Of a stretch of 64,000 bases of DNA, positions 1 through 64,000 are shown piece by piece. Below the pieces are notes generated by a model. That model made no database searches. It was not told the DNA's origin and worked only from the letters and a program-made list of their open reading frames with translations. Position 1 is the first letter of the stretch, and each line of letters begins with the position of its first letter. The translations under genes and the position numbers were made by a program. Origin of the DNA: Gemmataceae bacterium (GTDB lineage Bacteria; Planctomycetota; Planctomycetia; Gemmatales; HRBIN36); contig PSKW01000011.1 in the NCBI GenBank assembly GCA_040289265.1, positions 14,632 through 78,631 on the forward strand, given 5' to 3'.

Positions 1-1359
1 CGGTACGGAGCCGGCTACCGCCCGTGGTCTCCCGACACCCATTTCACTTTCGAGCGCGAGCAAGGTATCCTGGGCGCGATCGAGTTGTGCAACGGCTCGG
101 GTGTGTGCCGCAAAACAACTGGGGGCACCATGTGTCCCTCCTTCCGGGCGACGCGCGACGAAAAGGACTCCACCCGCGGTCGCGCCAATGCCTTGCGTCT
201 GGCTCTGGCTGGACCTCGGCCCCAGCACGATGTGCGCTCGCCTTGGCTTTTCGACGTCCTCGACCTATGCCTGATGTGCAAAGCGTGCAAGGCCGAGTGT
301 CCCAGCAACGTGGACATGGCACGCTTGAAGGCAGAATTCCTGGCGCACTATTACGCCCGCAGACGCCGGCCGGTCGGCCAGAAACTGATGGCCGCTCTTC
401 CGCTGCTGTATCGCTGGTTGGCACCCCTGGCTCCTTTGATCAACTGGCTGCAAAAGAGCACCACCCTGCGCATTTGGAGCGAAAGGATCCTGCATCTCGA
501 CCGGCGTCGGACGCTACCTGTTGTGCACCGATACCATTTGCGCCGATGGTTCGCACAGCACGAGCAAAAAAGAACCGGTCCACCGGTACTGCTCCTGGCC
601 GACTGCTTCACCACCTATCTCGAGCCGCATATCGGTCAGGCAGCAGTGCGACTTTTGCAGGCATCGGGATACACTGTGGTCCTAGCACCTATCGAGTGCT
701 GCGGACGTACCTGGATCAGCAAAGGATATCTGGACCGGGCGCGCCGCCTCGCCGACAAAGGAATACAGGCGCTGGCACATGCCCAGTACGACGGTATCCC
801 CATAGTGGGTATCGAGCCGAGTTGCTTGTTGACGCTCGCCGACGAGTGGCCCGAGCTGATCCCTCGGGGCTCGCCTCGGTGTGCGCTGGCGCGGCGAGTG
901 GCCCGACGCGTGCACCTACTGGACCACTGGCTGGCCGAACGCTGGCAGCAGGATCCAGCGAACCGACCGGTTTTCGCACCCGCTCAGCAGACATGCGTAG
1001 TGCATGCTCATTGCCATCAAAAAGCCTTGGTGGGAGCCGCTGGCACCCAGCGCGCCCTTATGTTCGTTCCGGGCCTGCGTGTGGAAATGCTCGATGCCGG
1101 CTGCTGCGGTATGGCCGGCTCCTTCGGCTACGAGTGCGAACATTACGAGCTCAGTGTACGCATCGCCGAGCTGGAATTGATGCCTGCTCTGCGGCAGTAT
1201 CCGCGCGCTACGATTGTGGCCTCAGGAACGTCGTGCCGGCATCAGATCCACGACCTATTGGGTCGCCAGGCAGTGCATCCTTTGGAGGTCCTGGCCGATC
1301 ATCTACACGCCGATGACGCTCGCGACGAGACAGAAGCCAGTAGCGAGCCGGTCCGTTAA
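1..1359 (+). CDS. FAD-linked oxidase / Fe-S oxidoreductase (YdiJ/GlcF-like), C-terminal part, 5' truncated by the window edge
   Basis: Frame is open from base 1. Motifs: CNGSGVC, MCPS, ferredoxin-type CLMCKACKAECP, and two CCG domains (ECCGR, GCCGMAGSFG, SGTSCRHQI). Confidence 0.88.
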   Translation, partial: RYGAGYRPWSPDTHFTFEREQGILGAIELCNGSGVCRKTTGGTMCPSFRATRDEKDSTRGRANALRLALAGPRPQHDVRSPWLFDVLDLCLMCKACKAECPSNVDMARLKAEFLAHYYARRRRPVGQKLMAALPLLYRWLAPLAPLINWLQKSTTLRIWSERILHLDRRRTLPVVHRYHLRRWFAQHEQKRTGPPVLLLADCFTTYLEPHIGQAAVRLLQASGYTVVLAPIECCGRTWISKGYLDRARRLADKGIQALAHAQYDGIPIVGIEPSCLLTLADEWPELIPRGSPRCALARRVARRVHLLDHWLAERWQQDPANRPVFAPAQQTCVVHAHCHQKALVGAAGTQRALMFVPGLRVEMLDAGCCGMAGSFGYECEHYELSVRIAELELMPALRQYPRATIVASGTSCRHQIHDLLGRQAVHPLEVLADHLHADDARDETEASSEPVR

Positions 1360-1418
1360 AACAGTCAGCGAGTCGTGCGGCGCGAACACGGTTTTCGATG
1401 GCGGAGGCTTTGGGGCCG

Positions 1419-2090
1419 CTATCCTTGTTCGCCAGGCTCGCCGCTGACCCCTTCCAAGCCTTCGCTGCCTAGCCGAATGATAGTACCGTTGACTTCCAGT
1501 TCGTAGACATCGTCGAGCGAGCGGTAGGCAAGGACGTGAGCGACAGCACCTGGGGTCAAGCCCAGTTCTTTCCAGCGTCGCAATCGTTCCGGGTCGTCGT
1601 CGCGCACTTCGCGGATGACAATACGCTGGCCAGGCTGGAAAGCGCCGAGGGGCTGCAACTGCCTGCGGGCCAACTCCCCTTCGCTGGTGGGGATGGGATG
1701 ACCGTGAGGATCTTCTAGGGGTTCGCCGAGGTACCGAGCCAGGGCCTCTTCCAAGCGCGGCGAAATAGCATGTTCGAGGATTTCGGCTTCGGCATCCACT
1801 TCGCTCCAGTCCAACCCCAGGATGCGATGGAGGAAAAGCTCGACCAGGCGATGTCGCCGGACTACCCGGCGGGCTTCGCGCAATCCTTTGGAGGTGAGTT
1901 GGGCTCCGCGTCCTGGCTCGTAATGGATCCAGCCTCCCTCTGCCAGACGCTTGAGCATACCGGTCACCGATGGAGCCCGCACGCCCAGACGCTCTGCAAT
2001 TTCCATCGGCGATACACGCCGCTCGTCTCCGCCGAGATGGTGCAGCGTCTTGAGATAATCCTGGACCGATTGTGTTAGATCGTCTGCCAT
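1419..2090 (-). CDS. DtxR/MntR family metal-dependent transcriptional repressor with C-terminal FeoA/SH3-like domain
   Basis: QDYLK, HTH IAERLGVRAPSVTGMLKRL, RRHRLVELFL, EAEILEHAIS, DPHGHPIP, C-terminal LGLTPG. Confidence 0.92.
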   Translation of the reverse strand: MADDLTQSVQDYLKTLHHLGGDERRVSPMEIAERLGVRAPSVTGMLKRLAEGGWIHYEPGRGAQLTSKGLREARRVVRRHRLVELFLHRILGLDWSEVDAEAEILEHAISPRLEEALARYLGEPLEDPHGHPIPTSEGELARRQLQPLGAFQPGQRIVIREVRDDDPERLRRWKELGLTPGAVAHVLAYRSLDDVYELEVNGTIIRLGSEGLEGVSGEPGEQG

Positions 2091-2421
2091 AGCGCCCTGG
2101 CCCGGCTAGCCTCGCGATATATGCGTCCCCAGTGCCGATATTGTATCGCTGACACGCCTGCTCGAACGTGGCATAATAACTATGTGCACAGGATACCTGT
2201 GTCGGCGCACAAAGGCCAGGCCATGCGGCGACCTCGTTATCGGGCTTGCCCATTTTCCAGAAGCGCTGCGGCCCTGCTGCCGCGCATGGCACGAGGACGC
2301 ACGCTCGAAAGCTGAGTGGGCACAGTGCGCTTCGCGCGCGGAGCAACTCGGCTTCGGCACAGGCATCGCCGTAGGGTCGGACAGGCAGTCGTGCATCGAA
2401 GGGCACGGGCGGGAGTGGCAG

Positions 2422-3369
2422 ATGAGCTCAGTTATCGAGGTCGGTCGCCGCATCGTCGAAAACATCGAAAAAGTCCTGGTGGGCAAGAGGCAGCAAGCCG
2501 TGCTGACTCTAGTCGCCTGTCTGAGCGAGGGACACGTGCTCTTGGAGGACGTGCCGGGCGTGGCCAAGACGATGCTGGCTCGCGCTCTGGCCCGCAGCAT
2601 CAACGCCCATTTCAAGAGGGTACAATGCACCCCGGACTTGTTGCCTTCGGACATCACCGGCTCGTCGGTGTTCAATCCCAAGACGGCCGATTTCGAGTTC
2701 CGACCGGGTCCGGTATTTACCCATATCTTGCTGGCGGACGAGATCAATCGGGCCACTCCGCGCACCCAGTCTGCCCTTCTCGAGGCCATGGCGGAGTATC
2801 GCGTCACGGTGGACGGAAAAAGCTACGACTTGCAACGGCCCTTTTTGGTGCTCGCCACTCAGAATCCCATTGACCACGAGGGGACTTTTCCGCTGCCCGA
2901 AGCGCAGCTGGACCGCTTTTTGGTACGGCTCAACCTCGGCTACCCGGCGCCCGAAGAAGAAGCCAAACTTCTGGAACGCTTGCAAAGGCAGCACCCGATC
3001 GAAGAACTCCAGCCGGTGGCTACTGTGCAGGAAATACTCGCTTGCCAAAAGGCTGTGCGCGACGTTTTCGTGGACGAAAAAGTACGCCAGTACATCGTGG
3101 CCATCGTACAAGCGACACGGCAACACCAGGATATCCTCTTGGGCGGCAGTCCGCGCGCATCGTTGGGTTTGTGCCGGGCCGCACAAGCGATGGCGGCTCT
3201 GCGCGGTCGTACTTTTGTATTGCCCGACGACGTAAAGCGCATCGCCCCCCACATACTGATCCACCGGCTGATCCTGCGCCCAGAAAGTCGGCTGCGTCGC
3301 GTAAGCGCTGCCCGGGTGCTGGACGAAATCCTTAGCCAAGTGCCGGTACCCGTGGTCGCCGGAACGTAA
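2422..3369 (+). CDS. MoxR family AAA+ ATPase
   Basis: HVLLEDVPGVAKT, RVQCTPDLLPSDITG, LADEINRATPRTQSALLEAM, ATQNP, LPEAQLDRF. Start set at ATG 2422, downstream of a GGGAG SD. Confidence 0.95.
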   Translation: MSSVIEVGRRIVENIEKVLVGKRQQAVLTLVACLSEGHVLLEDVPGVAKTMLARALARSINAHFKRVQCTPDLLPSDITGSSVFNPKTADFEFRPGPVFTHILLADEINRATPRTQSALLEAMAEYRVTVDGKSYDLQRPFLVLATQNPIDHEGTFPLPEAQLDRFLVRLNLGYPAPEEEAKLLERLQRQHPIEELQPVATVQEILACQKAVRDVFVDEKVRQYIVAIVQATRQHQDILLGGSPRASLGLCRAAQAMAALRGRTFVLPDDVKRIAPHILIHRLILRPESRLRRVSAARVLDEILSQVPVPVVAGT

Positions 3370-3380
3370 AGGAAACCCCT

Positions 3381-4691
3381 ATGTATCGCTGGCTGGCCGG
3401 TGCCCTCGTGCTCTTGGTTGCTGGGCTGGTCTTCCAGTTGGGACTGCTGGCCTTTTCGATGTATGTCCTGTTGCTCATCTTACCGCTCAGCTGGTGGCTG
3501 ACCCGCTGCTGGATGGAGCACCTCGATGCGGCACGAGTCAATCGCGATGTGCAGCTGGAAATAGGCGATCGCGTGGCCGTGGAGCTGCGGATCCGCAATC
3601 GCTGGTTCGGCCCGGTGGCCTGGGTCTTAGCTGAAGATCATTTGCCCGAGCATGCGTTGCGGCAGCGGCCGCCGCGCTTGCACGTGCAAGGAAAACCTGT
3701 CCGCGCCGGTCCGATCGGCAGGAGCAAAAGTCTGGTTCTGAAGTACGAGATCACCTTTGCGATGCGCGGCTATTACCAAATCGGCCCGCTGGTTTTGGAA
3801 ACAGGAGATGTATTCGGCTTGCATCGTCGCTGGCGCATTGCGGCGGCGCCGTTCTTCGTTCAAGTCAATCCGCGTATCGTACCTCTGTCGGGCTACCAAA
3901 TCGCCTCGCGTCGGCCTGTGGGTGAAATCCGTCTGACGCACCGACTGTACGAAGACCCGACGCGGATGGCCGGAGTGCGGCAATATCAAAACGGGGATCC
4001 GTTGAACCGTGTCCACTGGCGAGCTACTGCCCGCACGGGCCTCCTGCATGCCAAACAGTACGACCCGTCGTGTATCGCTGGGGCCACGATCCTGCTCGAT
4101 TTCCACGCACGCAGCTATCCCGCGCGCGGCGAACCCTACCGCTCCGAGTTGGCTGTGACCGCGGCAGCCTCGATCGCTCACGCGGTGTTTCACCTGGGTC
4201 AGCAAATCGGTTTAGTCACCAACGGCCGCGACGCCGCCGATCGCATCCGTTTGGAAGGATGGGACAAAGAGTTCCGCTCGCGCCAACAAGCGCACCGACA
4301 GGTGGACATGCACCCGCAAAGCGATCGGCTTCGGCCTTTAGTCATAGAAACGCGCCGTGGCGCCGAGCAAATGTCGCGCATCCTGGATGTCTTGGCACGT
4401 GTCGAGCTGACCGACGGCTTGACTTTCGCCCAGCTCGCCGGCGAGGTCGCAGGACGGATGCCCCGCGACGCCACGGTGATCGCCATCTTGGGAAGCGTAG
4501 ATATGGAAACGTCTCTAGCATTGGACCTATTGAAGCACCAGGGCTTCGCTGTGACCGCTGTGCTCGTCGGCCTCACCGAGCAAGAGCTGGAGACGGCTTA
4601 TGGGCTGCTGGCGGCCTACCGCATCCAGATGCTCCACGCCCGCGACGAGGCCTCGTTGACGGAGCTATGCAATCTCATGCTGATGCGCTGA
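3381..4691 (+). CDS. DUF58 domain protein (MoxR-associated)
   Basis: N-terminal TM segments, RGYYQIGP, GVRQYQNGDPLNRVHWRATAR; starts 11 nt after moxR. Confidence 0.9.
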   Translation: MYRWLAGALVLLVAGLVFQLGLLAFSMYVLLLILPLSWWLTRCWMEHLDAARVNRDVQLEIGDRVAVELRIRNRWFGPVAWVLAEDHLPEHALRQRPPRLHVQGKPVRAGPIGRSKSLVLKYEITFAMRGYYQIGPLVLETGDVFGLHRRWRIAAAPFFVQVNPRIVPLSGYQIASRRPVGEIRLTHRLYEDPTRMAGVRQYQNGDPLNRVHWRATARTGLLHAKQYDPSCIAGATILLDFHARSYPARGEPYRSELAVTAAASIAHAVFHLGQQIGLVTNGRDAADRIRLEGWDKEFRSRQQAHRQVDMHPQSDRLRPLVIETRRGAEQMSRILDVLARVELTDGLTFAQLAGEVAGRMPRDATVIAILGSVDMETSLALDLLKHQGFAVTAVLVGLTEQELETAYGLLAAYRIQMLHARDEASLTELCNLMLMR

Positions 4692-4787
4692 CCCTCGAAA
4701 AAGATGGGGGCACGGTGCACCGGCAGTTGCGTCGGTACAGGCCGCTCGATTATACTGACGATCGGGCCGATGCAGTAGGAGGTTTTC

Positions 4788-6680
4788 ATGCGTCGCCGGC
4801 GTGACAGCTTTGGCCTGACGGATACCATCATCGTCGCCGTCAATCCGGCTCTCATCATCCTCATGATCGTTACCCTCGTCTACTTCCTCTTGGAAGTATT
4901 TTACCGGGGCAATTATTCTGGCCGGCTGCAGTGGACGTTTTTCTTCTTCACCTTGGGCGCGGTATTTGTCGTCCGACTCTTCATGACCGGAGAGGCAGAC
5001 GCACGCGGCTGGTTCTACGCGGGCGGTCTATCCTTGGCGACCCTCGCGGCTATGGCCCGCTTCATCGAGTATGCCGATCTGGCTGTGCCCCCTGTGCTCG
5101 TCAATGCCGCGCTGATGGCGATCATATGGTTCTACGCTTACAAGCTGACCACCGACTGCACATGGGACGATGACAATCAGGAAAGCTCAGGGCAGGGTAT
5201 TCTCGACGCTTCCGCACTGGGCACTCGGTACAGCGAGTCAGCTGGCTACCCGCGGCGCGCCGACAGACCGGGTGGAGCAGGCCAAGATACTAGCCTCATC
5301 ACCGGCCGGTCGCAGGTTTCCGGCGACGGAGAAAAGTTGTCCGAAGATACTGCACACCTGTCTACGTCCTGGTGGACGCGCCTGTGGTCGCGCGGCAAAA
5401 AACACACCCCGGGAGTATGGATTGTCTATTTCGGACTGGCGGCCCTACCGATCTTCGGGCTCGGACAAACTCTGATTCCTCTGGAAGAAGCACCACGTCG
5501 GCGTTATGGGTTTTATCTGCTCGTCGTGCATCTTCTCGCGGCAACTTTGTTGTTGGCACTGACCAGTCTCTTGGGCATCCGCCGATACTTGCGGCAAAAG
5601 GGTGTGACGCCTCCTGGGCGTATGACCGTAGCGTGGACCGTGACAGCGTTGACGATCGCGGTGGGCTGTCTGCTCGTTGCCATGATTCCGCCGCGACCGG
5701 ACGAGGTCAATCAGAGCTGGATGGCCTATGTGCAGTCCCTCAAACGATCAGCATCTCCCTATGCCATCGTGCCAGGCGAGGGGGAACAAAAAGACTCCGG
5801 CCAGTCGTCATCTTCCGGCGCGTCCGAACATCCTAAAGAGGTCGAGGGACACCAGCACCCAAAAGGCCGCTCCAATCCTGCTTCCAAAGACCCACAAGGC
5901 CAGTTCGAACGTTCGCCATCCGACCGATCCCAGGACAAGCCCGGCCGTTCCGACAGTGCGAGCGGAAAAGGTGAACACTCGCAGCCTGGCAAAGCCCAGG
6001 GCCAAAGCCCTTCTTCCAGCGCTAAAGAGGGCAAAAGCTCCGGCGGATCCGATCGGCAGCCCAGAGGTCAACCTCGACATCCGGACGACCAGGCACAACA
6101 AAGCCGATCTGACCCTTCTGCGCGCCAACTACCGGAGTCGTCCCCGCCGCAACCGCAGCGTTCACCCGAGCCCCCGCCACAGACCTGGAGCGCCTGGCTG
6201 AGTTCACTGGTCCAACTGTTGCGCTGGCTGCTCTTGATCGTTTTGCTGGCGGTGCTGGCCTATTATGCCTGGCGCTATTTTGCTCGAAGCAGTCCAAAGA
6301 ATACAGCAGATGGAACAGGCGAGCCATCCGTAAAGCCCGTCGAGCAAGTGCCGTTCAGCAGCTATCGCAATCCCTTCGTCTCGGGCCAAGCGGAGCGGAT
6401 GACGGCGGAAGAACTGACCCGCTATACTTTTCGGGCGTTGGAAGCATGGGCACGCGACTCCGGCTGGCCGCGGCAGGCACACGAGACGGCTTTGGAATTC
6501 ATCGGTCGGATCGGCTCGACCGTCATCCCTTTGGCCGACCTGTCTGGGGAACTAAGCCATCTGGTGGCGATCGCCTGCTACTCGCCGATGCGCATATCCG
6601 CCAAAGCCCTGCCTCTTTTGCGCAAGATCTGGGAACTCATGGAGAGCACTTACCGACCGCCGGTCAGGTCTGGATCGTAA
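4788..6680 (+). CDS. Polytopic membrane protein with a long S/Q/P/G-rich linker and a C-terminal DUF4129-like domain
   Basis: Several TM helices, low-complexity linker, C-terminal GWPRQAHETALEF motif, AGGAGG SD; third gene of the MoxR operon. Confidence 0.75.
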   Translation: MRRRRDSFGLTDTIIVAVNPALIILMIVTLVYFLLEVFYRGNYSGRLQWTFFFFTLGAVFVVRLFMTGEADARGWFYAGGLSLATLAAMARFIEYADLAVPPVLVNAALMAIIWFYAYKLTTDCTWDDDNQESSGQGILDASALGTRYSESAGYPRRADRPGGAGQDTSLITGRSQVSGDGEKLSEDTAHLSTSWWTRLWSRGKKHTPGVWIVYFGLAALPIFGLGQTLIPLEEAPRRRYGFYLLVVHLLAATLLLALTSLLGIRRYLRQKGVTPPGRMTVAWTVTALTIAVGCLLVAMIPPRPDEVNQSWMAYVQSLKRSASPYAIVPGEGEQKDSGQSSSSGASEHPKEVEGHQHPKGRSNPASKDPQGQFERSPSDRSQDKPGRSDSASGKGEHSQPGKAQGQSPSSSAKEGKSSGGSDRQPRGQPRHPDDQAQQSRSDPSARQLPESSPPQPQRSPEPPPQTWSAWLSSLVQLLRWLLLIVLLAVLAYYAWRYFARSSPKNTADGTGEPSVKPVEQVPFSSYRNPFVSGQAERMTAEELTRYTFRALEAWARDSGWPRQAHETALEFIGRIGSTVIPLADLSGELSHLVAIACYSPMRISAKALPLLRKIWELMESTYRPPVRSGS

Positions 6681-6711
6681 AGTCGAAGCGACCCTGCGGG
6701 CTGGCACACCT

Positions 6712-7521
6712 TCACTTACCGCTCGGCGGCAGGGGCAGAGTCTTCGGCTTGGCAAACACCTTGGGATCTATGCGTGTCAGGTAGCGCAGTTCATGGATCT
6801 CCAAATCGAGGAAGCGGCGACCATCGCGCAGCACCTGCCCTTTGACCGCATGCTTGAGGCCGTCCCGCTCCACATAGTCTTTTGGATCGGTAATCCGCTC
6901 TTCCTTGATCTCATTGCCCGTGACCCAATCCAGGACCTGGTACTCGGCTTTGACGATCAGATCGGTTTTACGGTCGAAGTAGATCTTGACATCTCTGTGC
7001 CCTTTGGACTGCACCAACACGCCGGCGGCCTCGTTGCCTGCGACGCTGACTGTGCCGAGCCACGAGATTTTGAAATCTCTTTTGCCGAAGAAATGAAACC
7101 GCAGGACTTGCTCCACATACATCTGTTCTTTCAACTCGCGAACGTATTTGGGCTCCAAATCCTTGAGCTGATTGTTGATCGCCATCCAGCCGCGGTCGCC
7201 GGCGAGAGCCTGGACGATCACGGTGCGATTGTTCCCATCGTCAATTTCCATGGTGGATTTCATATGATGGGGCAATTGCACGTAGGTTTCGAGGCGCACG
7301 ACCGGTCCACCGCTGATGGTGGCTGCAGCTTTTACGTGCGCCGCACGGATCTGGTTCAGTCGGTCGGTGCCGCCCATGGCTCGGACAGCCCGCTCGATGG
7401 TCGCGTGTGCCAGGGAATCGTCTTCCTTGGCGTCGCGCCGGTCAGTGCTTTTGTCGGCGGCCTGGACGGCTAGCAACCCAGTCACTCCCGCCAGGACAGC
7501 GATGAATACCAATCGCGACAT
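6712..7521 (-). CDS. Exported hypothetical protein (beta-rich, lipoprotein-sorting-like)
   Basis: Signal peptide MSRLVFIAVLAGVTGLLAVQA; AVRAMGG and IYFDRKTDL motifs. Start is inferred. Confidence 0.65.
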   Translation of the reverse strand: MSRLVFIAVLAGVTGLLAVQAADKSTDRRDAKEDDSLAHATIERAVRAMGGTDRLNQIRAAHVKAAATISGGPVVRLETYVQLPHHMKSTMEIDDGNNRTVIVQALAGDRGWMAINNQLKDLEPKYVRELKEQMYVEQVLRFHFFGKRDFKISWLGTVSVAGNEAAGVLVQSKGHRDVKIYFDRKTDLIVKAEYQVLDWVTGNEIKEERITDPKDYVERDGLKHAVKGQVLRDGRRFLDLEIHELRYLTRIDPKVFAKPKTLPLPPSGK

Positions 7522-7755
7522 CCAGGACACTACACTGCCTCCCACGGGCGTATGGCAAAAGAACAATGCACCATTATAACAGCCTATCCCGTGCGCACTC
7601 CGTGAACAGCTCGGGCGATCCCCTCCATGTAGTTAGCATACCCCAAATGGTAGTCAGAAGGGAAGAGAATTCCGCGACATTCCGTAGAATTGCTCTAAAA
7701 GCATGTTGTCTGCGCCAGGCTTCCCGTTGGCTGTTTTTGTGGAAGCAGGCCTGGA

Positions 7756-9327
7756 TTGCTAGACCGATCGGAGCGAATCGTGTCGGTTTGGGTACAGAGC
7801 GTGCGCGTGGCATTGGTGGGCGCCGGTCCGGGGGACCGCGGCTTGTTGACTCTGCGGGCTGCCGAGTGGCTGGCACGGGCCGAAGTCTTGATCTACGACC
7901 GCCTGGTGCCCGCGGAGATCGTAGCGCTGGCTTCCCGAGCCCAAAGAATTGCTGTCGCCGATCTACCAGGGCCACACGCCTGCCGCTGCGAAAAAGTAAT
8001 AGAGCTATTGGTGGCCGAAGCACGCCGAGGACGGATCGTCGTGCGTTTGAAAGGCGGCGACCCGTTTATCTTCGGCCGGGGAGCCGAGGAAGCCCTGGCA
8101 CTGCAAGAAGCCGGCATAGCCTACGAAATAGTCCCCGGGGTGACTGCTGCTTTAGCGGCTGCTTGCGCAGGTATCCCGCTGACGCATCGGCTTTCGAGCA
8201 GCGCCGTGGCTTTGGTCACAGGCCACGAGTCCCCGGACAAGAGTGCCACTCCGCTGGATTGGTCCGCGCTGGCCCGTTTTCCCGGCACTTTGGTCGTTTA
8301 TATGGGGGTCAAACACCTGCCCGAAATCGTGTCGGCGCTCCTCCGCCACGGAAAACCCGGGCACACCCCGGCGGCTGCTATCCATTGGGCTGCCACCCCA
8401 GCACAGCGCGTTTGCGAAACCACTTTGGCTGAGTTGCCCGGCTCGGTTGCACGCCTGGGGTTGACCAGCCCTTGCCTGTTCGTGATCGGCGACGTCGTGC
8501 GCCTGCGCTCCCGACTGCAATGGTGGGAGAAAAGGCCTTTGTTCGGCCGTACCGTGCTTGTCACCAGGCCCATTGATCAAGCCAGCGATCTGAAGAAGAT
8601 GCTGGAAGAACGAGGCGCCCGCGTTTATACTCTGCCGATGCTGCACATCGGGCCTCCTGAAGATTCGCGAGCGTTCGACCGCGTTCTGCAAAACTTGGAC
8701 CGATACGACTGGATTGTGTTCACAAGTGCCAACGGCGTGCACGCGTTTATGCGCCGACTTTTCGACCTCGGCGCCGACGTGCGCCGACTGGGACCGATGC
8801 GCTTGGCAGCCATCGGGCCCAAAACAGCGGCGGCTTTGGAGCATTATTACCTCCGTCCCGACATCGTCCCGAAGGAATACCGCTCCGAGACGCTCGTGGA
8901 CGAGCTGCGCGAAAAGGTGCGCGGCCGGCGCGTTTTGCTGGCTCGCGCCGATCGCGGCCGCGAACTCCTGCGGTCGGAACTGGAAAAGATCGCCGAAGTC
9001 ACCGAAGTCGCTGTCTATTCGCAAAAAGACCTTGCCAGTTTGCCGGAAGATATCGGGCGCCGGCTGGCAAACGGCGAAATCCACGTCATCACGGTGACCA
9101 GCAGCAACATCGCCCGCGCACTAGTCCAGCTTTGCAACGATGCACTGCGGCAGAGACTGGGCCGAGACATAGCTATAGCCAGCATCAGTCCCGTGACCAG
9201 CGCAACGCTCAGAGACTTGGGCATCGAGCCGGCGATAGAGGCCCGCGTATACACTGCCGAGGGGCTGGTCGAAGCCTTGGTCCAATGGGCTCAGGCGAAC
9301 TCGCGCATCCCTTCCCAGGAAATATAA
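7756..9327 (+). CDS. cobA: Bifunctional uroporphyrinogen-III C-methyltransferase / uroporphyrinogen-III synthase (CobA-HemD)
   Basis: LVGAGPGD, VRLKGGDPFIFGRGAEE, VPGVTAA; HemD half has VLVTRP, WIVFTSANGV, AIGPKTA. Exact start uncertain. Confidence 0.93.
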   Translation: MLDRSERIVSVWVQSVRVALVGAGPGDRGLLTLRAAEWLARAEVLIYDRLVPAEIVALASRAQRIAVADLPGPHACRCEKVIELLVAEARRGRIVVRLKGGDPFIFGRGAEEALALQEAGIAYEIVPGVTAALAAACAGIPLTHRLSSSAVALVTGHESPDKSATPLDWSALARFPGTLVVYMGVKHLPEIVSALLRHGKPGHTPAAAIHWAATPAQRVCETTLAELPGSVARLGLTSPCLFVIGDVVRLRSRLQWWEKRPLFGRTVLVTRPIDQASDLKKMLEERGARVYTLPMLHIGPPEDSRAFDRVLQNLDRYDWIVFTSANGVHAFMRRLFDLGADVRRLGPMRLAAIGPKTAAALEHYYLRPDIVPKEYRSETLVDELREKVRGRRVLLARADRGRELLRSELEKIAEVTEVAVYSQKDLASLPEDIGRRLANGEIHVITVTSSNIARALVQLCNDALRQRLGRDIAIASISPVTSATLRDLGIEPAIEARVYTAEGLVEALVQWAQANSRIPSQEI

Positions 9328-9581
9328 GCCAGCAACCCGGACGCCAACAGGAGAACAATGTCCAGGGTCACACTCACGCGGCCAAAGGGAAATCCTGTGA
9401 CCAGATCGAGCAAAAATACGAGTAGAACCAGCGCACACAACGCTAGGGAAACGATACTGAGTTTCTTCTCGAGGGAGGCTCCCTTTTTACGCGGCGGACG
9501 TACCATAGGCACCGGCTTTTTCTCCGCCGCTTCCACTGCTCGCGTCTCCTCCGTCTCTGTCTTGGCTGCCTTTTGTGCCAT
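9291..9581 (-). CDS. Small two-TM membrane protein
   Basis: Charged N-terminus followed by two hydrophobic helices; overlaps the 3' end of cobA-hemD convergently by 37 nt. Confidence 0.6.
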   Translation of the reverse strand: MAQKAAKTETEETRAVEAAEKKPVPMVRPPRKKGASLEKKLSIVSLALCALVLLVFLLDLVTGFPFGRVSVTLDIVLLLASGLLAYISWEGMREFA

Positions 9582-9796
9582 GGCAATGACCGCTCTTTCC
9601 ACCCTTCGTTCGTGATGCGCGATCCCTTACTCGCTCCGTACATTCATTGTAACCCTTCTATTGCCGACCGCAACTGTTCGTTGCGCAATAAGTGGTGACG
9701 AAAAGGCCGAATATGCCTCCGGCAAGGATTGCACGGGCAGCCGGCGGGGCCCAAAGGTGCGGCATCGGCATCCTTTTGGGTCCACGGGTCTGGCCT

Positions 9797-11002
9797 CTAG
9801 CGAAAAGCACAGGGGGATATGCCACTTGCGCAAGAGAGCGCTCTGGAGGTTACCCCTGACCCCGGGGGCAGGTCGAAATCGAAAGCCCTCTGACGCCAGA
9901 AGTTGCTCGCGCACCTGCGACCCCTCAGGGTCAAGAAAGGCGCCGCGCGAGCAAGAATGACCCCCAAACGCGCCAAATCACGCAAAGAAGCCACTTCCTT
10001 TCGGCTGGCAACGATCCTCTGCGCTGTCCGTGGACCTATCCCAGGAACACGCACCAGGACATCCTCGGAAGCACGGGTGATTTCGACTGGAAAAAATTCA
10101 GGATGAAGTTGCGCCCACAGCCATTTGGGGTCCGCGTCCAAAGGTAACTGGCTGCGACTGTCAAAGGGCAGTTCGTGTGGCTGGAAACGATACTCTCGGA
10201 CCAGCGCTTCCGCCTGGTACAGCCTATGCTCCCGCAACAACGAGGTAGCTGGATGATGCTCCATAGGCGTCTGACGAATAGGTTGGAAAGCGGCAAAATG
10301 CACACGGCGCAAACGGTAGCGCCGGACCAACGCACATGCCGTATGCACAAGATCCCGATCCGTCTCATTCGTGGCTCCGACCAACACCTGAGTGGTGACT
10401 CCCGCCGGCACGAGCCGTTCCGCATGGTTCCGCCGTACATGGTCAATCTGCTGAATTGCAGGAAGTATCTGTTCGGCGAGCGATTTTTCCGGAGCGATGC
10501 TGCGCAAACCAGCTTCTGTCGCAGCCTCGAGATTGATGGAAACCCGGCTGGCCAGTTGGCAGGCTTTTTGGATCTGCGCCGCGTCGGCGCCCGGCAAAAT
10601 TTTGAGATGAATGTATCCCGTGAACCCGTAGCGCTTGCGAATAAGCTCCACGGCGTCCAGCATGCGATCCATCATAGCTTGGGAGCGGCCGGGAATGCCG
10701 CTGGTCAAAAACAGACCGTCTGCAAGATCAGCCCGAACCAGACTGTCGAATACGCGCGCCAACTCGTCGGGACGTACGACGGTGCGTACGATGTTCCGAT
10801 CACGCCTCGCTGGGCAATAATGACAGTTCAAAACACAAGCGTTGGTCATGAGCAGGCTCATCAAACGCAGCCTATTGCTGCCAGTAGGATGAAAAACCCA
10901 GCGGCACTTGTACCCACGCCGCAGAGGCCGCCCAGCGCTCATGCCGGCAAGCTCTGTGCGTACCGATCCTGCCAGAATGTCCAATCGTTTGTCCAAGTCC
11001 AT
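9797..11002 (-). CDS. Putative DNA modification/repair radical SAM protein (TIGR03916-like) with C-terminal helix-hairpin-helix
   Basis: CxxxCxxC (CVLNCHYC), GLFLTSG, GYIHLKILPGA, RVSINLE, REHRLYQA, DPKWLWA, HhH RVPGIGPRTA; GGAGG SD. Confidence 0.9.
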   Translation of the reverse strand: MDLDKRLDILAGSVRTELAGMSAGRPLRRGYKCRWVFHPTGSNRLRLMSLLMTNACVLNCHYCPARRDRNIVRTVVRPDELARVFDSLVRADLADGLFLTSGIPGRSQAMMDRMLDAVELIRKRYGFTGYIHLKILPGADAAQIQKACQLASRVSINLEAATEAGLRSIAPEKSLAEQILPAIQQIDHVRRNHAERLVPAGVTTQVLVGATNETDRDLVHTACALVRRYRLRRVHFAAFQPIRQTPMEHHPATSLLREHRLYQAEALVREYRFQPHELPFDSRSQLPLDADPKWLWAQLHPEFFPVEITRASEDVLVRVPGIGPRTAQRIVASRKEVASLRDLARLGVILARAAPFLTLRGRRCASNFWRQRAFDFDLPPGSGVTSRALSCASGISPCAFR

Positions 11003-11176
11003 ACTTCAGTCCTCCCTGGATGCTCAGCTTTGCTCGATCTGAGCCACTTGGAAAATCTTGAGCTGTGTCCAAAGGATGCCCAAACATAAAATGCAGACGG
11101 CTTGCGTGCTGGCCGCGTGCGCTGACTCCTATGGGCACTCCGCGTAAAGGTAAACTGTCGCACCGTCGCCGTTGTA

Positions 11177-11190
11177 TGTACAAAAGTACA
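11177..11190. promoter_or_regulatory. Palindromic operator TGTAC-AAAA-GTACA (candidate LexA/SOS box)
   Basis: Perfect 5-4-5 inverted repeat overlapping the predicted -10 box of the radical SAM gene promoter. Confidence 0.65.
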
Positions 11191-11216
11191 CTATCGCCGC
11201 ATGAGCGGCACGTCAA
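11188..11216 (-). promoter_or_regulatory. Sigma70-type promoter for the radical SAM gene
   Basis: Minus strand reads TTGACG (11216-11211), 17-nt spacer, TAGTGT (11193-11188). Confidence 0.6.
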
Positions 11217-11297
11217 GCCCAAACAACTTATCGTGCCCCAACTTTTTCCTCTGTCCAATTTTTCTCGACCTCGTCTTTCTGGCCGATCCAATTGACC

Positions 11298-11325
11298 TTG
11301 CACCTATACCGAATACCGGCATAAT
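11298..11325 (+). promoter_or_regulatory. Possible sigma70-type promoter for the wHTH-ATPase operon
   Basis: TTGCAC, 16-nt spacer, CATAAT. Confidence 0.4.
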
Positions 11326-11475
11326 TCCTCGATCGGTACCGACAGCGAGCAGCCTGAAGCGGTACAACTGCCCCAGAGGATCTTTGGGCTACGTGTAAAC
11401 GATGGGCGGCTAGCTCCCACGAAGTGGTTCGGGATCCTGGGTCGAGCAGGCTCTCGCCTAGCCTATGCGCCCGGA

Positions 11476-12279
11476 GTGTATTCCATGGCGGATCAAGTGG
11501 AAAACCTAGTCCTGGATTCTTTGGCGAAGTCGCTCTTCTACCCCGATGGACTGCCGCTTTACAAGGCCCGTGGTCGGGAGGGGCTTTTCCCTAGATCTTC
11601 CGCAGGCAAAAAGGCGGCTCAGCTTTGCCTCGAACAAGGCCTTTTGGTTTTGGATTCGCATCCAGCCGAAGAACGGGCACGCCTGACTGCGCGCGGCGAG
11701 GAACTTCTGGCGCGGCTGCGGCACTGGGGACCTGTGCTGGAAGAACTCGACAAAGCGGTCCGTTCCCTGTGCTCTGAACTGACAGCACAAGCCCAGCGGA
11801 TGGATGAGTTGCGGCATCATCTGACTCGGGCCCTCGAATGGATAGCCTTGCACATTCGCGACCAGCCAACGGGTCTTGCACTGACATCCCTGCGCGCCGC
11901 CAGCACCGATGGACACGTTGAACAGCAGATCCAGATATATCTGCGCCAGTGGGAGGACAAACACCCTCAATTGGATTGCCCGTTTTCCGAATTGTACGCT
12001 GGGCTGCAAGGCATGTCCGGTGCTCCGGCGGTGGGTGTTTTCCAGGACGCACTCCGGCATCTGGCGGCTCGCGGCACCGTGTGCCTCCACCCGTGGACCG
12101 GCCCGCTGGCAGAAATCCCGGTACCAGAGTTGGCCTTTTTGCATGGCCACGCGCTCGTTTATTATGCCAGCAGTCGGGCCCAAGCGAACGCATTGACTGC
12201 ACAAGTCAGTCAGACACAGCGTGGCAACGGCTCAGGCTGCGAACGGGGCGTTTCTTTGACGCAAGGAAGCGTGCAATGA
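11476..12279 (+). CDS. Hypothetical protein with putative N- and C-terminal winged-helix domains and a central coiled coil
   Basis: ARLTARGEELL wing-like motif, amphipathic central segment, C-terminal PFSELY...FQDALRHL...HPW. Stop overlaps the next start (ATGA). True start may be ATG 11485. Confidence 0.7.
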   Translation: MYSMADQVENLVLDSLAKSLFYPDGLPLYKARGREGLFPRSSAGKKAAQLCLEQGLLVLDSHPAEERARLTARGEELLARLRHWGPVLEELDKAVRSLCSELTAQAQRMDELRHHLTRALEWIALHIRDQPTGLALTSLRAASTDGHVEQQIQIYLRQWEDKHPQLDCPFSELYAGLQGMSGAPAVGVFQDALRHLAARGTVCLHPWTGPLAEIPVPELAFLHGHALVYYASSRAQANALTAQVSQTQRGNGSGCERGVSLTQGSVQ

Positions 12280-14441
12280 CTCCGGCTTTTGCACTAGAAG
12301 ACAAGCAGGCCCATCTCCACAGGCGGGCATTGGAAGCTCTGCGCAGAGCTGGCAATCCTTTCCGCAATTACTTCGCCAGGCATCCGGATGACGAAGTTTG
12401 TGCCCGCTATCATGTGCCCGATCTCTACGCCCGAGAGCGGGAAATCCTTTTGGCGGTCGTGGATCTGTATCGCTTCGATCCCACCATGCATTCGGAGGTG
12501 ATTCCGATCCTCGGCGCCAAGGGGGCCGGCAAAACCCATTTGTTGTATTCGATCAAGCACGGTCCGAGCAAAGGGCACCAACTTTTGGTGACACCGGGCA
12601 CTTTTCAAAAAGACGTGGACTTTTTGGAGTATCTGCTTTTTCAGGTCATAGACACTTTATTGGCGGGCAGCAAACAACAGGGTGAGCGGCCCCTCGTATA
12701 TATCAGCGAGGAATGGACCCGGCAGCTGCTCCTGCAGGCGCTGCAAACAACGGCTACAGTTGGGGATACCCGGCGCCAGGGTAGAGCGCGACGTACCTGG
12801 AGCCTCTGGAAAAGTCTTTGGGGGTCTGGTTCGGATGGCGACAACCTCCGCTGGCTGGCCCAGGTCCTGTCTCGTCCCAAGCGGCACCCCCTGCCGTTAT
12901 TGTGTCGTGAAGCCGGCCTCGATGAACAATCCATCGTCGTCTGGCTGCAAGAGCATCTGGATCGAACCGAAGTACGCAACACGTCGGGTCGGCTGCGACG
13001 CCATCTGAGCGATGGGCTGGTACGTGCCTGTTTATTGCAAGATGAAAAAGTCCTGGCCGACTTTTTGACCAACGGTTTTGCCGAGTTGGAATACCATGTT
13101 CGGCCCAGTCGTCAGGAGCTGGTCCTGGCGCTGTTCAAGACACTTATGGAGGCCCTGGCGCGCCTGCACGTCCCCGTAGTCATCGCTTTCGATCAACTGG
13201 AAGACTTGCTTTTGGTACGACGTACCGACGACGCGCGCAAGGTGAGCGAGTCGTTTTTCGCTGGCCTGGTGCAGGCGATGCACCAACTCGATGGCCTGCT
13301 TTTCCTCATTTTCGCCGAGCGGGGACTTTGGAATCGCTTCATCCCTTCCCTGGACGGCTACATTCAAGACCGGCTGCTGAATCCTTTGCATGTGCCGGGT
13401 TTGGGAACAGTGAAAACGGTGCGCTTGGAGCCCCCGGGAGAAGAACTCGTCCGTCAAGTGGTCGCGGCACGGCTGCGTCCAACTCTGGAAGAGCTCCCCG
13501 ATTTCACTTCGCTGAGCCCGCTCTTCCCCTTCCAGGACGAACAAGTGAGCCGTATCGCGCACACCGAGCCGACCTTGCGCGACATGCTGCAGCAATTTCG
13601 CAAATTGTTCGACCACTTGGTGTATGGCGAAGCATCCCAAGAGCCATATGTAATCGAAGAACGGCTGCGTCCGGCCGGTGCCGTACGTGCCACTACGCAC
13701 GAGCCGTCGGCTGGTTCAGCACCGGAATCTGCGCCGATGGCACACCAGGAGGCACAGACCGGTGAAGCGCCCGCAGTAGTCATCGAATCGGTGACCCTGG
13801 TGCACGCTCCGCAGCCGCCATCGGGGATCGCAGACCTGTGGGCTCAAGAGATCCACCAAGCACGGGAGCGGCTCAGTCCCGAGGGAGCGATCACGGGGGC
13901 AACACGAGAACTGCAAGCCGGTCTCGGTACCCTGTTGCAGACCTTTATGGATCATGGCGTCAAGGCAAACGCCTGGCGCTTGCATCACGTGGTCCCAGAG
14001 TTCACCTTCGGCGATCATCCCACTTATGGCGTGATCTCACTAGCCCACTGGGTATGCAAGGACAGCCCACCGTGGCGCTTGGCTTTGGGCTTGTTCCTCG
14101 GTCGTGGCCCTGGCAAACTCAAAGATTTACAAACCAAACTGACCGTCTTCGGTCTTTCTCCGGCGGTGACAGATGCCCTGGTTTTGCTGCGTCCTGCCGA
14201 CGACCTCAATCTGTCCGGCAAAACGCGCTCCCTTTGGGACGAAGCCGCTCAGAGAGGCTGGCCGCTACGCTTGGAGCCCCTGGATCTGAACGAGTTGGCT
14301 ATCCTCTATGCCTTCCCGCGCTGGCTGGCAGCGGTTCAGGAATCGCTACCCACCGGTGAAGCCTTGCCAAACTTGGCTGAATTCCTACAGGATCGTTGCG
14401 ACACCCTGCTCCATAAAATCAGCATGCCCGCCGTGACCTGA
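12276..14441 (+). CDS. Uncharacterised P-loop AAA+/STAND-like ATPase with a C-terminal alpha/beta domain
   Basis: Walker A GAKGAGKT, Walker B VVIAFDQLED, conserved DRL motif, Pro/Ala linker, C-terminal domain; translationally coupled to the upstream gene. Confidence 0.85.
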   Translation: MTPAFALEDKQAHLHRRALEALRRAGNPFRNYFARHPDDEVCARYHVPDLYAREREILLAVVDLYRFDPTMHSEVIPILGAKGAGKTHLLYSIKHGPSKGHQLLVTPGTFQKDVDFLEYLLFQVIDTLLAGSKQQGERPLVYISEEWTRQLLLQALQTTATVGDTRRQGRARRTWSLWKSLWGSGSDGDNLRWLAQVLSRPKRHPLPLLCREAGLDEQSIVVWLQEHLDRTEVRNTSGRLRRHLSDGLVRACLLQDEKVLADFLTNGFAELEYHVRPSRQELVLALFKTLMEALARLHVPVVIAFDQLEDLLLVRRTDDARKVSESFFAGLVQAMHQLDGLLFLIFAERGLWNRFIPSLDGYIQDRLLNPLHVPGLGTVKTVRLEPPGEELVRQVVAARLRPTLEELPDFTSLSPLFPFQDEQVSRIAHTEPTLRDMLQQFRKLFDHLVYGEASQEPYVIEERLRPAGAVRATTHEPSAGSAPESAPMAHQEAQTGEAPAVVIESVTLVHAPQPPSGIADLWAQEIHQARERLSPEGAITGATRELQAGLGTLLQTFMDHGVKANAWRLHHVVPEFTFGDHPTYGVISLAHWVCKDSPPWRLALGLFLGRGPGKLKDLQTKLTVFGLSPAVTDALVLLRPADDLNLSGKTRSLWDEAAQRGWPLRLEPLDLNELAILYAFPRWLAAVQESLPTGEALPNLAEFLQDRCDTLLHKISMPAVT

Positions 14442-14751
14442 ACTTTTCGTTTACCCATGCTGGATCGGGGGCCAGCGCGATCCACGCCGTGCGCCCGGCC
14501 AATTCCGTGGCTAGGCATTGGTCGCGGCAAACCCGCACAGCCGCGCATGCAGTACCTCCGGCAGCTCGACTCTCTAAAGCTTTGCCAGGCGCTCTTGTTT
14601 CGTATCGCTGCAGTTTTTAGTGTGGGTGCAGGTATTTATCCGTGCGATGCCTCTGCCCAGCCTTTCGCAAGCACAGGCGAGCGTTCGACAAGTCTGGCCG
14701 TCAGATACACCCAGCTTACCATAATGCATAAAGCGGGCGAGGTAGTGTTGG

Positions 14752-17700
14752 ATGGGTTTGGCCCGACGAGCAAAAGAGGTAACGGCCGTGTGGCGCGTAA
14801 TCTTCGTTACTGGTCTCGCTGCGTTTCTTGTGTGTCGTGCCCCCCTGTCGCTGACCAACCGTGCCCAAGAGAGAAAGAACGAGAGGTCCCATGCGGCGAA
14901 AGCCTCCCCGCTGGAACCGCACGAAGAGGCGCAGACGTTTCGACTGCTCCCAGGTCTGCGCATCGAGCTAGTGGCCTGCGAGCCCCAGGTAATAGATCCG
15001 GTAGCCATGACTTTCGATGAAGCGGGACGGCTTTATGTCGTGGAAATGCCAAGCTATCCCAACGGTGGCATCGGCGAAGGGACTCCTGCCATCGCGGGTC
15101 GGGTCAAGGTGCTGGCCGATCGCGATGGGGACGGTTTTTTCGAAACTGCTTCCACCTTTGCCGACGATTTGCGGTTTCCTACAGGTATCACGCCTTGGCG
15201 CGACGGCGTGTTCGTAGCCAATGCCCCGGACCTGCTTTATTTGCGCGATACCGATGGCGACGGCCGGGCCGACGAGCGCCGGGTGGTGTACACCGGCTTC
15301 GGTACTTACAACATCCAACAGCTGCTCAACGCCTTGCAGTTTCATTTGGACAATTGGATCCACGGATGTAACGGTATCAACGGCGGCATCGTCAAGCCCG
15401 GCCCTGGGTTGCAGTTCGAGCCTCTACCTCTATTGGGACGGCACATCCGCTTCCGCCCGGACGATTGGTCGCGGATCGAAGCCACATCCGGCGGCGGTCA
15501 ATACGGCATGGCTTGCGATGACTGGGGCAACTGGTTCACATGCACCAATAGTCAGCATTTGCGGCACATTGTGGTGCCGGATCGCTATCTCAAGCGGCAT
15601 CCTGGATTGGCCCCCACAGGTGTGGTGCGCGACATCCCAGACGGTGTTGACGAACACATCGCCGCTGCGCGAGTGTTTCGTATCAGTCCTTTCGAAGCGT
15701 GGCGACTGGAGCGCACCGAGCGACGTGCTCGCGATCCGGACTTGAGCCGGCGTCTTTCTCCCACCGAGCTGGTTCCGGGTGGCTATATCACCTCCGCCTG
15801 CGGCGTACTGGTGTACAATGGCGGGCTCCTCGGCAGCCAGTACGAGGGAGACACCCTGGTGTGCGACCCAGCCAACAATCTCGTGCACCGAGATCGTCTG
15901 GTTGCCGATGGCGTCAGTTTTCTGGCGCGCCGCGTGGACCGCGGGTGCGAGTTCTTGGCGTCCACCGACACATGGTTTCGTCCTGTGTTCCTCTGTTTGG
16001 GTCCCGAGGGAGCCGTCTATATCGCCGATTTCTACCGCGAAGTGATCGAGACACCTTTGTCGCTACCGGAGGATATTCAAAAGCGGTACAATCTGCAAAG
16101 TCGCGGGCGCGGCCGCATCTGGCGTGTCGTGCCTGCCTCGGGTGCCCCTCGGCGGGGTGCGCCGTTGAAGCAGCGCTCGGAACTTGACTGGGTCGCCAGT
16201 TTGGAAAGCGTCAATAGCTGGGAGCGCCTGACAGCGCAGCGTTTACTGGTCGAGCGTGGCACGGTATCGCCTGAGGCGCTGGAAAAGCTGCGGCAAAAGG
16301 CGACGTCTGCCGAGCGGCCCCAGGGCCGGCTCCATGCCTTATGGACTTTGGAAGGGCTGCGCCGACTCGATCCAACTCTGATACGACGCGCGCTCTCGGA
16401 TCCCTGCCCCCGTATTCGCGAACATGCGTTGAAGTTAGCCGAGCCGCTCCTGGACAAGGACGCCGATCTGCTAGCCGCCGCACTTCGATTACAAGATGAC
16501 GAGGACCTGCGGGTCCGGTTCCAGCTGGCATTCACTCTTGGAGAGTCGAACAGTCCGCTGGCAACCCGGGGACTAGCCTATTTGGCAGCCCGCGATGGCC
16601 AGGATGGCTACTTGCAAACGGCTATCCTGAGCTCCTGTCGTGGCCGCGAGGCGCTGCTGCTCAGTCATCTGCAACACCACAAGCACCTGCCACCTGCCTT
16701 TGCCCGTGCCCTGGGCATGCTCTTGGCGCGGGGAGATGCCAGACAGACGGCGCAATCGGTCGCCGCGTGGCTCCGCGAGGATCGCTTGTTGGAGCCGCCT
16801 GTCAAAGACGTGCTCGCCGGCATTGCCGACGGTTTGGCAACTCGCGGATTGTCGCTGTCGCAACTATTGGTCCAGCATGCAGGCGCTTCGAAATGGCAGG
16901 CTTTTGTCGCAGATTGTGCTTCCCATCTCGAGAACGAGCAGCTCCCGGTGCCGCAGCGTAGCGAAAGGGCGCGTTTTTTGGCCCACATGCCTTATACGAT
17001 GGTCGAGCAGCTTGCTCCCAGGATGCTCGCGCCGAGCACACCTGCGGAGCTGCAACTGGCGTGTATCCGGGCACTGGCCTATCGGCGGGAACCGGGCGTC
17101 GCCGGCCTGCTTTTGCGATTCTGGGCCGGCTACACGCCCGCTGCCAGACAAGAAGTGATCGAGGCGCTCTTCCTGCGCAGCGATCGGCTGCCCATGTTAG
17201 TAGAAGCGCTCGAGCGGGGGCAGATTGCGGCCAGTCAGCTGCCGGCAGCCAGACGCGTACAGTTGCAGACTCTGACCGATCCTAGCTTGCGTGCACGTGC
17301 TGCTGCCGCCCTCGCCAAGCTGGTCGAGGCGGATCGCCAGCGCGTGGTAAAACAGTACGAGCAAGCCCTACACGCGTCCGGCGATATCCAGCGCGGTCGT
17401 GCGGTGTTCCAGAAGCATTGCCAAACGTGCCACCGTTTGGCGGGGGAAGGGAAAGACGTAGGGCCGGACCTGGCCGCTGCCCTCAGGACGAAACTGCCCG
17501 AAACCCTACTCTCGGACCTCTTCGACCCCAGTCACGAAGTAGACCCGCGCTATGTCAACTATGTGGTGGTGACCCGTGACGGGCGTGTGCTCAGCGGCAT
17601 CATCGCCCAGGACTCGGCCAATAGCATCCTACTGCGTCGCGCCGAACAGGCCGAGGACCAGGTGCTGCGTCAGGACATCGAAGAAATACAATCTACGGCC

Positions 17701-17811
17701 AAGTCGCTCATGCCGGAGGGACTGGAGAAAGAGTTGACCGTGCGCGATGTCGCCGACCTGGCGGCTTATTTGTTCAGCGTGGTCGGTCGGCGCTGGCCGC
17801 AAAGACCTTGA
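14752..17811 (+). CDS. PVC-type membrane-bound dehydrogenase-like protein (beta-propeller, HEAT repeats, c-type heme domain)
   Basis: ELVACEPQVIDPVAMTFDEAGRLYV, DTDGDGRAD, FRPV/GPEGAVYIADFYR, HEAT repeats, CQTCH, GPDL, SLMPEGLE. Confidence 0.92.
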   Translation: MGLARRAKEVTAVWRVIFVTGLAAFLVCRAPLSLTNRAQERKNERSHAAKASPLEPHEEAQTFRLLPGLRIELVACEPQVIDPVAMTFDEAGRLYVVEMPSYPNGGIGEGTPAIAGRVKVLADRDGDGFFETASTFADDLRFPTGITPWRDGVFVANAPDLLYLRDTDGDGRADERRVVYTGFGTYNIQQLLNALQFHLDNWIHGCNGINGGIVKPGPGLQFEPLPLLGRHIRFRPDDWSRIEATSGGGQYGMACDDWGNWFTCTNSQHLRHIVVPDRYLKRHPGLAPTGVVRDIPDGVDEHIAAARVFRISPFEAWRLERTERRARDPDLSRRLSPTELVPGGYITSACGVLVYNGGLLGSQYEGDTLVCDPANNLVHRDRLVADGVSFLARRVDRGCEFLASTDTWFRPVFLCLGPEGAVYIADFYREVIETPLSLPEDIQKRYNLQSRGRGRIWRVVPASGAPRRGAPLKQRSELDWVASLESVNSWERLTAQRLLVERGTVSPEALEKLRQKATSAERPQGRLHALWTLEGLRRLDPTLIRRALSDPCPRIREHALKLAEPLLDKDADLLAAALRLQDDEDLRVRFQLAFTLGESNSPLATRGLAYLAARDGQDGYLQTAILSSCRGREALLLSHLQHHKHLPPAFARALGMLLARGDARQTAQSVAAWLREDRLLEPPVKDVLAGIADGLATRGLSLSQLLVQHAGASKWQAFVADCASHLENEQLPVPQRSERARFLAHMPYTMVEQLAPRMLAPSTPAELQLACIRALAYRREPGVAGLLLRFWAGYTPAARQEVIEALFLRSDRLPMLVEALERGQIAASQLPAARRVQLQTLTDPSLRARAAAALAKLVEADRQRVVKQYEQALHASGDIQRGRAVFQKHCQTCHRLAGEGKDVGPDLAAALRTKLPETLLSDLFDPSHEVDPRYVNYVVVTRDGRVLSGIIAQDSANSILLRRAEQAEDQVLRQDIEEIQSTAKSLMPEGLEKELTVRDVADLAAYLFSVVGRRWPQRP

Positions 17812-17832
17812 ACAAAGCCCGAGGACCGAGCC

Positions 17833-19119
17833 ATGGCCATCCACCTGGCCGTCTTTCGCGTGGACCTAACGCCTCCCGTTGGACATCCTTTGTGCGGAGG
17901 ATGGATCCGACGGGCGGTTGCCTTTTCCGAACCACTGTATGCTCTGGGAGCGGTCCTATTGGGCGACGAGCCTCCCGTGGTGCTGTGCGCCGTGGATTGG
18001 GTGGGCATTTGCAACGATGCGCACAAGCACTGGTGCCAGGCGCTGGCCCACGCCGCACACAGTACGCCCGAACGCATCGCCCTGCATACGGTGCACCAGC
18101 ACAATGCTCCTTTCGTGGATGTGACTGCTCAGCGCGAGATCGAAAAACACAAAGACTTGCCTGCCCTCATGGATATTGCGTGGTACGAGCAGGCGGTCGA
18201 GCGCACAGCCGCCGCGCTGCGCGAAGCGCTGAAAACGACTCAACGTATTACCCACTATGCATTCGGCCGGGCACGTGTCGAGCGGGTCGCTTCGAACAGA
18301 CGCGTCGTAGGTGCCGACGGCAAGATCCGCTACTGGCGCGCCAGTTCGTGCCGCGATCCGGCTGCACGGGCCGAGCCGGAAGGAACCATAGATCCCTGGC
18401 TCGCCTCGATCACCTTTTGGAGCCAAGACACTCCTGCACTCACCGTGCACTATTATGCGACCCATCCGATGAGCTATTACCGCGACGGGATCGTCACCAG
18501 CGATTTTCCGGGAATAGCCCGCGACGCCCTCGCCAAGCAAACCGGTCACCCGCATATATACTTCACCGGCTGTGCCGGCAACGTAGCCGCCGGCAAATAC
18601 AACGATGGCGACCGTGCCAACCGCTTCTTGCTCGCGCAGCGCATGTTCCAAGCTATGGAAAAAGCTTGGCGCGCCGAGCGCACAGAACTCAAAAGCTTTT
18701 CGTGGAAAACCTTACCCATGCCTTTGCCCCCGCGGGAGGATGCCGACGAGCATGACTTGCGCGCCATCATCGCCGATGCCAAGCGGCCGGTTTCGGTCCG
18801 CAATTATACGGCGATCAAACTATCCTACCGCTTGCGGGCATTGCAACAGCCGCTGTCGGCGAGCCTCCTGCGCCTGGATCCGGGCGCTGGCATTTTGCAT
18901 TTGCCCGGCGAGTGCTTCGTCGAGTACCAACTCTATGCCCAGGAGGTAGCTCGAGGAAAATCCCTGGCAGTGGCAGCCTATGGCGACGATGGGCCTTGGT
19001 ATATTCCCCTAGAAAGGTCCTTCGCCGAAGGTGGCTACGAGCCTGGCGTGGCTTTTGCTTCGCAGAAAAGCGAAACCATCGTGCGCGACACGATCCGCCG
19101 ATTGTTAACGAGCCGATAA
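17833..19119 (+). CDS. Neutral/alkaline ceramidase-like metallohydrolase
   Basis: VDLTPPVG, HTVHQHNAP, YATHP, SDFPG, FTGCAGN, LPGECFVEY, GGYE. Confidence 0.75.
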   Translation: MAIHLAVFRVDLTPPVGHPLCGGWIRRAVAFSEPLYALGAVLLGDEPPVVLCAVDWVGICNDAHKHWCQALAHAAHSTPERIALHTVHQHNAPFVDVTAQREIEKHKDLPALMDIAWYEQAVERTAAALREALKTTQRITHYAFGRARVERVASNRRVVGADGKIRYWRASSCRDPAARAEPEGTIDPWLASITFWSQDTPALTVHYYATHPMSYYRDGIVTSDFPGIARDALAKQTGHPHIYFTGCAGNVAAGKYNDGDRANRFLLAQRMFQAMEKAWRAERTELKSFSWKTLPMPLPPREDADEHDLRAIIADAKRPVSVRNYTAIKLSYRLRALQQPLSASLLRLDPGAGILHLPGECFVEYQLYAQEVARGKSLAVAAYGDDGPWYIPLERSFAEGGYEPGVAFASQKSETIVRDTIRRLLTSR

Positions 19120-19245
19120 ACCCATTGCAGAGGGGTCATGTCGCGTTTTCGGTGCTGACTGTCCCGTATCCTGACGGGACAGCGCTCTGGATTCTCGAAG
19201 GACAGCGCATACGCTCGCCGCCGGCGTGTCCATCACGTTCGGTGG

Positions 19246-20232
19246 CTAGGTATTGACGAGCGGACGCGACTTTTCGCCTTGTCTATCTAGACGGTCCAAA
19301 TGTGCTCCCCACTGTCTGGCCAAGGCTACGGTCTTCTCTTTGAGTGCATCTGCCTCGGCTGGGGACATAGGCTCGAAGTGACGAGCCCATTCGACGTTTT
19401 GCTCCAGCTCTGCGATAGTTCCCATGCCTAGAACCGCAAGGGCCACGCCAGGAACGCTCAAGGCATAGCGGAGGGAAGCCTGACGCAGGTCCGGGGGCAT
19501 CTTGCAAGGGTGCACCCCGATACTGCCCCCGTAAACCTTCATGGCCACCAGACCGATCTGTTTGCTACGCGCAATCGGCCAGACAACGTGCTCGAAGGCG
19601 TAGGTGTGCCGATCCACGATGTTGACGGTGTTCATCATGACGTCTATGTCCCGCCGCTGGATGACGGCGGCAAATTTCTCGGGCCGGTTGTGGCCCGTGA
19701 TGCCGACAAAGCGCGCCAATCCTTCTTTTTTGGCCTTTTCTAGCATAGCGATGGGACCGTCGTCAGCCGTGAGACGATCGAGGTCGTAGACGGCGTGGCC
19801 GATGGAGTGGGTATAGACCAGGTCCAATTGTTCGATACCCAATTCTTTCAGGTTGCGGTGCAGCAGCGCCAGGATTTTAGAGCCGTCGGGTTCGAGGCAT
19901 TTGGAGGCGATAAAGACTTCTCGGCGTCTTTCCTTCAAGATCGGTTTGAGGTACGCCTGGGCTCGTCCATAGCCAGCGAATGCGGGGGCGGTGTCAATGT
20001 AAGTAACGCCCAGGTCAATAGCGCGGTGGATGAGCGCATGGGCCTCTTTTTCGCTCTGCAAGTTGCCGACGGCGACGGTGCCCAGGCCGATGATCGGTAC
20101 TACCACGCCGGTTTTGCCGAGCACCCGTTTGGGGATGCCGTCAGTGGGCGCGGCCAGAGCTTTAGGCAAGGCGCAAGCAGTTGCCAGCAAGCCCCCAGTG
20201 GTCTGCAAGAACTCCCGCCGCGTCGGAATCAT
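19246..20232 (-). CDS. Tat-exported aldo/keto reductase
   Basis: Tat signal TRREFL; LGKTG, IGLGT, YIDTA, IASK, DLVYTH, AMKV. Confidence 0.9.
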   Translation of the reverse strand: MIPTRREFLQTTGGLLATACALPKALAAPTDGIPKRVLGKTGVVVPIIGLGTVAVGNLQSEKEAHALIHRAIDLGVTYIDTAPAFAGYGRAQAYLKPILKERRREVFIASKCLEPDGSKILALLHRNLKELGIEQLDLVYTHSIGHAVYDLDRLTADDGPIAMLEKAKKEGLARFVGITGHNRPEKFAAVIQRRDIDVMMNTVNIVDRHTYAFEHVVWPIARSKQIGLVAMKVYGGSIGVHPCKMPPDLRQASLRYALSVPGVALAVLGMGTIAELEQNVEWARHFEPMSPAEADALKEKTVALARQWGAHLDRLDRQGEKSRPLVNT

Positions 20233-20259
20233 GACTTCCTACTATTCGGGCTATTCTCC

Positions 20260-22044
20260 TCACGATACACCGGCGTTGGGCTTTTCATCCGCATAATAAT
20301 AATCCACCCAGCCGATCATCATTTCTTCCCAGGTTTGCTCGCCCCAAAAGACCGTTTTCGTCGGATCCGGATTGTTGGGGTTGTTCGGTGAGTTGTCGAA
20401 ATGCGCCGTGCACTCGATGCGCGTACCGGCTGGCATAAAAAGAGGCTTTTCCAGACGATACTGGGTCTGCCAACCGAAATCGTAGCGTGGAACGTACAAC
20501 ACGATTTCCGCACGCCCGTCGGGATAAACGACCTTGTATTCGAAGCTTTTACCGCGCAAATGCATATGCGGCATGAAGCTCAGCAAATAGGCGTCCCGCG
20601 TGAAGGTGGAACTGGACTGGACCCGGAAATGGTCGTGGCCAGGCGGGATAGCGAAGCGCCGATTCAAAATGCTGCGCGTTCGCACGATATGCCGAGGCAG
20701 CTCCTTGGCAAAAATCAATCCCACTGAGGAGCGATCCTTTTGTGGTGTGCCATTGGGGGTGTAGTGCATTTGAAAGATCAAAGTCGAGCCTTTGGGGATA
20801 CGCTTAGCCATGCCGTCGGGGAAGATGGCGGGCAAATCGCCTGGGGCATAGCCCACGAGCAGATTGTTGCCGATCAAATCTTCGCTACGTTGTAAAGGCT
20901 GGCCCGGGGAGCGGATATAGACGATGATATGGTGCACGACCAATTTATTGCCTGGCCGAGCCTCGGCGAACTGGACCCATTTGTCTTCGGTAAAGTGGGT
21001 GGGAACTGCAAAATACAGGTACGGTACTCCGTTGGGCGCCTCTGCGGGGATTTCGACTTCTTGGGGCAATTCGAAGACCACGTCCGGCTTACCGATACGC
21101 CACCCGGAGTGGTCGGGAAATTCTCTGGGCGGCGGCAGATCGCGCTCGTCTCCCTTGGGACATCCCTGATCTATCCAAGCCAGCAACGTAGCCCGATCCT
21201 GTTCGGGCATGCTGCGATCGTTGGCGAATTTGCCGTATCGGGGGTCGGCATGCCAAGGAGGCATACGTCGTTCTGCCACGACTTCGCGGATAGTCTCTGC
21301 CCAGGCGCGGGTCTTTTCATACGTCAATAACGAAAACGGGCCGATGTGCCCTGGCCGGTGACATTCTTGGCAATGCTTTTGGATGATGCGGGACACTTCG
21401 CGGGTATAAGTCACAGACCCGGCGACTAATTCTGGCTTGCTGCGGCCGATGAAGCATCCGACCGCCGGCACATGACGTTCGCTTACTTCTTTGCCTGCCA
21501 AAGCCTTTTCCAAGGCGTCTTTCAAGTATTGCCGTTCCGGCTTGACCTTCTGATACCCTATGCCGTACTGATCGTCTATGCGTCCCCGATACACCACTTG
21601 GCGGTTTCGATCCAAAACGAAAACTTCCGGTACCCGCTTGGCCTGGAACAGGTCGGCAACCTTTTGATTTTTGTCTTTGAGCATCGGAAAAGGCACGTTG
21701 TGGCACTTCACGTGCTCGATGATTTTGCCTATGTCGTCTTGCTCGTTGCTATTGATACCGACGAATTGCACGCCCCGCGGACCGTATTCCCTGCTGAGCT
21801 GGCACAGGCGGGGCATATAGAGATTGACCAAAGGGCATTCCGTTCCCAGAAAGGCCACTACCACGACTGGACGATCGCGGAAGTCGCTCGCGGACACCAG
21901 CCGGCCATGCACGTCGGGCAACTGAAAGTCCAGCGGTGCTGTCCTGGATTCCGGTGCAGAAGCAGGCTTTTGGGAAGCGGCGAGGACACAGACCAATAGG
22001 CCGACACAGATTGGGGAAACCCATCGCCAACGCCATCCGGTCAT
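20260..22044 (-). CDS. Exported redoxin / cytochrome c / copper type II (PHM/DBH-like) monooxygenase fusion, copy A
   Basis: Signal peptide; AhpC/TSA-like TECP...GRIDD...GC; CQECH plus MPPW; Cu-ligand motifs VVHH, QMHY, PHMH, EEMM. Confidence 0.8.
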   Translation of the reverse strand: MTGWRWRWVSPICVGLLVCVLAASQKPASAPESRTAPLDFQLPDVHGRLVSASDFRDRPVVVVAFLGTECPLVNLYMPRLCQLSREYGPRGVQFVGINSNEQDDIGKIIEHVKCHNVPFPMLKDKNQKVADLFQAKRVPEVFVLDRNRQVVYRGRIDDQYGIGYQKVKPERQYLKDALEKALAGKEVSERHVPAVGCFIGRSKPELVAGSVTYTREVSRIIQKHCQECHRPGHIGPFSLLTYEKTRAWAETIREVVAERRMPPWHADPRYGKFANDRSMPEQDRATLLAWIDQGCPKGDERDLPPPREFPDHSGWRIGKPDVVFELPQEVEIPAEAPNGVPYLYFAVPTHFTEDKWVQFAEARPGNKLVVHHIIVYIRSPGQPLQRSEDLIGNNLLVGYAPGDLPAIFPDGMAKRIPKGSTLIFQMHYTPNGTPQKDRSSVGLIFAKELPRHIVRTRSILNRRFAIPPGHDHFRVQSSSTFTRDAYLLSFMPHMHLRGKSFEYKVVYPDGRAEIVLYVPRYDFGWQTQYRLEKPLFMPAGTRIECTAHFDNSPNNPNNPDPTKTVFWGEQTWEEMMIGWVDYYYADEKPNAGVS

Positions 22045-22148
22045 CGTCGAGCTCCTTCCTCTGGGCTGCCCTGGGCTGCTATACCCTTGCGCGACACACC
22101 GCGACGCAGGCGGTGCGCGTGCAACACGACGGCGCGCCGGTTCTGCTC

Positions 22149-23084
22149 TCACGAGCCCGGGCCAGGCGTTATACTTAGCTTCAAAATACGGTCCCCCCGC
22201 TTGATGGACACTTCTACCGTTTCGCCCGGCGCGATTTTTTCCAAAGCGCGAAAACAATCCTCTATAGAATCCGTCCACCGTCCATCCAGTGTAAGCAACC
22301 GATCCTGTGCCTGCAAGCCGGCACGTGCCGCCGGCGTGTCTGGGTAGACATGAACGATGGTCACCCCGGCACTATCGTCATCTTTTGCCTTTTCGACCCG
22401 ACACCCCCAAAGCGCCCCCGGGACCAGCACCCGTACCTCTTGTTCGCTTCGGGGAGCCACCATACGCCCCATGAGCTCCGTCATCACATCCGGCGGACGA
22501 TAATCCACGGATACGAACTGCAGCTGCTTAGCCCGATAGTCTACGGTCGTACGGAACCTTGCGAAAAAGGGAAAGCCCACGATTCCATCTATCGGTCCTA
22601 CTGCTTGGGCCAATGCTTTGAGCAAGGGATGGTCCATGACCACCACCGGCACGTCTTCCACACGGGCGTCGCCTAGCTCCAGAGTCTTGACAGTGGTCTG
22701 ACCGCGCATGCCGAAAAAGGCGGGCCTTTTAAGAGCCTCGGCGCTGAAAAGTTCCGCTTCCTTGGCGATCCGATTCCCCAGAACGACGAGCGGCGCGCCG
22801 GTGTCGAAGACCACACGGAACGGCCCCTTGCCGTTGACGCGTATCTGCACTGCGAAATGCATCGTGGGCAACAATTCGAAAGGCACAGTAACCGGCCGTG
22901 GCGTTTTTCGAACCTGCTCGAGCGTCTTCGCACGAGGAGCACTCTGGGCCGGTGCCTGAACCAGGACCTGCCCGTCAGCTATCGGTACTGGAGCGCGCCA
23001 TGGAGCGTGCCAGCCCGGCGCATCAGGCACCAGAGCCACCATCCAACACGACCACGCAATCCAGAGCGCCTGTGATACGAACAT
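22149..23084 (-). CDS. Exported retropepsin-like aspartyl protease with C-terminal PDZ domain, copy B
   Basis: VNGKGPFRVVFDTGA, GIVGFPFF, PDZ TPAARAGLQAQD; hydrophobic N-terminus. Confidence 0.85.
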   Translation of the reverse strand: MFVSQALWIAWSCWMVALVPDAPGWHAPWRAPVPIADGQVLVQAPAQSAPRAKTLEQVRKTPRPVTVPFELLPTMHFAVQIRVNGKGPFRVVFDTGAPLVVLGNRIAKEAELFSAEALKRPAFFGMRGQTTVKTLELGDARVEDVPVVVMDHPLLKALAQAVGPIDGIVGFPFFARFRTTVDYRAKQLQFVSVDYRPPDVMTELMGRMVAPRSEQEVRVLVPGALWGCRVEKAKDDDSAGVTIVHVYPDTPAARAGLQAQDRLLTLDGRWTDSIEDCFRALEKIAPGETVEVSIKRGDRILKLSITPGPGS

Positions 23085-23115
23085 CTTCTCCTCCGATGCC
23101 TCGGCGGTGATGCCG

Positions 23116-24090
23116 CTAGAAAGCAATTTCCTGAGGGATCTTAAGGGTGCGCTCGCCGGCAGCCGAGCGTACCGTGATTTCCAGGTCGCCTCCTCGGTAG
23201 TGTCGGTACGCCTGAGCAAGGTCGCGAGCGTGACGCACCGGCCTGCCGGCAATTGCGGTAACCGAGTCGCCGACTTTCACCCCGGCCCGATAGGCAGGAC
23301 TGTCGAGTACGACTTTGCGGACTAGCAAGCCCTCTTCGGTCTCTTGGTACTCGATACCCAAGAAAGGCCGCTGCAAAAATTGTGTTTCCGGGCGCCGACC
23401 GCCGAGCAAAGTAGAAAAAAGAGTGGCCATGCCACTCATCATGGACACCTCGGGGGGGACTTTGCCTCCGAGCTGTGCCAGTCCTTTAGGGGCAGGCGGC
23501 TTCCACGAGAGCGGTGTCCAATGCAGATGCCGCTGGGTGAAGTCGTACTCGATGCGAAAGCGTGCCAGCACGGTATAGCCCAACATCCCGTGATAGCGCA
23601 CGCCTGCCAAATTCATACGGTTCATACCAACGAGCTGGAACGGATCCTCGACCAGTACGCGCTCCTTGTTCAAGAGGATGCCCCCCTCGATTTCCAAGGT
23701 ATTGCACACAGCCCATCCCCTGGCGTCCGGCTGCAAACCGGCTTTCCCTGCTGCTTCCGTACCCACAAAGACCGCAGGCGCGCCGGTATCCAAGATGAAA
23801 TGGAAAGGCCCTTTGCCGTTGATTTTGGCCCGGACCATAACGTGTTTGACCGGAGTGAGCTCATAGGGAACCCGATAGCGCTGTGTTGCATCGGTGCCTC
23901 GCTCGGCCTGGCCGTGCCGCTCGACCGAGGAAAGCGCAACGTATTGGCTGGCCTCATTCGCACCGGCCGAGATGGACCTGGGCGCAGTGACCACCGGCCC
24001 CGGGCGGGCCGATACTGTCGAGCCATTGTAAAACCAGCCGATATTCCACAGACTGGCCAGAAAACCTACGGTCACAAGTTGCGCTAACAT
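23116..24090 (-). CDS. Exported retropepsin-like aspartyl protease with C-terminal PDZ domain, copy B'
   Basis: INGKGPFHFILDTGA, GMLGYTVL, PDZ FLGI...SPAYRAGVKVGD. Confidence 0.85.
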   Translation of the reverse strand: MLAQLVTVGFLASLWNIGWFYNGSTVSARPGPVVTAPRSISAGANEASQYVALSSVERHGQAERGTDATQRYRVPYELTPVKHVMVRAKINGKGPFHFILDTGAPAVFVGTEAAGKAGLQPDARGWAVCNTLEIEGGILLNKERVLVEDPFQLVGMNRMNLAGVRYHGMLGYTVLARFRIEYDFTQRHLHWTPLSWKPPAPKGLAQLGGKVPPEVSMMSGMATLFSTLLGGRRPETQFLQRPFLGIEYQETEEGLLVRKVVLDSPAYRAGVKVGDSVTAIAGRPVRHARDLAQAYRHYRGGDLEITVRSAAGERTLKIPQEIAF

Positions 24091-24158
24091 GTTGCCTGCG
24101 CTCCAGCAAAAAGCAATGCATCGAGAAAACAGCAAGTCGAGCCTGTCAACTCGCTTGT

Positions 24159-26138
24159 TCAATTTTTCGGTTTCATAGGCTGTTTGTCGCTCTGCCCTGT
24201 TTCACCCCTGGCTTGGCGCGGGGGCGCTGGGCCAAAAAGTACCGGCCGGAATCCTTTTTGCGCCCCGACACGGTCGGAAGTCACGCCTAAAAAGACAAAG
24301 CACATTTCATCGGTGGTCTGCTGGCCCAGCCGCACCGGTTTGGGCGGGCTGTTCGGATTGAGCGGATTGTTCTCGGAGTTATCGTACACCGCTTCGAGAT
24401 CGAAGCGCGTACCGGTCGGGATATGCATGGGTTCGTTGAGGAAATACATTTCTTGCCAGAGGTAATCCCATCGAGGGATGTTGATCAATTCCTTCTGGCT
24501 GCCGTCGGGAAAAGTCACCGTACAGCGAATGGACTTGCCCAAAAGATGCATGTGGGGAAAAACAGTGTACAAGGTCAGGTCTTCGTGGGCGTAAGCACGT
24601 CCGCGTACCACAAAGTGGTCGTTATTGGCCGGGATGGCCAACAAAAGTCCCGCCAGGACTGCAGAGAGGTAACGATGCGTGACCGGGCCGTCGGCAAAAT
24701 ACAAACCGATGCGGGTACGGTCGCGCTCTAATTTGCCCGTGCGGTGGTAATGGATCTGCACGACGATATCGGCACCTTTGGGAAGCAAGTATCCCACGCC
24801 TGGGGGCATGGGTCGAATGAGCAACCCCGGCGCCCATCCGCCCAGCTCGCCGTCCAGCGGGATAAAGCCTACGCCCATGCGCGTCGAATATCCCGGTCCA
24901 CGATCTACCTCGTCGGAGCTTTTGGGGCGCTTGCGTTCGGCCTCTTCCAGGCGGCGGGCGACACCACGCGTATCTAGCAAATGGACCGTGTGATGGACCA
25001 CGCGCGGATTGCCTGGGCGCACTTCGACCGCTCGCACGAACTTATCCTCGGGCAAATGAGTAGGAAAGACGAAGCATCGAAACAAGTCGCGTCCCGTGGG
25101 GCCGATAACCATTTCTTCTGGCATTTCCAGAACCAGATCGGGTTCACCTAATTGCCAGCCAGAGGTGAATCGAGGAGCTGGCGGGGCCTGCGCCGGATCG
25201 CCGGCGGGCATCCCTGCATCTACCCAGCGCGCCAAAAGATCCAGCTCCCGCGGGCTCAAACTCCGTTCATTGACATACATGCCCCGTTGTACTGGCTTCC
25301 AGGGGGGCATTTGTCCGTTTTGCGTGAACTCTTTGATGTCCTTGCCCCAGCGTCTGGCCTGTTCGTAGGTGACCAGCGAAAAAGGCGCCACTTCGCCTGG
25401 ACGATGGCACGACTGACACTTGTTCTGCAAAATCGGCACGATATCGCGGTAAAAGGTCACAGGCCCCTGTCGCGCAGGTGTGTCCTCTTTGCCGTCCGCG
25501 GGCTTCTCGATGGTGCATCCATAGGCTACGGTCGAGGCCACCGATACCGGCTTGCCAGCCAATACTTCTTCCAACGCTACGCGTAGGTCTTCACGGCTAA
25601 TCTGAGGTCTCGTGCGCAAACGCGCCCAATAACCGTCGTCAATGCGGCCGCGATACCGTAGCACACCCTCTCCGTCCAAAACAAAAGCTTCCGGGGTCAC
25701 GCGCGCGTCCAGTGCTCGCACGGCGGCGTAGGCTTCATCTACCAGCAGGGGCACGCGCGTGTCGTAGGCCCGCAAGTGCGCCGTCAGCGATTTGGCCTCG
25801 ACTGGCCCAGGGTGGACCAAGAAGAAAGCCACGCCTTCGGCAGCAAAGCGTCGCGCTAAATCGCCGAGGACCGGCAAATAAGCGTTGGCCATCGGGCATT
25901 CCGGCGAAAAGAAGACAATGACGGTGGCGCGTTTTCCCTTGTGCGCGCTCAAGGATCGAACATCGCCGTCGAGCGTCTTGAGACGCACATCGGCAATTCG
26001 TTCTCCCAGACGGGAAACGACAGGCGTCTCTTTCTTTTCGGCTCCGCCCCAGGTGTATGGCACATAGGCAACCAGCGCAATCATGCAAAGTGCCAAAAAA
26101 ATACACGCCCTAACAGTGTATCGCTCAAGCGCGGACAT
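24159..26138 (-). CDS. Exported redoxin / cytochrome c / copper type II (PHM/DBH-like) monooxygenase fusion, copy A'
   Basis: Signal/TM segment; PECP...GRIDD...YGC; CQSCH plus MPPW; VVHH, QIHYH, PHMH, DEMC. Confidence 0.8.
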   Translation of the reverse strand: MSALERYTVRACIFLALCMIALVAYVPYTWGGAEKKETPVVSRLGERIADVRLKTLDGDVRSLSAHKGKRATVIVFFSPECPMANAYLPVLGDLARRFAAEGVAFFLVHPGPVEAKSLTAHLRAYDTRVPLLVDEAYAAVRALDARVTPEAFVLDGEGVLRYRGRIDDGYWARLRTRPQISREDLRVALEEVLAGKPVSVASTVAYGCTIEKPADGKEDTPARQGPVTFYRDIVPILQNKCQSCHRPGEVAPFSLVTYEQARRWGKDIKEFTQNGQMPPWKPVQRGMYVNERSLSPRELDLLARWVDAGMPAGDPAQAPPAPRFTSGWQLGEPDLVLEMPEEMVIGPTGRDLFRCFVFPTHLPEDKFVRAVEVRPGNPRVVHHTVHLLDTRGVARRLEEAERKRPKSSDEVDRGPGYSTRMGVGFIPLDGELGGWAPGLLIRPMPPGVGYLLPKGADIVVQIHYHRTGKLERDRTRIGLYFADGPVTHRYLSAVLAGLLLAIPANNDHFVVRGRAYAHEDLTLYTVFPHMHLLGKSIRCTVTFPDGSQKELINIPRWDYLWQEMYFLNEPMHIPTGTRFDLEAVYDNSENNPLNPNSPPKPVRLGQQTTDEMCFVFLGVTSDRVGAQKGFRPVLFGPAPPRQARGETGQSDKQPMKPKN

Positions 26139-26334
26139 ACAGACCTCCTTGGCGTCTTCGCTCTCGCCGAACAGATTGAGCACATTCCACCGTCTCGAAA
26201 CCCATTACCCGTCCCCTGTACGATCGGTTTCGCTGCCGACCGTGGGCGGCAGGGACGATTGTCACAGCGCTTGCGGGTCCGGCCAGAGCTGTCTGTGCCT
26301 ACGCCTCCGTCCCTACCTGCATACATTCAGTGAT

Positions 26335-27870
26335 TTACGGACTGTCAGCACTGGCGGCGCTGTCTAAAAGCGCGCGGAATTTTTCAGCCGCCGCGCGTGG
26401 GTCCTCGGACTGACAAATGGCATGGCCAACAGCAACCCGGCGGATGCCTGTGGCCAAGACCAGCGGCAAATTATCCAGGCTGATGCCGCCGATGGCGAAA
26501 ACAGGTAGGGCCGTCCTCTGGGCCGCCTGGCGCACGTAATCCAGCCCTGCCAATTCGGTAAAATCTTTGGTACGACTGGGAAAGACCGGTCCGGCGCCGA
26601 CATAGTCAGCTTTGGCGATAATTGCCTGGTGGAGCTGTTCGATGTTGTGCGTACTTACGCCTACGATCGCCTGCGGACCGAGGATGCGTCTGACTTCGGC
26701 AGCCGCCAAATCTTCCTGGCCCACATGGACCCCGTCGGCCTCTACCAACGCAGCGATGTCGGCGCGGTCGTTGACGATCAATGGTACCTTTTCCCGATAA
26801 GTCCACCGACGCACCTGGCGCGCGCGTGCGATCAAGTCACGATCAGCGAGCGATTTTTCTCGCAGCTGGACCATTTGCACGCCCCCGGCGATGGCCTCGC
26901 GCACGGTAAATTCCAGCGACGCAGCACAGGCTTGGCCGCTCACTAGCAGATACAAGCGGACATGCTCGAGGCGTGCACGCGCCTGACGCATACTGGCCAG
27001 TGCACCCTCGAGCGTATAGGCCCGATAACGCATTTTTTGAAACCAGGAGGCCAGCTCGCCACCGAGGGCCACTTGCGCGTATTCTTCCAAACTGCGCAAG
27101 GCTTCCTGAAGCCGACGGAAATTGGCGACGATAACATCCTCGGTCCGTTGACGCCCGCTGGCTGCTTCGATATGGATCGCAGGACCTATGTCGCCGGGGG
27201 TATCGCGACAGCGGATCGTCTCCGGCGCAGTGCGCTCCTGGAGAACATGCGTCAATTCGTGACGCATCTGCTTGAGCTCACCGGTCAAATAAGGGTCGTC
27301 GAGCCCGAAGCGGCAATAGTCCTCCAAGACGCGTAGCGCCTCGCGAGCGCGATTGGCATTGGCATCCAGGATGCGATGTACTTCCCATTCCTCGCGGGTA
27401 GGGTGCAAGTCCAAAGGCGTATCCATGACCAGTTCGGTCGCCTCCGCCCGCAGCTCTTTCTCCACATCTTCCGAGAAAAAACCGACCCGCCCTAGCAGAT
27501 CTCTCAAGTAAGCGTCGCGCTCCAGAAGAGCGGCCAAGAGATGGCCTGTGCTAACGATCCGCTCACCGGACCACTCGGCAGCCAGACGCCGGGCTACATG
27601 GAGTGTAGTTTCCACGTCTGGAGCTAAAGGGATTCGGGCGGGTGCCTGCAGCGGTTCTAGATCCCGATCGCCTGCTTGCAGGAGCGTCCGCAATTTGGCC
27701 GGGGTTATGCCTCGCTGACTCAAGAGCGTCGCCACGCGTCCTTCTTCTTCCTGGACCAAAGCCAACAGGACGTGAACATGCTCGACCTGAGCAGCGCCCA
27801 TACAGGAGGCCCAAGCCGCCGCAACTTCCAACGCTCGCGCTACTCCAGCAGTGTGTTCCGGTAAAGTCAT
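26335..27870 (-). CDS. thiE: Thiamine-phosphate synthase with an N-terminal Clp-repeat domain and a ThiD2-like helical domain
   Basis: QLREK, IVNDRAD, GVHVGQED, GVSTH, GPVFPSRTK, FAIGGI; middle RILDANANRAREALRVLED; N-terminal HVLLAL and GHLLAALL Clp repeats. Confidence 0.9.
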   Translation of the reverse strand: MTLPEHTAGVARALEVAAAWASCMGAAQVEHVHVLLALVQEEEGRVATLLSQRGITPAKLRTLLQAGDRDLEPLQAPARIPLAPDVETTLHVARRLAAEWSGERIVSTGHLLAALLERDAYLRDLLGRVGFFSEDVEKELRAEATELVMDTPLDLHPTREEWEVHRILDANANRAREALRVLEDYCRFGLDDPYLTGELKQMRHELTHVLQERTAPETIRCRDTPGDIGPAIHIEAASGRQRTEDVIVANFRRLQEALRSLEEYAQVALGGELASWFQKMRYRAYTLEGALASMRQARARLEHVRLYLLVSGQACAASLEFTVREAIAGGVQMVQLREKSLADRDLIARARQVRRWTYREKVPLIVNDRADIAALVEADGVHVGQEDLAAAEVRRILGPQAIVGVSTHNIEQLHQAIIAKADYVGAGPVFPSRTKDFTELAGLDYVRQAAQRTALPVFAIGGISLDNLPLVLATGIRRVAVGHAICQSEDPRAAAEKFRALLDSAASADSP

Positions 27871-27982
27871 GGCGCTTTTCTCAGTCCGGCGATCGTGGAC
27901 CCAAAGACCAGCGGAAGCGCTGCGGCGGCACGTGTGCAGCGACGGCCAACTTCCGTCGAGGCCCGATCCGCTCCGCTACAGG

Positions 27983-28978
27983 TCACTCTCCTTTGGGCTG
28001 CCTCATCATCAGGTCCAGGACCGCTTCCTGAGGCGCTTTGCCTTGGTACAGGACGCGGTACACCTCTGTGGCAATTGGCAAATCCAAGCCCAATCGCTGG
28101 GCCTTCTCATAAACACTCCGCACCGTGTAGACACCTTCGGCGACCTGCTGCATACCGCCTAACACGCTGACGAGCGGCATACCTCGACCGATCAATTCAC
28201 CCACGCGGCGATTGCGTCCATGCCTGCTGATACACGTCGTAATGAGATCGCCGATGCCGGCGAGACCAAAAAAGGTCTCTCTACAGGCGCCGAAAGCCGT
28301 GCCGAAACGAATCAATTCCGGTATAGCGCGAGTCAGCAACGCAGCTTTGGCGTTGTCCCCGAAGCCGAGACCGTCGCTGATGCCCGCAGCGATGGCGATG
28401 ACATTTTTCAGAGCCGCCGCCAACTCGACGCCGATGGTATCCGTTTGCGTGTAAACGCGCAGCCGATCCGACATGAACAGTGTTTGCACGGCGCGTGCCT
28501 GGTCCTGATCGGAGGCAGCCACCACCATACTGGTCGGAAGTCCGCGGCTAAGTTCCTCGGCGTGGCTGGGGCCGGAAAAAACCGCCACCGGACGCGGCCC
28601 AAGCTCTTCACATATGATCTGCGAAGGTCGCGCGAAAGTGGCGATCTCCAACCCCTTGGCGACGCTTACCGCTGGAGTGGGGCAGCTGGCGAGCGGCCTG
28701 AGCTGTGCTAACGTCTGCCGCAAATAGACCGTGGGAATAGCTACTACCCACAGGTCTGTCTCCGTTATCGGTTCCGTTTCACAGGTCAGCCGGACTTCGT
28801 CGGGTATCTGCACCCCGGGCAAATAGCGAACATTTTCACGCCTGGCGACCAAAGTATCGTGATATTCGCGCGAACGGCTCCACAGCCAGACTTGCTCCAC
28901 CCGGCGAGCCAGAAGCACAGCTAGGGCAGTCCCCATGCCACCATCGCCCAGGATTGCCACTCGCCGAAACGGTAACAT
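27983..28978 (-). CDS. gpsA: NAD(P)H-dependent glycerol-3-phosphate dehydrogenase
   Basis: GDGGMGTALA, SGPSHAEE, ALKNVIAIAAG, GLAGIGDLITTC, RNRRVG, AEGV. Confidence 0.95.
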   Translation of the reverse strand: MLPFRRVAILGDGGMGTALAVLLARRVEQVWLWSRSREYHDTLVARRENVRYLPGVQIPDEVRLTCETEPITETDLWVVAIPTVYLRQTLAQLRPLASCPTPAVSVAKGLEIATFARPSQIICEELGPRPVAVFSGPSHAEELSRGLPTSMVVAASDQDQARAVQTLFMSDRLRVYTQTDTIGVELAAALKNVIAIAAGISDGLGFGDNAKAALLTRAIPELIRFGTAFGACRETFFGLAGIGDLITTCISRHGRNRRVGELIGRGMPLVSVLGGMQQVAEGVYTVRSVYEKAQRLGLDLPIATEVYRVLYQGKAPQEAVLDLMMRQPKGE

Positions 28979-29293
28979 CTCTGTTTCCCCAGCTGGGCAC
29001 AAGGACCCATAACGCATGCAAACTGGCGAAACCAATTTGGCATCTCGGTTCATTCTATTGGCTGGCCAATTGGCATAAATCAAGCCTAAAGCAAAGTGTT
29101 CAGAAAACGCCTGGGCTCACTTGCCTTAAGGGCTGGGTTTTGCAAATAAGCCTCGTCAATGATCCTTACTCCAGACGGTTTGTTTGGGCCGTATGGCGCC
29201 CCTCAGCCGATAATGATAAATGCCGAGCGAAGCTTAACGACTCGGGAACGAACTCAGGCCACCATCGGCAAAATGGATAAATCGGGGGGCAGG

Positions 29294-29515
29294 ATGGTGA
29301 AGCCGTACCTACGGCTGTACGATCCGGACAACGAGCACGAAAGCAGGCAGGAACCTACAGTTCGCGTGCGTCTCGGTGATCTATTTCCACTGCTTGTGCA
29401 GGCCCATCGGGGTAACTATTTATGGCTCAACGACTTCCAAGACGACGAAATCTACGTTACGCCCGATTTGTATGAGGTGTTGTGCGCCTTCCAATGCTAC
29501 CGCCCATCGGCATAA
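29294..29515 (+). CDS. Small acidic hypothetical protein (73 aa)
   Basis: G-rich SD before the ATG; globular-looking sequence ending WLNDFQDDEIYVTPDLYEVL. Confidence 0.65.
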   Translation: MVKPYLRLYDPDNEHESRQEPTVRVRLGDLFPLLVQAHRGNYLWLNDFQDDEIYVTPDLYEVLCAFQCYRPSA

Positions 29516-29622
29516 GAGCGCATCGCCAGGCGTGATTCAGTCAACGACGTTGATCGTCGAGTCACTGACAAGATCTCTGGACCGCAAAACTACCATAGCT
29601 TGAGTCAATCTCCCGGCCCGAG

Positions 29623-30495
29623 TCAATCTTCCGGCCACTGGATAGAAGGGGCTTGTGTCGAGCCGGGCATTTTGGTCTCAGGCCGTCCCAGGTTTTGGAT
29701 AATGTCAACTTGGCCACGCAACTCGGCATCTAGCAAACGGATACGTTGTTCCAGCTCGCGCACTTTGGCTTTTAGAGTGCCCACCTGCACGGTCAGGTCA
29801 TCCTTGGAAGGCGGGCGTGGTACCGCTGGATAGCCTAATTGCCGTTGTATAGCCGCGAAAAAGTAAAGTGGATCTCGTCCGTGACTGGCCTTTGCGATCT
29901 TCCCTTCTTTTTCGCCGAAGACAATCATCACTCGTTCGCTTTCGCTTGGGTGTTCTTTGGCATACAACTCGGAATAGAGGTAAATCAGATCGGAGAACTC
30001 GATTTCTCCGATGCTGCGCCGCACCGTTTCCATAAACTGCCGCCAGGCTTCGTCAAAAAAACCGTCACGCTGGATGCGCAAAAGTCCCTCGTCATATCCT
30101 AACCGGTGACGGCACAATACTTCGAACTCGAACAGAAACAATCCTGCAGGCGTGGGGCTTTCCGAGCGATAACGGGCCTCTGCCTCCAAAATGGCCAGCG
30201 CCATATCGAAGCTGAACCGCAATCCCTCTTCCTCTGATTTGCGCACCACGAAAGCCTGGAAAGGGGTGAAATAATGACTCAGTCTTTCGAAGCCGGGAGC
30301 CAGCACCCCGCTATGCTTTATCTCTGTCGCCAGGTACTGGATGGCATAGGGCAACTTGGTAGTCGTGAGGATCTCTTCGTGGATGTGAGTGAGGATCTCC
30401 TGGGCAGGAAATTGGTCACGTAATCTCTCGCGCAAGACGCGAAAAAAGTAAGCCTGCTCGACATACTCCTCGCGCTCCAGGACAGGCGCCAGCAT
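29623..30495 (-). CDS. Conserved hypothetical all-alpha protein, divergent from rpmB
   Basis: GGGAG SD; LEREEYVEQAYFFR, TTKLPYAI, HYFTPFQ, RDPLYFFAAIQRQLGYP; C-terminal coiled coil. Confidence 0.75.
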   Translation of the reverse strand: MLAPVLEREEYVEQAYFFRVLRERLRDQFPAQEILTHIHEEILTTTKLPYAIQYLATEIKHSGVLAPGFERLSHYFTPFQAFVVRKSEEEGLRFSFDMALAILEAEARYRSESPTPAGLFLFEFEVLCRHRLGYDEGLLRIQRDGFFDEAWRQFMETVRRSIGEIEFSDLIYLYSELYAKEHPSESERVMIVFGEKEGKIAKASHGRDPLYFFAAIQRQLGYPAVPRPPSKDDLTVQVGTLKAKVRELEQRIRLLDAELRGQVDIIQNLGRPETKMPGSTQAPSIQWPED

Positions 30496-30598
30496 TGTGA
30501 CAGCTCCCTCGTAAAGTAGACCCAAGCCGGCTTGTAGGGGCCCTTGCTCCTCGTATATTAAGATTCTTAGGCAGAATACAGACGAAAGGGGCCGAGCG

Positions 30599-30859
30599 AT
30601 GGGAATGCATTGTGCTATTTGTGGGAAGACGCCGGTGTTCGGCAATAAGATCGTCCGCCGGGGAAAAGCCAAATACCTGGGCGGCGTGGGTCGCAAAGTG
30701 ACCGGCATCAGCCGGCGCAAGTTCAAACCCAACCTGCAGCGGGTGCAGGTGGTTATAGACGGGGCCGTGCGCAGAGTGCGTGTTTGTACCCAGTGCTTGC
30801 GCAGCGGCAAGGTACAGCATCCGCCTAAACGCAAGGCTTTTGCGCTCGACAAGGTTTAG
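30599..30859 (+). CDS. rpmB: 50S ribosomal protein L28 (zinc-binding form)
   Basis: CAICGK, RRKFKPNLQ, VCTQCLRSG. Confidence 0.97.
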   Translation: MGMHCAICGKTPVFGNKIVRRGKAKYLGGVGRKVTGISRRKFKPNLQRVQVVIDGAVRRVRVCTQCLRSGKVQHPPKRKAFALDKV

Positions 30860-30947
30860 ATTCGAGTGACGCTGTCCCGATCACTTGGAGCACGCGACGG
30901 GCTTTTCAAGGCTTAGCGGCGCCGATCGTGTTCGCTGGGGGACGACC

Positions 30948-31235
30948 ATGGCCTTGACCGAAGACCAGGTGCGGTGGGTTGCTCACTTGGCCCGACTCGA
31001 GTTTGCGCCAGAGGAAATCGAACTCTTTACGGCTCAGCTCAGCCAAATCGTGGATTACGTCAACCAGCTCCAGAAACTAGACACGGAAAAAGTCGAGCCG
31101 CTGGCGCACTGTTTGCCCATCAGCAACGTTTTTCGCCCCGACGAGGTGCAGCCGAGCTTGACTGTAGACGAAGCCCTGGCTAACGCGCCCGATCGTCGTG
31201 GAGCTTATTATGGCGTGCCCGCTGTATTGGACTGA
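30948..31235 (+). CDS. gatC: Asp/Glu-tRNA amidotransferase subunit C
   Basis: VAHLARL, LDTEKVEP, NVFRPD, LANAP, VPAVL. Confidence 0.96.
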   Translation: MALTEDQVRWVAHLARLEFAPEEIELFTAQLSQIVDYVNQLQKLDTEKVEPLAHCLPISNVFRPDEVQPSLTVDEALANAPDRRGAYYGVPAVLD

Positions 31236-31300
31236 AAACCCCTAGCGCATTCTTGGCAAAACGAAAGTGACTAGAGCCTGGGACTGGGGAAAAGGCCTTT

Positions 31301-32809
31301 ATGGAGCTGATTGATCGTACGGCCTATGAATTGTTGGACCTGCAGCGACGGGGTGAAGCGACGGCGGAAGAGATCGTCCAGGCATTTTGCAATGCTGTGG
31401 CCACGCGTGACCCACTGATCCGTGCTTTTTTGCACTTCGATCGCGACACAGCGCTCGAACAGGCTCGGGCGATAGATCTCAAGCGTCGTGCCGGACAACC
31501 ATTGGGCCGGCTGGCAGGCATACCGGTAGCCATCAAAGATGTGTTGTGTACACGCGGCGTGCCGACCACCTGTGCCAGTAAGATATTGCGCAACTTTGTT
31601 CCGCCCTACGACGCGCACGTCATCGCACGGCTCAAGGAGGAAGACGCCGTTTTATTCGGCAAGACCAACATGGACGAATTCGCCATGGGGTCCTCGACCG
31701 AGAATAGTGCCTATCAGATTACACGCAACCCGTGGGACCTAGAACGCATACCCGGCGGCTCGAGCGGGGGATCGGCAGCAGCGGTAGCCGCGTGCGAAGT
31801 CCCCTTGGCTTTAGGTAGCGATACAGGCGGTTCCATACGGCAGCCTGCCAGCTTGTGCGGCATTGTCGGTCTCAAGCCGACCTACGGGCGCGTCTCGCGC
31901 TTCGGTTTAGTGGCCTTTGCCAGCTCGCTGGATCAGATCGGTCCATTCGCCCACGACGTGCGCGACACGGCATTGCTTACCGAAGTGATCGCCGGCCACG
32001 ATCCGCGCGATAGCACCAGTGTAGATCGTCCGGTGCCGCCTTATGTTGCGAAGTTGGACGAGCCGGTCCGACCGCTGACCGTCGGCGTCGCTCGCGAGCA
32101 CTTCGCCGAAGGACTGGACGCGGATGTGGAACGGTGCATTCGGCAAGCCATCGAGGTCTTTCGCTGTCTGGGTGCCGAGGTCAGGGAAATCCGTCTGCCC
32201 CACAGCGACTTTGCCGTCGCTGTCTATTATCTGGTCGCCACGGCAGAGGCCTCGAGCAATCTGGCCCGCTACGATGGCGTGCACTACGGGTATCGAGCCG
32301 AGCGCTACGATAGCATGATCCACATGTACAGTCGAACTCGCGGCGAGGGCTTCGGCAAAGAGGTCAAAAGACGCATCATGCTCGGCACCTATGCCCTGTC
32401 CAGCGGCTATTACGAAGCCTATTACCTCAAGGCACTCAAAGTGCGCCGGCTCATCAAGGAGGATTTCGATCGCGCCTTTGCCGAGTGCGACGTCGTCCTC
32501 GGGCCCACATCGCCTACGGCAGCCTTCCGTGTCGGCGAAAAGATAGACAATCCCCTGGCAATGTATCTGTCGGACATTTACACGATCAGCTGCAACCTAG
32601 CAGGTATTGCCGGTATCAGTGTGCCCTGCGGATTCACCAAACAAGGATTGCCGGTCGGTTTACAGATTCTGGCGCCGCCCTTCGCCGAGGAAAAATTGCT
32701 GCGCGTGGCGCGTATGTACGAACGGGAAACAGACTGGCACCTGCGACGTGCGCCGTGGCCTCCTCGAGGATCGCCAGCCGGCAACGGCCACACCGCGGCT
32801 GGGACTTAG
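31301..32809 (+). CDS. gatA: Asp/Glu-tRNA amidotransferase subunit A
   Basis: Amidase signature [34 protein letters not shown]; [10 protein letters not shown]. Confidence 0.98.
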
Positions 32810-32830
32810 TCGGTCCGAAAAGGTCGGGTT

Positions 32831-33535
32831 ATGATCCCGCTATGGCTCAAAATTGCCTATACGGGTTTTTTGGCAATGCTCGTGCCTGTTTATTGGTATC
32901 ACTATGGGCCGGTCAATTTTTTGTTTTTGTGTGATGTAGCACTTTTTGTCACGTTCCTGGCACTCTGGGCCGAAAGCTCCCTTCTGGCCAGTTCGCAACT
33001 CCTGGTGATCTTGCTGCCCCAAACCATTTGGATGCTGGACTTTTTCACGTATTTGCTCGTTCGCGTACCGCTGACCGGAGTCACTGCCTACATGTTCGAG
33101 GCCGATCGCCCACTGTACTTGCGCGCGTTGTCCCTTTTCCACATTTGGCTGCCGATTCTTTTGGTGTGGATGACCTGCCGCTTGGGGTACGATCGGCGCG
33201 CGCCATTGTTGCAGCTGGCTATTCTGGCAATCGTTTTGCCCCTGTCCTATATGCTGTCCCTGCCGCCTGATCAAGAGCGTGGGCAAGACAATCCCTGGCA
33301 AGCGCGCAATGTCAACTACGTCTATGGCTTTCCCGAAGAAAAGCGCCAGACGATCATGCCGGCTTGGCTGTGGTTGGTTTGCCTGATCGGGTTTCACGTG
33401 GGGTGTGTCAACCTACCAACGCACGCCGTGTGCACCTGGCTGTGTCAGCCGCCGGGGAGTAAGCTTACATCACCATCTGTGAACCGAACGTTGGACTCTT
33501 CGGTCGAGTCGGCGAAACGCAAAGGGAATCTATGA
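32831..33535 (+). CDS. Integral membrane protein (YwaF/TMEM164-like Cys/His pattern) located between gatA and gatB
   Basis: About 6 TM helices; NFLFLCD, SLFH, NVNYVYG. Stop overlaps the gatB start (ATGA). Confidence 0.7.
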   Translation: MIPLWLKIAYTGFLAMLVPVYWYHYGPVNFLFLCDVALFVTFLALWAESSLLASSQLLVILLPQTIWMLDFFTYLLVRVPLTGVTAYMFEADRPLYLRALSLFHIWLPILLVWMTCRLGYDRRAPLLQLAILAIVLPLSYMLSLPPDQERGQDNPWQARNVNYVYGFPEEKRQTIMPAWLWLVCLIGFHVGCVNLPTHAVCTWLCQPPGSKLTSPSVNRTLDSSVESAKRKGNL

Positions 33536-35004
33536 GCGCTCTTCCATACGAAGTAGTGATCGGCTTGGAAGTGCATGTACAGCTCTTGACCAAATCCAAG
33601 CTCTTTTGCGGGTGCCGGAACGAGTTCGGGCTGCCACCCAATTCGGCGACGTGCCCGGTTTGCATCGGCATGCCTGGTGTTCTGCCGGTCATGAATCGGG
33701 AGGCCTTCGAGTTGGCACTCAAAGCGGCCCTAGCCCTCAATTGCGAAATCGCTCCGTTCACCAAGTGGGACCGCAAAAACTATTACTACCCCGATCTGCC
33801 CAAGAACTATCAGATCAGCCAATACGATCTGCCTTTCAGTCGCAATGGCTGGCTGGAAATAGATACCGCCGCCGGTCCCAAGAAGATAGGACTGATTCGC
33901 GTTCACCTGGAAGAAGACGCCGGCAAAATGCTCCACGATGAAACCGGCCAGGGGCGCGATAGCCTCGTGGATCTGAATCGCGCAGGCACGCCGCTTCTGG
34001 AGATCGTGACGCGACCGGATATGAACAGTCCGGAAGAAGCGCGGCTATTTCTCGAAGAGATCCGACTTTTGTTGCGCGAGCTGAAAGTGTCCGATTGCGA
34101 GATGCAGGAGGGCAGTCTGCGCGTGGATGCCAATGTCAACATCCACATCCCCCAAGCGGACGGAGGCTTTGTAGCAACGCCGATCGTGGAAGTAAAAAAC
34201 CTCAACAGCTTCCGCGCCGTCGAAAAGGCTATGGCCTACGAGGCACAGCGCCAGTACGAGGAATACCAGCAGACCGGCAAAAAACTCGGAGAAGTCCCTA
34301 AAGCAACCGCCGGCTGGGACGAAACCCTGGGCATGACCGTGGTCCAAAGACGCAAGGAAGAAGCGTCGGACTATCGCTATTTCCCGGAGCCGGACCTGGT
34401 TCCCGTGGTCGTTGACGAGGCATGGCGGGAGCGTATACGTGCCAGCTTGGGTGAGCTGCCGGCAGCGCGCCGGTGCCGCTTCCAGAATCAATACGGCCTA
34501 TCCGTCTACGACGCACGCGTGATCATCAGCCAAGGACTGGCTTTCGCCGACTATTTCGAGGAGTTGGCCAGCCTGGTGGGCGATGCCAAAGTCGCCGCCA
34601 ACTGGTGTACCAATCAGGTCTTGCAGGTGCTCAACGAGCGTCAATGGACCATTGCCGAGTTTCCGCTGCGCCCGTCCCAACTGGCGGAATTGTTGGAACA
34701 GGTCCGCAAATACCGTATCAACCCGCAGCGGGCCCGAGACGTGTTCATGCGCATGATCCAGACTGGGACGAGCGCCGAGGTCTTGGTGCGGCAGATGGGC
34801 CTCGATGTGACTTTCGACATCGAGCAACTGCGCCAGCTGGTGCGGCAAGCGATCGCCAACAATCCCAAGGCGCTAGCCGATGTCCGCTCGGGAAAAGCCA
34901 AAGCTATAGACGCCTTGGTGGGCCCCGTTATGCGTGCTACCCAAGGCAAGGCACCCACAGATGTCGTACGCCAACTCCTGCAGGAAGAATTGCAAAAAGC
35001 CTGA
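33532..35004 (+). CDS. gatB: Asp/Glu-tRNA amidotransferase subunit B
   Basis: IGLEVHVQL, RKNYYYPDLPKNYQISQ, HLEEDAGK, DLNRAGTPLLEIV, EVKNLNS, DYRYFPEPDL. Confidence 0.98.
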   Translation: MSALPYEVVIGLEVHVQLLTKSKLFCGCRNEFGLPPNSATCPVCIGMPGVLPVMNREAFELALKAALALNCEIAPFTKWDRKNYYYPDLPKNYQISQYDLPFSRNGWLEIDTAAGPKKIGLIRVHLEEDAGKMLHDETGQGRDSLVDLNRAGTPLLEIVTRPDMNSPEEARLFLEEIRLLLRELKVSDCEMQEGSLRVDANVNIHIPQADGGFVATPIVEVKNLNSFRAVEKAMAYEAQRQYEEYQQTGKKLGEVPKATAGWDETLGMTVVQRRKEEASDYRYFPEPDLVPVVVDEAWRERIRASLGELPAARRCRFQNQYGLSVYDARVIISQGLAFADYFEELASLVGDAKVAANWCTNQVLQVLNERQWTIAEFPLRPSQLAELLEQVRKYRINPQRARDVFMRMIQTGTSAEVLVRQMGLDVTFDIEQLRQLVRQAIANNPKALADVRSGKAKAIDALVGPVMRATQGKAPTDVVRQLLQEELQKA

Positions 35005-35082
35005 GCTTGACGGTCAGGTGCCGGACGTGGCAAGAGGCAAACGGCTCCGGCCCATTGACCAGCAGCGTAGATGGGAGCTAGA

Positions 35083-35418
35083 ATGCCCTCGGAGAATATT
35101 TCTCCTGCCATTCCGGGTTCGTCGCTGAGTCATATGCAGGAGCTTATCCGGAGGCGCTACGGCGCCAAAGATGCTGCCCGCGGGCTCGAAGGAACGTATC
35201 TGTGGCTGATCGCGGAATGCGGTGAATTGGCCGCGGCTATCCGGCACGGCCAGCTTTGTTCCATGCGTCAAGAACTTGCCGACGTGTTGGCCTGGCTATT
35301 GTCTCTGGCTAATGTGGCCGGAGTGAATCTCGAAGAAGCTTTTGTCGCTAAATACGGACAAGCCTGTCCCGGCTGCGGCCAGGACACGTGCGTGTGTGAC
35401 CGGCACTCGAAGCCCTAA
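35083..35418 (+). CDS. Single-domain MazG-like nucleotide pyrophosphohydrolase with C-terminal CxxC-CxC
   Basis: AECGELA, ELADVLAWLLSLAN, KYGQACPGC. Start inferred from a GGGAG SD. Confidence 0.85.
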   Translation: MPSENISPAIPGSSLSHMQELIRRRYGAKDAARGLEGTYLWLIAECGELAAAIRHGQLCSMRQELADVLAWLLSLANVAGVNLEEAFVAKYGQACPGCGQDTCVCDRHSKP

Positions 35419-35436
35419 CGACGGCTGCCCAAGGCT

Positions 35437-37788
35437 ATGAAAAGCACCTGCACCTCGATTGCCTGCATCACCGCGTGGCTGACTTGTCTGGCCATCGGAC
35501 TAGCCCAAGAAGTAGAAACAAAAATCTCCAGTCTGGCGCTGGGCCTTTCGTCGCGTGAACAGGTACTGCGGCTCGGCAAATGGTGTCCGGTGTATGTAGA
35601 CATCGAGCTCAACCCGAAAGCTGTAGCCAGTCAAGCCGAGGGGTATCTCATCGTTGAGACCGAAGACGCCGACGGTGGCGTGTGTCGGACCGAGCCTCTC
35701 CATTGGGCAGTGACACGTCAGGAAAGCATCCGCACTTACCTCACTTACATCAAGCCTTCGGGTTGGTCCGCCACCGTCACGGCCAAGCTTTTGGATCCCC
35801 AAGGTCGAGAAATAGCCCGGCGCCGCACTAGCGTGGGAGCTGGCAGCTCGCGAGTCATCCTCCCTAGTCAACCACTGATCCTGTGCATCGGCAGCGCCAG
35901 TGGGTTGCAAAACATGGGCCCTTTGGCTTCTGCCGATCCGAAGGACAGGGGCACGGTCGCCGCAGGGCGTACCTCCGTGCCGGTCGAGCCCACCGTAGTA
36001 GAGATAAACAATCTTGCCGACCTGCCTCATAAATGGCTCGGCTACGACGGCGTGGACGCCATTGTCCTGCCCACGGGAAAAGCATGGCAAGGAAGTATCG
36101 CCCAGGCTCTTGCCAATGATCCCGCCCGACGACAGGCACTGGTCCAGTATGTGGAACTGGGGGGACACCTGATCGTCAGCGTGGCTGCCAACGCCCCCAT
36201 TATCGCTCGAGAAAGCAGCTTTCCTATCGTCGAATTGTTGCCGGCGCAAATAGACCCCCAGACCGCACTGTCTCTCGAACGTCTGGACGGGGTCGAGATG
36301 TTCGTCAAATCGCGCGTTGCAGGAACGGATATCAAGCCGCTGCGTGCCAACAAGCCAGATGGTACCGTGCCGGTAGCGCGTCTGGCGCAACTCCCGCCGG
36401 GTACGCGCTTCATTGTCTCGGAAAAAAATCCGACCTTTTCCGATGTGCAGCCGCGTATCCCGGTCGTCGTCGAAAGAAACTTCGGCTTGGGACGGGTGAC
36501 GCTGGTCGGCTTCGACACCGATATCGGACCCTTCAGCACTTGGGAGAACAACAACCTCTTCTGGCGGGCCTTGTTCCAGTCCGCACTGTTGGCGAAACGC
36601 GACCCAGGCGCGTCCGCACCGTTGGGCATCCTCGAGGAATTGCCGGATGCTAAGCTACAAAACTGGCTAGAGCGATTCCCGGGTGTAAGCACCGTCGGTT
36701 TTGGTTGGGTGGCTTTGTTTGTCCTCGTCTACTTGGTACTGGCTGGGCCGATCGAGTACGTCGTTTTGCGTAAGCTGGGCAAACTGGAGTGGACATGGGT
36801 AACTTTTCCGACGCTGGTAGGCGGCGCGTGCGTGCTCGCCTATTTTTTGGCAGTCCATTTGAAAGGCAACCAATTATGGATCAACAAAGTGGACATCATT
36901 GACGTGGACGCCGATCGAGGGCGCCTGTACGGCACCACTTGGTTTTCCCTGTTTTCGCCTCAATTCCGTTACTATGACCTGTCCGTGGAACCGCTGGGAA
37001 CGCATGGTAAGCCGGACGTGTTGCTAACGGAATGGTTCGGCACGAGCCAAAGCACGCTGCGGGGAGTGAACACCCGGCGGACGGCAACCTTGTTTTCCCG
37101 CGCTTATAGCTGGGCAGATCAAGGTGCAAAATTGGAGCGTGTGCCGATCTCCGTGTGGACGGCCAAGTCGTTTTGCAGCCGTTGGGCAGCTGCTAGCTCT
37201 CCGCGCCAGCTTTTTACGAGCGAACTAGTACTGGATGGCACCCAGCTGACTGGTAAGCTTCGCTCGCATTTGCCGGCCGAGTTGGACAGTTGCTATCTGA
37301 TCTTCCGCGACCGGGTGTGGGATCTGCGCAGTATGAAACCAAATGAGGAAGTGCTCGTAGATCCGACCGCCGCGGGACCTTTTCAGAAATTAGGCTCTTT
37401 TTCTCCAGCCTTTCCAGGCCTGGGTCACCTGCTGGGTTTGGTTCCCCCCGGCCAAGTGTCCAACCCGGCACAAGCAGCGAGCGCCTTGTATGCTTATCTG
37501 GACCAACGACGGCGCCTCCAGGCGGATAGCGAGGAGGCTATCCTCATAGGCCGGGTGAGCCATCCAACGAGACGAGCGACCGGCCCATCGAGCTACTCAG
37601 AAGTAGCGGCCGCGTCGGGTGAAGACTTGGCTGGTGCCTTGGCAGAAAAAAGTTGGGGCTGCCGGATCGCTCACTTCGGCACGATCCCCAACGGCAAGGT
37701 CCAGGAGGAAACCTGGCTGCGGGCCTATCTACCCATCCGGCGTCACAATGCTGCCGGTCCCTGGAGCCGGCAAGGGGGATCGCCATGA
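35437..37788 (+). CDS. ABC-transporter-associated membrane protein with a GATase-like periplasmic domain
   Basis: Signal peptide, LPHKWLGYDGVDAIVL, WVALFVLVYLVLAGPIEY/WTWVTFP TM pair; ATGA overlap with the ABC ATPase. Confidence 0.7.
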   Translation: MKSTCTSIACITAWLTCLAIGLAQEVETKISSLALGLSSREQVLRLGKWCPVYVDIELNPKAVASQAEGYLIVETEDADGGVCRTEPLHWAVTRQESIRTYLTYIKPSGWSATVTAKLLDPQGREIARRRTSVGAGSSRVILPSQPLILCIGSASGLQNMGPLASADPKDRGTVAAGRTSVPVEPTVVEINNLADLPHKWLGYDGVDAIVLPTGKAWQGSIAQALANDPARRQALVQYVELGGHLIVSVAANAPIIARESSFPIVELLPAQIDPQTALSLERLDGVEMFVKSRVAGTDIKPLRANKPDGTVPVARLAQLPPGTRFIVSEKNPTFSDVQPRIPVVVERNFGLGRVTLVGFDTDIGPFSTWENNNLFWRALFQSALLAKRDPGASAPLGILEELPDAKLQNWLERFPGVSTVGFGWVALFVLVYLVLAGPIEYVVLRKLGKLEWTWVTFPTLVGGACVLAYFLAVHLKGNQLWINKVDIIDVDADRGRLYGTTWFSLFSPQFRYYDLSVEPLGTHGKPDVLLTEWFGTSQSTLRGVNTRRTATLFSRAYSWADQGAKLERVPISVWTAKSFCSRWAAASSPRQLFTSELVLDGTQLTGKLRSHLPAELDSCYLIFRDRVWDLRSMKPNEEVLVDPTAAGPFQKLGSFSPAFPGLGHLLGLVPPGQVSNPAQAASALYAYLDQRRRLQADSEEAILIGRVSHPTRRATGPSSYSEVAAASGEDLAGALAEKSWGCRIAHFGTIPNGKVQEETWLRAYLPIRRHNAAGPWSRQGGSP

Positions 37789-38711
37789 TCGAGACGCGCG
37801 AGCTGACCAAGATGTATGGCCAATTGTATGCCGTCAACCGGCTCAATTTGAAGCTGGAACGCGGGGACGTGTACGGTTTCATCGGTCCCAACGGCGCGGG
37901 CAAGACGACCACTATGCGTATGCTCGCTACGTTGTTGGCGCCTACCTATGGCGAGGCAACTGTGTGTGGATACTCGATTTACAAGTCGCCGCGCGAGATT
38001 CGCCGTCTGATCGGCTATATGCCCGACTTTTTCGGCGTGTACGACGACATGAAGGTTATCGAGTATCTAGAATTTTTCGCCGCCGCCTACCGCATCCAAG
38101 GGCCTGCCCGCCGCAAGAAGTGCGAGGAAGTGCTGGAGCTGGTGGACCTGGCTTACAAGCGGGACGCGCTAGTAACGAGTCTGTCGCGAGGGATGACCCA
38201 ACGGCTGGGCTTGGCCAGGGTGTTGCTGCACGAGCCGCAGGTTTTGCTGTTGGACGAGCCAGCCAGCGGTCTCGACCCACGCGCCCGCATCGAGATGCGT
38301 GCCTTGCTCAAAGAGTTGCGCAATATGGGCAAAACCATCCTCGTCTCCAGCCATATCCTCCCCGAACTGGCCGACATTTGCAACAAAATCGGCATCATCG
38401 AGCGAGGCGAACTGATCTTCGACGGCGATGTCCGTGAGGCGCTCAGTCGCGTGCGCCCGCACCTGATCATGCACGTGGGCGTAGGCGAGCGCCAGGAAGA
38501 GGCGACGAGCTTGTTGCGCAGCCATCCCCACATCACCGACGTAACGCAAAAGGACGGCGTGCTGGTCGTCGCACTTTCCCCAGAAGTACGTGATCCGAGC
38601 TTCATTGCGGATATACTCATACGTTCCGGCTTCCGTTTGACATTGCTCAAAGAGGAAGAAGTCAACCTCGAAACCGCCTTCATGAGGCTCACCAAAGGGA
38701 TCACCAACTGA
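37785..38711 (+). CDS. ABC transporter ATP-binding protein (ABC-2 exporter type)
   Basis: GPNGAGKT, LSRGM, LLLDEP, SSH, NLETAFM. Confidence 0.95.
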   Translation: MIETRELTKMYGQLYAVNRLNLKLERGDVYGFIGPNGAGKTTTMRMLATLLAPTYGEATVCGYSIYKSPREIRRLIGYMPDFFGVYDDMKVIEYLEFFAAAYRIQGPARRKKCEEVLELVDLAYKRDALVTSLSRGMTQRLGLARVLLHEPQVLLLDEPASGLDPRARIEMRALLKELRNMGKTILVSSHILPELADICNKIGIIERGELIFDGDVREALSRVRPHLIMHVGVGERQEEATSLLRSHPHITDVTQKDGVLVVALSPEVRDPSFIADILIRSGFRLTLLKEEEVNLETAFMRLTKGITN

Positions 38712-38946
38712 AATCCCCTTCGGCTCGGCCTGATCGGCTGCCACTTGGTTCAGTCGGGCCGATCCTGCGCTACCAGGAGCGGATAGAACGTCATTCCTCG
38801 TCTGTCCGGTCTGTGCCATAATACCGGATAGACAAAGGGATACTACAATGGCACAAGGAACGGTGGCAGGCCGGTGAGGTAGCTACGGGCCCTGGCATGT
38901 CTCCGCGATCTGCCTATCCGTTTCTCCAGGCGATAGGGAGCCTGCA

Positions 38947-41900
38947 ATGCCCCAGGACAAGCCGGGAAAAGGCTGGCGCCAAACGTCCGGTGCACCTTCG
39001 GGTCGGGCCAAGCAAACGTGGAAGCAAGAGTCCCTGGAGCGGCCTGCTTGGGCCTCGCGCCGCACGGTTATGCTCCTCCAATTGGGTGCAGCACTTTGTG
39101 TCGTCCTCGGGTTGGTCTTCTGGCTCGTCTGGTGGCTCTGGCCTCCGCGCGCGACCACGCTGTTCATCGTTTGCGCCGACTACGGGAACAATTTAACTGT
39201 GCCGGCCAATCTGAGCGGCTGGCGTACGGCAACGCGTCTGGCGCAACTGGCTTCCCACGACCAGCAGCATTTCCGCCTGCCCCGAGCGTTGACCCCCTTT
39301 ACGGACCTCGACCCGTGGCTCCAAAACATACCCGATCTGGGGCGCGGTCAATTGCTGGTCTACCTCAGTCTGCATTACACGTTGACGCCCAACGGCGTAG
39401 TCTTTTTGACCGATGGGGCCAATCCACAAGCGATATCCCGGCAGCAGCCGGGCCAAGTCGTCGCCTTCGAGGAATGCTTGCAACACCTGGAAAAAATCGC
39501 CGCCAAAAACGGCAAGGTGCTCCTTGTGGACTTGCCCAACGCTATCCTTGCTCATGAATGGGGCACGACGCACGTCCAACTTCCCCACTACATCAAATCG
39601 CTCGACGACAGGATCCGCGCTGTACCCGGGCTAGTCGTCATCCTCGCCTGCGACGAGGGAGAAAATGCTTGGGCTATCCCACACCTAGGGACCAGCGTTT
39701 TCGGTCACTTCATGGTCGAGGGTCTTTTGGGAGCTGCCGACGGTGCCGGCAATGGCAAACGAGACGGGAATATCTCGGCGGCTGAACTGTTCGATTACCT
39801 GTACGCTCAGGTAGATGGGTGGGTGCGAGTGAACCGGCAAGCGCGGCAGCGGCCGGTCCTTCTGCCGCTGGGCGAGGAAGGACGTCGCCGCGCTGCCGAC
39901 ACGGTTTTGGTCTTCGGATGCCCCACATATACACCGCAGGAGCCGCAGACAGCTCAACCTGTTTGGCAGGTACTGCGCGAAACCTGGCACAAGTGGGACA
40001 GTTTAGAGAACTCGGAGGCACCGCCCGTGGCGCTTGCACCCCTTCTTTGGCAACGCTATACCGCGTGGGTCATGCGGCTGGAAGAGTCAGCCCTTGTGGG
40101 CGATGCCGCTCAGGTGAAACGCATCCAGGACCGACTCCGCGCTCTCGAAGAAGAGTTGACCAGCGGCATCGGTCCAGGGGGTTGGGAAACGACCGCCTTC
40201 AATTTGCCGTCTGCGCGCGTCCTGGAACCAGGCGCGGCACGACCGGAAGCGATCGCCAAGGCTTTTGCCGATCCGGCGTGGCGCTTGCTGTGGGCCGACA
40301 ATGCCGATGTGGAAGCCACATGGCTCGCACGCTGGAAATCGCTCCTGGCACAATTCGCTCCTGGCAGCGACGTGCCGCCCCGGTGGCTGATCCACGACAC
40401 TGCCGACTTCCTTTTGCAGCAAGTCATCGCCTCCCCGGATCGCACCCGTATAGCCCGTCTCAAACAAATCATGGGACGCTGGAACCGAGAGCGCAGGCCA
40501 GTAGAGTTGCATTACCTGGCCCTGGTGCATCGCGATATGTTCGACCACCGCAGTCCCGCGGAAAGCGATGCAGCTCTTTTAGGCGCAGCCTTGACCAGTG
40601 CCCGGCTGGCGGAACGAGCGGCCTGGGCACAGACCGGACGCTCTCCGACTCGTTGCCACTGGGTGTTTCCATGGACCCGGTCTTTGCTCGAGGCAGCCGA
40701 TGCCTTGCGTCGGCATGGGCAAGACCGCGTCCTCTATGGCTCCGGAGCTCCCGAATTGCACAAATCCATAGAAGCCTATCAGCAGGCCCTAGAAACTGCC
40801 GCCATGGTTCAGGAATGCCTGCACATCCGCGACAGACTGCTCTTTCGGCTGCCTTTCCTGGGCGAGTGGCTGGCCCGCCGGCAGGCAACTGGCACCGATC
40901 CTGCAGACGCCACGCGCCTGGAAGAGTTGCTACAGTTGTGGGCCGATTTGCACGCCTGGTGTGAAGAGTGGCGTCGCCTGGACGCGAAGACGTTGAGCAA
41001 ATTGCACGCTCGGACCAAAGATTTGTGGACCCGCTACGAGACGCGCCTGGAGCAGCCACTTTTGAAGCACTGCCGTCAGCTGGCTGAGGAGACGGCCTCG
41101 ACCCAGAGCGCTTGGCATGCACTGGACGACGCGCTGGTAGTGCCTTTTCTGGGGGCCGAACTACGCATGGTGCTTCTCGAGCGCAGGCGCCAAGTGGGGC
41201 TGGCACTGCACAGCGCCACACAGGAACAGTTGCAGCACGGCACCACAGGCATAAACCCGGACGACCAAGTGCGCCACACGAAAGTTTTGGCGCGCGAACG
41301 CGGTCGTTTGCTGCTCGCCAGACTAGCCGCTGCCTGGGCCACTGGTCAGGACCGCGAATCTCCCGAGCAACTCCGTCGGCAGCTCGATACCTTGCCGTCG
41401 GATGCCCGCTGGAACGAATCCCTGGCGCTCGTGGGACAGCAGCTGGCCTTGCACACCCTCGGCGCCATTCCTCGGGTAGTTCAGCAAATAGAACAAGTGC
41501 GCCGAACCCCGTCCACCGACTGGAGCGCACTGGTGCAGGCCGATCTCATGCTCCGCCTAGCAGGACCTGTCACAGCAGAAACGTTCGCCAGCTCGGCGGT
41601 GGGTCGGCAGGTACTTCATTCGGCACTGGCTGCCTATCTGACTTGGCATGCGCAACGAGCTTACGAAGATCACTGGTACGGAGAGACGAGCGAAGAAGAG
41701 CCCTACTATAGACGCGCCGGTGCCGCCTATGCGCGCGATGCCCTGGCCCTATGGACCGGGCAGCGCCAGCTGCAACCGGCCAAAAGCGAAGAGCTTGCCA
41801 GCGTGCAGACGCTGCGGCATCTGTTCGAGCGCCTGCAACAGGATACCGCTCTAAAAGTGGTACCTGCCCAAGCCGGACCGTTAGTGGTGACGACGGAGCC

Positions 41901-44067
41901 CAAGGTCACACTGCGTTGTCAAAGCCAGGCTCCACAGACACTACCGGCAGGCGAATGGACCATCGAATGGGCAGGTCAAGGGCCAGGTCTGGAACGCGGG
42001 GCCAAGCCCGCCCGCTTGCCGTTCGTCTGGCCGGCTCCCACTCCAGGTTACGTAGAGTTGGAGGCGCTGGTAAAACCGTCCCCCAGCACTGGCAAATCCT
42101 TGCGCGCTCCCGAGCGCCTGGAGAGCTTCGTGCATCTGCGCGCTTTTTACCGTGGCCAGGTCTACGACCTGAGGCTGGCGTGCGTCGTCCAGTCGGAACC
42201 GGACATCGTGTACCGACGATCCCCTTCGACCGAGGCGGCGACGCTTGCGGTGCGAGCCGACAAAGACCTGTCGGAAAGCTACTCGCTCGAAAACGCACAG
42301 GTGGCGATCGTCTTGGACTGCTCCGGCAGTATGATCTGCAATCGCGACGAAGTCGAGGCAGGTATCAAGGAAGGTCGGCGCGTGCGTGCCGTGTTTCGCA
42401 GCGATGTGCTGCACGCAGTGCGCAAGGTCATCCATACGCTGCCAGCCAGCTGCACGGTGAGCTTTTGGACTTTTGGCGAAGCCGGCACTCCCTCGCGCTA
42501 CGTAGAGCATCCAGAGAGCACGGTGCGCCGCCTGCTCGATCCAGGACCTTTTACGGCTGCTCGGCGCGACGAGTTACTCCGACGCATCGCAGACATCGAG
42601 CCGTACAACGAGTCGCCGGTGGCATATACCATGGGTCTTGCCAAGCGCGATTTCGACTCGGAGTTCCAAGGCCTGAAATTGCTCCTCGTCATCAGTGACG
42701 GCATGGACAATCGTTTCCACATTCCCGATACCCAAAAAGACCTGCCTGCCAAGGCGCCGCGCTTCAATCCGGACGGTAAAAAACAGATCCCCGCCTTCCT
42801 TCAAGAACAACTAGCCGGCAGCGGAATCGTGTGCTTTATGGTCTTTGCCGTGACTACGGCCGACGACAAAGAACGGGAACAGGCGCAAAAACAATTCGAA
42901 GTCCTGCGCGAGTTGGGAGGCGACTTTTTCTTCGTCACCGATCTGAATACTCTGGCCGGTCGGCTGCAAGATGTGCTCCGTCGCTCCCAGCGGCTGCACT
43001 ATCGTGTCGAGCGCGAACGCGGCCAGATCGTTTACCCAGCGGCCGGGGTGGGACCGGAACAGGACATCAGCAATCCCGGCGAAGCCGACCGCTGGTTCGG
43101 CGCTGTACCGCCGGGTACCTATCTGCTGCGCGTGGGGAACGACGATCGCTACAAGCAATACGTGGAGGTGCACCGGGGCGATCGTTTGCTGCTGCGTTTG
43201 ACCCGTCGCGGGTTCGTGCGCGATTTGTTCGCTACCGATTTCGCTGACAGGCCGCGTCAGTATTCGACCGACAAACACTGGCTAGCGGCGGTCCTGCAAA
43301 GTCGCCGACGACCCCAGGATCGCGTCCTGGAAGCCATGCTTACGGTAGAAGACGCAGCAGAGCGGAGCGCCCCCGACGGTACTCTGCGCTTGCTCTATCC
43401 CCGTTTTCTTTGGATGGAAGCGGTGTCTCCAGCAAGTCAGCACCCCTTGGCACAACGGTACCTGGATTTGCGCGGTTATCCGGCGCCGGCATGGCACGTG
43501 GAATTGGCCGGCCCCGACGGTTGGCCTGTAGATGCGCACACCCAAGAGCCGCTGCCCACCGCGTGGCGCATTTGGGCAGCTCGGCAGCCGGCGTTCGCTG
43601 CCGTGCTGAGGAAGTCGGTTCATTTTCAGGACCTGAACCAATTGTCCGGCCGCCGACTCGATAGCTGGCCGGATGTGGCTGCGGAGGAAACCGCACGGCA
43701 GGTAACCATCGAAAGCGCCGGTTTGGAGACGGTCGCTGTAACAGATCCCCAGGGCAAGTCGCTTACGGTTCCCGCGCTGGTACTACGCCTGCGGCACGCA
43801 CCTGACCGGCCCATACTGGTGGAATTGGAACCCGATCCAGGCGGCGCCGAGCATCGTTTCTTCACTGCGCTCGGCCGCACGACGACGCTTTTTTGGCCTA
43901 TGAGCCTTGCCGATTTCGAAGGCCGATTGCGAGCGATTCGACTCCTCGACGTGGAACGAAGCAAAAAGCTCAGCGAAGATGCCGGCGGGCGCATAGAGCT
44001 CCGCCTGGATCGTCACGATGCACGCACCCGTCCGGCACCGGTGCCGGTGCCTGCCTCACGCTTTTGA
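38947..44067 (+). CDS. 1706-aa membrane-anchored protein with a degenerate caspase-like (C14) domain, a helical region and a vWA domain
   Basis: Single N-terminal TM; YLSLHY, VLLVDLP, ILACDEGE, SVFGHF, GAADG...DGNISAAELFDYL, QRP; vWA MIDAS LDCSGSM, SPVA, ISDG. Confidence 0.75.
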   Translation: MPQDKPGKGWRQTSGAPSGRAKQTWKQESLERPAWASRRTVMLLQLGAALCVVLGLVFWLVWWLWPPRATTLFIVCADYGNNLTVPANLSGWRTATRLAQLASHDQQHFRLPRALTPFTDLDPWLQNIPDLGRGQLLVYLSLHYTLTPNGVVFLTDGANPQAISRQQPGQVVAFEECLQHLEKIAAKNGKVLLVDLPNAILAHEWGTTHVQLPHYIKSLDDRIRAVPGLVVILACDEGENAWAIPHLGTSVFGHFMVEGLLGAADGAGNGKRDGNISAAELFDYLYAQVDGWVRVNRQARQRPVLLPLGEEGRRRAADTVLVFGCPTYTPQEPQTAQPVWQVLRETWHKWDSLENSEAPPVALAPLLWQRYTAWVMRLEESALVGDAAQVKRIQDRLRALEEELTSGIGPGGWETTAFNLPSARVLEPGAARPEAIAKAFADPAWRLLWADNADVEATWLARWKSLLAQFAPGSDVPPRWLIHDTADFLLQQVIASPDRTRIARLKQIMGRWNRERRPVELHYLALVHRDMFDHRSPAESDAALLGAALTSARLAERAAWAQTGRSPTRCHWVFPWTRSLLEAADALRRHGQDRVLYGSGAPELHKSIEAYQQALETAAMVQECLHIRDRLLFRLPFLGEWLARRQATGTDPADATRLEELLQLWADLHAWCEEWRRLDAKTLSKLHARTKDLWTRYETRLEQPLLKHCRQLAEETASTQSAWHALDDALVVPFLGAELRMVLLERRRQVGLALHSATQEQLQHGTTGINPDDQVRHTKVLARERGRLLLARLAAAWATGQDRESPEQLRRQLDTLPSDARWNESLALVGQQLALHTLGAIPRVVQQIEQVRRTPSTDWSALVQADLMLRLAGPVTAETFASSAVGRQVLHSALAAYLTWHAQRAYEDHWYGETSEEEPYYRRAGAAYARDALALWTGQRQLQPAKSEELASVQTLRHLFERLQQDTALKVVPAQAGPLVVTTEPKVTLRCQSQAPQTLPAGEWTIEWAGQGPGLERGAKPARLPFVWPAPTPGYVELEALVKPSPSTGKSLRAPERLESFVHLRAFYRGQVYDLRLACVVQSEPDIVYRRSPSTEAATLAVRADKDLSESYSLENAQVAIVLDCSGSMICNRDEVEAGIKEGRRVRAVFRSDVLHAVRKVIHTLPASCTVSFWTFGEAGTPSRYVEHPESTVRRLLDPGPFTAARRDELLRRIADIEPYNESPVAYTMGLAKRDFDSEFQGLKLLLVISDGMDNRFHIPDTQKDLPAKAPRFNPDGKKQIPAFLQEQLAGSGIVCFMVFAVTTADDKEREQAQKQFEVLRELGGDFFFVTDLNTLAGRLQDVLRRSQRLHYRVERERGQIVYPAAGVGPEQDISNPGEADRWFGAVPPGTYLLRVGNDDRYKQYVEVHRGDRLLLRLTRRGFVRDLFATDFADRPRQYSTDKHWLAAVLQSRRRPQDRVLEAMLTVEDAAERSAPDGTLRLLYPRFLWMEAVSPASQHPLAQRYLDLRGYPAPAWHVELAGPDGWPVDAHTQEPLPTAWRIWAARQPAFAAVLRKSVHFQDLNQLSGRRLDSWPDVAAEETARQVTIESAGLETVAVTDPQGKSLTVPALVLRLRHAPDRPILVELEPDPGGAEHRFFTALGRTTTLFWPMSLADFEGRLRAIRLLDVERSKKLSEDAGGRIELRLDRHDARTRPAPVPVPASRF

Positions 44068-44085
44068 AACAGGAGGGCGTCGGCC

Positions 44086-47000
44086 ATGGCAGAACAGCCA
44101 TTCGGTCAAAAAAAATCGTGGCGCGCTGACTTGCCCAGCAAGCAGCCATCTCGGACCCGTGACCTGGCCACTTTGATCTCCCTCATCCTCGTCCTGTCGG
44201 GCACGATCCTGGGGTTGCTGTGGTATTTCTGGCCGGTGGCCCCGCCTCATTGGCGCATCCTGTGGATCAGCGAGTACGAACCTCCTTTGCCTCCGCATGT
44301 CTTCTCTCCCACGGTCGCACAGCGATGGACGGAGCTGTTCCAGGATGGCCGGCTGGCCTTCGCCAGTCAGGAAGCACCGCGCATGCATCAAGAACTGGAA
44401 TCGCTGAAAGAACACAAGGGGCCGGTCGCACTGATCGTCAGCAGCCTGAGCTGCGAAGACAAGAACGGGCGGCTACGTTTGGCCCCAGCACGCACTCCCG
44501 TGCGAACCGCCGCGGACATCGAACAATGGCCGGCATTGGACGACGTGCTGGCAGCGCTCGCCGCCTGCCCAGCACAGCAAAAACTGCTCATCTTGGATGT
44601 GTTCGTGCCCTGGGCTGCTTCCGACCTTTGGGGCGGCCCCATGAGCGAGAGAACCTGGAAACAGCTGCACGAGGCAACTCAAACCGACAAGCATTTGTCC
44701 GTGCTCACCTCGTGCGCTTTGGGGCAAATATCCTGCCGCTCCGAGCTGCATCCCCCTACGCTGTTCATGCACTTCGTCTTCGAAGGACTTCGAGGCGCCG
44801 CCGATGGCTTCGGACCTACCGGCAAACAAGACCGCATCGTGACCTTGAAAGAATTGGCCCACTACGTAGCCGAGCACACTTCCACCTACAGCCAGCGGCT
44901 TTGGGGTCGAGCCCAGACGCCGCACCTGATAGGCGCCGAGCAGGACCGTGAGCTGGCTGTGGTCAAAGAGAGCGAGGTGGCACCCGAGCCATCCAAGAGG
45001 ACTTCGATCGCTTATCCACCGATCCTTCTGCAAGGTTGGGTCTTGTGTGATACGCTGGAACAAAGCGACGGCCTGTGGTTAGCCCCTGACCTTCTTTACG
45101 ATTTCCGAAAGCGCTTGCTTCGCGAGGAAATCCGCTGGCGCCAGGGGGACGATCCAGCCCAAATACAACCACGAGTCGCTGCCTTGCTCGACGATCTGCG
45201 CGGTCAGGTGCAAAAAAGAAGGCAAGCGTTCACTGGCTCGCTTCAAGCTGCTGCACGCAGTCTGCCCCTCCATCTGGCGCTGACTCAGGGTAGCGTGAGC
45301 CATGAGCTGGTCGGCTGGCTGCGGCAAGAATGTGCCGGCTGGGACGACGCATCAGCCGGTCTCAAAGCCGACGAAGTATCGCCGGCGCGCACAAAGCGGG
45401 TCAAGGAGATGATCGCTCATGCCCGCGACAAGCACAAAACCAGCGAGGAAAAGCTAGCCTGGGCGGCTTTGCTGCTGCTCGCAGAATCCCCCACACAGGA
45501 GCGCCTTGTCTTGGTACGCGCTTTGTACGAGGCATTGTCGCTTCCGCCTGCAGTCGAAAAGTCGGTCGTCGAGGGCTTGTCCAAACATTGGGACAGGGCG
45601 CCTGTGGATCTGTTGCGCTCTTATTTGCAAAGTATGCTAGCCCTGGAAGAAGCGCTGGCCGGCGTAGCCCGAGTCGAAAGCGCCGAGGCTATTCATTTTG
45701 TGGTAGTGCCAGTCGTCTCGGATGCCGATCGGGCCCAGGTGCGCAAAGCGCTCCAGGCCCGGCTCGAGGGAGAGCTGGCATGGGCTTATGCCTATCTGCT
45801 CGATCGCGACCAGGCACTTGCGCTGCTGCGGGAGTGTGCCCAGGCGTGCGAACTGATCAACCAGCGCCGGCGTCACGTTGCTTTTGCCCTACAGGCCCAT
45901 TGGCGCGGCACCTGGGATTACCATGCCGCACTGGAGCGTGACTTGGGCATGGCCTATCTACCTGGGGGCAGGTCGCACCGGGCAGCAGCCCCTCGAACCC
46001 CTGCTTTGCAGCTGATTCGCACCCATCTGGCGGCCCTGTACCGCAACGACACGCCGACTTCGAACATGGATGTTTTGCGCGAGAGTGCTGAACAAGTGCT
46101 CCGGCAAAGCCAGGGAGTCCCACCCCATGCCGACGCGTCGCTAGAAGGCTTAGCCGAATGGCTGGCCCGTCCCGACCTCCCAGCGGCGGCCCGTGTGGCA
46201 GTTTGGGACCGCTACTGGAAGGAGTTGACCACACGATGCGAGCAGATCGCTGCACAGGGTCCGGCTAGCCAGGTATCTCCGCCTGGGGACCCTGAACCAG
46301 TGGGCCAGCCAGATGCCGGCTTGCTCCGCGACCTCCAGGCAGAAGGGCAAAACGCCCGACACTTTTACACCTCCTTGCCAGAGGCATTGGTAGCCGGCAT
46401 GGGCGTACTGCACGACTCGCTGGTCCAGCGATACCGATGGGAGGCCGACGAGAGACAGGCGACGGATTTGCCTTTGTCCTCCTTTTACGAGAGTGCGGCA
46501 GTGGCAACGGGCGCGCCTCCACGCCGCGCACGCCCTGAGCTGGATGTCCAAACTTCGCCGACGGCCGATCGGTCCCCGCAGGCACAACTGGCCTTGATCG
46601 TGCGTTTTCCCCGAGGCCAACAGGACCAGGAAAATCATTTGGAGTTACTCATCGCCGATACCGGTGTGTTTTCCGCCACGCCCCGTTCGTGGAGCTTGAA
46701 AAACGCGGCTCGCACCGATAGCGGTGGCTCCATGGCCCGATGTACGTTGCGTCTGCGTCCCGGCGCCGGTTCTCCTGGTAACCGGCTTTTGTTACGGGCC
46801 ACGAGCCCGGACGACGTCTACTATTTGGCACCGCTCCTGGACCTGACGGCACTCGTTCCGGCGCCCAAGCCCAGTGTTTTTTTCACGAGCGACACGCGGC
46901 CCCCTTATGTGCCTGTGGCCAGAATGCTGCTCAAGCCCAACGTCCCAGAGATTTATCAGGTCGCAGTGGAGTACCCTGCACCGCCCACAGGATCGAAAGC

Positions 47001-48582
47001 AGAGGAGTTGTTGCAGGCGCGTATCGAAGTAGATGTGGGCAGTGCCGTTCTGCGATCCGCACCGGTGGATTTGCGTCCTGGCATGCCGGCACAGACAGTA
47101 CCTCTGACGGCGCCTGTAGGCCTGGACAAAAAAGCTGCCGACATCGGCCCGTCGTTGCTCATCCGTGTGCTGGATGGCAAAGGGAATACGGTGGTCCAGA
47201 GACAGGTGCCGGTGCAGGTGGCCGACGCGACAGACCTTGTGGAGATTGTGCAGGCGCAATACAGACCGCCCGCAGCTGGCAAGCCAAGCACTCTGACGGT
47301 TCGGGTGCGAGCACTCGAGAACTTCCTCAAAGCACCATGTCTTGTCGAGCTGGACCTCAATCCTGCGGAAAACAAGCACTTGGCTCATCTCGAACAAGTC
47401 AAAGGCGTGCTGGCGTGTAAACTAGCCCGAGCGGGCGAAGAGCGCGAGCTTTTCGTGGAGGGCATCCGCGTACGCCCCGGAGCCGATCCACAAGGACGTG
47501 TCTTTTTGCACGTCGCCGGCGTCGAGCGGGCCTTCATTTTGCAGGGCACGTTCGCTTCCACGGGCGGCCTCGTTCCCTTGCGTATAGCCCAGGGCAATCC
47601 TCGTCTGCGTTTAGCCGTTCCGCGCGTTATCGCGACCGGTCGCGACCTATTCGTGCAGCTCCAGCCTGAGTCCATACCTGATTCCTGCCGCTGCACGGTT
47701 TCTTTGCAAGACCCCAGTGGAAGGCACATCGGCGACTCGCCGTGGCTTTTGCGATCGGCGCGGCAAACGCGGACCGTACTGCGCATGGTACCCGACACAG
47801 GCGGCCTGGAGCTGATGGCCCAGGTAGCCGATTGGCGTTTGCAGGTGCCTACCGAGGGTCTGGCCGGTACGTTCCGAGTGCTGGCGGAAGTATCGAACAC
47901 ACAGGACCAAGTGCTGACCCGGGCCGATGCCGAGGTCACAGTGGATGCCACGCCGCCTGCAGGAATGCGCTTCGTGGATTTGCCAGCCCGGGCCTATCGC
48001 GGGCGCGATCTACCTGTCCATGTCCAGGCTTTCGATCCCGAGTCCGGGATAGCAAAAGTGGTCGTTTTCGTAGGCAAACCGGGCACGGACAACACGATCC
48101 CCAAGGAGGCACCCCTGGCGGTACTGGAGGAGCTGCCCGACGAAACAGGCAGTGACCGAGAGCGAAGGCTCAAACATTTCCACGGACGCTTGCCGATAGC
48201 TCCCGATACGCGTTCGCCTGTCGTCTTGTCTGTGCTGGTCAGCAACGGTGCTGGATCGAGCTCCGGAATGTCGGTTGAGTTGCCGGTCGAAGACGCACCG
48301 GTCGAGCGCGCTGTCATTTTTGGGCGTATCGTCGAGCGCGTCGGCGGCCGCGAGACCCCCCAAAGCGACGTGGCCGTGCTCCTCAAAGACAAGACAGGCA
48401 GGATCCTGGCGCGGACCCGCAGTGACAAGGATGGACGCTTTGAATTTCCCGACTTGGATGCCGGCGTCTATTTTGTGGAAGCCACGCGGCCTGCGCCGGA
48501 CCGTGTCGGTGCAGCTGGTCCTTTGCGGGTGAAGGCGGCTCAAAAATTGGACGCCGGCGACATCAAGCTCACCATCCGCTAG
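44086..48582 (+). CDS. 1498-aa membrane-anchored protein with a degenerate caspase-like domain, a helical region, Ig-like repeats and a C-terminal carboxypeptidase-regulatory-like domain
   Basis: AGGAGG SD; single TM; LLILDVF, LTSCALGQ, GLRGAADG...DRIVTLKELAHYV, QTP; DPESGI; TRSDKDGRFEFPDLDAGVY. Confidence 0.72.
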   Translation: MAEQPFGQKKSWRADLPSKQPSRTRDLATLISLILVLSGTILGLLWYFWPVAPPHWRILWISEYEPPLPPHVFSPTVAQRWTELFQDGRLAFASQEAPRMHQELESLKEHKGPVALIVSSLSCEDKNGRLRLAPARTPVRTAADIEQWPALDDVLAALAACPAQQKLLILDVFVPWAASDLWGGPMSERTWKQLHEATQTDKHLSVLTSCALGQISCRSELHPPTLFMHFVFEGLRGAADGFGPTGKQDRIVTLKELAHYVAEHTSTYSQRLWGRAQTPHLIGAEQDRELAVVKESEVAPEPSKRTSIAYPPILLQGWVLCDTLEQSDGLWLAPDLLYDFRKRLLREEIRWRQGDDPAQIQPRVAALLDDLRGQVQKRRQAFTGSLQAAARSLPLHLALTQGSVSHELVGWLRQECAGWDDASAGLKADEVSPARTKRVKEMIAHARDKHKTSEEKLAWAALLLLAESPTQERLVLVRALYEALSLPPAVEKSVVEGLSKHWDRAPVDLLRSYLQSMLALEEALAGVARVESAEAIHFVVVPVVSDADRAQVRKALQARLEGELAWAYAYLLDRDQALALLRECAQACELINQRRRHVAFALQAHWRGTWDYHAALERDLGMAYLPGGRSHRAAAPRTPALQLIRTHLAALYRNDTPTSNMDVLRESAEQVLRQSQGVPPHADASLEGLAEWLARPDLPAAARVAVWDRYWKELTTRCEQIAAQGPASQVSPPGDPEPVGQPDAGLLRDLQAEGQNARHFYTSLPEALVAGMGVLHDSLVQRYRWEADERQATDLPLSSFYESAAVATGAPPRRARPELDVQTSPTADRSPQAQLALIVRFPRGQQDQENHLELLIADTGVFSATPRSWSLKNAARTDSGGSMARCTLRLRPGAGSPGNRLLLRATSPDDVYYLAPLLDLTALVPAPKPSVFFTSDTRPPYVPVARMLLKPNVPEIYQVAVEYPAPPTGSKAEELLQARIEVDVGSAVLRSAPVDLRPGMPAQTVPLTAPVGLDKKAADIGPSLLIRVLDGKGNTVVQRQVPVQVADATDLVEIVQAQYRPPAAGKPSTLTVRVRALENFLKAPCLVELDLNPAENKHLAHLEQVKGVLACKLARAGEERELFVEGIRVRPGADPQGRVFLHVAGVERAFILQGTFASTGGLVPLRIAQGNPRLRLAVPRVIATGRDLFVQLQPESIPDSCRCTVSLQDPSGRHIGDSPWLLRSARQTRTVLRMVPDTGGLELMAQVADWRLQVPTEGLAGTFRVLAEVSNTQDQVLTRADAEVTVDATPPAGMRFVDLPARAYRGRDLPVHVQAFDPESGIAKVVVFVGKPGTDNTIPKEAPLAVLEELPDETGSDRERRLKHFHGRLPIAPDTRSPVVLSVLVSNGAGSSSGMSVELPVEDAPVERAVIFGRIVERVGGRETPQSDVAVLLKDKTGRILARTRSDKDGRFEFPDLDAGVYFVEATRPAPDRVGAAGPLRVKAAQKLDAGDIKLTIR

Positions 48583-48763
48583 GTCCTCTTCAGGCCCACT
48601 ATTTTCCGACAGCTGGTGCCAGCTGTAAGACGGCACGCGCCCCCGATGTGCCCCGCTGGTTTTTTACTGGTATCGCTCTAGAGGGCATGTATAATTCGTG
48701 GCAGATGTGGTGCAGTTATTCGCAGCGGCAGGCGAGATGTAGCACCTTAGCGGGAGGTCACCT

Positions 48764-49195
48764 ATGGCGTACACAGTGAAGAAGACCGACGTGTATTGTG
48801 CAGAGATGGACGACCAGCCTGGTGCGCTGGCGGCCAAGTTGGCTCCATTAGCCGAGGCTAAAGTCAACTTGGAATTCGTTTTTGCGCGACGTCAGCCGGA
48901 CAAGCCAGGTAAAGGGATCGTGTTCGTGGCTCCCATCAGTACTAGCCGCTCGCGGAAGGTGGCTGAAGCGGCAGGCCTGGTCAAAGCGGCCGATCTGGTG
49001 GCCCTGCGTGTGGATGGCGCCGACAAGCCCGGCGAAGTCGCGCGTATTGCCAAGTGCCTGGGCGCCAACGGTATCAATCTGCGAGGCGTCAGCGCCGCCA
49101 CCATCGGCAAAAAGTTCGTCGTCTTCCTGGCTTTCGACAACGAGACAGACGCCGGCAAAGCAGCTCGACTGATCCGCGCAGGCGCCAAAGTGTGA
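48764..49195 (+). CDS. Tandem ACT-domain protein
   Basis: DQPGALA...AKVNLE and DKPGEVA...NGINL; GGAGG SD. Confidence 0.85.
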   Translation: MAYTVKKTDVYCAEMDDQPGALAAKLAPLAEAKVNLEFVFARRQPDKPGKGIVFVAPISTSRSRKVAEAAGLVKAADLVALRVDGADKPGEVARIAKCLGANGINLRGVSAATIGKKFVVFLAFDNETDAGKAARLIRAGAKV

Positions 49196-49557
49196 CGAGC
49201 GTCTGGTTGTTTCTGTCGGTCGAAAACAGCACCGGTGCTTTGCAGCGCACTGGCCGCTTCCTCCGGGGCGAGCAGATCAAGGACGGCGGCTTGCCCTGGG
49301 GGGGCGGTCTTGACAGCCTGCAGCACCAGCTTGTCATCTGACACATTGAACACGTTCCGCGCTATCGCCCGCGGCCTGCCAGTGCCCCGCAATAACGCAG
49401 TCCCGAACTTTTCGTCACCATGCGGCGGCCTTGACCGTACAGCCTCGGTGGAATCAACGGGGTTATAGCCTGACTTTTTATACTCGCGCTTTTGTACATC
49501 TCATAGTTGGCGACCGTTCGTTTCCCTAGTAGGCCGAGCAGGTATATCTGGAAAGCG

Positions 49558-60987: not shown

Positions 60988-61881
60988 TCACTGAGTCGGT
61001 TTGATTTCCAGGCGACCGAGATCGAGCACGCCCCCGGCGGGTACCTGCACAGGCCGTCCTTGTCGTCCCTCGCGGCCACCGAGATAGCCGATGGCTTCAT
61101 GCCAGACCACCAAACGCTGCTCGCCGGCTGGTGCTTTCATCTCGAATCGTCCTTGCTCGTCGGTAACGGCAAAGTAGGGATGATCGAAAACCCAGGCCCA
61201 ACCACTCATCCAAGGATGGGCTCCGCAGCTGATCTTGATCGCATTGTTTTCCCGCACCAATCCTTTGTCGAAGACGTACTGGCCGCCTGGCGGAATTTGT
61301 ATGTTGTAACTGTTTTTCAGCCCTGTAATAACGACATTGTGGGCGACTGGCGCTGGGTTTTTGGCCACGATCCGCTGCCCTTCGCGCACCGCCAGCACGT
61401 GCGGGTGGAAGTAGCACACCGGTTGATCGAGAACCGCATCGGGCAGTTTTTCGCCCGCTTTGACACCTGTAATCGGCGCACCTGGATTGAAACGCAAAAA
61501 GACCACAACCCATTGCACGCCTTTCGTGTCGGGGTTCACGACCCACTTTTCGTCGAGCAAGGGACCTTTGGAAAGGCAATGATCCTGGTCGCGGTCTACC
61601 TTGAGTTTTTCCCGGGCAGGTATCTTGTCGGCCGCAAAGACCACCTGACCGCGAATGGTTCCGAAACTTTCCTGCAGCGACTCCGCAGCCGACAGCGAAT
61701 TGCCCCGTGTGGTGACGAGGCCACTCGAGCCATGCTCCCTGGAGGGGTGATACCCGGCTAGGATAGTGCCAAAGCCCAGGGCACCCCATGCTACCCAAAA
61801 GGCTGGCGTGCCCGGTATAAAACGAAGCGGTTTGGAAGCCTGCATCATAGTTGCTTTCCTCCCATGCGGCAGTACGGACAT
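60988..61881 (-). CDS. Membrane-anchored cupredoxin-like protein, paralogue of the downstream lipoprotein
   Basis: N-terminal TM; CYFHPHV, HNV, CGAHPWM, DHPYFAVTD, WHE. Start uncertain (61881 or 61848). Confidence 0.8.
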   Translation of the reverse strand: MSVLPHGRKATMMQASKPLRFIPGTPAFWVAWGALGFGTILAGYHPSREHGSSGLVTTRGNSLSAAESLQESFGTIRGQVVFAADKIPAREKLKVDRDQDHCLSKGPLLDEKWVVNPDTKGVQWVVVFLRFNPGAPITGVKAGEKLPDAVLDQPVCYFHPHVLAVREGQRIVAKNPAPVAHNVVITGLKNSYNIQIPPGGQYVFDKGLVRENNAIKISCGAHPWMSGWAWVFDHPYFAVTDEQGRFEMKAPAGEQRLVVWHEAIGYLGGREGRQGRPVQVPAGGVLDLGRLEIKPTQ

Positions 61882-61888
61882 CGGTATT

Positions 61889-64000
61889 TTAGGGGCGCCG
61901 CAGTACCCCAGCAGCCCGTGCCGATGGCGGGGGGTGCTCCAAATAGCCCCACGACATCAGCGCATCACGGACTGCGCGCACTTTCTCCAAAGGCAAAAAG
62001 GCGTATTGGCTGGCCAGGTAGGAATAAACCTGCTCATCGGCACTCCGTGCCAGTGCCCCAGGCCAAATCGGTGCAGCCAGCAGCCCGGTCACGGCTGCCC
62101 CTTGCAAAGCGCCCCGGTTGTGCCTTTGTGCCAGGACATGGCGCATCTGCAAATACGCCTGGTCATGGGCAAAGAACGGGTCGTATTGGGGCATGAGCGT
62201 ATAAGGCAAAAAGCGCTGTGGCAAGGCGATCCAACGCTCGACGTAATCCGGTCGCAGGCGAGCAGCAGCCATGGCTAGAGCCGGCCCGCGCTCCTCCGGC
62301 TTGCCACCGGAGGTCAGTGTACCGATGTCATGGCACTTGAGGCACAGATTGGTGTCGGTGAGCATGCGCCAGCCGACCTCGAAGTAATCTGTTGGCACGC
62401 CGGATTCGACGGTGCCCCCGGCGCCCGTCGTTTGCGCCAGTCCCATCTGCTGCAACCTGGCGAGGTAATCGGCTTGTGCAGCAACGCGACCTTGGGCCAC
62501 TTGGACCGCAGGTGGCGCACTCAGGTAGTCTAGACCCAGAGCGGGATTTTCCAGCCGATCCACGGCGATGAAGTAGTTCACCAGCGCAGCCAGTTCGTCG
62601 TCGCTCAGATGGAAGCGGGGCATGCGCAGATTGCGTGCCACCGCAGGGCGGATTTCCTGGGGCTGACGCAAAAACTCGTAAAGCCACTGCGGCTGTACTT
62701 TCTGTCCTTCGCGATAGAGCACCGGCGGCACTGCGCCCAGCAGGGCTTTGCGTTCCCCGACCAAGTCCTTGTTATCGCGTTGTGCCAACAGACGGAATAG
62801 TACTTCGGTGAAGCGTCCGCCTGTCGGGGGAAATTGTTCCCAGTCTGCGGGCAGCCCAGGCAATTGGTTGAGTCCCGCCGGGAAATCCTGCAGCTCTCGT
62901 TTGTCGTCCACGAAGCGAAGGGCTTCGTACAGGTCTATGGTCACGGTCTTGGGCTCGTCCTCCGGCAGCTGGGCGACGTAAAAAGGCAGCCCGCGCGCCA
63001 GGATCGTATTGCCTTCCACCGGCTTTTGACTGCGCCAAGCGGAATGCTCGTAAAAAGGATGGTCATGCCGCAGCTCATCGCTCTTGCGCCCCAGGTAATC
63101 CTGGAGCATCTGCCGAACGGTTTGCCCTTCCAATTCGCGATCGAGCTGTAAGAGATAACCACCTGGCTTGGTGATATGGCAGCCGATGCAGTTGTAGCGC
63201 TCGAGCAAGGTAATGCCGCGGATTTCGTGTAGCCGATCGGGACTGGGCCGGTAGACGTACTTTTCTGGTATCTGCTCCGCGACCAGCCCCAGAATGAAAG
63301 TCATCACTGCTTCAATGGCCTGCTGCTCTTCGACTTGGGTGCGTCGGGCGAACTCTTCATCGGACTCGCCGCGGTGCTTTTTGGGATGCGCGAAGCGAAA
63401 TTGCGGCATGCGCAAACGATCGTCCCAGGCACGCAGCTTCTCGTAGTCATAGCTGCGCGGTTCGCGCAGCTTCTGGTACAAAAAGCCCTCCCGGCGGTGC
63501 TCGCGCAGCATGTCCAAAAAGAATGGATCGTAGTGCTCGCCGTGGTGGCGCTCCACATAGGCAACGATATTCTCGAAGGCCAGCCGCTCCGGATCTTTTT
63601 TGCCCCAATCGTTGAGCGGTGTGCCGATCGGTTTGGCATTTTCGAAACCGGGGATGTCGTGGCAGGCGTAGCATCCATATCGGCTGATCGTCTTGCGACC
63701 GGCATAGTACCGTAAACGCTCGGCATGTGCCAAGCGCGCGGCAGGCGCATCCTTGGGCTGCTTGTCGCTTTTGAGCAGTATGGCCTCGTCGCTGTCCAGA
63801 CGCGCCAGGTCCTCTGGTTCCAGCCCGTCGCGGACAGCCTTTTCGGCTAGCGATTTGGTCAGTGCCTTGTCGAGGAAAAGGCGCGCGAGCTTTTCCACAT
63901 TGCCTGAGTCTACGTGCACACTTTGCCACTCAGGTGGCGGCGAACCGGATCCTTCCCCGAGTAGCCAAGCGACGATATCCATACGCTCCCTGGGTTCCAG
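61889..64000 (-). CDS. Large multiheme c-type cytochrome, C-terminal part, 5' truncated by the window edge
   Basis: CYACH, CIGCH and CLKCH, each followed by an MP motif (RMPQF, RMPRF, LMPQY); frame is open to base 64000. Confidence 0.88.
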   Translation of the reverse strand: MEPRERMDIVAWLLGEGSGSPPPEWQSVHVDSGNVEKLARLFLDKALTKSLAEKAVRDGLEPEDLARLDSDEAILLKSDKQPKDAPAARLAHAERLRYYAGRKTISRYGCYACHDIPGFENAKPIGTPLNDWGKKDPERLAFENIVAYVERHHGEHYDPFFLDMLREHRREGFLYQKLREPRSYDYEKLRAWDDRLRMPQFRFAHPKKHRGESDEEFARRTQVEEQQAIEAVMTFILGLVAEQIPEKYVYRPSPDRLHEIRGITLLERYNCIGCHITKPGGYLLQLDRELEGQTVRQMLQDYLGRKSDELRHDHPFYEHSAWRSQKPVEGNTILARGLPFYVAQLPEDEPKTVTIDLYEALRFVDDKRELQDFPAGLNQLPGLPADWEQFPPTGGRFTEVLFRLLAQRDNKDLVGERKALLGAVPPVLYREGQKVQPQWLYEFLRQPQEIRPAVARNLRMPRFHLSDDELAALVNYFIAVDRLENPALGLDYLSAPPAVQVAQGRVAAQADYLARLQQMGLAQTTGAGGTVESGVPTDYFEVGWRMLTDTNLCLKCHDIGTLTSGGKPEERGPALAMAAARLRPDYVERWIALPQRFLPYTLMPQYDPFFAHDQAYLQMRHVLAQRHNRGALQGAAVTGLLAAPIWPGALARSADEQVYSYLASQYAFLPLEKVRAVRDALMSWGYLEHPPPSARAAGVLRRP

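Follow-up and report, generated by a model that had tools for sequence, protein, structure and literature searches.

Two copper monooxygenases, A and A', and two retropepsin-like proteases, B and B', are encoded side by side in a Gemmataceae bacterium. With a probability of roughly one half, we read A and A' as haem-fed periplasmic hydroxylases that are loosely coupled to B'/B, an order-specific heterodimeric PDZ protease. The genes occupy positions 19246-26138 of the 64,000-nucleotide stretch of DNA analysed here (the window), all on the minus strand and in the order A'-B'-B-A-AKR, with intergenic gaps of 68, 31, 104 and 27 nt. A' (24159-26138; 659 aa) encodes a protein, exported or anchored in the membrane, that fuses a redoxin, a putative haem c domain and a PHM/DBH-like two-copper monooxygenase, and A (20260-22044; 594 aa) an exported fusion of the same composition. 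Between them lie B' (23116-24090; 324 aa), a single-lobe retropepsin-like aspartic protease that starts with a hydrophobic anchor and ends in a PDZ domain, and B (22149-23084; 311 aa), in which such a lobe is accompanied by a signal peptide and a PDZ domain of the HtrA kind. The last gene, AKR (19246-20232; 328 aa), encodes an aldo/keto reductase with a twin-arginine export signal. Export signals were read solely from the N-terminal hydrophobic helices of the models and from the RR motif. The initial annotation, which had described five co-oriented, closely set genes, namely paralogous redoxin-CxxCH-copper monooxygenase fusions, paralogous DTG protease-PDZ proteins and a Tat aldo/keto reductase, holds in all these respects.

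The gene calls are consistent with database proteins: the called starts agree with P0001, P0121 and P0391 (100% identity and coverage), and a Shine-Dalgarno sequence, AAGGAGG, stands 6 nt ahead of the ATG of A'. A and A' are the sole genes of their kind in the 3.66 Mb genome, as are B and B', and all genomic copies of both kinds sit together in this segment. The five genes form a real envelope gene cluster that is probably co-transcribed. No RNA element was matched by an Rfam scan of positions 17000-31000 (E ≤ 0.1); a promoter scan was uninformative (4 promoter-like sites versus 3.4 expected), and the terminator-like matches fell inside coding sequence. AKR was assigned by Pfam Aldo_ket_red (E 1e-28, 100.7 bits, cut-off 24), no NCBIfam equivalog reaching its cut-off; it shows a TRREFL twin-arginine motif (RREFL at 20206-20220). 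It follows A only in this genome and in three others seen (loci L002; L003 and L117, which belong to one genome; and L128), and is a lineage-limited add-on to the cluster.

A and A' are 34% identical (E 2e-104) and share the same succession of motifs. In A, the redoxin (about 21445-21942) contains ECP (21832-21840) and VGCFI (21448-21462), the haem domain (about 21145-21417) CQECH (21358-21372) and MPPW (21253-21264), and the monooxygenase (20263-21135) VVHH (20929-20940), MHY (20761-20769), PHMH (20560-20571) and EEMM (20317-20328). The counterparts in A' are ECP (25893-25901), YGCTI (25509-25523), CQSCH (25404-25418) and MPPW (25299-25310), followed in the copper domains by VVHH (24990-25001), IHY (24747-24755), PHMH (24546-24557) and DEMC (24300-24311), all of these likewise on the minus strand. 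Pfam AhpC-TSA recognised both redoxins (A, E 1.5e-19, 70.6 bits; A', E 9.3e-13, 48.6 bits; cut-off 26). Among the HMMER matches that the initial annotation had anticipated, AhpC-TSA, Asp_protease_2 and PDZ_2 were obtained, as was Cu2_monoox_C (PF03712) in A' (E 3.2e-6, 27.1 bits, cut-off 23), but in A the last model remained slightly below the same cut-off (E 1.8e-4, 21.5 bits), and the N-domain model PF01082 matched neither protein at E ≤ 0.01. CxxCH is present in both proteins, with Cytochrome_CBB3 and Haem_bd matches below the Pfam gathering threshold, and it is found about 85 residues ahead of the copper domain in 118 of 150 family representatives; the 32 that lack it are mostly short pieces. 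Judged from these motifs, A and A' likely carry a c-type haem domain in which the Met of MPPW serves as the sixth ligand.

The copper core was compared with solved structures. A single-sequence search of the PDB with A reached the redoxin part only; PHM (E 1.8e-6) and human DBH (4zel, E 3.1e-6) were recovered once a family profile was used. In this profile, the CuH ligands of A, H371, H372 and H427, align to the VHHM and QVHY motifs of PHM (H107/H108 and H172), and the CuM ligands H493, H495 and M575 to HTH and DEMC (H242/H244 and M314). All six ligands are invariant in 55 full-length relatives, together with C225, C228, H229, M261, P262, W264 and E574. The AF2 model of A (pLDDT 91.4, pTM 0.86) was matched by Foldseek to PHM entries with E about 1e-14 over about 295 columns, at 15-18% identity, and to DBH with E 4.8e-14 over 304 columns; the PHM-like fold that had been suggested for these proteins is thus recovered by profile, fold and ligands. 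A and A' have in common with the rat PAM catalytic core (PDB 1phm, 1opm, 1sdw, 3mll) the two-domain beta-sandwich fold and the aligned arrangement of CuH (His-His...His) and CuM (His-x-His...Met); unlike it, they are bacterial, exported and fused to c-type haem and redoxin domains, and their probable reductant is the haem in place of ascorbate. DBH has the same copper core, scores on par with PHM and, like A and A', holds this core within a multi-domain chain, but A and A' have no DOMON or dimerisation domain, their N-terminal partners being the redoxin and haem c. The monooxygenase domain family is very large (10,644 representative clusters at E ≤ 1e-3) and occurs far outside the order, including other phyla.

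The redoxin of A matches thioredoxin-like PDB proteins with a profile E of about 1e-31, and its model matches 3u5r and 2cvb (Foldseek E about 1e-15, TM 0.8). Sequence identity of the A/A' redoxins to the TTHA0593-type proteins 2cvb/2ywo, to 2ywi and to SMc02350 (3u5r) is 30-34% (E 1e-20 to 1e-26), and all of them have a C-terminal extension that closes with the conserved Cys of a 'GC' pair, whereas fusion to haem and copper domains is found only in A and A' within this comparison. No CxxC is present in A or A': a single Cys (TECP or PECP) is accompanied by the distal Cys of 'GC', C70 and C197 of A both being at least 90% conserved. The first Cys of CxxC is also absent from 3u5r but present in 2cvb and 2ywi (C-N-H-C). 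Selenocysteine at the redoxin Cys of A' was considered, in-frame TGA codons having been flagged in some orthologues, and rejected. Among nine A' orthologue genes inspected for stops, seven have an intact frame, none stopped at the redoxin Cys, with stops lying outside the gene (upstream of the start, at the end or beyond) except for one TGA in the copper domain; of the remaining two, one has no findable frame and the other (G011) contains numerous stops.

B' and B are 26% identical (E 1e-22), and both exceed the Pfam cut-offs for Asp_protease_2 (B', E 5.8e-7; B, E 2.3e-10) and for PDZ_2 (B', E 6e-10, 39.7 bits; B, E 9.9e-13, 48.6 bits; cut-off 27). Each has one DTGAP motif (B', 23776-23790; B, 22791-22805; minus strand), and DTG[AS] is kept in 120 of the 120 listed relatives of B' and in 118 of the 120 listed relatives of B; the aligned motif is invariant for both proteins, as D101-T102-G103 in B'. 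The model of B (pLDDT 83.4) was matched by Foldseek to APRc (5c9f, E 3.7e-6, TM 0.65), to 9iy9 (E 8.1e-6), and also to DegS/HtrA PDZ domains. B is a single-copy, nearly universal trait of the order only: one match per genome was found in 127 of 151 genomes, covering 55 of 61 genera, and none at E ≤ 1e-25 in 150 genomes from elsewhere in the phylum. Of the 121 loci whose flank extends to 1 kb or more, 120 have B' immediately upstream of B.

The complex of B(60-200) with B'(68-202) was predicted with an ipSAE of 0.84, against 0.00 for the best of 3 controls, the runs agreeing in at least 98% of contacts and the partner pLDDT being at least 87. The predicted interface takes in the C-terminal strands and the two DTG loops, which face and touch each other. 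By the tool's own calibration, 116 of 157 solved complexes attain this ipSAE mark, as do 2 of 215 mismatched pairs, counts which apply only roughly to B and B' because our own alignments were used; the prediction may also pass by virtue of likeness to solved retropepsin homodimers and does not separate hetero- from homodimers. What points to a heterodimer over a homodimer is the strictly conserved tandem of paralogues diverged to 26% identity. Taken with the model, B' and B most likely make up a single heterodimeric aspartic protease, to which each chain would contribute one DTG, a point that the initial annotation had missed. A 560-aa protein, P0395, which reads as B' followed by B, was examined as a possible Rosetta-stone fusion and set aside; its garbled junction and internal second signal peptide led us to regard it as a frameshift or gene-call artefact. 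Retropepsin-like proteases reported from bacteria include APRc of Rickettsia conorii (PMC4140852), the Rlo enzymes of Pseudomonas aeruginosa (PMC12239564) and RimB (PMC11957791). Like B and B', they have one DTG lobe and need a second to complete the active site, but B and B' differ from them in having a PDZ domain apiece and in forming a tandem of two diverged paralogues. Another parallel is 9iy9, a putative endopeptidase of Bacteroides fragilis ('aspartyl protease family protein'), which likewise joins retropepsin lobes to PDZ but holds both lobes and one PDZ in a single chain, whereas B' and B place the lobes on two genes with a PDZ each.

Whether the protease pair and the monooxygenases belong together was judged from the 103 B loci whose two flanks could both be read. 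At 44 of these, in 28 of the 55 B-bearing genera (mapped by hand), the pair has a monooxygenase gene as its neighbour, so the linkage proposed from the present cluster does recur: A' stands upstream only at 25 loci, A' upstream with A downstream at 12, and a monooxygenase downstream only at 7. The remaining 59 loci have no monooxygenase neighbour; at 5 of them leuS follows the pair, an arrangement seen in genera g5 and g2, and 54 have neither. A' orthologues (E ≤ 1e-110) are found in 115 of the 151 genomes, many on other contigs or megabases away. These numbers can be accommodated by a reading that we consider rather unlikely, in which monooxygenases and protease fulfil separate housekeeping roles in the envelope of this order and stand side by side as a slowly fading remnant of an ancestral gene order. 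In its favour, a quick tree of B from 107 genomes requires 20 or more changes of the adjacency state; the cluster is surrounded in the wider window by core metabolism genes; all five genomes of genus g12 have 2-3 monooxygenase genes without a retropepsin lobe; and members of the monooxygenase family occur well beyond the order, where no copy of the protease turned up. Joint loss of both components in genus g12, which we had considered, does not apply, the protease lobe alone being missing. Against independence, the block has been retained across 28 of 55 genera at protein identities of only 40-50% while the other neighbours differ, with a common strand, short gaps and a monooxygenase on both sides. 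A monooxygenase neighbour was detected by tblastn at 32 of 73 wide-flank loci, and no other neighbour family clusters at more than 15 of the 73. The 20 observed changes are also well under those obtained with shuffled labels (35.3 ± 2.7, minimum 28 in 200 shuffles), though relatedness alone lowers the observed count. That the two machines are neighbours in some four in ten genomes of the order, where gene surroundings are otherwise scrambled, we take as a loose functional tie.

The initial annotation had gone further and suggested that the cluster could cleave proteins and oxidise or amidate the new C-termini, similar to eukaryotic prohormone processing, or else be a protein-catabolic module. 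In its specific form, the first scheme has the PDZ proteases expose C-terminal Gly in exported proteins or propeptides, which A and A' would then alpha-hydroxylate towards amides. PHM is indeed the closest solved relative of A and A' by profile and fold, HtrA-type PDZ domains bind C-termini (B was matched by Foldseek to DegS-peptide complexes), and the recurrent adjacency would fit as well. A hydroxyglycine intermediate can moreover break down without a lyase at high pH. The substrate-binding residues speak against this proposal. Asn316 and Tyr318 of PHM, which we take to be contacts to the peptide, align to Ile and Trp in A and both to Phe in A', so that only the aromatic character of the second is kept. 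According to PMC12164859, Arg240 of PHM forms a salt bridge with the carboxylate of the peptidyl-Gly substrate; this clamp is replaced by Met in A, Phe in A' and a hydrophobic residue in the family consensus. DBH, which acts on an amine, scores equally well. As the annotation had itself remarked, neither a PAL/NHL lyase nor a precursor peptide is visible nearby: A and A' have no PAL domain, neither the cluster nor its flanks hold a PAL-like or NHL gene, and NHL repeats occur in the genome on contigs C15 and C4 only. At lengths of 20 aa and above, just one ORF, of 28 aa and starting with GTG, lies wholly inside the B-A gap, which is also overlapped by two longer ORFs of the plus strand; the thiE-A' interval, inspected by eye, contains very short ORFs and a 26-aa ORF overlapping the A' start, none of them precursor-like. 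Most members of the huge monooxygenase family have no protease partner, and the adjacency within the order is labile. Peptide amidation by A and A' is consequently not supported, and we regard the cleavage-amidation scheme as very improbable.

It is equally doubtful that the protease serves the monooxygenases by freeing their N-terminal anchor, separating their domains or clearing oxygen-damaged copies: A' and B' both begin with a hydrophobic anchor-like helix, the protease pair lies between the two monooxygenase genes and the adjacency counts fit equally, but genus g12 keeps its monooxygenases protease-free, the family thrives in other phyla without the protease, and the C-termini of A and A' (…NAGVS and …MKPKN) are unlike the hydrophobic tags that HtrA-type PDZ domains prefer.

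For the favoured reading, haem-fed hydroxylases loosely tied to a heterodimeric protease, we suggest the following course of events. The exported three-domain oxidoreductases A and A' combine a thioredoxin fold, a small c-type haem and a complete PHM/DBH-type core; the fused haem would draw single electrons from the periplasmic respiratory pool and pass them to CuH, standing in for the ascorbate of the animal enzymes. CuM would activate O2 and hydroxylate a C-H bond of a substrate that is not demonstrably a peptidyl-glycine, while the redoxin domain may act as a thiol reductant or as a peroxide scavenger. B' and B, two diverged retropepsin subunits each with its own HtrA-like PDZ, would be joined as one protease selecting its substrates by C-terminal or internal peptide tags bound to the PDZ domains. 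Oxidation and proteolysis would then meet in one envelope pathway acting on the same protein or peptide targets, neither machine depending on the other.

The eukaryotic PHM and DBH enzymes require ascorbate and make peptide hormones and catecholamines; to our knowledge, PHM, DBH and their relatives have been studied in eukaryotes only. Our literature search found no study of the haem-fused bacterial monooxygenase family or of the tandem B'/B pair. A bolder version, to which we assign a low probability, has an obligate heterodimeric B'/B retropepsin and haem-wired PHM-like copper monooxygenases act together on proteins or peptides of the envelope, hydroxylating and cutting them in a periplasmic pathway that needs no ascorbate. 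If it were true, B'/B would represent a surviving stage between retroviral-type proteases, which are homodimers, and pepsins, whose two lobes share one chain, and the pathway would be a bacterial counterpart, possibly a forerunner, of peptide processing in the eukaryotic secretory pathway. The tandem is in any case a testable case of a natural heterodimeric retropepsin, which bears on the origin of bilobed aspartic proteases. The monooxygenase family, which prompts one to ask what is hydroxylated in bacterial envelopes, would offer bioinorganic chemists a self-contained, ascorbate-free model with a whole two-copper site and its own fused haem. The present window is one of many that carry this family, and its particular value lies in the recurrent, facultative association with the protease.

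The five minus-strand genes fill positions 19246-26138, separated by intergenic gaps of 68, 31, 104 and 27 nt. A' (24159-26138, with an AAGGAGG box 6 nt before the ATG) is followed by B' (23116-24090), B (22149-23084), A (20260-22044) and the aldo/keto reductase gene AKR (19246-20232), and the chosen gene starts agree with the database proteins P0001, P0121 and P0391 (100% identity and coverage). Pfam assigned AhpC-TSA/Redoxin and Cu2_monoox_C domains to both monooxygenases, A and A' (34% identical in a pairwise comparison), Asp_protease_2 and PDZ domains to both B and B' (26%), and an Aldo_ket_red domain to AKR, whose sequence also shows a twin-arginine motif, TRREFL. A CxxCH motif is present in both A and A', with cytochrome Pfam matches there being sub-threshold only. 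The gene order, strands and domains reported in the initial annotation were confirmed by gene calls and Pfam; the redoxin motif has a single Cys and is not a CxxC. No further monooxygenase or protease gene of either kind was found elsewhere in the 3.66 Mb genome.

The cluster is flanked by genes of core metabolism (thiE-thiD2, gpsA, gatA/gatB, cobA-hemD and lpxB). Upstream of A', an unusual 511-aa chain (26335-27870, minus strand) joins a Clp_N repeat, ThiD2 and thiamine-phosphate synthase (TMP-TENI) according to Pfam, and its orthologue in the genome G001 (loci L083 and L100) lies directly upstream of the B'-B pair. Convergent to the cluster are genes for a 1019-aa DUF7133-HEAT-cytochrome c protein (14752-17811, plus strand) and a second protein, of 428 aa, that lacks any Pfam match (17833-19119, plus strand). 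The same pair comes after A in the genome G013 (locus L086), where the larger orthologue also has a weak NHL match and the smaller one a weak ceramidase match. Two adjacent giant ORFs (38947-44067 and 44086-48582, both on the plus strand; 1706 and 1498 aa) gave no Pfam family at E ≤ 1e-5.

Each of B and B' combines a single retropepsin lobe with a single PDZ domain. Every sequence keeps D-T-G-A-P in the alignments made for the two proteins (41 sequences each), and the D-T-G motif is kept in 118/120 B and 120/120 B' proteins among the relatives listed. In Foldseek, the model of B (pLDDT 83.4) matched APRc, a retropepsin from Rickettsia (5c9f; E 3.7e-6, TM 0.65), and 9iy9, a Bacteroides protein with two lobes (E 8.1e-6), and its PDZ domain matched DegS/HtrA (E about 1e-7). 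Single-copy B occurs in 127 of the 151 genomes of the order (108/127 good-quality genomes, 55/61 genera); a search of 150 genomes from elsewhere in the phylum, covering 129 genera, did not find it at E ≤ 1e-25. In the gene neighbourhoods, taken for all 127 B genes, B' immediately precedes B, in the same orientation, at 120 of the 121 loci whose upstream flank spans 1 kb or more; the sole exception is L193 (G091:C30), where no B' was found beside B despite a 4.5 kb upstream flank. A complex of the B and B' lobes was predicted with an ipSAE of 0.84 in three runs (best of three controls, 0.00), a mark reached by 116/157 solved complexes and 2/215 mismatched pairs in a calibration that is rough here, custom alignments having been supplied. 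Contacts agreed by at least 98% between runs, partner pLDDT was at least 87, and the predicted interface involves both DTG loops (T95 vs T102) and the C-terminal strands. The score may come from resemblance to retropepsin homodimers of solved structure, and homodimers would be compatible with it too. From the complex prediction and the strict tandem, we read B' and B as one putative heterodimeric protease with two PDZ domains.

We favour, with a probability of about 0.5, an envelope pathway in which haem-fed periplasmic copper hydroxylases would be loosely coupled to the order-specific heterodimeric PDZ protease. Among the 103 of 127 B loci readable on both sides, 12 have A' upstream and A downstream of B'-B, as in the window; an A'-type gene is found upstream only in 25, a monooxygenase downstream only in 7, leuS downstream in 5, and neither a monooxygenase nor leuS in 54. 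The protease-monooxygenase synteny does recur: with partly readable loci included, a monooxygenase lies beside B'-B at 48/127 loci, in 28 of the 55 B-bearing genera (genera mapped by hand). By tblastn it neighbours 32 of the 73 loci with wide flanks, and rough ORF clustering of these 73 gave no other neighbour family in more than 15; the next ones, mostly within single genera, were a PQQ_2 propeller (15), DUF7133-HEAT (13) and NIPSNAP (12). AKR follows A only in the window and three other genomes. In G001 (L083 14150-17315), some 6 kb beyond the B'-B-leuS block on its downstream side, a PQQ_2/BamB-like beta-propeller gene of the same family as in the 15 loci stops 10 nt short of an A-like monooxygenase gene.

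The main rival, somewhat unlikely in our estimate, holds that the adjacency is inherited gene order with no shared function. A quick maximum-likelihood tree with 107 rows was made for B, leaving out the 20 loci whose flanks could not be read; on it, the adjacency state changes at least 20 times, compared with 35.3 ± 2.7 (minimum 28) in 200 shuffles of the labels, and the observed count is lowered by relatedness alone. These changes count against a tight tie between monooxygenase and protease, as do A' orthologues (E ≤ 1e-110), present in 115/151 genomes and often far from B, and the genus g12, where all five tested genomes have 2-3 monooxygenase genes and the B profile matches the PDZ part only. 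Monooxygenases can thus do without the protease, as g12 shows. In g8, g17 and g18, genera with B present and A' absent at the threshold, 5/5 tested genomes still have 1-2 monooxygenases; none of the five genomes examined on this point had the protease but no monooxygenase.

The fold and metal sites of A and A' are indeed PHM-like, as seen from the profile alignment, a confident model and Foldseek matches. Across 55 aligned full-length relatives (A numbering), C225, C228 and H229 of CxxCH and M261-P262-W264 are invariant in the predicted haem region, as are H371, H372, H427, H493, H495, E574 and M575 in the copper domain; the redoxin C70 and C197 are at least 90% conserved. In the PDB, the copper-domain profile matched PHM at E 1.8e-6 and human DBH at 3.1e-6, and the conserved residues align with VHHM, QVHY, HTH and DEMC of PHM. 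With a chain offset of 44, the PHM equivalents are H107/H108, H172, H242/H244 and M314, ligand numbers that recur in the titles of PHM mutant PDB entries and are also given in PMC12164859. Searched with Foldseek, the AlphaFold model of A (pLDDT 91.4, pTM 0.86) matched PHM entries (E about 1e-14, with some 295 columns aligned) and DBH (4.8e-14); its N-terminal domain resembles 3u5r, 2cvb and 2ywi (E about 1e-15), a likeness also found at the sequence level. In the A' orthologue of L214 (G138:C251), the copper domain has an in-frame TGA within its conserved NPxNP-DP stretch, at no Cys position; either a pseudogene or a sequencing error could explain it.

This fold and the recurrent linkage agree with the cleavage and C-terminal amidation pathway proposed in the initial annotation, so that neither of these two computational checks refuted it. 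According to PMC12164859, Arg240 of PHM forms a salt bridge to the C-terminal carboxylate of the substrate. In the profile alignment, however, this position is Met in A and Phe in A', and that of Asn316 is Ile and Phe, respectively; what makes PHM specific for peptidyl-glycine is therefore missing from A and A'. Moreover, DBH is matched as well as PHM, no lyase was found, NHL repeats being on other contigs only, and no precursor ORF was found at the cluster. Amidation hence survives with long odds against it.

A and A' belong to a very large family: of 8,000 candidates scored in a protein database search, 7,998 match A, under source names among which are "peroxiredoxin" and "peroxiredoxin/mono/diheme cytochrome c family protein", and the copper domain alone gave 10,644 representative clusters at E ≤ 1e-3. 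Acidobacteriota contigs (L023, L031-L034, L037 and L040) carry tandem arrays of 3-5 haem and copper genes without the redoxin domain. That the protease matures or clears the monooxygenases is quite improbable, being weakened by this spread outside the order and by g12.

A literature search found no study of a bacterial family member; PHM is called widespread in eukaryotes in a 2022 paper (PMC8812541). There are two main layouts, haem and copper (about 430 aa) and redoxin, haem and copper (about 600 aa). Of 150 representatives, 118 carry CxxCH some 85 residues ahead of the copper domain, and most of the other 32 are short pieces. This constant fusion with a haem domain suggests that haem, instead of ascorbate, would pass electrons to the CuH copper site.
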